In this document: piece after piece, positions 1 to 64,000 of the stretch
Position numbering within the stretch: position 1 is the first letter of the stretch
How the letters are laid out: each line of letters opens with the position of its first letter
Assembly: GCA_002269645.1 (NCBI GenBank)
Contig: NIVC01000984.1
Span: 310,001 to 374,000, forward strand
Length of the DNA stretch: 64,000 bases
Direction: 5' to 3'
From: Macrostomum lignano
Taxonomy: Eukaryota
Notes under the pieces: generated by a model
Database searches by the model: none
Told to the model about the DNA's origin: nothing
The model's input: the letters and a program-made list of their open reading frames with translations, nothing else
Position numbers and translations under genes: made by a program

Positions 1-424
1 GCATAAGCCGACTGAAACAAATCTAAACTGAAAATACAGTTCGCACCTTTACCAACCATCTGGGCCTTTCTCGGCTACTCTTTGGCTAAAGCAACACACG
101 CTTATTTTCTCTCGTTATTTTAGCTACCGTAGTCTTTTTCTTAGCTTAGCAGCAAATTGGCTTCATCTGCGCCAGTGAAGCTGGGCGGCGGATGGTTGAC
201 TGTACGGGGCTGCATCAGTATTCTGTATCAGCTATCCCCGTGGCTCTTCATAATGAATCATCATAAAAAACTGTCGCACCGCACAACGCAACGCTTAGTC
301 ATTGTCGCGTCTTGAAACTGGGAACTGCAAAAAAGCTGATAGAATCCTTGGGACAATCTAATTGGGGATTTACCGGTTGAATCGAATAATCAAATTCAAC
401 CAGTTTGAATCTCCCTCTCTTGCC

Positions 425-977
425 AGATTAGTCACCCCAGCATGCGTTTGGACTCCTCCTTCAACAATCTGGTTAACCCCGACCTGTCTCAATTCCAACT
501 TGGTCACTCTAGCATGCCTTGATTTCATCTTGGTCACTCCGACATGCCTTGATTCCAACTTGGTCACTCTGACATGCCTTAATTTCATCTTGGTCACTCC
601 GACATGTCTTGATTCCATCTTGGTCACTCTGACATGCCTTGATCTGATCATCTTGGTCACTCCGACATGCCTTGATCTCATCTTGGTCACTCCGACATGC
701 CTTGATCTCATCTTGGTCACTCCGACATGCCTTGATCTCATCTTGGTCACTCCGACATGCCTTGATCTCATCTTGGTCACTCCGACATGTCTTGATCTCA
801 TCTTGGTCACTCCGACATGCCTTGATCTCATCTTGGTCACTCCGACATGCCTTGATCTCATCTTGGTCACTCCGACATGCCTTGATTCTAACTTGGTCAC
901 TCCGACATGCTTTGATTGCAAATTGGGCACTCAGAAGCATTTCTAACCTAGCTTGGTCACTCCGACATCCTGCTTAC
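425..977. repeat. 30-bp minisatellite TCTTGGTCACTCCGACATGCCTTGATCTCA
   Basis: Near-perfect core about 650-890, with degenerate flanks. Confidence 0.95.
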
Positions 978-3900
978 CCAGTTTTGTCACTCCGACATCC
1001 TCCAAATCCTCCCAGGCCATCTGCGGCAGGTCGCGCGCCTTGGCGAAGCCGTGCTCAGCCAACGCTTCGCCGACATCCGCAGGCAGGCCGAGGCGCTTGC
1101 ACAGCTCCCCGACTGGCGCCAGCGGCGGCGCAGCCCTGGCGGCCTCCTCAACGGGATCAGGCAGGCCGGCAGCGGCGGCCGCCTGCGCCAGCCTCGCCAG
1201 CTCAGCTCTCAGCCGCTTCCGATGCTTCGGATTCGTCAGGCCCACCGCGTTGAGATCCTCCGGCGTGCAGCGCATCATCGCCGCCAGATCGTAGCCGGCG
1301 TCGGCGAAATTGCGATAATAGACGCCAAATTGCGCCTGGTTGAGAAACCGGAGCAGCTGCTCGCTGGGCGACAGGCCCGCGCGGCGCCACTCGTCAGGTC
1401 TGTAGGCTGGCGGCTCAGCGCCGCCGCCCAGGCCGGAGCTCGAGCTCAGCATGGAGGCGCAGTCGTCGCCGCCCAGGCTGCCAGCCGAGCTGCCAGACGA
1501 GCAGGTGGCGCTGCCGATGCTCACCACGCTTTGCCGGGGACCGAGGCCGGAATCGACGGAGCCTTTCAGCCCGTTGGCCGCCGCCGCCGCTCCGGGTGGT
1601 GCCGCGGGTGCGGCTGGTGCTGCAGCATGCGATGCAGATGCCTGCGCGCAGGTGGCGGAGCGCAATTAGCTCAAAATAGGCAGGTGAACTTTATCGTTCG
1701 AGAGATACGATTCTAAGAAAGCGGTTACTATGCTCAAAATAATAATGCAAAAGATAATACAATCAATACCTGCGACTTTGAGACTGTCTTTCTTGAAGAC
1801 TGTCCGTCACGTTTAAAAACTAACTGTATGCTTTCTCATGAGTCTTTTAAAAGGTTCGGAATTGAGCCCTGAGTTCGAGCTCTTACAGCTCCTGACCGAA
1901 CAGGTCGTATAGCTCATAGAAATGTTGCGAAATCCCTTCCTGAACCCGTTTGGTCTGCAGCTTCATTGCGGACTCCATCATAGGAGCTGGCACTGTTGAG
2001 GGGCCGACACCCCAGAACCTGTACATCACCTGTACAGTGGGGTTGAACTGGAGCAAAATTTGAACTGGACTACGCAATCTACTATTAAAAATGTTAATAC
2101 TAGGAAAATATACTACTTATATAGACTACTTACTGATTCGATTCGGGTCTGGTTAGCATAGAATTGAGACGCCCACTGACAGACGGAGAGCCAGACGGAC
2201 TCAGTCTGCCTCCCGTCTGCAGCAAAACTGCTTCATACCCAAATGCTCAATCGGTCTCATTATGGAAATGAAATGGATGGCTGATTCCAAGTTTTAGCTC
2301 GCCCTATCCAACCCCCCTCAAAGTGCACCGACACTGCACCCGAACAGAATGGAAACTTTCATGCAACAGTCATATTGGCGCATTGCGAGTGCGAATTTGC
2401 ATCAAAATTAAAGTATGCCCAACGGTGCCGTGAAGTCCGCCCCAGCCTCCCCTTTAAGCTGGAGAAATTTGCATAAAAGCAATCAAGTCTGCCCGTTCTT
2501 AACTGCACTTGTCCGGAACACTCTGGCGAAGTCTGCGAGATTATGATTGTCCATCACATCGCATGCCGTCAAACGGCATCAGGACTCTGTTGCATTATTT
2601 TAATATCGAGCGGTATAGGACGGATGTCTCAAAAGGATTATAAAAGCAAGCAACAGATTACTACTGATATCGATAAAATCGATCAAAATAGCTCGTAAGA
2701 ATACACTTTCGGTTTACTGAACCTATGTCAAGGACTCAAAATGGACGGTAGCTTCTATGATAGATTTTACTTCTAATCAAATTAGGCCAAATTTAATCTA
2801 CAATAGGCTTATATGAGCGTACATAAAATGAACGATGGCTCGGTTGATAGTATTGACAATAAACCTAATGGAATCGACGATACACCTCATAGATTCAACG
2901 ATACACCTGATACGAGCTAGAACCGCCGATTCACCTAATAGAACCGACGATACACCTGATAGAGCCGACGATACACCTGATAGAACCGACAATACACCTG
3001 ATAGAGCCGACGATACACCTGATAGAACCGACAATACACCTGATAGAGCCGACGATACACCTGATAGAACCGACAATACACCTGATAGAGCCGACGATAC
3101 ACCTGATAGAACCGACGATACACCTGATAGAACCGACAATACACCTGATAGAGCCGACGATACACCTGATAGAACCGACGATACACCTGATAGAACCGAC
3201 GATACACCTGATAGATTCAACGATACACCTGATAGAACCGACGATACACCTGATAGAACCGACAATACACCTGATAGAGCCGACGATACACCTGATAGAA
3301 CCGACGATACACCTGATAGAACCGACGATACACCTGATAGATTCAACGATACACCTGATAGAACCGACGATACACCTGATAGAACCGACGATACACCTGA
3401 TAGAACCGACGATACACCTGATAGAACGACGATAGACCTAAAACAATCATCGATAGGCCTACTAGAATCGATGACAGACCGCCGCCCCTCACCTTAGCCG
3501 GCTGCCGTCCCTCCGGTCCCGCAGTCGCCGTGGGCAGCACGTGCACGGCGCTGCATGGGAAATAGCCCGCCCTAGACGGGCCCTCCTTGCTGACGTAGCC
3601 CTTCCACATGGCCGGGTTGGGGTGCCGGCCGCCGCCTCGCTCCAGCACGGTGAGCCGCTCGCCCAGTCTGAACGCGATGCTGCTGGAGTCGGCCAAGTCG
3701 CAGTAGTCGCGAATCGCCTCAGCCTCAACAGCCTGGAGCCGCTCTGGAAGAGACAACGCAGGGGCACATTTTGGGCTTGGGTTAGAAATTCAGAGACGCG
3801 GTGGGGGAGAGGATGCAGAAAGGATTCCCCGGAAGGCCAATCCCCATTCGGGGCAAGTCATTTCCTCTATCCTGTTTTCATTTTGCAATTCAAAGTTCAT

Positions 3901-6900
3901 CAATGGCAGCAATGCATCATGGATTCAATTCTTGGAATAACAATTCCTATACAGTAGAAAAGGTTCGAGCCCGTATACCATAAACTGTTCGTCAAAATGC
4001 CGCTATTTAATGGCCGCATTCGTTGCTGCTCTTGGGCTCGATTCTTGCCAAAGCTAGCTTGGTGTCCACTTGCGCCACTCTACATGTATGAGCACCAATA
4101 AATCAATAGATACATTACCTATGAGCCAGTGATCCACCTGACAGAGTCCCATTGAGCAGTGGATTCACTGACACATTCCCAATGAGCCATTGATCAACTG
4201 ACACATTCCCATTGAGGCTTTTGATCCACTGACACATTCCCAATGAGGATTTTGATCCACTGACACATTCCCAATGAGCCATTGATCCACTGACACATTC
4301 CCAATGAACCACTGACCCATTGATGGACGCAGTGAACTAAATATTATGCTACACTATTTTTTCAATAGTAGCAACGCAGCTGGCCCAAGTCGCTACAGTC
4401 AATGTTCGTCATATAACTTTCAAGACCTGACTCTCTGCATTTCGCCCGAATGTCAAAATAAACACTACAAGTTTTACACAGCCTAGTCAGTAGCAATTCC
4501 AAAGATCGACAGGAAGACAGACAGACAGACAGGAGGTTGAACCTGAAGTTCGGTTGGCGTAAAAAAATTGAATTCCCGCGGCCTCAATCCTTCCTGCCGC
4601 GTCACCTGTACGCCAATCCTGCAGTCGGTGAGAAAAAGCCTACCCGCCTACTGCACAGTCTCCAACTGCAGAATGCACTTCACAGCTGCTGGCATTTCAC
4701 CTCACCTGCTCCCTCCCCTCTAACAACCAAAGCAGGCCCAATTGACGTAGTTGTGATTGGGATCTGAGGTTGGCCCTGAAGCGAGCCATTTCCCGACCTT
4801 AAGGCTCTACTGCTGCAGCAGCAGCAGCCACTGCAAGATATGCAACAAAGTCCCAATGTGGCTTTTCACGGTCAAGGCAATCTGCTGACAAGACAGCCAC
4901 GCAGGCGACGGTCCACCGACCCCTCCCTCCGCACGGAAACAAAGCAAGACAGGTGTCAGTGCCTAGAGCTTGACGTTTGCGCCGGAAATGGCTTCTTTGT
5001 AAACTAGCTAACTGATGGCACATGGCACAATTTGCACATGGACACACAATCAGCACATGGACACATACACAATCAGCACATGGACACACACGCAATCAGC
5101 ACATGGACACACGCAATCAGCACAGGGACACATACGCAATCAGCACATGGAAACACACGCAATCAGCACATGGACACACACGCAATAAGCACATGGACTC
5201 ACACACAATCAGCACATGGACACACACACAATCAGCACATAGACACACACGCAATCAGCACATGGACACATACACAATCAGCACATGGACACACACGCAA
5301 TCAGCACATGGACACACACGCAATCAGCACATGGACACACACGCAATCAGCACATGGACACATACACAATCAGCACATGGACACACACGCAATCAGCACA
5401 TGGACACACACGCAATCAGCACATGGACACATACACAATCAGCACATGGACACACACGCAATCAGCACATGGACACACACGCAATCAGCACAAGGACACA
5501 CACGCAATAAGCACATGGACTCACACACAATCAGCACATGGACACACACACAATCAGCACATGGACACACACGCAATCAGCACATGGACACATACACAAT
5601 CAGCACATGGACACACACGCAATCAGCACATGGACACACACGCAATCAGCACATGGACACACACAAATCAGCCCATAGACAGACACACACAATCAGCACA
5701 TGGACACACACGCAATCAGCACATGGACACACACGCAAATCAGCACATGGACACACACGCAATCAGCACATGGACACACACAGATCAGCACATGGACACA
5801 CACAAATCAGCACATGGACACACACGCAATCAGCACATGGACACACACGCAATCAGCCCATAGACAGACACACACAATCAGCACATGGACACACACAAAT
5901 CAGCCCATAGACAGACACACACAATCAGCACATGGACACACACGCAATCAGCACATGGACACACGCAAATCAGCACATGGACACACACGCAATCAGCACA
6001 TGGACACACACAGATCAGCACATGGACACACACAAATCAGCACATGGACACACACGCAATCAGCACATGGACACACACGCAATCAGCACATGGACACACG
6101 CAATCAGCCCATAGACAGACACACACAATCAGCACATGGACACAAACGCAATAAGCACATGGACACACACACAATCAGCACATGGACACATACGCAATCA
6201 GCACATGGACACACACGCAATCAGCACATGGACACACACGCAAATCAGCACATGGACACACACGCAATCAGCACATGGACACACACAGATCAGCACATGG
6301 ACACACACAAATCAGCACATGGACACACACGCAATCAGCACATGGACACACACGCAATCAGCCCATAGACAGACACACACAATCAGCACATGGACACACA
6401 CAAATCAGCCCATAGACAGACACACACAATCAGCACATGGACACACACGCAATCAGCACATGGACACACGCAAATCAGCACATGGACACACACGCAATCA
6501 GCACATGGACACACACAGATCAGCACATGGACACACACAAATCAGCACATGGACACACACGCAATCAGCACATGGACACACACGCAATCAGCACATGGAC
6601 ACACGCAATCAGCCCATAGACAGACACACACAATCAGCACATGGACACAAACGCAATAAGCACATGGACACACACACAATCAGCACATGGACACATACGC
6701 AATCAGCACATGGACACACACGCAATAAGCACATGGACACACACGCAATAAGCACATGGACACAAACGCAATCAGCACATGGACACATACACAATCAGCA
6801 CATGGACACATACGCAATCAGCACATATACACAAACGCAATCAGCACATGGACACACACGCAATCAGCACATGGACACACGCAATTAGCACATGGACACA

Positions 6901-9900
6901 AACGCAATCAGCACATGGACACACACACAGTCAGCACATGGACACACACAATCAGCACATGGACACATACGCAATCAGCACATGAACACACACGCAATCA
7001 GCACATAAAACCCTGATGAGGCCAAGCTACAAGCAAAGGCCCATACAAATTCTCATAGCCTTACCGTCCAACAGATGCTGCAACTCCTTGCTATTGGGCG
7101 TCTCCCTGCTGATGGCGTCCTTGGCCGTCTGGCCGTAGCTGTTCTCCAGGGACGGGTCGACGCCTTGCTGCAGAAATGAATGAAGGTTGCAACGCAGAGT
7201 TAGAGATTTCTAACACACCCTGAAAGGCTGGCGGTAGATAAAGAGTTCTAGCAGTGGCGGCTGAGAGCGGCTCGGGAGTGGGCAACTGGAATTCCCCATT
7301 CGTTAATCCGGTCGGGAGCCGCCAGTTACGTAACAGCAGGCAGAGAGAGCCTTGATGGTATTGGTGGGCTAACACGGGCGAGAAAGAGGGGAGAGAAGAG
7401 AGGAGAGAGCATGGTAGTGCGTCAGAATTGTGCGTCATCCATTCACGACTAGCCCACTCCCTCCCCCCTCTAAAAAATCCCAAGATTAGGAACTCCCACA
7501 CCAACATCCGAAAGCGATGAACAATAAATTCTGCCCTAGTCAGTCAATGCTGCGGTCTGCAGAGACTTAAATCAAGGAGACCTAAAATGAGAATTTTTAG
7601 TAGCAACTCTTCCCAAAATTCCACATTCTCAGACACGATAAGGCTGGCTGTAGCTTTGCAAATCCCACATTCTCAGACACGATAAGGCTGACTGTAGCTT
7701 TGCAAATCCCACATTCTCAGACACGATAAGGCTGACTGTAGCTTTGCAAATCCCACATTCTCAGACACGATAAGGCTGACTGTAGCTTTGCAAATCCCAC
7801 ATTCTCAGACACGATAAGGCTGACTGTAGCTTTGCAAATCCCACATTCTCAGACACGATAAGGCTGACTGTAGCTTTGCAAATCCCACATTCTCAGACAC
7901 GATAAGGCTGACTGTAGCTTTGCAAATCCCACATTCTCAGACACGATAAGGCTGGCTGTAGCTTTGCAAATCCCACATTCTCAGACACGATAAGGCTGAC
8001 TGTAGCTTTGCAAATCCCACATTCTCAGACACGATAAGGCTGACTGTAGCTTTGCAAATCCCACATTCTCAGACACGATAAGGCTGGCTGTAGCTTTGCA
8101 AATCCCACATTCTCAGACACGATAAGGCTGGCTGTAGCTTTGCAAATCCCACATTCTCAGACACGATAAGGCTGGCTGTAGCTTTGCAAATCCCACATTC
8201 TCAGACACGATAAGGCTGGCTGTAGCTTTGCAAATCCCACATTCTCAGACACGATAAGGCTGGCTGTAGCTTTGCAAATCCCACATTCTCAGACACGATA
8301 AGGCTGGCTGTAGCTTTGCAAATCCCACATTCTCAGACACGATAAGGCTGACTGTAGCTTTGCAAATCCCACATTCTCAGACACGATAAGGCTGGCTGTA
8401 GCTTTGCAAATCCCACATTCTCAGACACGATAAGGCTGGCTGTAGCTTTGCAAATCCGTAAATAAAGTGTTTTTGTAGCCATCAAACTGTAAGCAGAAAT
8501 TCTAATAATCGTTCTAGAAGATATGAGCTCCAAGCAATTAGCTACTCCAATTAACGGTTCTAAATCTCCTTGGCTGAGTCCCCTGTCTCTCGCTCCCTCC
8601 AAAGCTCAAACCCCAGGTGAGCAGGCGGCGGGTAGAAATTGTGGTTGGGGTTGAAGAAGGAATAGACATGGACAGTTAAATAGGAGGATGAGCAGACCGT
8701 CTTCATCCACCCACCCTGCAGACTCTTCTAATGGGCGCTCTCTGGGGACCGAGGTGACTCACCCAATTCTGGGATGAAGAGCAATACTGGAGTCTGGGCT
8801 TCGGTGTGTGCGTGTGCGTTTCTTGGAACGGTGCGAGTGTATTTATTGACAGTAGATCTGGTAGTCAGGCCTCCAAGAGGTGTGTAGGGAGGGCAGTCGA
8901 TGAAATGAAGGGTGGTGGAGGCAAAAGGGATGGAGGGAGAATGAAGGGGGAGGCAAAGCACTGAATGGAAATGAAGGGTGGGGAGAGAGGGGAGGGAAAG
9001 TAGAGAAGGGAAATGAAGGGTGGGGAGAGAGGGGAGGCAAATCAGAGAAGGGGAATGAAGGGTGGGGAGAGAGGGGAGGCAAATCAGAGAAGGGGAATGA
9101 AGGGTGGGGAGAGAGGGGAGGGAAAGTAGAGAAGGGGAATGAAGGGTGGGGAGAGAGGGGAGGCAAATCAGAGAAGGGGAATGAAGGGTGGGGAGAGAGG
9201 GGAGGGAAAGCAGAGAAGGGAAATGAAGGGTGGGGAGAGAGGGGAGGCAAATCAGAGAAGGGGAATGAAGGGTGGGGAGAGAGGGGAGGGAAAGTAGAGA
9301 AGGGGAATGAAGGGTGGGGAGAGAGGGGAGGCAAATCAGAGAAGGGGAATGAAGGGTGGGGAGAGAGGGGAGGCAAATCAGAGAAGGGGAATGAAGGGTG
9401 GGGAGAGAGGGGAGTGAAAGCAGAGAAGGGAAATGAAGGGTGGGGAGAGAGGGGAGGCAAATCAGAGAAGGGGAATGAAGGGTGAGGAGAGAGTGGAGGC
9501 AAATCAGAGAAGGGAAATGAAGGGTGAGGAGAGAGTGGAGGCAAATCAGAGAAGGGAAATGAAGGGTGGGGAGAGAGGGGAGGCAAATCAGAGAAGGGGA
9601 ATGAAGGGTGGGGAGAGAGGGGAGGCAAATCAGAGAAGGGGAATGAAGGGTGGGGAGAGAGGGGAGTGAAAGCAGAGAAGGGAAATGAAGGGTGGGGAGA
9701 GAGGGGAGGCAAATCAGAGAAGGGGAATGAAGGGTGAGGAGAGAGTGGAGGCAAATCAGAGAAGGGAAATGAAGGGTGAGGAGAGAGTGGAGGCAAATCA
9801 GAGAAGGGAAATGAAGGGTGGGGAGAGAGGGGAGGCAAATCAGAGAAGGGGAATGAAGGGTAGGGAGAGGGAAGGAATGCACAGAAGGAAATAGAAGTTA

Positions 9901-12900
9901 TCCATGTGGCAGATATGGAATAGAAATCTTACCCCGAATTTGCTACAACCAGAGCCCATTAGCTAGCTCTCACAACACAAGCTTCTAGCTTGAAGTACTT
10001 ATCTAAACCCTTCCTGCATTCGACAATCCTGTCCAATATTTGTTTCTACATTAAACTAGCAGAGATGAGATAGCCTACAGCAGTAATTAAATGGTCAATA
10101 TTGAAGCGCAGACTTTGCGCGCTGGCTCGGGCGGCACTAAACAAGAAGACTGATGGCCCATGGTGTCCGCCAGTAGCGGGCGGACTGACTCAACCGCTAC
10201 GAGCGGCGAGACTCGCGCAGAGCAAATGCAGCATCCGCTACTTTGATCTTCTCCCATCTACCCCCTCCGCTGAGAACAGGGCAGACAGCAGCCTCTATGG
10301 TGAGATTTATAGGGGCTCAGAAAAATGCGCAAGTAAGCCAGGGTATGTACGAGTAGGATTTTTTGTGCCGAATGCAAGCCAAAAGCGAAAATGGGTAGCA
10401 AAATTTGAGGTCAAACAGAGACGGAACATCATGGATGCCAGTCACTGAATTCATGCCAGTAAATGCTGGGATTAAGCCCAGTTCAAGACTTCGTGTGTTT
10501 GTTGGTAAATGTTTTTATAACACTGTGGCAGCCAAACCAATACCGGATTTACTGAATAAATACTCTCACTGTTCACTGTTCACTTTTTCTTGGGTCTTTG
10601 TCTGCTCACGAAATTCCCAATGAGCCCCGATCCAGTGACACATTCCCAATGAGCCATTGATCCACTGACACATTCCCAATGAGCCTCTGATCCACTGACA
10701 CATTCATAATGAGCCTCTGATCCACTGACACATTCCCAATGAGACTCTGATCCACTGACACATTCCCAATGAGACTCTAATCCACTGACACATTCCCAAT
10801 GAGCCTTCTGATCCACTGTCACATTCCCAATGAGCCTTCTGATCCACTGGCACATTCCCAATGAGCCTCTGATCCACTGACAACATTCCCAATGAGACTC
10901 TGATCCACTGACACATTCCCAATGAGCCTTCTGATCCACTGGCACATTCCCAATGAGCCTCTGATCCACTGACACATTCCCAATGAGACTCTGATCCACT
11001 GACACATTCCCAATGAGACTCTGATCCACTGGCACATTCCCAATGAGCCTCTGATCCACTGGCACATTCCCAATGAGCCTTCTGATCCACTGGCACATTC
11101 CCAATGAGCCTCTGATCCACTGACACATTCCCAATGAGCCTCTGATCCACTGACATATTCCCAATGAGACTCTGATCCACTGACACATTCCCAATGAGCC
11201 ATTGATCCACTGACATTCCCAATGAGCCTCTGATCCACTGACACATTCCCAATGAGCCTTCTGATCCACTGGCACATTCCCAATGAGCCTTCTGATCCAC
11301 TGGCACATTCCCAATGAGCCTCTAATCCACTGACACATTCCCAATGAGACTCTGATCCACTGACACATTCCCAATGAGCCATTGATCCACTGAAATTCCC
11401 AATGAGCCTCTGATCTACTGACAACATTCCCAATGAGCCTTCTGATCCACTGGCACATTCCCAATGAGCCTTCTGATCCACTGACACATTCCCAATGAGC
11501 CTTCTGATCCACTGACATTCCCAATGAGTCTTTAATCCACTGGCCCATTCCCAATGAGCCTTCTGATCCACTGGCCCATTCCCAATGAGCCTTCTGATCC
11601 ACTGGCACATTCCCAATGAGCCTTCTGATCCACTGGCACATTCCCAATGAGCCTTCTGATCCACTGGCACATTCCCAATGAGCCTTCTGATCCACTGGCA
11701 CATTCCCAATGAGCCTTCTGATCCACTGGCACATTCCCAATGAGACTCTAATCCACTGACACATTCCCAATGAGCCTTCTGATCCACTGACACATTCCCA
11801 ATGAGCCTTCTGATCCACTGACACATTCCCAATGAGCCTTCTGATCCACTGACACATTCCCCTGAATGCAAGCACTTATGCATGCAACTCTGAAACCAAG
11901 AGTTTCAAATTTACTCAATCTAATTTCGTGATTATTAGACTTAGTAGTTCAAAAAGAAATCGTCTTTGAGTGGCAGCCAGAGAATGAACTCAAAGAACCT
12001 GTGAGCACCAGTGAAATATACCACTGCATCAGCAGCAGCGCCGCCCCCTGAGCACACAAAGCACTCCAAGCCATTAATGGACTAAGTGGGGATTGAGTAA
12101 AGCTAAGGACCATGGAGGAAAATCGCCAAAAAGGACGGCATTGAGAGACAGAAATAAGAGAGGAAAAGAGAGACTGCAGAAGCAAAACAGGGGGTGGAAG
12201 AAGGCCAAAAGGCTGGCAGTGCAGCCTGACAAACACTCAAGTTGCTCTGGGCCATTGCCTCTCGCTTTCACCACCAGTGCACTCCATTGGGGTCATCCAG
12301 GGTGACCCGACTCGGTTGGCGGCTTCCCAGTTCAACCCCAGACCCGTCTGAGCCATGGCTAAATACAGTAGAGTTATTAGTAGAGTGACCAATTGTCCCT
12401 TCCCGTGTAGCCCCTGACAGTGAGTTACTGATTGACAGGTGTCCATTTTTACTTTGAGAAATTCAAATCCACATGTAAGTCTTCTCTTAGAGCGATTCTT
12501 AAAAAATCCCGCAAATTTGCTTAGAATTCCTGGAAAGTTTCTTAGAAATTACTGCAGCGATCTATAAAATTCATAAAGGGGTTCTTAAAATTCATGAAGG
12601 AATTTTTAGAATTCATAGAGGGATTTTTAGAATTCATAGAACGATTCTTAGAATTCATCGAGGGATGACTTCGTGTGTTTGTCGGTAAATGTTTTTATAA
12701 CACTGTGGCAGCCAAACCAATACCGGATTTACTGAATAAATACTCTCACTGTTCACTGTTCACTTTTTCTTGGGCCTTTGTCTGCTCACGAAATTCCCAA
12801 TGAGCCCCGATCCAGTGACACATTCCCAATGAGCCATTGATCCACTGACACATTCCCAATGAGCCTCTGATCCACTGACACATTCCTAATGAGCCTCTGA

Positions 12901-15900
12901 TCCACTGACACATTCCCAATGAGACTCTGATCCACTGACACATTTCCAATGAGCCTTCTGATCCACTGACACATTCCCAATGAGCCATTGATCCACTGAC
13001 ATTCCCAATGAGCCTCTGATCCACTGACAACATTCCCAATGAGACTCTGATCCACTGACACATTCCCAATGAGCCTTCTGATCCACTGGCACATTCCCAA
13101 TGAGCCTCTGATCCACTGACACATTCCCAATGAGACTCTGATCCACTGACACATTCCCAATGAGACTCTGATCCACTGGCACATTCCCAATGAGCCTTCT
13201 GATCCACTGGCACATTCCCAATGAGCCTTCTGATCCACTGGCACATTCCCAATGAGCCTCTGATCCACTGACACATTCCCAATGAGCCTCTGATCCACTG
13301 ACATATTCCCAATGAGACTCTGATCCACTGACACATTCCCAATGAGCCATTGATCCACTGACATTCCCAATGAGCCTCTGATCCACTGACACATTCCCAA
13401 TGAGCCTTCTGATCCACTGGCACATTCCCAATGAGCCTTCTGATCCACTGGCACATTCCCAATGAGCCTCTAATCCACTGACACATTCCCAATGAGACTC
13501 TGATCCACTGACACATTCCCAATGAGCCATTGATCCACTGACATTCCCAATGAGCCTCTGATCTACTGACAACATTCCCAATGAGCCTTCTGATCCACTG
13601 GCACATTCCCAATGAGCCTCTGATCCACTGACACATTCCCAATGAGCCCCTGATCCACTGACATTCCCAATGAGTCTTTAATCCACTGGCCCATTCCCAA
13701 TGAGCCTTCTGATCCACTGGCACATTCCCAATGAGCCTTCTGATCCACTGGCACATTACCAATGAGCCTTCTGATCCACTGGCACATTCCCAATGAGCCT
13801 TCTGATCCACTGGCACATTCCCAATGAGCCTTCTGATCCACTGGCACATTCCCAATGAGCCTTCTGATTCACTGGCACATTCCCAATGAGCCTTCTGATC
13901 CACTGGCACATTCCCAATGAGCCTTCTGATCCACTGACACATTCCCAATGAGCCTTCTGATCCACTGACACATTCCCAATGAGACTCTAATCCACTGACA
14001 CATTCCCAATGAGCCTTCTGATCCACTGACACATTCCCAATGAGCCTTCTGATCCACTGACACATTCCCAATGAGCCTTCTGATCCACTGACACATTCCC
14101 AATGAGACTCTAATCCACTGACACATTCCCAATGAGCCTTCTGATCCACTGACACATTCCCAATGAGCCATTGATCCACTGACATTCCCAATGAGCCTCT
14201 GATCCACTGACAACATTCCCAATGAGACTCTGATCCACTGACACATTCCCAATGAGCCTTCTGATCCACTGACACATTCCCAATGAGCCATTGATCCACT
14301 GACATTCCCAATGAGCCTCTGATCCACTGACAACATTCCCAATGAGCCTTCTGATCCACTGGCACATTCCCAATGAGCCTTCTGATCCACTGACACATTC
14401 CCAATGAGCCTTCTGATCCACTGACATTCCCAATGAGTCTTTAATCCACTGGCCCATTCCCAATGAGCCTTCTGATCCACTGGCCCATTCCCAATGAGCC
14501 TTCTGATCCACTGGCACATTCCCAATGAGCCTTCTGATCCACTGGCACATTCCCAATGAGCCTTCTGATCCACTGGCACATTCCCAATGAGCCTTCTGAT
14601 CCACTGGCACATTCCCAATGAGCCTTCTGATCCACTGGCACATTCCCAATGAGACTCTAATCCACTGACACATTCCCAATGAGCCTTCTGATCCACTGAC
14701 ACATTCCCAATGAGCCTTCTGATCCACTGACACATTCCCAATGAGCCTTCTGATCCACTGACACATTCCCCTGAATGCAAGCACTTATGCATGCAACTCT
14801 GAAACCAAGAGTTTCAAATTTACTCAATCTAATTTCGTGATTATTAGACTTAGTAGTTCAAAAAGAAATCGTCTTTGAGTGGCAGCCAGAGAATGAACTC
14901 AAAGAACCTGTCAGCACCAGTGAAATATACCACTGCATCAGCAGCAGCGCCGCCCCCTGAGCACACAAAGCACTCCAAGCCATTAATGGACTAAGTGGGG
15001 ATTGAGTAAAGCTAAGGACCATGGAGGAAAATCGCCAAAAAGGACGGCATTGAGAGACAGAAATAAGAGAGGAAAAGAGAGACTGCAGAAGCAAAACAGG
15101 GGGTGGAAGAAGGCCAAAAGGCTGGCAGTGCAGCCTGACAAACACTCAAGTTGCTCTGGGCCATTGCCTCTCGCTTTCACCACCAGTGCACTCCATTGGG
15201 GTCATCCAGGGTGACCCGACTCGGTTGGCGGCTTCCCAGTTCAACCCCAGACCCGTCTGAGCCATGGCTAAATACAGTAGAGTTATTAGTAGAGTGACCA
15301 ATTGTCCCTTCCCGTGTAGCCCCTGACAGTGAGTTACTGATTGACAGGTGTCCATTTTTACTTTGAGAAATTCAAATCCACATGTAAGTCTTCTCTTAGA
15401 GCGATTCTTAAAAAATCCCGCAAATTTGCTTAGAATTCCTGGAAAGTTTCTTAGAAATTACTGCAGCGATCTATAAAATTCATAAAGGGGTTCTTAAAAT
15501 TCATGAAGGAATTTTTAGAATTCATAGAGGGATTTTTAGAATTCATAGAACGATTCTTAGAATTCATCGAGGGATGACTTCGTGTGTTTGTCGGTAAATG
15601 TTTTTATAACACTGTGGCAGCCAAACCAATACCGGATTTACTGAATAAATACTCTCACTGTTCACTGTTCACTTTTTCTTGGGCCTTTGTCTGCTCACGA
15701 AATTCCCAATGAGCCCCGATCCAGTGACACATTCCCAATGAGCCATTGATCCACTGACACATTCCCAATGAGCCTCTGATCCACTGACACATTCCTAATG
15801 AGCCTCTGATCCACTGACACATTCCCAATGAGACTCTGATCCACTGACACATTTCCAATGAGCCTTCTGATCCACTGACACATTCCCAATGAGCCATTGA

Positions 15901-18900
15901 TCCACTGACATTCCCAATGAGCCTCTGATCCACTGACAACATTCCCAATGAGACTCTGATCCACTGACACATTCCCAATGAGCCTTCTGATCCACTGACA
16001 CATTCCCCTGAATGCAAGCACTTATGCATGCAACTCTGAAACCAAGAGTTTCAAATTTACTCAATCTAATTTCGTGATTATTAGACTTAGTAGTTCAAAA
16101 AGAAATCGTCTTTGAGTGGCAGCCAGAGAATGAACTCAAAGAACCTGTGAGCACCAGTGAAATATACCACTGCATCAGCAGCAGCGCCGCCCCCTGAGCA
16201 CACAAAGCACTCCAAGCCATTAATGGACTAAGTGGGGATTGAGTAAAGCTAAGGACCATGGAGGAAAATCGCCAAAAAGGACGGCATTGAGAGACAGAAA
16301 TAAGAGAGGAAAAGAGAGACTGCAGAAGCAAAACAGGGGGTGGAAGAAGGCCAAAAGGCTGGCAGTGCAGCCTGACAAACACTCAAGTTGCTCTGGGCCA
16401 TTGCCTCTCGCTTTCACCACCAGTGCACTCCATTGGGGTCATCCAGGGTGACCCGACTCGGTTGGCGGCTTCCCAGTTCAACCCCAGACCCGTCTGAGCC
16501 ATGGCTAAATACAGTAGAGTTATTAGTAGAGTGACCAATTGTCCCTTCCCGTGTAGCCCCTGACAGTGAGTTACTGATTGACAGGTGTCCATTTTTACTT
16601 TGAGAAATTCAAATCCACATGTAAGTCTTCTCTTAGAGCGATTCTTAAAAAATCCCGCAAATTTGCTTAGAATTCCTGGAAAGTTTCTTAGAAATTACTG
16701 CAGCGATCTATAAAATTCATAAAGGGGTTCTTAAAATTCATGAAGGAATTTTTAGAATTCATAGAGGGATTTTTAGAATTCATAGAACGATTCTTAGAAT
16801 TCATCGAGGGATTCTTAGAATTCAATGAGGGATTCTTAGAATTCATAGAGGGATTCTTAGAACTCATAGAGGGATTCTTAGAATTAATCCTGGGTTTCTT
16901 AGAATTCATAGTGTTTCTTATAAGTTTTAAAGGGATTCTTAGAATGAATTCACCTAGGGATTCTTAGAATTCATATAAAAATTCCTATAAATCATAGAGG
17001 GATTCTTAGAATTCATAGAGGGATTCTTAGAATTTATAGAGGGATTCTTAGAATTCATAGAGAATTCTTAGAATTCATAGAGGGATTCTTAAAACTCATA
17101 GAGGGATTCTTAGAATTAATCCTGGGTTTCTTAGAATTCATAGTGTTTCTTATAAGTTTTAAAGGGATTCTTAGAATTCATGGAGCAGTTATTTAAAATT
17201 CCGTACGCATTCTTTGATTTTCCTAGGGGAAACATTGGATCAAAGCGAACCAAAAGTGCTTTTGTTAAAATCTTCATTCATCAAAGCATAAAAAATCAAA
17301 TAATGGCATTCCAAGAACCGACTTAAAAACTGTCACGCCGGAAGGCAGCACCTGACTAAAATAGGAAAGAAATTGATCTCGCTCACCTCGAGCAGAAATT
17401 TGACAGCCTCCAGCTGGCCATGGATGGCGGCCAAGTGCAGGCAGGTGCCGTGCTCGGTCATCCGGTTCGGGTTCGCCCCCTGCTGGCCCAGCAACAGCCT
17501 GGAATTGGCCGGGAGAGAGCAGATCAGGCGCTGTTCTGCATGCAGGTTCAAGCATTGCATAATTGCATGCTTCTGGCTCTCATTTCCCATTTCGCTACAC
17601 GGTTCCGCCTCCCCATCAATCAATCACAGTTTAGCAGCGGAAGGGCCTGCGGCATCGATTTACAGTGCAGTGCAGCCTCATGAGATTCGGGACCCAGCAG
17701 CCGCTAGTGTCAAACTGTTTCATTCGCACTTCAGAATCTAAGAGTTCTCTCCCAGAATCTCAGCAACCCTCTCTCAGAATCTCAGCAACCCTCTCTCAGA
17801 ATCTCAGCAACCCTCTGTCAGAATCTCAGCAACCCTCTCTCTCAGAATCTCAGGAACCCTCTCTCAGAATCTCAGCAACCCTCTCTCAGAATCTCAGCAA
17901 CCCTCTCTTAGAATCTCAGCAACCCTCTCTCAAAATCTCAGCAACCCTCTCTTAGAATCTCAGCAACCCTCTCTCAAAATCTCAGCAACCCTCTCTTAGA
18001 ATCTCAGCAACCCTCTCTCTCAGAATCTCAGGAACCCTCTCTCAGAATCTCAGCAACCCTCTCTCAGAATCTCAGCAACCCTCTCTCAAAATCTCAGCAA
18101 CCCTCTCTTAGAATCTCAGCAACCCTCTCTCAGAATCTCAGCAACCCTCTCTCAGAATCTCAGCAACCCTCTCTCAGAATCTCAGCAACCCTCTCTCAAA
18201 ATCTCAGCAACCCTCTCTTAGAATCTCAGCAACCCTCTCTCAGAATCTCAGGAACCCTCTCTCAGAATCTCAGCAAAACTCTCTCAGAATCTCAGTAACC
18301 CTCTCACCCAGAATCTCAATAACCCTCTCTCAGAATCTCAGCAACCCTCTCTCAGAATCTCAGCAACCCTCTCTCAGAATCTCAGCAACCCCATCTAAAT
18401 GAAGGCAGTTAGCTCAAGGCACGCCCCCAAAAGTACACCAAATCACCTGAGCACATCCACGTGGCCATTCTTGGCGGCCAGATGGAGGCAGGACTGCGCC
18501 TGGCCTCGCTGCTCGTCTTCCAAGTCTTTGTGCAGCAGGCAGGAGACGGACTTCAGCGACAGCAGTAGCTGGGCAATCTGCAGGTTTTTCCCGACAGAAA
18601 TGAAGTGAAAATGAAGCTCCGCTAACAAAGTGGAAACAGAAGACGAATTTCTCACCGAAAATCTGCCGAATTCGCAGGCGACATCAAAGGCGGTGCGGCC
18701 GTCCTCGGTGCGCAGCATCGGGTCCGAGTTGCTGCACAGCAGCGTCTTCACCTTGAAGGATAAAATTGAAATAACAGTAACTTTGACTAGATATGCTTAC
18801 TGTCCTACTGATAGTAATGTACTAAGCATAAGACAGTAGTCGCTCACGAATGCAAAGATAAGCAAATTGGAATAAAAATCCCTGAGAACGGAAATCCTTA

Positions 18901-21900
18901 AATCCCCCACACAGGACGAGACGGGCAGAGGCTTAGTTATTTGCATAGCAAAGGACACAAGAGAGCTAGCTAGATAGAGATTTTTCTACAGTACCGAACG
19001 AATTCCCGAATTTTTCGAGGTCAGAGGTCGGCGGCACGCTTTTGAGGCCCTGGCGTCTCTGCGTGCCGGATGCGTGATACTTTTTTCACCCTCTTCTCAC
19101 TCATTCTCCAGTTCCTCCACTTTTTAACTTCTGAGAAGTTTTCTTTTTCCCTTTTCTGATCTAATCTTCCCTGAGTTCCCCTCTCCCACTCCTTCTGCTC
19201 TCGCTCTCACTCTCCTTCTCACTCTCCTTCTTCCTCTCCCACTCCCACTCCTTCTCACTCTCCCTCTCCTCCAGCACTCACTGTCTCTCCCCTCGCACTC
19301 TCCTCTCACTCTCACTCTCCCTCACACTCTTCCTCTCACTCTCCCTCACACTCTTCCTCTCACTCTCCCTCACACTCTTCCTCTCACTCTCCCTCTCTCT
19401 CTCTCACTCTCCCCCTCATTCTCACTTTCCCTCACACTCTTCCTCTCACTCTCCTTCACACTCTTCCTCTCACTCTCCCTCACACTCTTCCTCTCACTCT
19501 CCTTCACACTCTTCCTCTCACTCTCCCTCACACTCTTCCTCTCACTCTCCTTCACACTCTTCCTCTCACTCTCCCTCACACTCTTCCTCTCACTCTCCTT
19601 CACACTCTTCCTCTCACTCTCCCTCTCTCTCTCACTCTCCCCCTCATTCTCACTTTCCCTCTCCCTCTTCCTCTCACTCTCCCTCACACTCTTCCTCTCA
19701 CTCTCCCTCACACTCTTCTTCTCACTCTCCCTCACACTCTTCCTCTCACTCTCCTTCACACTCTTCCTCTCACTCTCCCTCACACTCTTCTTCTCACTCT
19801 CCCTCACACTCTTCCTCTCACTCTCCTTCACACTCTTCCTCTCACTCTCCCTCACACTGTTCCTCTCACTCTCCCTCACACTCTTCTTCTCACTCTCCCT
19901 CACACTCTTCCTCTCACTCTCCCTCACACTCTTCCTCTCACTCTCCCTCACACTCTTCTCCTCTCACTCTCCTTCACACTCTTCCTCTCACTCTCCCTCA
20001 CACTCTTCCTCTCACTCTCCCTCACACTCTTCCTCTCACTCTCCCTCACACTCTTCTCCTCTCACTCTCCTTCACACTCTTCCTCTCACTCTTCCTCACA
20101 CTCTTCTCCTCTCACTCTCCTTCACACTCTTCCTCTCACTCTCCCTCACACTCTTCCTCTCACTCTCCCTCACACTCTTCCTCTCACTCTCCCTCACACT
20201 CTTCCTCTCACTCTCCCTCACACTCTCACTCTCCCCCTCATTCTCACTTTCCCTCTCCCTCTTCCTCTCACTCTCACTCTCTCTCACGCATTACCCTTCC
20301 TCTAACTTCCCACTCCCTTCTCCCCCATAAGCATCCTAGCCGGCGGCATTCCTAGCGGCAGAACACAGCCGCTCGTACTTGGCCCCAATTTTCGCTGATA
20401 AACCCGCAGCGGCAGTCCAAGCCGCGCAGGCCGAAAAAGATGGAACGGTAAACAAAAATGGCTATAGGGGGGAGAATTTCGCCAGTAGGAAATACTCCCA
20501 ACTGTGGGATTCTGTGGCAACACCGCCCAGGCCCAACCGACAGTTTTTCGGGGGTACGAAAGGAGGTGGGGATTTTCGGGACATTCCTATGATGAAGGAG
20601 ATGCTGGGGCGCACTTGGCTCACAGAGTGACAGGTTGCGCGGCCTTAGCCTCAGTGTCAATGCCATTCCTGGCCTCCCCTCCCACCCCCCAAAAAATGAT
20701 TTCTGTTGTTCACAAACCGTATGGCAGTGCAGCCAAGTGTGACAGAGCGCGTTTGCATCATCAATCAGGCTGGCGCATAAATCAGCGCCGGCTCTCAGGC
20801 CCAAAGTGCTTATCTGCAGCCCCATATAGGCAATGCTCCCCCCATCCTGGAGTTGTATAAACTTGGGAATCCACGCGCAGTGGGAAGACTCCCTCATGGC
20901 GGCCTCTTCCTTCTGGGATTTTTTGTGGTTAGGGGGAGATTTTTTACCAATATCCCCTAGGTAGGTTCTGCAGCCACTACTGGCGCATGACGCAAAAGGT
21001 GTATTTCAACTAAACCGAAATTTGAATTTTTATGCATTTGCTTTGCAAGACATTTTGTGTTTGGAAAAAATTACTACATAGTAGAATTTGCGCATGATCC
21101 TAGCGATGTTTTGGCTAATAAAATCTGTGTGCTTTTGGCTTTGCAGTTCAGGAAAGCTGCTTAGATTGTGAGTGGGAGGGTGCTTAGATTGTGAGTGGGA
21201 GGGTGCTTAGATTGTGAGTGGGAGGGTGCTTAGATTGTGAGTGGGAGGGTGCTTAGATTGTGAGTGGGAGGGTGCTTAGATTGTGAGTGGGAGGGTGCTT
21301 AGATTGTGAGTGGGAGGGTGCTTAGATTGAGAGTGGGAGGGTGCTTAGATTGTGAATGGGAGGGTGCTTAGATTGTGAGTGGGAGGGTGCTTAGATTGTG
21401 AGTGGGAGGGTGCTTAGATTGTGAGTGGGAGGGTGCTTAGATTGTGAGTGGGAGGGTGCTTAGATTGTGAGTGGGAGGGTGCTTAGATTGTGAGTGGGAG
21501 GGTGCTTAGATTGTGAGTGGGAGGGTGCTTAGATTGTGAGTGGGAGGGTGCTTAGATTGTGAGTGGGAGGGTGCTTAGATTGTGAGTGGGAGGGTGCTTA
21601 GATTGTGAGTGGGAGGGTGCTTTGATTCTGAGAGTAAATCTACGTGATTTGCGAGCTAATAAGGTTCTTCTACTTTAAGACGTCCTTGACTGATCCATAG
21701 TTGAAAAGGTAAAAAGATGGAGATATTTTTGTCTATTGTGTCCTGTGACTGCACAGTGACCGTTGCACTGTCAGTGACTGTCGCCAACTGAAATTTGGGA
21801 TATTTCAATATGCACTCTATCAAAAAGGTCACAAAATACTGTCCCTCCTGTGTGCTGGGTGCCGCTTGCGGTCTAAATTATAACTAGCTTTGCTAAGTGT

Positions 21901-24263
21901 TGGTGCGCTTGCGAGCTAACTGAAGTTGCTAGGCTGCCAGCGATGTCCCACTAAAAATATTCCAACAGTTCAACACGCCGCCTGTGAACCCTTGTTTATT
22001 GCTGCGGGTTGTTTTCGGTGCAATTGATATTTGCAGCTGGTTTGTGAGATAGGAAGCTTTTTGCACTTCTTAAAGCTTTTTGCATTTTTGCAGCTTATTT
22101 AAATTTGAAACAAAATCTAATTATTTCGTGTGTGGAAGACCAGATTGGAGAGGGCAGGTTGGAGAGGGCAGATTGGAGAGGGTGGATTGAAGAGGGCAGA
22201 TTGGAGAGGGCAGGTTGGAGAGGGCAGATTGGAGAGGGCAGATTGGAGAGGGCAGATTGGAGAGGGCAGATTAGAGAGGGCAGATTGGAGAGGGCAGATT
22301 GAAGAGGGCAGATTGGAGAGGGCAGATTGAAGAGGGCAGATTGGAGAGGGCAGATTGAAGAGGGCAGATTGGAGAGGGCAGGTTGGAGAGGGCAGATTGG
22401 AGAGGGTGGATTGAAGAGGGCAGATTGGAGAGGGCAGGTTGGAGAGGGCAGATCGGAGAGGGCAGATTGGAGAGGGCAGATTAGAGAGGGCAGATTGGAG
22501 AGGGCAGATTGAAGAGGGCAGATTGGAGAGGGCAGGTTGGAGAGGGCAGATTAGAGAGGGCAGATTGGAGAGGGCAGATTGAAGAGGGCAGATTGGAGAG
22601 GGCAGGTTGGAGAGGGCAGATTAGAGAGGGCAGATTGGAGAGGGCAGATTGAAGAGGGCAGATTGGAGAGGGCAGGTTGGAGAGGGCAGATTAGAGAGGG
22701 CAGATTGGAGAGGGCAGATTGGAGAGGGCAGATTGGAGAGGGCAGATTGGAGAGGGCAGATTGGAGAGGGCAGATTGGAGAGAGCAGATTGGAGAGGGCA
22801 GATTGGAGAGGGCAGATTGGAGAGGGCAGATTGGAGAGGGTGGATTGAAGAGGGCAGATTGGAGAGGGCAGATTAGAGAGGGCAGATTGGAGAGGGCAGA
22901 TTGGAGAGGGCAGATTGGAGAGGGTGGATTGAAGAGGGCAGATTGGAGAGGGCAGATTGGAACTGGCAGATTGGAGAGGGCAGATTGGAACTGGCAGATT
23001 GGAGAGGGGAGGACACAAAGCTGATGGCTCTCACAATCTCGTAGTGGCCGGCCTGGCAGGCGAGGTGTAGCGGGCTGAGGCCGCCGCAGGCGGGCAGATC
23101 CGGTTGGCTGCCCTTGTTGAGCAGCAGGTGAACCGCTTCGCCGTGGCCCTGGTAGCTGGCCACGTGCAGCGGGCGGAGGCCTGCGGACGAGGGGGATTAA
23201 CGCTGTTTTTCTAATGCCTCCAGCCAAAACACCCTACTGGAATCCCTTCAAAACAACCTAATAGAATCCCTTCAAAACACCGTAATAGAATCCCTTCAAA
23301 CACCGTAATAGAATCCCTTCAAACACCCTAATAGAATACCTTCAAAACACCCTAATAGAATTCCTTCAAAACACTAATAGAATCCCTTCAAAGCACACTA
23401 ATAGAATCCCTTCAAAACACCCTAATAGAAGCTCTTCAAAACACCCTAATAGAATCCCTTAAAAACACTAATAGAATCCCTTCAAAACACACTAATATAA
23501 TCCCTTCAAAACACCCTAATAGAATCCCTTCAAAACACTAAGAGAATCCCTTCAAAACACCCTAATAGAATCCCTTCAAAACACTAAGAGAATCCCTTCA
23601 AAACACCCTAATAGAATCCCTTTAAAAAACCTACTCGAATCCCTTCAAAACAGAAAGATCCCTAAGTAGTTACACAGTTCAAAGGCCGACACCCGTGCAC
23701 CCACCTCTGGCGTCCCGCAGGTCCACCAAGGCCCCGTGGTCAAGCAGCACCTGCATCATCGGCACGTTGCCGTTGAAGGCCGCCTGGTGCAGCGCTGTCA
23801 TCCTGAAAATGATTGTTCCAATGCCGCTGCTTGTGAACTATTTATAGAAATCTTCCTAATAGCTATCATTTAAAGCTGAAAATGGCATCTCGAGTCTCAA
23901 AATAGCATCTCGATTCTCACAATGGCATCTCGATTCTCACAATGGCATCTCGATTCTCAAAATGGCATCTCGATTCTAAAAATGGCATCTCCATTCTCAC
24001 AATGGCATTTAGATTATAAAAATGGCATCTCGATTCTCAAACTGTGGCCAGTCAAAGTGGTTGGCATTCTGTTACAAAGGTCCAACAGGAAAGACTTGAA
24101 GATCAATAGAAATGGAAGATTTTCTGCATCTCGGCTAGATCAGAAATCGATAAATGTCAAGAAAACAGTCGTCAGAGATCCTCAATTCCATTTCTTAGAC
24201 ACTGTCCCTTCTGGCACTCAAAACTAATCATGGATTCAACTGGATTTTGTAGCTGGATTTTCG

Positions 24264-24358
<95 letters not shown>

Positions 24359-24363
24359 GACTG

Positions 24364-24434
<71 letters not shown>

Positions 24435-24443
24435 GACTGACTG

Positions 24444-24475
<32 letters not shown>

Positions 24476-27400
24476 GCAAATTCCAAGTAAAAATAGTACA
24501 GCTTGTACCTTCCGTTATTGGCAGTCAGCATTTTCACTGTGTCAGCTTGTTGATGCAGCTTTCAATTTCCGCATCAGCGGTTGTCATGGCGACACTATCG
24601 CGCGTGTTTAAAAGGCCTGACAAAGCGACCCCGCGAGAGCCTCTTTGTCGGATAATTTTTTCTCGAAGGGCTGTCGAGGAGACAATAAAACTGTGGAAAT
24701 GCCGAGAATTGCCAGGTCGAGCTGTCCAGATGGAAATAGCCGGGGGTGACACGGGGAGAAAGTTTGAGAGAGAGGGGGGGGGTCGAGGCGGTTATCGCTG
24801 GGGATTTTACAAGCCTATTCCCCTCTCGGCCGGAAAGTCGCAGGCGGACTGCAATGAGGGACAGGGGAGCGGGGGAGGGCAAACGCAGGCGGGCCCGGAT
24901 TAGACAAGAAAGCAGATGGGAAAGGGGCGGACGCTTATGGGTATTTTTGGCTGCCGTTCGCTTTGTAGAAAATTTTGCCCTCCAAAATACCACAAGGTCG
25001 CGGCCGGCCGTCTTGTTCGCGGGCGAACCGTCCCCAGCCTCCCAGATGCGGCGGCGGGGATGTATTGGGATAATTGATAGAGAGACTGAACCAGTTTCTG
25101 ACTGATTGACTAAAATCTAATTAAAGAGGCGAAATTGTGAAAAAAAATGCGTTGGGAATCGGTAATTTTACCCCACATTGACTAGTCTAGCAACCAATTC
25201 TCTCTCTTCGACTCTATATTGGCTAGTCTAGCAACCAACTCTCTCTCTCTCTCTCTTCGACCCTATATTGGCTAGTCTAGCAACCAACTCTCTCTCTTCG
25301 ACTCTATATTGGCTAGTCTAGCAACCAACTCTCTCTCTCTTCGACTCTATATTGGCTAGTCTAGCAACCAACTCTCTCTCTCTTCGACTCTATATTGGCT
25401 AGTCTAGCAACCAACTCTCTCTCTCCCTCTCTCTCTTCGACCCTATATTGGCTAGTCTAGCAACCAACTCTCTCTCTTCGACTCTATATTGGCTAGTCTA
25501 GCAACCAACTCTCTCTCTCTCTCTTTGACTCTATATTAGCTAGTCTAGCAACCAACTCTCTCTCTCTTCGACTCTATATTGGCTAGTCTAGCAACCAACT
25601 CTCTCTCTCTCTCTTCGACTCTATATTGGCTAGTCTAGCAACCAACTCTCTCTCTCTTCGACTCTATATTGGCTAGTATAGCAACCAACTCTCTCTCTCT
25701 TCGACTCTATATTGGCTAGTCTAGCAACCAACTCTCTCTCTCTCTCTCTTCGACTCTATATTGGCTAGTCTAGCAACCAACTCTCTCTCTCTCTTCGACC
25801 CTATATTGGCTAGTCTAGCAACCAACTCTCTCTCTCTTCGACTCTATATTGGCTAGTCTAGCAACCAACTCTCTCTCTCTTCGACTCTATATTGGCTAGT
25901 CTAGCAACCAACTCTCTCTCTCTCTCTTCGACTCTATATTGGCTAGTCTAGCAACCAACTCTCTCTCTCTCTTCGACCCTATATTGGCTAGTCTAGCAAC
26001 CAACTCTCTCTCTCTTCGACTCTATATTGGCTAGTCTAGCAACCAACTCTCTCTCTCTTCGACTCTATATTGGCTAGTCTAGCAACCAACTCTCTCTCTC
26101 TCTCTCTTCGACTCTATATTGGCTAGTCTAGCAACCAACTCTCTCTCTCTTCGACTCTATATTGGCTAGTCTAGCAACCAACTCTCTCTCTCTCTTCGAC
26201 CCTATATTGGCTAGTCTAGCAACCAACTCTCTCTCTTCGACTCTATATTGGCTAGTCTAGCAACCAACTCTCTCTCTCTCTTCGACCCTATATTGGCTAG
26301 TCTAGCAATCCACTCACTCGGTTCTGCTGTCCACAGCCCGACCCAGGGCCGTGGCCTTGCTGCACTTGAGGCTGCAGGTGCAGGTGCAGTCTCGGGGACT
26401 CGACTTCCCTGACTCGGCCATTCTCGACCTTCAAAGCTTCGTTCAATTCCGTCGCATAGCCATTTCAGTTATAAACGGGCCAGCTCTGGCGCCGCCTGTC
26501 CTTACTCCCAGAATCTCTTCTTAGTCTAGCTTTGATCGCAAACATTTATTTTTTAGTTTGAGTTCCCCTACCCTGGCTGTGGGAGAGGGGGGCGGTGCGA
26601 GCCAGTAAGAGCAGCTGCTGTCGCTGTGCTGGTGGAGAATGACCAGCGATAGGGCCTCAGAGGGCAGCGGCCTGCGCCCCGGGAGTGCAGCCGCGCCGTA
26701 TCGCGCAGCATCTCTTACTGCTACATCTCTGTGTTCCCCCAGTCTGTCTCCCTGCCTCTCGAGCATGCAGAAAACCCAAGACTGTAAAAAAAATTGCCAG
26801 AGCCGTAGTCATGGGACTGTGGCTTCAATAAAAATGAGAGGGCATCATGCTTCCTGGAAGAACTTCATCAACTTCAACTGTTGCCTTTCTACGGTTAGTA
26901 AAAATAACAAAAGTACCTCCGAGTTTGACGAGCCTGTGACGCGCAGTGGAAATTTACTTTTGTTCACTTTTCAATTATATAATATAATTGACATTATATT
27001 CTGACTGTATCCTTGTTATTTTCAAATCATTACAGACATTCAAATCATTGATGACATTCTTATATCCTTATTGACATTATCCATCATTACTGACATCGTC
27101 AATCATTACTGACATTATCAATCATTACTGACACTATCAATCATTACTGACATTATCAATCATTACTGACATCCTCAATCATTACTGACATCCTCAATCA
27201 TTACTGACACTATCAATCATTACTGACACTATCAATCATTACTGACATCCTCAATCATTACTGACATCCTCAATCATTACTGACATCCTCAATCATTACT
27301 GACATCCTCAATCATTACTGACATCCTCAATCATTACTGACATCCTCAATCATTACTGACATCCTCAATCATTACTGACATCCTCAATCATTACTGACAT

Positions 27401-30400
27401 CCTCAATCATTACTGATATCCTCAATCATTACTGATATCCTCAATCATTACTGACATCCTCAATCATTACTGACACTATCAATCATTACTGACATCCTCA
27501 ATCATTACTGACATCCTCAATCATTACTGACACTATCAATCATTACTGACACTATCAATCATTACTGACACCCTCAATCGTTACTGACATCCTCAATCAT
27601 TACTGACATCCTCAATCCTTTTGCCTTTAACCCCCTGTAAGCCCGATGTAGCTCAATAAAAACTTGCGATAGTGTAGCAACTAACTAGTTTCAGAAAAAT
27701 TTTTTTATAGCAGAACACCATCAGCTGGTAATTAAATTGCTCCGTTGGGACTTCAGCTATCTTTAGCTGCTATCGGCCTCCAAAGCTGCTAACCCGTCCA
27801 GTCAAAGCTGTTTAGGTTAAAAGTGGGTCAGTACGAACCAACTAGGTTCTAGTTGGCTAGGGGCGCGAACCTGGTGCACCAATGTTGCAGACAGTCGCTA
27901 GGCTGTGCATTCCAGTGCAGCGCCCTATTTGACAATTTTAGTTCACTTGTACTCAATGTTTGCACCAATATTACCTGCTGCAGTAACTATGGGGATCACT
28001 ATGGGAATAACTATGGGCATAACTATGAGAATAACTATGGGATAATTATGGAATAACTATGGGAGAACTAAGGGAGAACTAATGGGGATAATTATGGGAT
28101 AACTATAGGGATAAATATGGGGATAACTATGGGATAAGAATGGAATGACTATGGGATAATTATGGGATAACATGGGGATAACTATGGGGACAACTATGGG
28201 GATAATTATGGAATTGACTGTGGAATAGCTATGGAATAACTATCGGATAACTATGGGATAACTATGGGGATCACTATGGGGATAACTATGGAATAACTAT
28301 GGAATAACTATGGGATAACCATGGGATCTCACACTGCGTTTGCATACCCTTGACTTTCTCTCTTCCCCTCTTTCTCCCCTTCAAACTTCAATTGAGTTGC
28401 ATCTTCTAATAGTTAATGATTCTAGAAATGAGCTTTATCACCAGAAGGAAGTAGCATTGACTGACTAGATGGATGATGCATTACAGATGAAGCTAAGACA
28501 GCCTCAGAAACCAATGCCAATTGATCCGGGCCTCAATTCTCCTCCCTGTGTGCGCCCAGAGTCAACAGAGGACACGCGCGCAGAGACGAGAATGAGAAAT
28601 AAGCTTAAGCGCTGCCAGCCTAACGCCAAAGGATAAGATTCAGAAGGATTAGCCGCGCGTAATTGAAGGCTAGCGATGGCGAGACTGGGAGCTGGGCAAT
28701 ATGACGGGGGTGAAGACTGCTAGAGCAAACACTGGCGTACATGCTCGTGTTTCTGCTTTACTATAACGTACTTTGCCGCGATAGCCTGGCATGCAAATTT
28801 TTTGAATCGTCTGGGCTGCAGACAGGGAGGGAGGGAGCGAGACTGCCTTCTGAAGTCACTCGTGCACTGCAGCGTGTGCACCATCATGGATCACTTTCAC
28901 CGTTCTCTCTCTCTCACTGTTTGTATCGCAGTTTTCTCACTAGCTGGCTACTCATGGCTTCACATGTACTTTATGCCTTTTATCACCACTCTGCAACCTC
29001 ACTAACCTAATATAATCTCAGTCCCATCTCTCTCATCTCAGTCCCCCCTCTCTCTCATCTCAGTCCCCCCTCTCTCTCATCTCAGTTTCCTCTCTCTCTC
29101 ATCTCACTCCACTCTCCCGCATCTCAGCCTCCCTCTCATCTCAGTCCCCCCTCTCTCTCATCTCAGTTTCCTCTCTCTCATCTCATTCCCCTCTCCCTCA
29201 TCTCAGTCCCCCTCTCATCTCAGCCCCCTCTCATCTCAGCCCCCCTCTCATCTCAGTCCCCTCTCTCTCATCTCAGTTTCCTCTCTCTTATCTCATTCCC
29301 CTCTCCCGCATCTCAGCCCCCCCTCTCATCTCAGTCCCCCTCTCTCTCATCTCAGTCCCTTCTCTCTCATCTCAGTCCCCTCTCCCGCATCTCAGCCCCC
29401 TCTCATCTCAGTCCCCCCTCTCTCTCATCTCAGTTTCCTCTCTCTCATCTCAGCCCCCCCTCTCATCTCAGTCCCCCTCTCTCTCATCTCAGTCCCTTCT
29501 CTCTCATCTCACTCCCCTCTCTCTCATCTCAGTCCCTCTCTCATCTCAGCCCCCCTCTCATCTCAGTCCCCCTCTCTCACATCTCAGTCCTCCCTCTCAT
29601 CTCACTCACCTCTCTCTCATCTCACTCCCCTCTCTCTCATCTCACTCACCTCTCTCTCATCTCACTCCCCTCTCTCTCATCTCACTCCCCTCTCTCTCAT
29701 CTCATTCCCCTCTCCCGCATCTCAGCCCCCCTCTCATCTCACTCCCCTCTCTCTCATCTCAGTCCCTCTCTCATCTCAGCCCCCTCTCATCTCAGTCCCC
29801 CTCTCTCACATCTCAGTCCTCCCTCTCATCTCACTCCCCTCTCCCTCATCTCAGTCCCCCTCTCATCTCACTCCTCTCCCTCTCATGTCAGTTTCCTCTC
29901 TCAATTCCCTCTCTCTCATGTCAGTTTTCTCTCTTAATTCCCTGTCTCTCATCTCACTCCTCTCTCTCCCTCTCTCATCTCACTCAACCTCCCCTCTCTT
30001 ATTATTCCCTAAAATCCGACCGGACTCGCTAAGCTGCATCAAGGGTATTTTCAGCCGACCTTAGTTCTTAGTTCTATTTACTACTTACTGAATGAAGTCA
30101 ACTTTTCCCAGACAACTATTGCAGTTCACATCGCAGAGAATGAGTGCTCTGCTGCTCTGCTCACATGGGTGCTATCGATAAATATTGCAGTTTGACTTCT
30201 TTGCCAATATGCTCGAGAGATGGAGAGGGAGAGCGAAAGAGCACGGAGGTGGTCATAAATTTTGGCCATCCAAGGGTTGATGCGGCATCCTGATGTTTGA
30301 TTAACTCGGCAAAACTTTTATACTTCACTGTTGCTAACTACTCTACTCTTGATAGTAGGCAATAGAGCTTTTGACTAATAGATTAAAATTCGATAATTAT

Positions 30401-33400
30401 TTATAACTGACTTGTCCTTTATGTCTTAGAATTAGGGGTGTTCGGGGTTCGGGGTCGGGTCGGGTTTCGGGTCGGATTCGGGGTTTTCGGGTTTTTAATA
30501 TTTTTACGAGTTGAAACGAAATTAAGCGTAAACCGAGTATTTCCAGGTTTTTTTCGCGTATATTTAATTTTTTAATCGCTATAAATATCATTCTAGTATG
30601 CTACCTTACCCCGAACCCCTGGTTCAGGGTTCGGGGTTAGAGCTTCGAACAAAATGGAAACCCGAACACCCCTACATAGAATTTTTGATGGCTATAGCAG
30701 AAACTATTATTGAAATTCTATTAAAAATTTTCTACAAACAAAAACTTTCTTCGATTATTCCGTCTACTTTTAGTAGTCTCTGAATCTGAATCTCAGGATT
30801 TTTAGTTAGTTACTGTAAAGGCAGTTTAATCTGGCATTTACAGTAGATTAAAACAAAACCAATATTGTCGCGATGTACTCATGCATGTTCATATAATAGT
30901 AAAAATCATCATAGTAAAGTAGACTGCTTGAACAGTTATCTGAGCACATTTTGCCAGGTAAATTCGCTCACCCGTAGCCCAGCTGGCAGTTCACGTTAAT
31001 CTTCCTGTGCCTAGACGAGCCCAGCAGGGAGCCTGTGGGTGATGAGCACAGAGGAGGCCTGAGTTGCAATCAGGTATTGATCTGGCTTGCTCACGAGTGA
31101 GTAAGCATGTTGCTCATAAACATTAATATCAACCAGGATTAACCCGGAGGACTTAAAGGATTAAGATCGATGACGGCTGCTGAGCATACGACCCGTCCCT
31201 CCGATTGTTGATTACGTCATCCCATGCAGCCACTAGGAAGGCAGCTCGAAGTCGGTTCTCTCGCGCTCATTAGAGAGGACAAAAGCGAGTTACTAAGGCA
31301 TGCCAGTCACGAAAAGACAGGCAGAGAAAGAGAGAGAGAGAAAGATAGAGAGGGTGCAGTACACTCCTTCCCACTGAGATGTCTGTCGGAATGGCAAAAA
31401 ACAGATCCGAGGTCGCATGACCTTTGATTGCATAATCCTGGCCTTGTTGCGGTTCAAACCTTTTTGTCCCTGATGGCCTGTGTCTTTTGCCCCCCTTTGA
31501 TTGCAGGGAAGGCTAGCATGCATGCAGGCAGTTGGAATGGGCGACAGCTGAAAACCGCCTGCTTCCCTCAATGTCAATGCCGATGGCTATTCGGGCGGCG
31601 CTTCTGCTATCTGACACTCTTGCTGACATTCTTGCTGACACTTTTATCCTAGTCTGACACTCGCGCTGACACTTTAACATCTAGGTCTGACACACTTGCT
31701 GGTCCTTGATAATCGAGGTGCTAACATTATCTAGCTGACACTTCAACATACAGGTCTGACACTATCTAGCTGACACTTCAATATCCAGGTCTGACACTAT
31801 CTAGCTGACACTTCAACATCCAGGTCTGACACTATCTAGCTGACACTTCAACATCCAGGTCTGACACTATCTAGCTGACACTTCAACATCCAGGACTGAC
31901 ACTATCTAGCTGACACTTTAACATCTAGGTCTGACACACTTGCTGGTCCTTGATAATCGAGGTGCTAACATTATCTAGCTGACACTTCAACATACAGGTC
32001 TGACACTATCTAGCTGACACTTCAATATCCAGGTCTGACACTATCTAGCTGACACTTCAACATCCAGGTCTGACACTATCTAGCTGACACTTCAACATCC
32101 AGGTCTGACACTATCTAGCTGACACTTCAACATCCAGGACTGACACTATCTAGCTGACACTTCAACATTCAGGTCTGACACTATCTAGCTGACACTTCAA
32201 CATCCAGGTCTGACACTATCTAGCTGACCACTTTACGTGACACGAAAAAGACATGGGAACTTATCTACCGATTGGCATGCTTCATCATGCAGACTAATTT
32301 TCCGCAACGAATCAAAAGTGCACTGAAAGCGATTACAGACCATTATGGATGCATAGGGAGGGACTTGTCAGTTAGTGGGCTTCCATCTCGCTGATTTATT
32401 CCTATTATTAACCCAGCCTCTCGCCGTTAGCAGTGCATTAGCACTGGTTACAAACACCAATCCCCCATCCCAAGTGCTTTAGTTAGTTGGGGACCATAGG
32501 CTTCCAAGTTTCTGGAAACCTCTCTCCCCTTCTCTCTGATGTAAACAATGAACTGCTAATATTCCGGGGGGGGAGGCTCAGGCACCGGCTGCTAGATCAA
32601 GGACTCTTGTGCCCGTGAGCAGCCAAGAGTATGCAGGGCTGGCTGGTGTTTTACTGGCTGGATCATCCAATGGATTTTTTGGGTGGGGGGGGGGAGCGGC
32701 GGTTCATTTTTTTTGGCGAGCGATCAATCAGAGCAGCAGTCGGCTGAGGCGAGACTTGGGAGCCACAACTTGAAGAGATTGGAAGTTTTAGTTCACCCGG
32801 TATTAATTTGCTCCAGATTTTGTGTCCAGCTTTGAAGCAGTCAAGGCATGGGAGGTGTTTAGCATACAAATGCACTCTTGCATTCCTTTTTAAATATGTG
32901 GTTTTTAATCTATGATTTATGAAAGTTCTGAAGCTGATGGGTGTGACAGTTCTGAAGCTGATGGGTGTGACAGTTCTGAAGCTGATGGATGTGACAGTTC
33001 TGAATCTGATGGGTGTGACAGTTCTGAAGCTGATAGGTGTGACAGTTCTGAAGCTGGTGGGTGTGACAGTTCTGAAGCTGATGGATGTGACAGTTCTGAA
33101 TCTGATGGATGTGACAGTTCTGAAGCTGATGGATGTGACAGTTCTGAAGCTGATGGGTGTGACAGTTCTGAATCTGATGGATGTGACAGTTCTGAAGCTG
33201 ATGGGTGTGACAGTTCTGAAGCTGATGGGTGTGACAGTTCTGAAGCTGATGGGTGTGACAGTTTTGAAGCTGATGGATGTGACAGTTCTGAATCTGATGG
33301 GTGTGACAGTTCTGAAGCTGATGGTGACAGTTCTGAAGCTGATGGATGTGACAGTTCTGAAGCTGCTGAGTGCCTAGCTGTTTCTAAAGGTGGCATTCTA

Positions 33401-34912
33401 TGAGCATAAATTACATTTCTAAAGCCTCAATACAAATTTTGAGTTGCCATGCAAAAGAGTATATGCGCAAATTAAGTCCAATTCGCTCCACAAGTCACGA
33501 TGTAGCCGCATGAAGGTTCTCCCAAGCAGATACAGAGTTATGTAATTACCGAAAGGGGATTGAGTTATTGATATATTCAGATTTCTGTAGAAGTGTAGAA
33601 GTGCTTTTGTAGAAGTCCTATTTTGGAAGTGCAAGGAGAACGAGGGCATGAATGATTCAGCAGGAGAGAGAGAAAGTTAGCAAACAAGACCACCTTTCAG
33701 GTAAAGAGTTCCTGACCGACCCAATCTAAACGCGCCATTTCTTCGATCTTTTCTCCTGTCTGCCAGACTGAAAGCAAGCCATCCAAACACACGCAGGAGG
33801 TGAAACGGAGTGAGAAGAAGAGAAGGTGCAAGAAGGCGCCTTTGTCGCCTCGTGTGACAAGTGCAAAGTAGTTCAGCGGAGAGTTGCTATGGCTTGTGCA
33901 GGACGAGAGAGGGGGGGGGGGAGAAAATATTCGTGAGACACTCGCCAGTTGCTGCTGCTACTTCGATGAAAAATACAAGCGCTGCATTGGCGGAGCCAGC
34001 TTTCAGAGTAACTACGGAGCACGCTGATAAGCGCAGTGACTTGGAACTGTCTGTTTATCTGGTTGGTTTAGCTTGTCAAATACTTTATTGACAACTGACA
34101 CGAGGCTTATTAATCCCGGCTTCAATGCATTTCGACAGGAGAGCTGTATTATACGAGTATATCGAACTTGACGAAATGGAACGGCAGACCCACAGACATT
34201 GTAAAGAGAGCGGGGGCATAAACCTATAGACCCACAAACCTATAGACATTGTAAAGAGAGCGGGGGCAGACCCACAAACCTATAGACATTGTAAAGAGAG
34301 CGGGGGCAGACCCACAAACCTATAGACATTGTAAAGAGAGCGGGGCAGAATCACAAACCTATAGACATTGTAAAGAGAGCGGGGGCAGACTCACAAACCT
34401 ATAGACATTGTAAAGAGAGCGGGGGCAGACTCACAAACCTATAGACATTGTAAAGAGAGCGGGGGCAGACTCACAAACCTATAGACATTGTAAAGAGAGC
34501 GGGGGCAAACCCACAAACCTATAGACATTGTAAAGAGAGCGGGGGCAGACCCACAAACCTATAGACATTGTAGCATGGGAGGCAACTCACGCTTCTGCGT
34601 CTGCCTGCAGAGCAGACTCAGCACGGCGCTCGTATCGTTCTGCCTGACTGCAGCAGAGAAGCAATCCTCCAGCGTCATCGTATTAGAGGCCGTCTTCGAC
34701 GTCGCCGACAGAGAAGAATTTGACGCCGACGAGGACAGCATGCGGCTGATGCCGGACAGCGAGATGCCTCGACGAAGTCCCGTCGCAGGCTGATCAACTG
34801 TCGCCGTAGCTGACGAAACCGTCGTCGTTGAAGAAGCCGACGCTGTCATGGAGCAGCCGACGAGGCCGCGGTCTGACGAAACGGAACGCCGGAGGCGCAG
34901 TCGGAGCGGCAT
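978..34912 (-). CDS. CASKIN: Caskin-family scaffold (ankyrin repeats + SH3 + tandem SAM); 3' end incomplete, probably continues beyond position 1
   Basis: Ten GT-AG exons with mutually consistent phases: 34912(or 34849)-34591, 31032-30972, 23802-23705, 23180-23035, 18751-18656, 18577-18447, 17498-17387, 7167-7065, 3743-3493, 1641-978. Spliced product includes LEDCFSAAVRQNDTSAVLSLL / SLLGSSRHRKINVNCQLGYG / MTALHQAAFNGN / LRPLHVASYQGH / TAFDVACEFGR / CLHLAAKNGHVDVLR / GTCLHLAAIHGQ. SH3: AIRDYCDLADSSSIAFRLGERLTVLE..WKGYV..RAGYFP. SAM1: [30 protein letters not shown]. SAM2: MAWEDLEDVGVTKLG. Domain order and motifs match CASKIN1/2 and fly ckn. Confidence 0.92.
2875..3435. repeat. 21-bp minisatellite GATACACCTGATAGAACCGAC
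   Basis: Direct periodicity. Confidence 0.95.
4120..4320. repeat. Short degenerate array of the CATTCCCAATGAGCC..GATCCACTGACA satellite
   Basis: About 6 units, same family as 10612-16008. Confidence 0.85.
5020..7005. repeat. 21-23-bp minisatellite GCAATCAGCACATGGACACACAC
   Basis: Direct periodicity, with internal higher-order blocks. Confidence 0.95.
7620..8457. repeat. 44-bp minisatellite CCACATTCTCAGACACGATAAGGCTGRCTGTAGCTTTGCAAATC, about 19 copies
   Basis: Homogeneous, with one A/G variant site. Confidence 0.97.
8940..9870. repeat. 42-bp purine-rich minisatellite GAAGGGTGGGGAGAGAGGGGAGGCAAATCAGAGAAGGGGAAT
   Basis: Direct periodicity. Confidence 0.95.
10612..11851. repeat. 30/31-bp satellite CATTCCCAATGAGCCTTCTGATCCACTGRCA (copy 1)
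   Basis: Direct periodicity. Confidence 0.97.
12793..14771. repeat. 30/31-bp satellite (copy 2)
   Basis: Direct periodicity. Confidence 0.97.
15702..16008. repeat. 30/31-bp satellite (copy 3)
   Basis: Direct periodicity. Confidence 0.97.
16690..17180. repeat. 21-bp minisatellite GAATTCATAGAGGGATTCTTA
   Basis: Direct periodicity. Its first units are included in the triplicated tail. Confidence 0.92.
17745..18392. repeat. 22-bp minisatellite CTCAGAATCTCAGCAACCCTCT
   Basis: Direct periodicity. Confidence 0.95.
19250..20285. repeat. 24-bp pyrimidine-rich minisatellite CTCTCCCTCACACTCTTCCTCTCA
   Basis: Direct periodicity. Confidence 0.93.
21158..21620. repeat. 23-bp minisatellite TGCTTAGATTGTGAGTGGGAGGG, about 20 copies
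   Basis: Homogeneous array. Confidence 0.97.
22140..23005. repeat. 15-bp minisatellite GGCAGATTGGAGAGG
   Basis: Direct periodicity. Confidence 0.95.
23230..23652. repeat. About 24-bp minisatellite AATAGAATCCCTTCAAAACACCCT
   Basis: Fills a 524-nt intron. Confidence 0.92.
23880..24040. repeat. 21-bp minisatellite AATGGCATCTCGATTCTCAMA
   Basis: About 7 units. Confidence 0.9.
24265..24475. repeat. (CTAA)n microsatellite with CTGA variants
   Basis: About 52 units. Confidence 0.97.
25180..26308. repeat. Compound minisatellite CTATATTGGCTAGTCTAGCAACCAA(CT)nTCGAC
   Basis: Constant core with a variable (CT)n tract in each unit. Confidence 0.95.
26318..26421 (-). other. Candidate alternative first coding exon of Caskin (MAESGKSSPRDCTCTCSLKCSKATALGRAVDSRT-E)
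   Basis: ATG at 26421 with an upstream in-frame stop, 104 nt open, and a consensus GTGAGT donor at 26317 in phase 2, matching the phase needed by exon 23802. Confidence 0.4.
27030..27618. repeat. 19-bp minisatellite TCAATCATTACTGACATCC
   Basis: Direct periodicity. Confidence 0.95.
27985..28325. repeat. Degenerate 11-13-bp repeat ATAACTATGGG
   Basis: Direct periodicity. Confidence 0.85.
29020..29995. repeat. CT-rich degenerate minisatellite CTCATCTCAGTCCCCCTCT
   Basis: Direct periodicity. Confidence 0.9.
30433..30674. mobile_element. hAT-type MITE, 242 bp
   Basis: Perfect 14-bp TIRs TAGGGGTGTTCGGG / CCCGAACACCCCTA. 8-bp TSD CTTAGAAT / CATAGAAT (7 of 8). Subterminal TCGGG repeats. Confidence 0.85.
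31610..32228. repeat. 35-bp minisatellite CTATCTAGCTGACACTTCAACATCCAGGTCTGACA with a 244-bp higher-order duplication
   Basis: The unique spacer CACTTGCTGGTCCTTGATAATCGAGG recurs at a 244-bp offset (31681 and 31925). Confidence 0.9.
32925..33365. repeat. 24-bp minisatellite GACAGTTCTGAAGCTGATGGGTGT
   Basis: Direct periodicity. Confidence 0.95.
34185..34572. repeat. 40-bp minisatellite ACAAACCTATAGACATTGTAAAGAGAGCGGGGGCAGACCC
   Basis: Begins about 18 nt after the Caskin exon 1 donor. Confidence 0.95.
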
Positions 34913-35299
34913 CTTGTCACCGACTCGCTCGATTCATGACCACATGCAGACCTAATTATTGTGTGGCGCACGGGCCTGGGTTTGTTCTGCTTCTCGGGCC
35001 CTCATTGGCTGGTGCCTGTTCACAGCTCGCATTTTCCAATTCAATTCTGTGCCAGCGCTGAAAGTCGCGCGCGTGTGGCGATTTTTTCTAATGAAAAACT
35101 GACCAGTTAACTTAGGTATTGAGAGGGTAATTTGCGGCAAGTACTTCATCCTGCGAGAGCCATAGCTTACCAAATGGGTTCAATACAAAGGGAGAGTCGG
35201 CGTTGCCTAAATCTGTGTCAGAGTTGCCTAAATCTGTCGGAGTTGCCTAAACCTGCGTCAAGGTTAATTTGATCTGTGTCAGGGTTACGTAAATATGTG

Positions 35300-36835
35300 T
35301 CAGGGTGTACCAAAGCAAGTGTGTCAGGCTGAGAAAGCGAGCGTGTTAGGGTGAGAAAGCGAGTGTGTCAGGGTGGCAAAGCGAGTGAGTCAGGGTGGCA
35401 AAGCGAGTGTGTCAGGGTGAGAAAGCGAGTGAGTCAGGGTGAGAAAGCGAGTGTGTCAGGGTGCACCAAAGCGAGTGTGTCAGGGTGCACCAAAGCGAGT
35501 GTGTCAGGGTGCACCAAAGCGAGTGTGTCAGGGTGCACCAAAGCGAGTGTGTCAGGGTGCACCAAAGCGAGTGTGTCAGGGTGTACCAAAACGAGTGTGT
35601 CAGGGTGCACCAAAGCGAGTGTGTCAGGGTGGCAAAGCGAGTGTGTCAGGGTGCACCAAAGCGAGTGTGTCAGGGTGCACCAAAGCGAGTGTGTCAGGGT
35701 GGCAAAGCGAGTGAGTCAGGGTGCACCAAAGCGAGTGTGTCAGGGTGGCAAAGCGAGTGAGTCAGGGTGAGAAAGCGAGTGTGTCAGGGTGAGAAAGCGA
35801 GTGAGTCAGGGTGAGAAAGCGAGTGAGTCAGGGTGAGAAAGCGAGTGTGTCAGGGTGCACCAAAGCGAGTGTGTCAGGGTGTACCAAAGCGAGTGTGTCA
35901 GGGTGCACCAAAGCGAGTGTGTCAGGGTGGCAAAGCGAGTGTGTCAGGGTGCACCAAAGCGAGTGTGTCAGGGTGTACCAAAACGAGTGTGTCAGGGTGC
36001 ACCAAAGCGAGTGTGTCAGGGTGCACCAAAGCGAGTGTGTCAGGGTGCACCAAAGCGAGTGTGTCAGGGTGGCAAAGCGAGTGAGTCAGGGTGAGAAAGC
36101 GAGTGTGTCAGGGTGGCAAAGCGAGTGAGTCAGGGTGAGAAAGCGAGTGAGTCAGGGTGAGAAAGCGAGTGTGTCAGGGTGGCAAAGCGAGTGTGTCAGG
36201 GTGAGAAAGCGAGTGTGTCAGGGTGCACCAAAGCGAGTGTGTCAGGGTGTACCAAAACGAGTGTGTCAGGGTGCACCAAAGCGAGTGTGTCAGGGTGTAC
36301 CAAAACGAGTGTGTCAGGGTGCACCAAAGCGAGTGTGTCAGGGTGCACCAAAGCGAGTGTGTCAGGGTGCACCAAAGCGAGTGTGTCAGGGTGGCAAAGC
36401 GAGTGAGTCAGGGTGAGAAAGCGAGTGTGTCAGGGTGGCAAAGCGAGTGAGTCTGGGTGAGAAAGCGAGTGTGTCAGGGTGTACCAAAACGAGTGTGTCA
36501 GGGTGCACCAAAGCGAGTGTGTCAGGGTGCACCAAAGCGAGTGTGTCAGGGTGCACCAAAGCGAGTGTGTCAGGGTGCACCAAAGCGAGTGTGTCAGGGT
36601 GGCAAAGCGAGTGAGTCAGGGTGAGAAAGCGAGTGTGTCAGGGTGGCAAAGCGAGTGAGTCAGGGTGAGAAAGCGAGTGTGTCAGGGTGCACCAAAGCGA
36701 GTGTGTCAGGGTGCACCAAAGCGAGTGTGTCAGGGTGCACCAAAGCGAGTGTGTCAGGGTGCACCAAAGCGAGTGTGTCAGGGTGCACCAAAGCGAGTGT
36801 GTCAGGGTGCACCAAAGCGAGTGTGTCAGGGTGAC
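35300..36835. repeat. 22/24-bp minisatellite GTGTCAGGGTGCACCAAAGCGAGT
   Basis: Intergenic, direct periodicity. Confidence 0.96.
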
Positions 36836-37699
36836 AAAAATGAGTTTCCAGTGAGCCCCTGTCTCTGGCTGCAAGGCTGCCAAATATACAACGAAATATC
36901 CACACCTCATTATCATAATGAAAACCACTCCCTGCATAATGCTGCCCAGCTTAGTTAAAAGTGCACCAAGTACGTTTTTATGCAACCTACCCGTCTGCAT
37001 GATCTCCTTTCAGCACAAAAGTCGCGCTCGCACATTTAGAATTGTTTTCATAATTTACAAGCCAAGCCAGCCTGATAAGAAGGGCTTTCAGTCAAATAGA
37101 AAAAAGTTTCATGGCTGTGTAAAACTCGCGCAAAACACTAGCAGAGATGAGAGCGGAGAGAGGAAACAGAATGTCTTTAGACTTTGGACAGGATAAACTG
37201 CAATCTCTGGCTCAAAAAACAGAAAAAGCAGAGTCGAAAGCAGGAAAGATAAAAGAAGTGCTTTAGCGCCAAAGTTGACTGAACACAAAATGCATGCCTT
37301 TTTGAGTACAGAAGAAAGCAGTGTTTTTCTCACCGCAGCAACCTGGCCTCTTTCGGTCAGCGAGCAAGGCATGCGGGGAGATATTAGGCAAACGTCATTT
37401 GCTAGCGAGTTTGCTGTGAGGATTGCCTGCCGGCACATTTTGCGCGTGCTTTTTTTCTATAATTGAAAACTGCTTTTAGCGGGATTCAGGCTTGTACTGG
37501 CGCGGCTCTTGTTATATTACTAAAAGTACATGCATACATGGGCACCGATTGATTGGCATACTTATTTTCAACTATTTGGCTGGTGGAGGGCCATTGTATC
37601 GTTTTGGATTCAATGGCGCCGAGCTGAAGTGAGTAGTATATGCTGCACACGTAGATGTCTATAAAAAACTGAATAGGAGCGGAACGGGTGAAGACGAAC

Positions 37700-38302
37700 A
37701 AGAGAAAGACGGAGACAGGCAAGAGAAAGACGGAGACAGACAAGAGAAAGACGGAGACAGACAAGAGAAAGACGGAGACAGACGAGAGAAAGACGGAGAC
37801 AGACGAGAGAAAGACGGAGACAGACGAGAGAAAGACGGAGACAGACAAGAGAAAGACGGAGACAGACGAGAGAAAGACGGAGACAGACGAGAGAAAGACG
37901 GAGACAGACGAGAGAAAGACGGAGACAGACGAGAGAAAGACGGAGACAGGCGAAAGACGGAGACAGGCAAGAGAAAGACGGAGACAGACGAGAGAAAGAC
38001 GGAGACAGACGAGAGAAAGACGGAGACAGACGAGAGAAAGACGGAGACAGACGAGAGAAAGACGGAGACAGGCGAAAGACGGAGACAGACAAGAGAAAGA
38101 CGGAGACAGACGAGAGAAAGACGGAGACAGACGAGAGAAAGACGGAGACAGACGAGAGAAAGACGGAGACAGACGAGAGAAAGACGGAGACAGACGAGAG
38201 AAAGACGGAGACAGGCGAAAGACGGAGACAGACAACAGAAAGACGGAGACAGGCGAAAGACGGAGACAGACAACAGAAAGACGGAGACAGACGAGAGAAA
38301 GA
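37700..38302. repeat. 21-bp minisatellite GAGAAAGACGGAGACAGACGA
   Basis: Intergenic, direct periodicity. Confidence 0.95.
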
Positions 38303-38837
38303 TGAAGATACACGGGAAAAAGATCGAGTCAAAGGTGACTTTTATGGTGTACTAAAAGTCACATAACGTGCAAAATAGTACACCATATATTGGTGCAATT
38401 TCTGGATACGCATGTTTAAACAAAAGCAAACTGACTGTACATGTATTATATTTTATGCTAGCTGAAAAAGGGAAGAGAGCATATATAATTGGGAACTATA
38501 ACAAACAATGGATACAATAGGTCACGGTTTCATAAGTATGATGAACTAAACGAGAAATTTATGTACAGATGTGGTCAAAACTGGCTACATAACTCGTAGT
38601 TCAAAAATGTCATGAAAATTTGCAAAACAGATGTAAAAAGGAGTTCTAAACAAAGCGGGGGCTGCCATGATTATAGCATAGATTTTTTTGTATGGTAGAT
38701 TAGCATAGATAAAAATTATAAATTTACTTAAACAATGTGTAAATAGAAACAGATTGAATAGTATTTAAAAAAGGAGGTCCCATAGATTTCGATGACGTCA
38801 GTAGTCAGTAGTCATCAGCTGACTGGCTAGGCAGGAG

Positions 38838-41744
38838 TTACCACTCCATGATGTCGTTCTTGCTCCACTGGTACACTCCGCCTCGCTTGCGAAACATCAC
38901 CTCGTCGAAGCCGCTGGCACAGATGGCGTTGGCGACCCCAACGTCCAGGATACTGCGGGAGGGCTCCTTGCGGCCGCGGGTGCAGTCGAGGAAGCGCATC
39001 TGCGGGATTGTTGGTTGACTAACCCGTAAACCCGTTCTAGATCGTCGAGATATTCAACGATTTTAACATATGGTTCGAAATATCATCTAATGATAGCAAA
39101 TGACGTAATAAATCCAAAATGACGTCATCAAGAAGTATAATATGATGCAATAAATAGCGAATGACGTTGTTGATTACAAATTACGTCTTCACCGGTGACG
39201 TCGCCAAATTGTCAATGACGTCATCAGCTAGCAAACCCCATTGCAAGGACCCCTCTAGAAGCAGTAGCGCACCCGCTCATCCAGTATGAGGTAGCTGTCG
39301 CGCATTTTCTCGTTACTCTCCGGCACCAGGCACTCCACGCGGCTGTGCCTGTCAAGGAAGCTGCGAAACTGTTCATCGGTGACCACAAAAGTCTCGGCGT
39401 GGCGCAGGCTGTCCTCGCCGCAGTTCTCGCCGCCGATTAGGAGGCACTGGAAGACTTTCCAGCGGCACGGGTTGAGATCCAGGATTTGATCAGCCATGTC
39501 CTCCTGCCAGTTGTGCGTGTTGACAACGGTGTTGATTTTGAAGGCCACCCGGTAGCGAGCGCACCATTCGCTGATCTGGTAAAGCTTATCAAGGTGGTGG
39601 CTCCGGGGCGCGTGGCGTCCGATGGCCCGGTTGGTGGCCTCGTCGAAGCTGTCGCAGGACACGGCTAGGATGTCCAGCCACTCGCCTGGAGAGTTTTGGT
39701 ACGGTTGGGTATTGTTGCAACTCTGTCTTAGCGTCTGTCTCAGTATTAGTCTTAGCAGCGTCTGTCTCAGTATCTGTCTTAGCAGCGTCTGTCTCAGTAT
39801 TAGTCTTAGCAGCGTCTGTCTCAGTATCTGTCTTAGCAGCGTCTGTCTCAGTATCTGTCTTAGCAGCGTCTGTCTCAGTATCTGTCTTATCGTCTGTCTC
39901 AGTATCTGTCTTATCGTCTGTCTCAGTATCTGACCTAGCGTCTGTCTCAGTATCTGACCTAGCGTCTGTCTCAGTATCTGACCTAGCGTCTGTCTCAGTA
40001 TCTGACCTAGCGTCTGTCTCAGTATCTGACCTAGCGTCTGTCTCAGTATCTGACCTAGCGTCTGTCTCAGTATCTGACCTAGCGTTTGTCTCAGTATCTG
40101 ACCTAGCGTCTGTCTGCAAGTCTTAGTGTCTGTCACAGTTTTCATCGGGGGCAGAGCAGCTCACTCACCATAGGTCTGGAACCATTCCTCGGTGATGAGG
40201 CTGCCGTTGCTGACGATGCTGACGCTTGGCAGGCCGAGAGTCTCCTTGCAGAAGCGGACCATCTCGCCAAGCAGGCGACCCCGCTGTTCGAGGAACGGCT
40301 CGCCGCCTGAGAAGTTTACCTTTTGCATGCCTGCGGGTGGTTACATAGTTTCATGCTGGGTTTATTTTTTGTGTGTAGAGTGTGCATATGCACCTTAAAT
40401 TTTAAAATTGCACCCTGAAATTGAAATTTAGGTGCGGTTTAGGTGCAGTCTCATAACTTATTTTTCTATTAAAGCCTCATTTGCACTGCCTTCAAACAAG
40501 AAAAGAGAAATTGCACTTTAAGCCTTAAAATCGCACCATGAAATTGAGCATAGGAGCATAGGGTGCGATTTTGCACATTGTCTCTGGCGAAAAAGAAAAC
40601 CCTGGTTTCATGCTTTTACTATACTACTGACAGCGTTGGTCTACGCACGGGCGCCTTGGCTGTTTAATGGGCACCGCTGCTCCCAGTCCCACAGGTGCTT
40701 CAATGGGCGGCGCTGCTTCCTGTCCCACAGGTGCTTCAATGGGTGCCGCTGCTTCCAGTCCCACAGGGTGCTGCACTGCTCCCAGTCCCACAGGTGCTTC
40801 AATGGCGCCGCTGCTCCCAGTCCCACAGGTGCTTCAATGTGGCCGCTGCTCCCAGTCTCACAGGTGCTTCAATGGGCGGCGCTGCTCCCAGTCCCACAGG
40901 TGCTTCAATGGGGCCGCTGCTCCCAGTCCCACAGGTGCTTCAATGGGTGCCGCTGCTCCCAGTCCCACAGGTGCTTCAATGGGGCCGCTGCTCCCAGTCC
41001 CACAGGTGCTTCAATGGGCGGCGCTGCTCCCAGTCCCACAGGTGCTTCAATGGGTGCCGCTGCTCCCAGTACCACAGGTGCTTCAATGGGGCCGCTGCTC
41101 CCAGTCCCACAGGTGCTTCAATGGGGCCGCTGCTCCCAGTCCCACAGGTGCTTCAATGGGGCCGCTGCTCCCAGTCCCACAGGTGCTTCAATGGGGCCGC
41201 TGCTCCCAGTCCCACAGGTGCTTCAATAGGTGCCGCTGCTCCCAGTCCCACAGGTGCTTCAATGGGTGCCGCTGCTCCCAGTCCCACAGGTGCTTCAATG
41301 GGCGCCCGTAGCCCGGTGCTTAAAATGGAGCTCACCGTCTGCAAAGTGCAAAGTAAATTAAAATACCATGGGAACAACAATCGAACCAGCCTTACCAGCC
41401 TCCTGCAGCATCCGCAGGCCTCGCTTAGCTTCCTCCAGCGGCAGAACAAACGAACTAATTGCCGTGTGAAAGCAGAAGCCACACTTATAATTGCAACGCC
41501 TGGTGAAGTGATAGTTGACGCTCACCGGCACCACAGACTCTGGCGGGGCGGAGGCGGCTCGTGGCTTCTCAGCTTCATCGTTTGTATCTCTGCCAGCGTC
41601 CAATGTACGCCTGAATATAAATCCGCGTACATTGGCAAGAGCCAGCTGACCCAGGTGACCCAGATGAGTCAGAGCGATTTTAACCAGCGTAATCAAACTC
41701 GATGGGAAGCTGCCCTCGATATTGTTAAACAAAACTATTGGCAT
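38838..41744 (-). CDS. RSAD2: Viperin (radical SAM ddhNTP synthase), complete, 361 aa
   Basis: Exons 41744-41396, 40330-40169, 39685-39273, 38999-38838 total 1086 nt, all GT-AG and in phase. Motifs: [21 protein letters not shown] (CxxxCxxC), [91 protein letters not shown]-stop. Hydrophobic N-terminal segment present. Confidence 0.97.
39720..40130. repeat. 24/27-bp minisatellite GTCTGTCTCAGTATCTGACCTAGC
   Basis: Fills viperin intron 2. Confidence 0.95.
40672..41305. repeat. 35/36-bp minisatellite GCCGCTGCTCCCAGTCCCACAGGTGCTTCAATGGG
   Basis: Viperin intron 1. Confidence 0.95.
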
Positions 41745-41818
41745 GTCTAGATAATATTAAACTGATCAATGGATATTTATATCAGAGATTTCAACAAACA
41801 CGAAAGCTGCTATGGTGG

Positions 41819-42369
41819 TGACCATCCGTCGCGTCCAGCCTCTGTGTATATATATACATTTTCAGGCGGTGGGAAGTTGAGCTTGGAATTTCCAAGAAAG
41901 CGCCACCGCAACACACATGATGAACAAGTACGCTGTGCGAGGGTCTACGGTCCGTAATTTTTTTCGGTTTCCAAAAAATCCTAAGATTTCTTGGAAATTT
42001 AGTTGCGGCGAGCGGTATCCGCTGTGCTAACCTCTCCCTCCGCTTATTTTTAACAATCTAGCGGGCCCCGACCAACCACTGACCGAGTGCATCGCGTTGC
42101 CGCTAAGTTAAGCCCTGGATTGATGGAAATCACGTGATCTTTCTTTCTCTCTGAGCTGCACTCTCTATGCTTGAATGTAGCGTAGCCCTATCCGTCATTA
42201 AGCGCACTTCACTGGTTGAAATTTCCAGGAAATAATCGGCGAGATGGGGGAACGAAAAATAAACTACGCTCGTAGATAGCATAGCACTCCTCACTCCGCG
42301 GGGGGTGGGGGGCTGGTTTGCAATGTACATTCCCTCTTGTCTCTCGGACCTGTTTTTTTCTTGGAAATT
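41819..42369 (-). promoter_or_regulatory. Putative viperin promoter: 4 STAT/GAS sites, 1 ISRE core, TATA-like box
   Basis: TTCYTGGAAATT at 41887-41898(-), 41988-41999(+), 42220-42231(-) and 42358-42369(+). GAAACCGAAA at 41962-41971(-). TATATATATA at 41847-41856, with a TCA initiator-like site near 41819. Confidence 0.6.
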
Positions 42370-42906
42370 CAGTTAATTCAGCCGGACGAGCGCTTGGCCA
42401 TAGGAGAGAGCATGAACTCGCAGCTAAATGCCAATAAGGTTACGTTTATGTACTTACTACAAGCTGTTGAAACCGCGGATTTTGAACTCGTGGAATTCCA
42501 ATCCCCAGAACTATTTTTCCTGACATTTTTAATTCTGAAATCAAATTCTAACAAAAAATTGTCAATAGTTGGATAGAGGTAAAAATGGTAACCAACCAGG
42601 TATCTGAACTCTTAACGCATGCGTGGGAAAACTCCGGCCTCTGTTCTCTACGTCCCTTGGGCCTTGGGTCCTTAAAAATTGTCTTTCCTCTCTCGCTTCT
42701 TTTCTTTTTCTCTCGTCTCGTTTCTGCTGTCTCCTCTCTCATTCTCGGTAGTGAGTTTATGATGAGTGCAAATTTGGTGTCATTTGGTTGAGCGGTTTGC
42801 GAGTCCGTAACAAGCTTAGTACACACACATACACACATACAGAGTTTTCGTTTTTATATGTACCGTATAGGAGATAGATTAGTAGTCCATATATCTAGAT
42901 ATCTAG
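42057..42906 (+). mobile_element. Possible non-autonomous Helitron-like (Lep1/DINE-type) element
   Basis: A|TCTAGCGGGCCCCG at the left and CTAG|T at 42903-42907. Core AAATTTGGTGTCATTTGGTTGAGCGGTTTG followed by a (CA)-rich microsatellite and TTTTCGTTTTTATA near the right end. Boundaries are uncertain. Confidence 0.4.
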
Positions 42907-44045
42907 TGTTCTGCACTGTACTGCATTCTGGTAAATTCGTTCATCTTAGTAGATGGTTCAAAAAACTTCAAAAAAGTTTTTAAAATAAGACAAAATAACA
43001 GTTTAATAGCTTAATGTCTGTACCTAATACCTAATGCCATCGCCATTAGTTGTGATAAGTATTTAACAGAAAAATAATTGTATTTGATGTCATATGACTA
43101 ATCACCGATACTCTCAATAGCATTGCATAGTAGATAAAAAAAAACAAGACTTGATAGCAAAACAATCCAAGCAGAGATAGAAGAAGGTATTAAACGGCTT
43201 AGTGTTGCATGGAAAGAATAATTTTTTAGGATATTAGCCGCTTGAAAACGTTACCAAGGCCAAGAAGCGTCCTAGAGTCAACTTGGGTGGCCCCAAAGTC
43301 ACTTTAGAGTCGGTACAGGTAATAAAGGTGAAATATGAAAGAAGTGACTCTACTAGACGAACGACTCTAAAGCAACGAGATGTCACGTTAAAAGTCGCCT
43401 AAGAGTCAAATTTGAGCGTTTTATTGCCCGCGACCCTGAAACGACTCTCGGGCAGTGCAAGTCACTCTAGGGCCGTAGAGTCACTGTAGAATCACCGAGT
43501 TGCAACTAAAGCGCAAGCACAATGACTCTTGAACGACTTTTCGCGACTCTTTTCACGACTCTGCAACTCACGCGATGAGCTCGTGACTCAAGAGTCGCCT
43601 CTCCGTTGCATTGCAGTCGTTCGAGTGGTTGAAAAGTTACAAGAGTCGCTAGAATCACTGGTGAGTTGTTTGCAATAAAATGGTAAAGTTTTCAAAGGGC
43701 TAAATCTTCAGGATAAAATTAAAATTAGGCATTCATTACCGAAACCTTCTGATCATTTAACAGCTCAACAAACCCAGAAGTAATGAATTGTTTGCGAGTA
43801 CCAGAAAGCCACAGTAAATAATGAACAAAAACACATACAGTTAATGAACGCAGTGAACAGTGTAACAAAGAACCAGTGCTTGTTTAGGATCTAAAAAAGA
43901 AAGCAGATCAACAGCCACTACATAGAATATCTAGTCAAGAGGACGAATGACTTAAGTTGAACAACACAGGCTTAAGTTATTTAATTAAAGTAGAGATCGC
44001 GAAATCCCGGGATCAGAAAAAAATAATCAATACCAATATACCTCG

Positions 44046-44290
44046 TACGAGGGGGTGTCAGGAAAGTTCGGTCATTTAAAAATGACCAACTCAGCTGCAA
44101 ACTTATTTGGTGTAATTTTAAAGCGATAAAGTAGATAAAAAGAGATGGTTTGTTCTTATAGAGCCATCATCAGCCTTCCAGACAGCTTTCTCAACAGTCT
44201 CTACCTGTAGCAATGCACTTCTCCCTTCACTTGAGCATCCCGTCAATCGACCATGAAAGAGACTGCGCCGAACTTTGTCCTCCATATGAA
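44046..44290 (-). mobile_element. 3' fragment of a mariner element
   Basis: Mariner-type end TACGAGGGGGTGTCAGGAAAGTT at 44046. The minus strand reads IDGMLK*REKCIATG, resembling the mariner transposase C-terminus. Confidence 0.5.
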
Positions 44291-44495
44291 TCCCTGCTCT
44301 GGCATACTTGCCAAATGTATAATTTATTACTAGCGTAGAAAGAAGAAATCTGCCGCTTTAAAATGACAGCAATGTTATGCTTGTAGTTATATTAGCCAGA
44401 TCCCGGGATCCAGGGATTTGCGATCCCTACGCGTACTTTTGAAGATGATGAATTGGAAGCCACCAGGTACCTACTGCTCAGAGCTTCCAGACCTA

Positions 44496-47813
<3,318 letters not shown>

Positions 47814-47914
47814 TTATGTGCATACTGTACTGTGTAAAATTGTCTGGCATAAGCTAGGGATCAGCGCTAGCAAACACATCTGATGCTCACCTTTACAACC
47901 TGTCAGTTGAAAAC

Positions 47915-49155
47915 TGACATCAGTTAATTTGTCAGCTACAACCTGTCATTAAATCTGTCAGCTACAACATGTCACTAAATCTGTCAGCTACAACATGTCA
48001 TCTACAACCTGTCAGTTAAAACCTGTCAGCTACAACATGTCATCTACAACCTGTCAGTTAAAACCTGTCAGCTACAACATGTCAGCTACAACCTGTCAGT
48101 CAAAACCTGTCAGCAACCTGTCAGCTACAACCTGTCAGCTACAACATGTCAGCTACAATATGTCAGCTACAACATGTCAGCTACAACCTGTCAGCTACAA
48201 CCTGTCAGCTACAACCTGTCAGCTACAACCTGTCAGCTACAACATGTCAGCTGCTACAACCTGTCAGTCAAAACCTGTCAGCAACCTGTCAGCTACAACC
48301 TGTCAGCTACAACCTGTCAGCTACAACATGTCAGCTACAACCTGTCAGCTACAACCTGTCAGCTAAAACATGTCAGCTACAATCTGTCAGCTACAAACTG
48401 TCAGCTACAACCTGTCAGCTACAACATGTCAGCTACAACATGTCAGCTACAACATGTCAGCTACAACCTGTCAGCTACAACCTGTCAGATACAACCTGTC
48501 AGCTACAACCTGTCAGCTACAATATGTCAGCTACAACCTGTCAGCTACAACCTGTCAGCTACAACCTGTCAGCTACAACCTGTCAGCTACAACCTGTCAG
48601 CTAAAACATGTCAGCTACAACATTTCAGCTACAATCTGTCAGCTACAAACTGTCAGCTACAACCTGTCAGCTACAACATGTCAGCTACAACATGTCAGCT
48701 ACAACCTGTTAGCTACAACCTGTCAGCTACATGTCAGCTACAACCTATCAGCTACAACCTGTCAGCTACAATGTCACTACAACCTGTCACTACAACCTGT
48801 CAGCTACAAACTGTCAGCTACAACCTGTCAGCTACAACATGTCAGCTACAACATGTCAGCTACAACCTGTTAGCTACAACCTGTCAGCTACAACCTGTCA
48901 GCTACATGTCAGCTACAACCTATCAGGTACAACCTGTCAGCTACAATGTCACTACAACCTGTCACTACAACCTGTCAGCTACAACCTGTCAGCTACAACC
49001 TGTCAGCTACAACCTGTCAGCTACAACATGTCAGCTACAACATGTCAGCTACAACCTGTTAGCTACAACCTGTCAGCTACAACCTGTCAGCTACATGTCA
49101 GCTACAACCTGTCAGCTACAATGTCACTACAACCTGTCAGCTACAACCTGTCACC
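47915..49155. repeat. 14-bp minisatellite TGTCAGCTACAACC
   Basis: Direct periodicity. Confidence 0.95.
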
Positions 49156-49837
49156 TGTAAAATTGTTATACACTGTGTAAACTTCATTAAGACTACTTAT
49201 TATTGTGGTAAATAACCGTACCTAATGATCAAAGAAGAAATAAAAAGCAGGACACACAAAGGCAAGCTAATCAAAGGTGCACGAAAATCTCAGGTATTTA
49301 CTTGTTGCGGCACAGGAAACTTGGATTGGACTAAAGCTACGACTGGGCACACAGTTTACTAAGCAAGGGTTTAGACTCTGGCATATAGACGAATTGATAG
49401 TAGCTTATTATGTACTATTGATTACAATAAGGGTAGTTTATTAACAAAATGAATACCCGTTTATTAAACTTCTTTCTAACGCCAGACTCTGTAAGGAAGA
49501 TGGAAAACTGCCTGTGCCACTATTGGCAAAACTACCGGTACTACACGGGTACAAATAGTGAACAAAAGCTATTTATTTTAACAGCTAGTCAGTAGTATAT
49601 ATAGTATTACTAAGATTGAAATAAATAATTTTCATTTTACAAATCTAAGAGTTAAATTCAAGAAGCCATTATATTAGCATATCCCTAATCGTCTACTTGT
49701 AAGTAGCAACAGAAGACTGACAATATTTTGCTTTTCAACTGTTTGACTAAGATTCTGTTGACACCTACTTCGGAGGCTTTGAGTTAAAAATAAGCAGGAT
49801 AAACGCCCAACACTGTATCTTGATTCTCTCTTGAGAA

Positions 49838-50440
49838 CTCCCTCAATCCCTGAATCTGCCTCTCCGCTCCTCCCTCAATCCCTGAATCTGCCTCTCCGCT
49901 CCTCCCTCAATCCCTGAATCTGCCTCTCCGCTCCTCCCTCAATCCCTGAATCTGCCTCTCCACTCCTCCCTCAATCCCTGAATCTGCCTCTCCGTTCCTC
50001 CCTCAATCCCTGAATCTGCCTCTCCACTCCTCCCTCAATCCCTGAATCTGCCTCTCCGCTCCTCCCTCAATCCCTGAATCTGCCTCTCCACTCCTCCCTC
50101 AATCCCTGAATCTGCCTCTCCACTCCTCCCTCAATCCCTGAATCTGCCTCTCCACTGCTCCCTCAATCCCTGAATCTGCCTCTCCGCTCCTCCCTCAATC
50201 CCTGAATCTGCCTCTCCGCTCCCCCCTCAATCCCTGAATCTGCCTCTCCGCTCCTCCCTCAATCCCTGAATCTGCCTCTCCGCTCCTCCATCAATTCCTG
50301 AATCTGCCTCTCCGCTCCTCCCTCAATTCCTGAATCTGCCTCTCCGCTCCTCCCTCAATTCCTGAATCTGCCTCTCCGCTCCTCCTTTAATTCCTGAATC
50401 TGCCTCTCCACTCCTCCCTCGATCCTCTCGATTCCATTCT
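49838..50440. repeat. 32-bp minisatellite CCCTCAATCCCTGAATCTGCCTCTCCGCTCCT
   Basis: Direct periodicity. Confidence 0.95.
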
Positions 50441-50590
50441 CAAATCCTCTGCCTCTCCGTTCAATCAGCTTGAATTTAAACAAAGCAAGATAAGTTAAAA
50501 TAACCCAGTTTGTTGTATTGAAAAGATGGCAAACTAACTAACAGTTGGAGTTCAGATAAGCGCAAAAATGACTCAGTAGTCAGTAGTGAG

Positions 50591-52270
50591 TCACTGATTA
50601 ACGGTTCCATTCATCTGCGGTCCCGCGGCGCTAGTTAGCAGCGTCTCATCGCGCATAGCCGACCGCTTGGAGAATCCCAGATCGTCAAACGACTCTTTGG
50701 AGCGGTAGAATTCGCCGTTTTGAAATCGTTCCCATTCCGCGGTGCCTGGCACGCTCATTCGAGTGACAGCGTTAGCCTGTGTAACAACCATGCCTACGCC
50801 GGTTTCCCAGGTGCGCGGTGCCACCTTCAAGTGCAGACAGAGGGCGTATATAGCGGCTAGGCCGGCTACTAGCTTGGGCAGGGCGAACCGGATGCCGTAG
50901 GTGGCTGACAGCGGCAGGCCGGTGCGGGTCAGCGCGCGGTCCAGAGCGTCGAATGGCGCATTCCAGATTCGTCTGAATATGTTCCTGCGCATCCAGCGCT
51001 CCACGTGTACCTGTGGCCAAGGTAAGTGCGGGTGATGCTTAGTAAATTAATTACCAATATGGAGTTCGAGAGAGATCCCGGGGCACTAATATTTAGTAGT
51101 GATTCTCTAATGGAATGATTAGCAATCAGTCAGTCTGAACGGAGTGATTCTCAAGCATGATGGAGTGATTCTCAAACTCAATGGAGTGATTCTCAAACTC
51201 GATGAAGTGATTCTCAATCTCAATGCAGTGCTGCTCAAACTGAACGGAGTGATTCTCAAACTCGATGGAGTGATTCTCAAACTCAATGGAGTGATTTTCA
51301 ACCTCAATGCAGTGATTCTCAAACTTAACGGAGTCATTCTTAAACTCAAAGCAGTGATTCTTAAAATCAACGGAGTAAAAGAGTGGCAACCCATCCAGAA
51401 GAGTGGCAACCCATCCAGAAGAGTGGCAACCCATCTAGAAGAGTGGCAACCCATCTAGAAGAGTGGCAACCCATCCAGAAGAGTGGCAACCCATCCAGAA
51501 GAGTGGCAACCCATCCAGAAGAGTGGCAACCCATCCAGAAGAGTGGCAACCCATCCAGAAGAGTAGCAACCCATCTAGAAGAGTGGCAACCCATCCAGAA
51601 GAGTGGCAACCCATCCAGAAGAGTGGCAACCCATCCAGAAGAGTAGCAACCCATCTAGAAGAGTGGCAACCCATCCAGAAGAGTGGCAACCCATCCAGAA
51701 GAGTGGCAACCCATCCAGAAGAGTGGCAACCCATCCAGAAGAGTGGCAACCCATCCAGAAGAGTGGCAACCCATCCAGAAGAGTGGCAACCCATCCAGAA
51801 GAGTAGCAACCTATCCAGAAGAGTGGCAACCTGAGTATTGAGTATTCTTAAACTCAATGCAGTGATTGTTAAACTCAATGGAGTAATTATTTTTTAATGG
51901 AGAGACTATATCTGTATGAAGTGACTAAATCCCGCTAGAGTGATTCTGAATATAAATAGCCTGATTCCATGAAAGCAACAACACAGCTAGCAAACACAGC
52001 AGTCAGTTGTATTGCACTAACCGGCTCCCGATCAGTCAGGATCTGGTCCTGCAGCCACTGCTTGCGCAGGGCCCTGTCCGCATCGGTGTAGTTGCCCGAG
52101 AGCCGCTGCCGCTCGTAGGGAAACGGCTCAATAGACATTGGCGGATACTTCGAGCCGCGCTTCAAATCGTAATCCCGCATCAGGGCCTCTCTGTACAGCT
52201 CCTTCTCCATCTTCTTGATGGCGTCCACGGAGGAGACGCTGCGCTGAGCTACCGACTTGTTGTCGGCCAT
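50591..52270 (-). CDS. NDUFB6: NADH:ubiquinone oxidoreductase subunit B6 (B17), invertebrate long form, about 222 aa
   Basis: Exons 52270-52022 and 51010-50591 (CCG|gttagt...cacag|GTA). PMSIEPFPYERQRL..DRALRKQWLQDQILTDREPV, NIFRRIWNAPFD, one TM helix (LVAGLAAIYALCLHLK), C-terminal FDDLGF. Matches the invertebrate ND-B17 pattern (RERERL..RAWRKQWLKDQEL). Confidence 0.85.
51130..51900. repeat. 21-bp GTGATTCTCAAACTCAATGGA array interrupted by a 20-bp GAGTGGCAACCCATCCAGAA array (about 51380-51832)
   Basis: NDUFB6 intron. The older array resumes after the younger one. Confidence 0.92.
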
Positions 52271-52419
52271 TTTTTAGCTGAGAATGACAATTTCAGTAGA
52301 GTTGTGGTATGAGCACAGTTCAAACGGGACAGTTGCTATGTGTAATCTGTATTCATTTTTATTTATTGACAATAAGCTAAAACTTTTTGAATAACGAATC
52401 TGGCCGTCAATAAATCTAA

Positions 52420-53085
52420 GGATTAATGCCAGTTATCTGATAGATTGGGGGAGTAATGCCAGTTATCTGATAGATTGGGGGAGTAATGCCAGTTATCTGA
52501 TAGATTGGGGGAGTAATGCCAGTTATCTGATAGATTGGAAGAGCAATGGCAGTTATCTGATAGATTGGAAGAGTAATGCCAGTTATCTGATAGATTGGAA
52601 GAGCAATGGCAGTTATCTGATAGATTGGGGGAGTAATGCCAGTTATCTGATAGATTGGGGGAGTAATGCCAGTTATCTGATAGATTGGGGGAGTAATGCC
52701 AGTTATCTGATAGATTGGGGGAGTAATGCCAGTTATCTGATAGATTGGGGGAGTAATGCCAGTTATCTGATAGATTGGAAGAGCAATGGCAGTTATCTGA
52801 TAGATTGGAAGAGTAATGCCAGTTATCTGATAGATTGGAAGAGCAATGCCAGTTATCTGATAGATTGGAAGAGCAATGGCAGTTATCTGATGGATTGAGG
52901 GAGTAATGGCAGTTATCTAATTGATTGGGGGAGAAATACCAGTTATCTGATAGACTGGGGAGTAATGGCAGTTATCTGATGGATTGAGGGAGCAATGGCA
53001 GTTATCTGATAGATTGAGGGAGTAATGCCAGTTATCTGATGGATTGAGGGAGCAATGGCAGTTATCTGATGGATTGGGGGAGAAA
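52420..53085. repeat. 30-bp minisatellite GAGTAATGCCAGTTATCTGATAGATTGGGG
   Basis: Direct periodicity. Confidence 0.95.
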
Positions 53086-53777
53086 TGGCGTCTATAAGAT
53101 TCATAAGCTACTATTAGTAGCAGACAATTGCGAAGAAGCAAGCAGACACAAAATGAACAAAGGCAAAAATTAATCAGTAAAGAATCACCAGTTGGAGTAA
53201 TGATCAGTTAGGTCTGGGATTAAGTAGCTATTTATAGTATAATTAAAATTGAACTATAAAATTTGCAGACACAGTAAACTAGCTCGTATTTAAGCTTAAC
53301 GGTGCACAAACAAATTACATAATATAATGGAAGCGCAATTCAATTCAAACAGTCATGAGCTTAGGAATCAGCGATTTTCAATATTAAAAATGATGGGCCA
53401 TAAATAAGGTTTAGTGATTGGTTTTCTATTAAGTAGCAACTGGGTTAGAAATAGATTGATAAAACATAAGGATCTGTTCAGATTAATTAGCACAAAAGTT
53501 GGCCGCAACTTTGTGACACCTGTAGCTACCGATATGTTATAGATCGGAGAATGAGATTGAGCACCAGGCTCTTTCGAATATGCGTTATAAAAATTAGCAC
53601 CCGAGTATGCAATAAACAATCAAAAGGGCATACAGCCAATTTCTGAATAAATATAAATAATTAGCATTACAAAGTCTCCGTCGGGGGTGAATGGAATATC
53701 TATGAATGGCATATATCAATACATGTAAATAGAATTGTTCTAAACCTTCATTTGATATGGAACTTTGCAGAGGTGTG

Positions 53778-54955
53778 CAGTGACGGCCTTCCAAGCTACT
53801 GCAGAGAGGGTAGCGGTGACCTGCCAAGCTACTGCAGAGAGGGTAGCGGTGACCTGCCAAGCTACTGCAGAGAGGGTAGCGGTGACCTGCCAAGCTACTG
53901 CAGAGAGGGTAGCGGTGACCTGCCAAGCTACTGCAGAGAGGGTAGCGGTGACCTGCCAAGCTACTGCAGAGAGGGTAGCGGTGACCTGCCAAGCTACTGC
54001 AGAGAGGGTAGCGGTGACCTGCCAAGCTACTGCAGAGAGGGTAGCGGTGACCTGCCAAGCTACTGCAGAGAGGGTAGCGGTGACCTGCCAAGCTACTGCA
54101 GAGAGGGTATCGGTGACCTGCCAAGCTACTGCAGAGAGGGTAGCGGTGACCTGCCAAGCTACTGCAGAGAGGGTAGCGGTGACCTGCCAAGCTACTGCAG
54201 AGAGGGTAGCGGTGACCTGCCAAGCTACTGCAGAGAGGGTAGCGGTGACCTGCCAAGCTACTGCAGAGAGGGTATCGGTGACCTGCCAAGCTACTGCAGA
54301 GAGGGTAGCGGTGACCTGCCAAGCTACTGCAGAGAGGGTAGCGGTGACCTGCCAAGCTACTGCAGAGAGGGTAGCGGTGACCTGCCAAGCTACTGCAGAG
54401 AGGGTAGCGGTGACCTGCCAAGCTACTGCAGAGAGGGTAGCGGTGACCTGCCAAGCTACTGCAGAGAGGGTAGCGGTGACCTGCCAAGCTACTGCAGAGA
54501 GGGTAGCGGTGACCTGCCAAGCTACTGCAGAGAGGGTAGCGGTGACCTGCCAAGCTACTGCAGAGAGGGTAGCGGTGACCTGACAAGCTACTGCAGAGAG
54601 GGTAGCGGTGACCTGCCAAGCTACTGCAGAGAGGGTAGCGGTGACCTGCCAAGCTACTGCAGAGAGGGTAGCGGTGACCTGCCAAGCTACTGCAGAGAGG
54701 GTAGCGGTGACCTGCCAAGCTACTGCAGAGAGGGTAGCGGTGACCTGCCAAGCTACTGCAGAGAGGGTAGCGGTGACCTGCCAAGCTACTGCAGAGAGGG
54801 TAGCGGTGACCTGCCAAGCTACTGCAGAGAGGGTAGCGGTGACCTGCCAAGCTACTGCAGAGAGGGTAGCGGTGACCTGCCAAGCTACTGCAGAGAGGGT
54901 AGCGGTGACCTGCCAAGCTACTGCAGAGAGGGTAGCGGTGACCTGCCAAGCTACT
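53778..54955. repeat. 33-bp minisatellite GCGGTGACCTGCCAAGCTACTGCAGAGAGGGTA, about 35 copies
   Basis: Almost perfectly homogeneous. Confidence 0.97.
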
Positions 54956-55331
54956 TGGAAGAAGGTAGGTGCCCAGCTGATTGTGGGAATTTTATGCATC
55001 CACCAATGGGAATTTACACACGTTAATGGCGTACTAAACCGCAATAAACACCTGGTAAATATTGGTTACGCAAGGCAATATAAAAAAGATTGGTCGCATT
55101 TCTATGATATTATTACTGGTACTTTTCAGTTCTAATGCTACAAAAATGGCGACAAACACAGAAGTTTTGTTCGTTCCAGTAAAATAAAAAAACAAAGTCT
55201 GTTCAGTCAAGTCTGCTCAAGTCTATCAAAATCAATTGTCTACGTGCTTTGATTATTCAAAAGACAACACTAGCTGCTAATGCAGGTATTCTTCTAAGCT
55301 AACCTCCACCCACAGAGACTCGGAGGCAGAG

Positions 55332-57891
55332 CTACTGAGGTGGCAGACCGGCTCCGGTTTCCACGCCGCCCTTCTGCTGGTAGCCGCCGCTGCCGCCGCT
55401 CGGATCGGGCCCGCCGCCAGCAAAGTCGGACTCGCCGTAGGCCTGCTCAGGGTACATGCGCTTGAACCATACTGTCTCCTTGAACAGGAACCACAGACTG
55501 GCGCCCCATAGGAACACGTTGGCAAAGCCGCAGATCTGTAGTGTGCCAGTGACATTGCAGGTTGACAGAAAGTTCAACATTTACAGTACTATTCGATTCT
55601 GCAGCTGGTAATCTGCAGCACTTATGCAGTCTGTTACCCAGTACATTACAGCATTATGCAGTCTGTCACCCAGTACATTACAGCATTATTCAGTCTGTCA
55701 CCCAGTATATTACAGCATTATGCAGTCTGTCACCTAGTATCTAGATACATTACAGTTCTCGTATACAGGCTGTCAGACAGTACATTACAGCACTATTCAG
55801 GACATTACAGGCTCAAACAGTACACTACAGCACTATGCAGAACATTACAGGCTGTCAGATAGCACACTACAATAAGATATACTAATCTGAAAAAGCACAG
55901 TCTAAAGTACAAAATATCAAAAAACTCTCCCATAATAGAATAGCCATGTATTTGTAAAAGAAAGCTATTTTACTCGAACTTACAAGCGACACATCCAAGC
56001 CACCATAGCCAAAGTACTCCTTGGTCTTGCATTCGGCCAAGCCCAGACAAGCGGTGATCTGGTGCCACAGCCTGTCCGGGTAGGTCTCTAGCTTAAAAAA
56101 GCTGACGCCGACGGCCCAGGCCACGGAGGCGATGAACCAGAACAGAGTCCAAACGGCGGTGACTATGAAATCCTGCGGGGCCAGATTTCGCTATGCATTC
56201 GTTACTAACAGCATACACATTACCGACTACTGTGTGCAGTAGCTAATCAGCTTAAAAGTGTTTTTTTAATAGCTGATCACACAGCTCAGGGTGTTTAAAC
56301 TGACTAAGGAGTGAGCTATATCTGACTAAACTGACTAAGGAGTGAGCTATATCTGACCAAACTGACCCAGGAGTGAGCTATATCTGACCAAACTGACTCA
56401 GGAGTGAGCTACAATATATCTGACTAAACTGACTAAGGAGTGAGCTATATCTGACCAAACTGACTCAGGAGTGAGCTATATCTGACTAAACTGACTAAGG
56501 AGTGAGCTATATCTGACTAAACTGACTAAGGAGTGAGCTATATCTGACCAAACTGACTCAGGAGTGAGCTATATCTGACTAAACTGACTAAGGAGTGAGC
56601 TATATCTGACTAAACTGACTAAGGAGTGAGCTATATCTGACCAAACTGACTCAGGAGTGAGCTATATCTGACCAAACTGACTCAGGAGTGAGCTATATCT
56701 GACCAAACTGACCCAGGAGTGAGCTATATCTGACCAAACTGACTCAGGAGTGAGCTACAATATATCTGACTAAACTGACTAAGAGTGAGCTATATCTGAC
56801 CAAACTGACTCAGGAGTGAGCTATATCTGACTAAACTGACTAAGGAGTGAGCTATATCTGACTAAACTGACTAAGGAGTGAGCTATATCTGACCAAACTG
56901 ACTCAGGAGTGAGCTATATCTGACCAAACTGACTCAGGAGTGAGCTATATCTGACCAAACTGACTCAGGAGTGAGCTATATCTGACCAAACTGACTAAGG
57001 AGTGAGCTATATCTGACCAAACTGACTCAGGAGTGAGCTATATCTGACCAAACTGACTCAGGAGTGAGCTATATCTGACCAAACTGACTCAGGAGTGAGC
57101 TATATCTGACCAAATTGACTCAGGAGAGCAACAGTCAACCAAACCGCAGGAGCTTACAATCTGGGGCACCAGGTCATTGTCATTGTAGACCTGCTCGAAG
57201 ACGACATACAGAACAGCGATGCCAATGCAGTAGAGAAAGGCCATCACGCCAACAAAAACGTAGAACTGAGCAGAGGACATATAGCTACCAAATGGATAGT
57301 TGAGGCCAGGCTGAACAGTGCTGACGCCAGTGCTGGGACAGACTATCGACTCAACAGCCGAGTCAGGCATATAGAATGGATAGCTAACTGTGAGCTGCCG
57401 ACTGCCAGTATCATTTCCCGTCTTGCATCGGTACTCGAATTTCATTGTTGAATTATAGCCGGCAGTCGTAGAAAATGCCAGGATTGCAAATAGCTAAAAA
57501 CACAAATAGTGCAACCGAACTCGGGTGATACTGCCAGGACAGGGTTCTGCCCTTATACTCGTAGGCTTCTTCAGATGACTCAATGCTAGACTTCACCCAT
57601 AAGCTACGCTGAACACATGCAAATGTACTTATACTCTTCCACTCTTGCATGGCGGCATTTTTTGCCTGTAATGCAAGCTTTTCGCGCCACAGTCTATACT
57701 TTCTACTTATCAGTAGTCAAACTCTGACAATAAATAAATCATTAAGCATCAAAATTATATATAAACTTAGTGCATTCACCACTAGCATCGAGTGACCAAT
57801 TTAGGTGAATGTCAAGTAAAACAAAGTAAATACTCACCAGCTGAATAAGCCGCATCATTCCTCTTGGCTCTTTGAATACTTCTAGATACAT
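55332..57891 (-). CDS. SYP: Synaptophysin/synaptoporin-family MARVEL four-TM vesicle protein, about 260 aa
   Basis: Exons 57891-57838, 57493-57158, 56172-55984, 55535-55332, all phase 0 and GT-AG. KEPRGMMRLIQLLFAILAFSTTAGY, YPF, SSAQFYVFVGVMAFLY, DFIVTAVWTLFWFIASVAWA, GFANVFLWGASLWFLFKETVW, and a Gly/Tyr/Gln tail. An upstream exon is possible. The symbol denotes the family, not a specific paralogue. Confidence 0.9.
55620..55870. repeat. Degenerate ~32-bp repeat CAGTACATTACAGCATTATGCAGTCTGTCACC
   Basis: Last intron of the synaptophysin-family gene. Confidence 0.8.
56295..57125. repeat. 31-bp minisatellite AACTGACTCAGGAGTGAGCTATATCTGACCA
   Basis: Direct periodicity. Confidence 0.95.
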
Positions 57892-59546
57892 GTTTTGCTG
57901 TAAAAAGATTTTTATTTTTATATTATAGCTTCAATAGAAGTTTTTGACAATGGATATGGCATGACATGGCATACAACAAGGAGTAAAAGTAGAAATTACA
58001 TAATAGTATACAATAGAGTTACAGAAATGTATAATAATAACAATAAATGTTAGTAAAAATAAAAAATGTTAATTTAACATTAAATGTAAGGCAATATAAA
58101 AGTTAAGTATATATATATTTTCCAGTAAACCAATATTTTTAATACATCCTGATGTACTTTAGTGCTTATGTTTTTAATTATCTAGGCTTCTAAGACTTAT
58201 TTTTAAGAAGTTTCATTTTCTCCCATTTGGTTCATTTGAATATTGCCTTTAAAATGATAAAAAAAATTCTTTTCCTATTAGAAATAGGAGAAAATATATA
58301 GAAAGAGAAAAACATTAAGTTGTTAGTTTAAACTGTATATATTTCCATTGAGTTATAATATTCAAAGCAAACTCAATTAGTAACCTTAGAATTAGTAATA
58401 ATCAAGTGCTGGTCATTTTTAATATAGAAATAGAAGATAGATATATAGTTTTAGAATAGGCTTATTAAACTATGGCCCTCTAATCTCAATAATGTCTAGA
58501 CAGAGAAAAATACCAATAAAAGCAAATAGAGATTAGAATAAATTGAATAGAATAAATCGGTGAAGAATTGCTCGCTCTAGAGCATTATGGACATTCAAGC
58601 AAGCAAGCATACAAACCTTAGAGATTTAGTATATTTAGAAGTACAGAAAACAAAACAAATAAGATTAATATAGTATAATAAGAAGGCTCAGCCTAAGAAT
58701 TAAGCATTATATACTACTCAAAATATATAACACATCAGAAGTAGATTAAGTATTATTTAGTAATATACCAAAAGAGCATGACCTTAATATCACCTAGTCA
58801 AAAAGATAGGCCTAGCAAAGCATAAATTATCTCTATATTATTTGTATAGCATATATTAACCTATCAAAACTATATAAAACCCATATTGCAAAAAGTGTAG
58901 TATACACTGGAAAATTCCAGCATACAAATGCTTTAGCTGGCGTATATCTAGTATACAAATGTTTTAGCTAGTGTATATATGGCATACAAGGAGAAAATAC
59001 AACTTTTTAGCATAATTACTAGCTTATAATTTTTAACTATACATGTTCAAGCTTGCAGCACAGCATATAAAAGAATCAAAGTATATGTCATAATTTCATA
59101 AATTATGCTAAACAATTCTTTGCTATAGTAGGCCTAAAGGTAATTTTAAATTTATGATAATAAATATTTTTTAATAATATAATTAGTTTCTATAGTAACT
59201 AGTTAAAAATATACCTAAAACAATAGGTATATATAAAACAAAAGGTAATATATAACTATTTTGTTTTACTAATTTTTTTTAATAGTTTTGCTTTTTTGTA
59301 GCAATTATTTGCCACATATCTATTGCTTGTGTCATTGGTTCTATGTTTTGTAATCACGCAATTTTTAGTGGCATACAATTAATTAGAATACCTAATTGGT
59401 ATAATTTATTAGCGTATACTTTACTACTCGTAGATGATAGCCAAATTATTTCTAGTGTATTGTACATATACAAGGGTTGTCAGAAAAGTTCTGTGTATAA
59501 GAGAATAACTCAACTCTATGAATAGCTGAAGAGTTGGGGTTTTAGC

Positions 59547-59551
59547 CATAG

Positions 59552-59606
<55 letters not shown>
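59547..59606. repeat. (TA)n microsatellite
   Basis: Inside the mariner 5' region. Confidence 0.95.
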
Positions 59607-59609
<3 letters not shown>

Positions 59610-59743
59610 AGTTGCTAGCTTCAGTTTTAGAGCACCAGATCATTTCTAGCCTGTGTAGCAGTAATTATTCAACCACACCCATGGCGCATTCTATACTTGG
59701 TATTCTATACCAAGACCAAGACCATTCTAGACCAATACATGCA

Positions 59744-59808
59744 CCCTAACCCTAACCCTAACCCTAACCCTAACCCTAACCCTAACCCTAACCCTAACCC
59801 TAACCCTA
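59744..59808 (-). repeat. Interstitial telomeric tract (TTAGGG)10
   Basis: Ten perfect CCCTAA units plus CCCTA on the plus strand. Confidence 0.95.
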
Positions 59809-60752
59809 TCCTGCAAGAGAGTTTTTCTAAACACAACTTTCAAGTGATCATCAAGTTTCATGTCTTTTAGGGGCATTCAGCAACCAAGATTTTTGAAGAA
59901 ATATAGCAGACCATAGGAGACTTTTGCCCATCTTATGAGACAATTTGCTACTGGGCTATTGCTATTTGCAATGGCAAAGAAGACCTTGATGACAAGCCAC
60001 GCAGTAGACAACCAACAAGTGCTTGGACTGACAGCCTGGTGAGTTAGGTGGAGGCAGCCATGCTGCAGGACTGGAGACTGACCACCAGGCAGCTGGCTGA
60101 TGCCATAGGGGTGTCCTACAACTTAGTTCATAAGATCCTGACCAAGGACCTTGGATGGGCAAGGTCTGTGCCAAGTGGATGCCACATCTGCTCACTGACA
60201 ATCAGCAGGCTCAGCAGGTTGCCATGTGCGCATCCAACCTGTAGCGGTGTCAGTGGGAGGGCATGGCATTCCTGCGTGCAGGCCAGGTTCTCCACAACCT
60301 CAAAGGCCATCTGGAGCATTGGTCAATTTAAGGTCATGCACGTGACTTTCTTTGACCAGGAGGGTCTGTTGTTTGATCAGCCTGTGCCAGTGAGGCAGAT
60401 GGTCAATGGTGATTTCTACCTGTCAGTTCTAGTGAAAGTTTGGCATGCCATTCGGGACAAAGGCCTGCATTTCACATGGCTGGCCTGATTCTGCTTTATG
60501 ACAACACAGCCCTATACCAAAAGCAAAGCGTGCTAGCTACGATCAAGTTGTACGGATAGGAAATTCTTCCACATCCATTTTATTCCCTGGACTTAAGTCC
60601 ATGCAACATTTTCCTTTTCCCTCAAATCAAGGAGTCAATGTGAGGCCAGCGTTTCAGTGCAAAAGAAGATGTGAATCGGGCCTACAAGGCTGGCATTGTT
60701 GCCATGACAAACAATGGCATGATTGCAGGCATTGATGGGCTAGTGCAGCGTT

Positions 60753-63115
60753 CAGGGGCGCGTCCAGAGTTTTCAGGATGGGGGGGCCCAGTTAGGGCCC
60801 AGTAAAAACTGAAGGGGCAATACCAACATCTTGAATTGAGTTTTTTAATTATTGTAAAAGCAAATTTTTACCGAAAAGTAAAAATGACATCCAAAAAAGA
60901 TCTCACAAAGAATGAATGCTATAGCTAAGTTGATTTATATTCTCTCTTATTTACATTTAGACATTCTAAATGTTTTTGCCCAAGAACACTTTTTAGGATT
61001 TGCAATTTGAAAATTTTTGAATAGAAAGCTAAACACAAATACATTTAACTTTACAGTTTACTTTTCCTGGCAGATTATTATCAAAAAACTCTGTTGGTTC
61101 ATTTAATTATTGGCTAATCTCTGCAAAGTATATATTTTTACTGAGAGGAGAGGGCAGAGAAGAAGGGGAGAGAGTAGGGAGAGATAAATAGGAGGAGAGA
61201 GTAGAGGTGAGAAGAGGGAGAAATGAGAGAGATGAGATGAGAGAGGAGAGAGTAGATAGGATGAAGTAGATAGGATAAAGGATAAAGAGAGGAGATAGAA
61301 GAGAGTAGAGATGAGAGAAGAGAGAAAAGATGGGAGAAAGTATAGAGAGCAGATAGAAGAGAGTAGAGATGAGAGAGGAGAGAGTATATAGGAGAGAGTA
61401 GAAAGATGAGAGTGGAGAAAGGAGAGATTAGAAAGGGTGGGGATAAGCAAGCAGAGAGAAGAGAGAAGAGATGTTAAAAAGGATAGTACAGATTAGAGAT
61501 CAGGGAGAGAGGAGATAGATAGGAGAGATGAGAAATGAGAGCAGAGAAGTAGAAAGAAGAGAGGAGAGAGAGAAGAAGAGGGAAGTTTTGAGAGATAGGA
61601 GAGTGAGAAGTGAGAAGAGGGGAGAGAGGAAACAGTGAGAGCAGAGAGAAATGAGAAGAGATAAGAGAGCAAGCAAAGAGAGAGCAAAGAGAGACGAGAA
61701 AGAGTAAAGTTAGGAGAAAAGAGATAAGGTGGTAGAGATGACAGGAGAAATAAGAAATGAGATATGAGATATGAAAGAGAAGAGAGAGGAGAGTAAAGAG
61801 AGAAGAGAAGAGACAAGAGAAGAGAAGAGAGGAGAAAGGAAAGAGAGGAGTCAAAGACGGGAAATAAAAGAGTACAGGGAAAAGACATGACAGAACATAT
61901 AAGAGATTAAAGTTGACAGAAGAGAGAACAGAGACGAGAGTAAACAGACAAGAGATGGGAGAGTAGAGAGAACAGAGGACAGAGAAGAGATTATGAAGAT
62001 GAGAGAAGAGAGTAGGGAGAAGAAAAATGTGTAAGAGCAGAGAAGAGATACAAAGGGAGAAAGAAGTGGAGTAAAGAGAGAAGAGGGGAGAGAATCGACA
62101 ACAGCTGGGAGAGAGGGGAGAGGAAAGAAGAGAATGGAGAGGGGAGAAAGTAGAGAGAAGAGAGATGGGCAACGGAGAGCAGAGAGATAAATAAGAGGAG
62201 AGAGGAGAGAGGAAATAAGAGAGAAGATATGAGATGAGAGAGATGAGAGAGAAGAGAAGAGAGGAGAGAAAAGAGAGGAAAGGGAAGAGACGAGAGTAGA
62301 GGGGAAAGAGGAGAGAGGAGAGCAGAGAGAAAAAAGTGAGGAGAGAGGAAAGAACAGGGAAGAGATGCGATGAGAGAAGAGAGAGGCAAAAAAATAGAAA
62401 TGCGAAGAGATAAGAGAGCAGAGATAAAATAAGAAAAAGGAGGGATGAGAGAAAAGACGTGAGAGAAGAGAGGTGGGGGAAAAGACAAAAGAAGAGGGGA
62501 GAGAGAAGAGAGGAAAGAGGAAAGAAGAGATGACAGGAGAGACGAAAGATGAGAGAAAAGAGAAGAAACAGAAGCAAAGATAGAAGTTTCAAAGGATCCG
62601 AGGGATGTACATGTAGAGAGAGGCAGAGGCAGAGGTCAGAGTTTTCTTGAATTTTCCAATACATGTTTTAGATCGACATTGCCTGATGATATTCTGCACA
62701 GCATCCTAGCCAACGAGATCAATGCTTGCCTCAAATCTTAATTTTACATGAATTTACTCCATTTTATGTTCATCTCCATCCTAACTATTAACAAGTTTTT
62801 GTTTGAGTATGACTTCAAATTCTAGAATATGTGCGAAAATAATTCCCGAGATTGGAATTCCACGGGTTCAAGATCCACAGGTTTCAACAGCTTACAAGTG
62901 TTTGTATAAAAACTATTGTTTCTAAAATTAATATTGCAAAAAAGAAAAAAAGGGTTTTTCAAACTATTTTTTGGAAAATCCAAAGTGAAAAAAACTGAAA
63001 GTGGGGGTGGGCCACAGGGGGGCCCGTGGCTTAATTGGGGGGGGCCACAGGGGGGGCCCGTGGCTTAATTGGGGGGGCCCAGGCCCCCCCTAGCCCCACC
63101 TTGGACGCGCCACTG
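60753..63115. mobile_element. Non-autonomous hAT-superfamily element, 2363 bp
   Basis: TIRs CAGGGGCGCGTCCA / TGGACGCGCCACTG (13 of 14). Perfect 8-bp TSD GCAGCGTT at 60745-60752 and 63116-63123. GGGGGCCC subterminal repeats. No transposase inside. Confidence 0.92.
61140..62640. repeat. Purine-rich (GA/GAA/GAG) low-complexity tract inside the hAT element
   Basis: About 1.5 kb, almost all A/G on the plus strand, with no fixed unit. Confidence 0.9.
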
Positions 63116-64000
63116 GCAGCGTTAGAAGAAGTGCATTGAAGCTAAAGGCTCATACTTTGAGTGAATAAATATTAAGGAAGACATTTGTAATTTTTTATAT
63201 TTCTATAGGCTACTATTTATCATTCTCAAGTTATTACAATATATACAGAACTTTTTTTGACAACCCTCATACTACGATTAGCAATATGGTATAAAACATA
63301 TGTATAAGTGAAACATTTTAAAATGCAAATATTATAACAAATAAATATTATAATTCATGAAAGTCACTAAAAATAAATTGTATACTATATGCATCAAATA
63401 CTTATATATTGTATATACCATGATTAAAGACCAAATGCATTGCCATTAGGGACCCTGGCTTTATATAGGCTCCTATACCAAAATTTTCTTTGATAAAGAG
63501 TAGGGCCTAGACCATTTTTACTATACTAGGCTATAAAAGTATAACAATTTTAATTGCAATGGTAAGGTAAGCTTAGAAATTAGAATAAGAGATTTGACTG
63601 CAAATATAAGAGCCTATATAGCAAAAAGCTTTATAAATTTATATAGAAGCAATTGAAAAAATTAAAAAATTATTTTTATTTTATTTTTATTTTGTTAAAA
63701 CTTTGTGTTTACTAACTCCTAGTACTAAATAAATTAGAATGAATACTAGACATTTTAGTGCTAGAGATTTTGGTACCAGACACTTCAATGTCAATTATCT
63801 TGGGTGCCAAATTATATTGCATAATATAATAGGCCTAGTCTAATATAATAAATCACATCTCTTCTCTCCATTGCTCCCTATTTTTTCTCCTCTCTCTTCT
63901 TATCTCTTCACCTTTATCTCTGCTTTCTTATCTCTCTTCTTTCTTCTATCATCATCTACTCTCTTAAAATCAGATGCTGACTCTAATAATACTGCATACG

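Follow-up and report, generated by a model that had tools for sequence, protein, structure and literature searches.

Results

Upstream of the viperin (RSAD2) gene of the free-living flatworm Macrostomum lignano, a conserved 13-nt block, TTTCYTGGAAATT, recurs four times within 483 bp, at 143-625 nt from the ATG. The sites are genuine, non-randomly clustered and peculiar to the DNA upstream of viperin. Together they probably make up a functional binding-site array in the viperin promoter. We regard it as an evenly balanced call that the ~950 bp upstream of the gene are its own TATA-containing promoter, with four predicted STAT sites and one IRF-type element. All positions below refer to the window, the whole 64-kb stretch of DNA that was analysed, and the features are as follows.

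41744-41396, 40330-40169, 39685-39273 and 38999-38838, minus strand: viperin exons, with the ATG at 41744
41745-42700, minus strand: conserved proximal upstream block from the three-copy comparison, putative promoter
41819-41821, minus strand: inferred candidate initiator, TCA (-77 to -75), ~30-35 nt downstream of the TATA box
41847-41856, minus strand: candidate TATA box, TATATATATA (-112 to -103 from the ATG at 41744)
41887-41899, minus strand: site c1, TTTCTTGGAAATT (-155 to -143 from the ATG), forward on the gene strand
41960-41972, minus strand: ISRE/IRF-E-like core, GGAAACCGAAAAA (-228 to -216), 14 bp downstream of c2 on the gene strand
41987-41999, plus strand: site c2, TTTCTTGGAAATT (-255 to -243), reverse relative to the gene
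42220-42232, minus strand: site c3, TTTCCTGGAAATT (-488 to -476), forward; the fully palindromic copy
42246-42259, plus strand: degenerate IRF-half-site-like element, GGGGGAACGAAAAA, adjoining c3
42357-42369, plus strand: site c4, TTTCTTGGAAATT (-625 to -613), reverse relative to the gene

A non-random cluster of 13-mers upstream of viperin

A sequence-only reading of this DNA, in which the motif search was post hoc and followed the identification of the gene, had placed the 12-mer TTCYTGGAAATT at 41887(-), 41988(+), 42220(-) and 42358(+). All of these coordinates are correct, as is the full palindrome ATTTCCAGGAAAT at 42221-42233 (site c3). The four matches to TTCYTGGAAATT are the only ones in the 64-kb window and all lie within 41887-42369, against an expectation of 0.03; none of 100 dinucleotide shuffles reached four. 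No further copy of TTTCYTGGAAATT was found in the window outside the viperin upstream region. From c1 to c4 the orientation alternates, and the spacing is irregular (101, 232 and 138 bp).

Statistics were run after masking of tandem minisatellite, which makes up about half of the window. The masked window holds 0.43 matches per kb to the general motif TTCNNNGAA, close to the earlier estimate of ~0.2 per 600 bp, and four of them fall in the 956-bp promoter (Poisson P = 9e-4), a number reached in 1 of 2000 Markov simulations. The narrower pattern TTCYNRGAA, at 0.34 per kb after masking, likewise has four matches in the 956-bp promoter (P = 3.5e-4), and here no simulation out of 2000 reached four. 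Some 12-mer is repeated at least three times in 71% of 600-bp windows. When an unbiased 12-mer scan of the window was restricted to words with at least three occurrences per 600 bp and irregular spacing, the promoter word and one GA-rich low-complexity tract were recovered. The promoter word was the sole complex 12-mer with irregular spacing; all other repeated words belonged to a tandem array or to GA-rich low-complexity sequence. The cluster observation is stronger than first stated, because the exact 13-mer is unique to the viperin promoter in three gene copies.

The viperin gene, its neighbours and its core promoter

The identification of the gene as viperin was borne out. It is a complete gene at 38838-41744 (-) with four exons and canonical GT-AG introns, and its 361-aa product is 100% identical to M. 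lignano PAA73965.1 (contig NIVC01000984.1, GCA_002269645.1). The product carries the radical-SAM motif CxxxCxxC as CNYKCGFC and is 60-73% identical to fish, amphibian, bivalve, sea star and amphioxus viperins, with E values down to 1e-144. Toward viperin, the upstream order is a MARVEL-domain gene, NDUFB6, DPM1 (last exon 44496-44927) and 2.75 kb of intergenic DNA, with all genes on the same strand; a large ankyrin/SAM-domain gene follows downstream, also on that strand. None of the listed neighbours is an immune gene. Two further M. lignano viperin loci (L001 and L002) have the same gene order as the window locus, and the arrangement of NDUFB6, DPM1, viperin and the ankyrin/SAM gene on one strand is kept in all three copies (L001, L002 and L004).

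The TATA box and TCA proposed from the sequence were found at the coordinates listed above, and both are where a core promoter would be expected. The TATA box TATATATATA is conserved in 3/3 M. lignano gene copies. A better-looking alternative, TATAAAT at -37, was rejected on finding that the other two copies do not conserve it (GATGTAAAT). In a transcript from a related species (L003, protein 87% identical) the N-terminus differs, and its 25-61 nt 5' UTR does not align. An Rfam scan of 41000-45000 gave no RNA family match. The viperin start site may be more distant, since 38.8% of M. lignano genes are trans-spliced and some genes are polycistronic, and DPM1 precedes viperin by 2.75 kb in the same orientation. 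In those M. lignano genes for which it has been assayed, DNA reaching up to 2 kb from the start site gave reporter expression in the expected tissues.

Comparison of the three M. lignano copies and the question of repeats

In 3/3 M. lignano viperin loci the upstream DNA has the TATA box, the ISRE and all four 13-mers; at the two further loci, nothing similar occurs elsewhere in 22 kb. The 13-mer has no match in 8 viperin loci of other animals. Across the three M. lignano copies, variable columns make up 12/892 of the proximal block versus 63/1679 of the distal intergenic DNA, where large indels also occur; the proximal block is ~2.8-fold less variable. This lower variability would fit either constraint or gene conversion. 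The copies are 97-98% identical, with no substitution observed in the motifs versus ~1 expected, and site conservation among them is therefore uninformative. A search with the exon-1 ORF for congener genomic contigs returned no Macrostomum match, self included. The distal intergenic part of L002 has an insertion of ~1.2 kb (~7048-8257, corresponding to window ~43473), far upstream of the conserved block.

A tandem or transposon repeat was considered as the source of the cluster and rejected: the sites are irregularly spaced and in both orientations, and their flanks are 3-12/30 identical, bar one c2/c3 flank (17/30). The earlier concern that the 12-mer could be a passive part of a common repeat was checked and did not materialize, as the flanks are mostly unrelated and the rest of the 64-kb window is without copies.

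The window is itself rich in repeats. Tandem minisatellite with units of 11-48 nt covers 30.5 of 64 kb and is mostly intronic (for example 5042-7006, 10613-14770, 35296-36833 and 46105-47303), and repeat-based findings in the M. lignano genome need array masking. A perfect (ACCCTA)x11 interstitial telomere-type repeat lies at 59743-59808 in an AT-rich stretch. The ORF at 60048-60485 (+) has a weak mariner-type transposase DDE match (PF01359, E = 6e-4, below the curated cut-off) and is probably a decayed transposon. Identical ORF translations at ~14861-15594 and ~16098-16694 mark a local segmental duplication in an intron of the ankyrin/SAM gene, each copy of which carries TTCCTGGAA and TTCTTAGAA.

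STAT-type palindromes as the best fit to the sites

All four copies fit the STAT5-type pattern TTCYNRGAA, with TTC and GAA half-sites and a 3-nt spacer; three read TTCTTGGAA, which we take to be the classical beta-casein STAT5 site, and one reads TTCCTGGAA. The conserved block extends to a longer palindrome, TTTC-N3-GAAA (TTTCnnnGAAA). The in vitro optimum for Drosophila STAT92E is TTTCCCGGAAA.

Two other site types were tried and rejected. A heat-shock element (TTCnnGAA, 5-bp register) has a 2-nt spacer where these sites have 3 nt, and the promoter has no match to TTCNNGAA or GAANNTTCNNGAA. Strict kappaB sites, GGGRNWYYCC, also have no match in the promoter, and c1 is the only copy to give a 9/10 match, TGGAAATTCC. 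As predicted binding sites, the four copies fit a STAT (STAT5-type) palindrome better than a heat-shock element, a strict kappaB site or a dispersed repeat. We consider STAT the best candidate for the predicted binding factor, with doubt and confidence in about equal measure.

Further motifs were noted in and around the cluster. Site c1 lies within a perfect 15-bp palindrome, CTTGGAATTTCCAAG (41882-41896), that also holds the kappaB-like GGAATTTCC; it may be a dual-factor site. Between c2 and c3, a perfect E-box palindrome of the MITF/TFE/USF type, TCACGTGA (42130-42137), adjoins a lone TGGAAAT half-site (42124-42130) and is conserved in 3/3 M. lignano gene copies. A Su(H)-like CGTGGGAA is found at 42622-42629.

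A single ISRE-like core and a possible composite module

The sequence-only reading had also described an ISRE on the sense strand between the two proximal copies. The element GGAAACCGAAA is indeed present on the gene strand (-) at 41972-41962, and the ISRE/IRF-E core GAAANNGAAA is matched by GGAAACCGAAAAA at 41972-41960. The ISGF3-type 3' extension (GAAANNGAAACT) is absent, with AA rather than CT following the core, and the pattern RAAANNGAAAS has no match in the promoter. One ISRE core in 956 bp compares with 0.25 per kb elsewhere (P = 0.21, Poisson; P = 0.12, simulation). A single core is present, but significance is not reached by the core alone (P about 0.1-0.2).

The degenerate GGGGGAACGAAAAA is offset from c3 by the same distance as the ISRE is from c2. 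Segments around c2 and c3 are identical at 28/43 positions overall, and the flank on one side at 17/30, for which the empirical P is 7e-4 per comparison and ~0.009 after 12 comparisons. The two flanks have TTTTTCG(G)TT..CC in common, at equal offset from the 13-mer; beside c2 this shared block is the ISRE core, and beside c3 it is the degenerate GGGGGAACGAAAAA. These matches are no more than suggestive of two inverted copies of a ~43-bp composite module that would combine an IRF-like and a STAT-like element.

Discussion

Other explanations for the cluster

The sites could be bound by a different GGAA/TGGAAA-recognising factor, either of the Rel-homology class (NF-kappaB/NFAT-like), of the ETS type or specific to flatworms, which we judge unlikely; the promoter may still be immune-inducible if so. 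TGGAAA occurs six times in the 956-bp promoter (P = 1.4e-4); one of these is the solitary TGGAAAT at 42124, and another is part of the ISRE. The near-match to kappaB, TGGAAATTCC, overlaps c1 inside a perfect palindrome, and a conserved ATT at the 3' end renders the site asymmetric. Rel-homology factors number seven in planarians, and our literature search returned no statement on STAT or JAK in flatworms. Set against these points, strict kappaB matches in the promoter number zero, the 3' CC half-site is confined to c1, and a monomeric GGAAA factor fails to explain why TTTCY (positions 1-5) is kept in 4/4 copies. Even if the sites are truly of STAT type, they might serve developmental, tissue-specific or growth-factor control and not antiviral, interferon-like induction. 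Sites of the STAT5/STAT92E type mediate responses to a wide range of cytokines and growth factors, and the GAS-rich, ISRE-poor layout is unlike that of type-I-interferon targets. Viperin, however, has proved inducible by virus or dsRNA in every animal tested, namely oyster, Nematostella and amphioxus, and a TATA-type promoter with an adjacent IRF-type core fits an inducible gene. Non-antiviral control seems to us distinctly unlikely.

That the copies are neutral relics of small local duplications, such as an inverted ~43-bp segment, and have no regulatory role is the explanation to which we give least credence. The 28/43 identity of the module common to c2 and c3 speaks for it, as does the extreme tendency of the M. 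lignano genome to form local repeats, and conservation among copies that are 97-98% identical proves nothing to the contrary. Flanks apart from the c2/c3 module, however, match at chance level (3-12/30). A 13-mer that is exact or nearly exact while its surroundings have fully diverged is the signature of selection on a short block. If the copies were relics, it would further be a coincidence that they match a well-defined palindromic factor consensus, and another that they lie just upstream of the TATA box; the proximal block also varies less than the distal intergenic DNA does. With these alternatives in mind, we return to the STAT-type reading of the sites.

A proposed circuit and its immune context

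In the circuit that we propose, an infection or nucleic-acid sensing signal would activate a STAT-like factor, possibly through a secreted cytokine-like factor. The four sites would be bound by one dimeric factor, for which a STAT like STAT5/STAT92E is the likeliest candidate, and the IRF-type element (GAAACCGAAA) beside the second site might allow an IRF to act together with it. Occupation of the four sites would switch on viperin, which would then produce the chain-terminating nucleotide ddhCTP. The interferon-independent STAT/IRF circuit suggested in the sequence-only reading is partly supported, by the site cluster and the STAT fit among other points; the ISRE is without statistical weight alone. 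A role for the IRF element and antiviral inducibility are plausible. A more specific version, in which flatworm viperin would be driven mainly by cytokine-type STAT signalling and not by IRF/ISRE, through an inverted two-copy module of a fixed-offset IRF half-site/ISRE and a 13-bp STAT site, is possible at best and on the doubtful side; such a composite IRF/STAT module would be previously undescribed.

RIG-I-like receptors have been kept in M. lignano, along with six or more Mx genes (PMC8476169, PMC11789081). IRF genes are known from other flatworms, namely SmIRF in Schistosoma mansoni and a diverged IRF3/4-like gene in Schmidtea (PMC2194728, PMC13563047). In the planarian S. mediterranea, that diverged IRF3/4-like gene is the only one, accompanied by seven divergent Rel-homology factors, and the best-studied Platyhelminthes seem to be without clear IRF3 and NF-kappaB. 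Among known binding sites, the promoters of poly(I:C)-induced genes in Nematostella contain STAT, IRF, NF-kappaB and ETS motifs. The premise that interferon-type cytokines are strictly vertebrate, on which the original interpretation had drawn, no longer goes uncontested, having been challenged for oyster and amphioxus.

The concept of an interferon-like viperin circuit is already established in molluscs, cnidarians and amphioxus; what is new here is the phylum. If viperin is STAT-driven in M. lignano, this would point to an 'interferon-stimulated-gene' programme in Platyhelminthes and would imply an undiscovered flatworm antiviral cytokine. It would extend the 'interferon-like response without interferon' of oysters, cnidarians and amphioxus to this phylum and help to trace the coupling of viperin to STAT/IRF signalling back to early animals. 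For the rest of the regulon, the exact 13-mer offers a genome-wide search key. Reporter transgenesis is established in M. lignano (PMC5730564), one of the few flatworms for which it is routine. Should the sites work, they would offer a compact (<1 kb) promoter inducible by infection or nucleic acid in such an animal, and with it an innate-immunity reporter. The DNA upstream of viperin is a genuine candidate inducible immune promoter, and one that lends itself to testing.

Comparison with viperin promoters and STAT targets of other animals

Viperin loci of seven species were scanned: Takifugu, Pinctada, Crassostrea virginica, Pecten, Asterias, Acanthaster and Branchiostoma. In Takifugu, the positive control, the scan recovered the vertebrate arrangement already known: two ISREs in 305 bp, among them GAAACCGAAAC, an absence of GAS, and a head-to-head CMPK2. 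The Takifugu ISRE core at -143, GAAACCGAAA, is the same core as in the M. lignano ISRE. Pinctada viperin has three ISRE-like elements at -384 to -410. Nothing comparable was found within 1 kb of the ATG in C. virginica, Pecten, Asterias, Acanthaster and Branchiostoma, where, as in all of the invertebrate scans, the true promoter may lie beyond unannotated 5' UTR introns. Single GAS-like sites lie near the ATG in three of the six other invertebrate viperin loci. The layout is absent from the other loci scanned, and the design of four 13-mers is therefore Macrostomum-specific and not a shared ancestral layout. Two features of the compared loci were noted in passing: amphioxus (L008) and pufferfish (L009) both have viperin head-to-head with CMPK2, a gene of the thymidylate-kinase family, and Pinctada (L011) has a second radical-SAM gene at 28578-29555, ~9 kb downstream of viperin, which is possibly a tandem viperin paralogue.

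The vertebrate RSAD2/viperin promoter is driven by ISGF3/IRF through ISREs. The earlier statement that vertebrate viperin is induced through sites like those of M. lignano is right as far as ISREs are concerned, but Takifugu has two ISREs and no GAS, as against four GAS-like sites and one ISRE in M. lignano. The two share the gene and the ISRE core GAAACCGAAA. The vertebrate gene has a pair of ISREs but no GAS, and CMPK2 diverges from it, whereas in M. lignano the ISRE is without the 3' CT, the GAS-like sites number four and DPM1 is in tandem. The vertebrate-type layout (at least two ISREs and a divergent CMPK2) is thus not found in M. lignano, where there is a single ISRE core and the upstream neighbour is DPM1, in the same orientation as viperin.

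Among lophotrochozoans, the oyster Crassostrea gigas has a pathway that leads from cGAS/STING-TBK1-IRF through the interferon-like protein CgIFNLP to ISGs including viperin (PMC8218723, PMC5869526). Induction of viperin as an antiviral gene follows there from IRF and a secreted factor resembling a cytokine, with no canonical interferon involved. The oyster belongs to another phylum than M. lignano, and its pathway was derived from RNAi and protein assays, not from promoter anatomy; the C. virginica viperin locus is without a comparable site cluster.

The amphioxus viperin promoter is reported in a 2026 preprint to be activated by BjSTATa/BjSTATb via predicted STAT sites, as verified by mutagenesis (bioRxiv 10.64898/2026.08.17.745176). 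Amphioxus and M. lignano thus have in common an invertebrate viperin with several STAT-type sites no more than 2 kb upstream. Amphioxus is a chordate in which STAT function has been demonstrated, whereas in M. lignano the four identical 13-mers are predicted sites. The amphioxus gene also differs in lying head-to-head with CMPK2, and a single strict TTCNNNGAA turned up when we scanned the 1 kb next to its ATG.

Targets of Drosophila STAT92E, such as Socs36E, vir-1 and the Tot genes, carry clustered TTCNNNGAA sites, and vir-1 is induced by virus through JAK/STAT without interferon. Like the M. lignano region, these promoters have homotypic clusters of 3-nt-spaced STAT palindromes, and the fly optimum TTTCCCGGAAA matches TTTCnnnGAAA. 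To our knowledge, insects lack viperin and IRFs, and we know of no adjacent IRF-type element at STAT92E targets. Collectively, the predicted STAT-rich, ISRE-poor layout upstream of M. lignano viperin resembles insect and amphioxus STAT targets more than it does the vertebrate viperin promoter.
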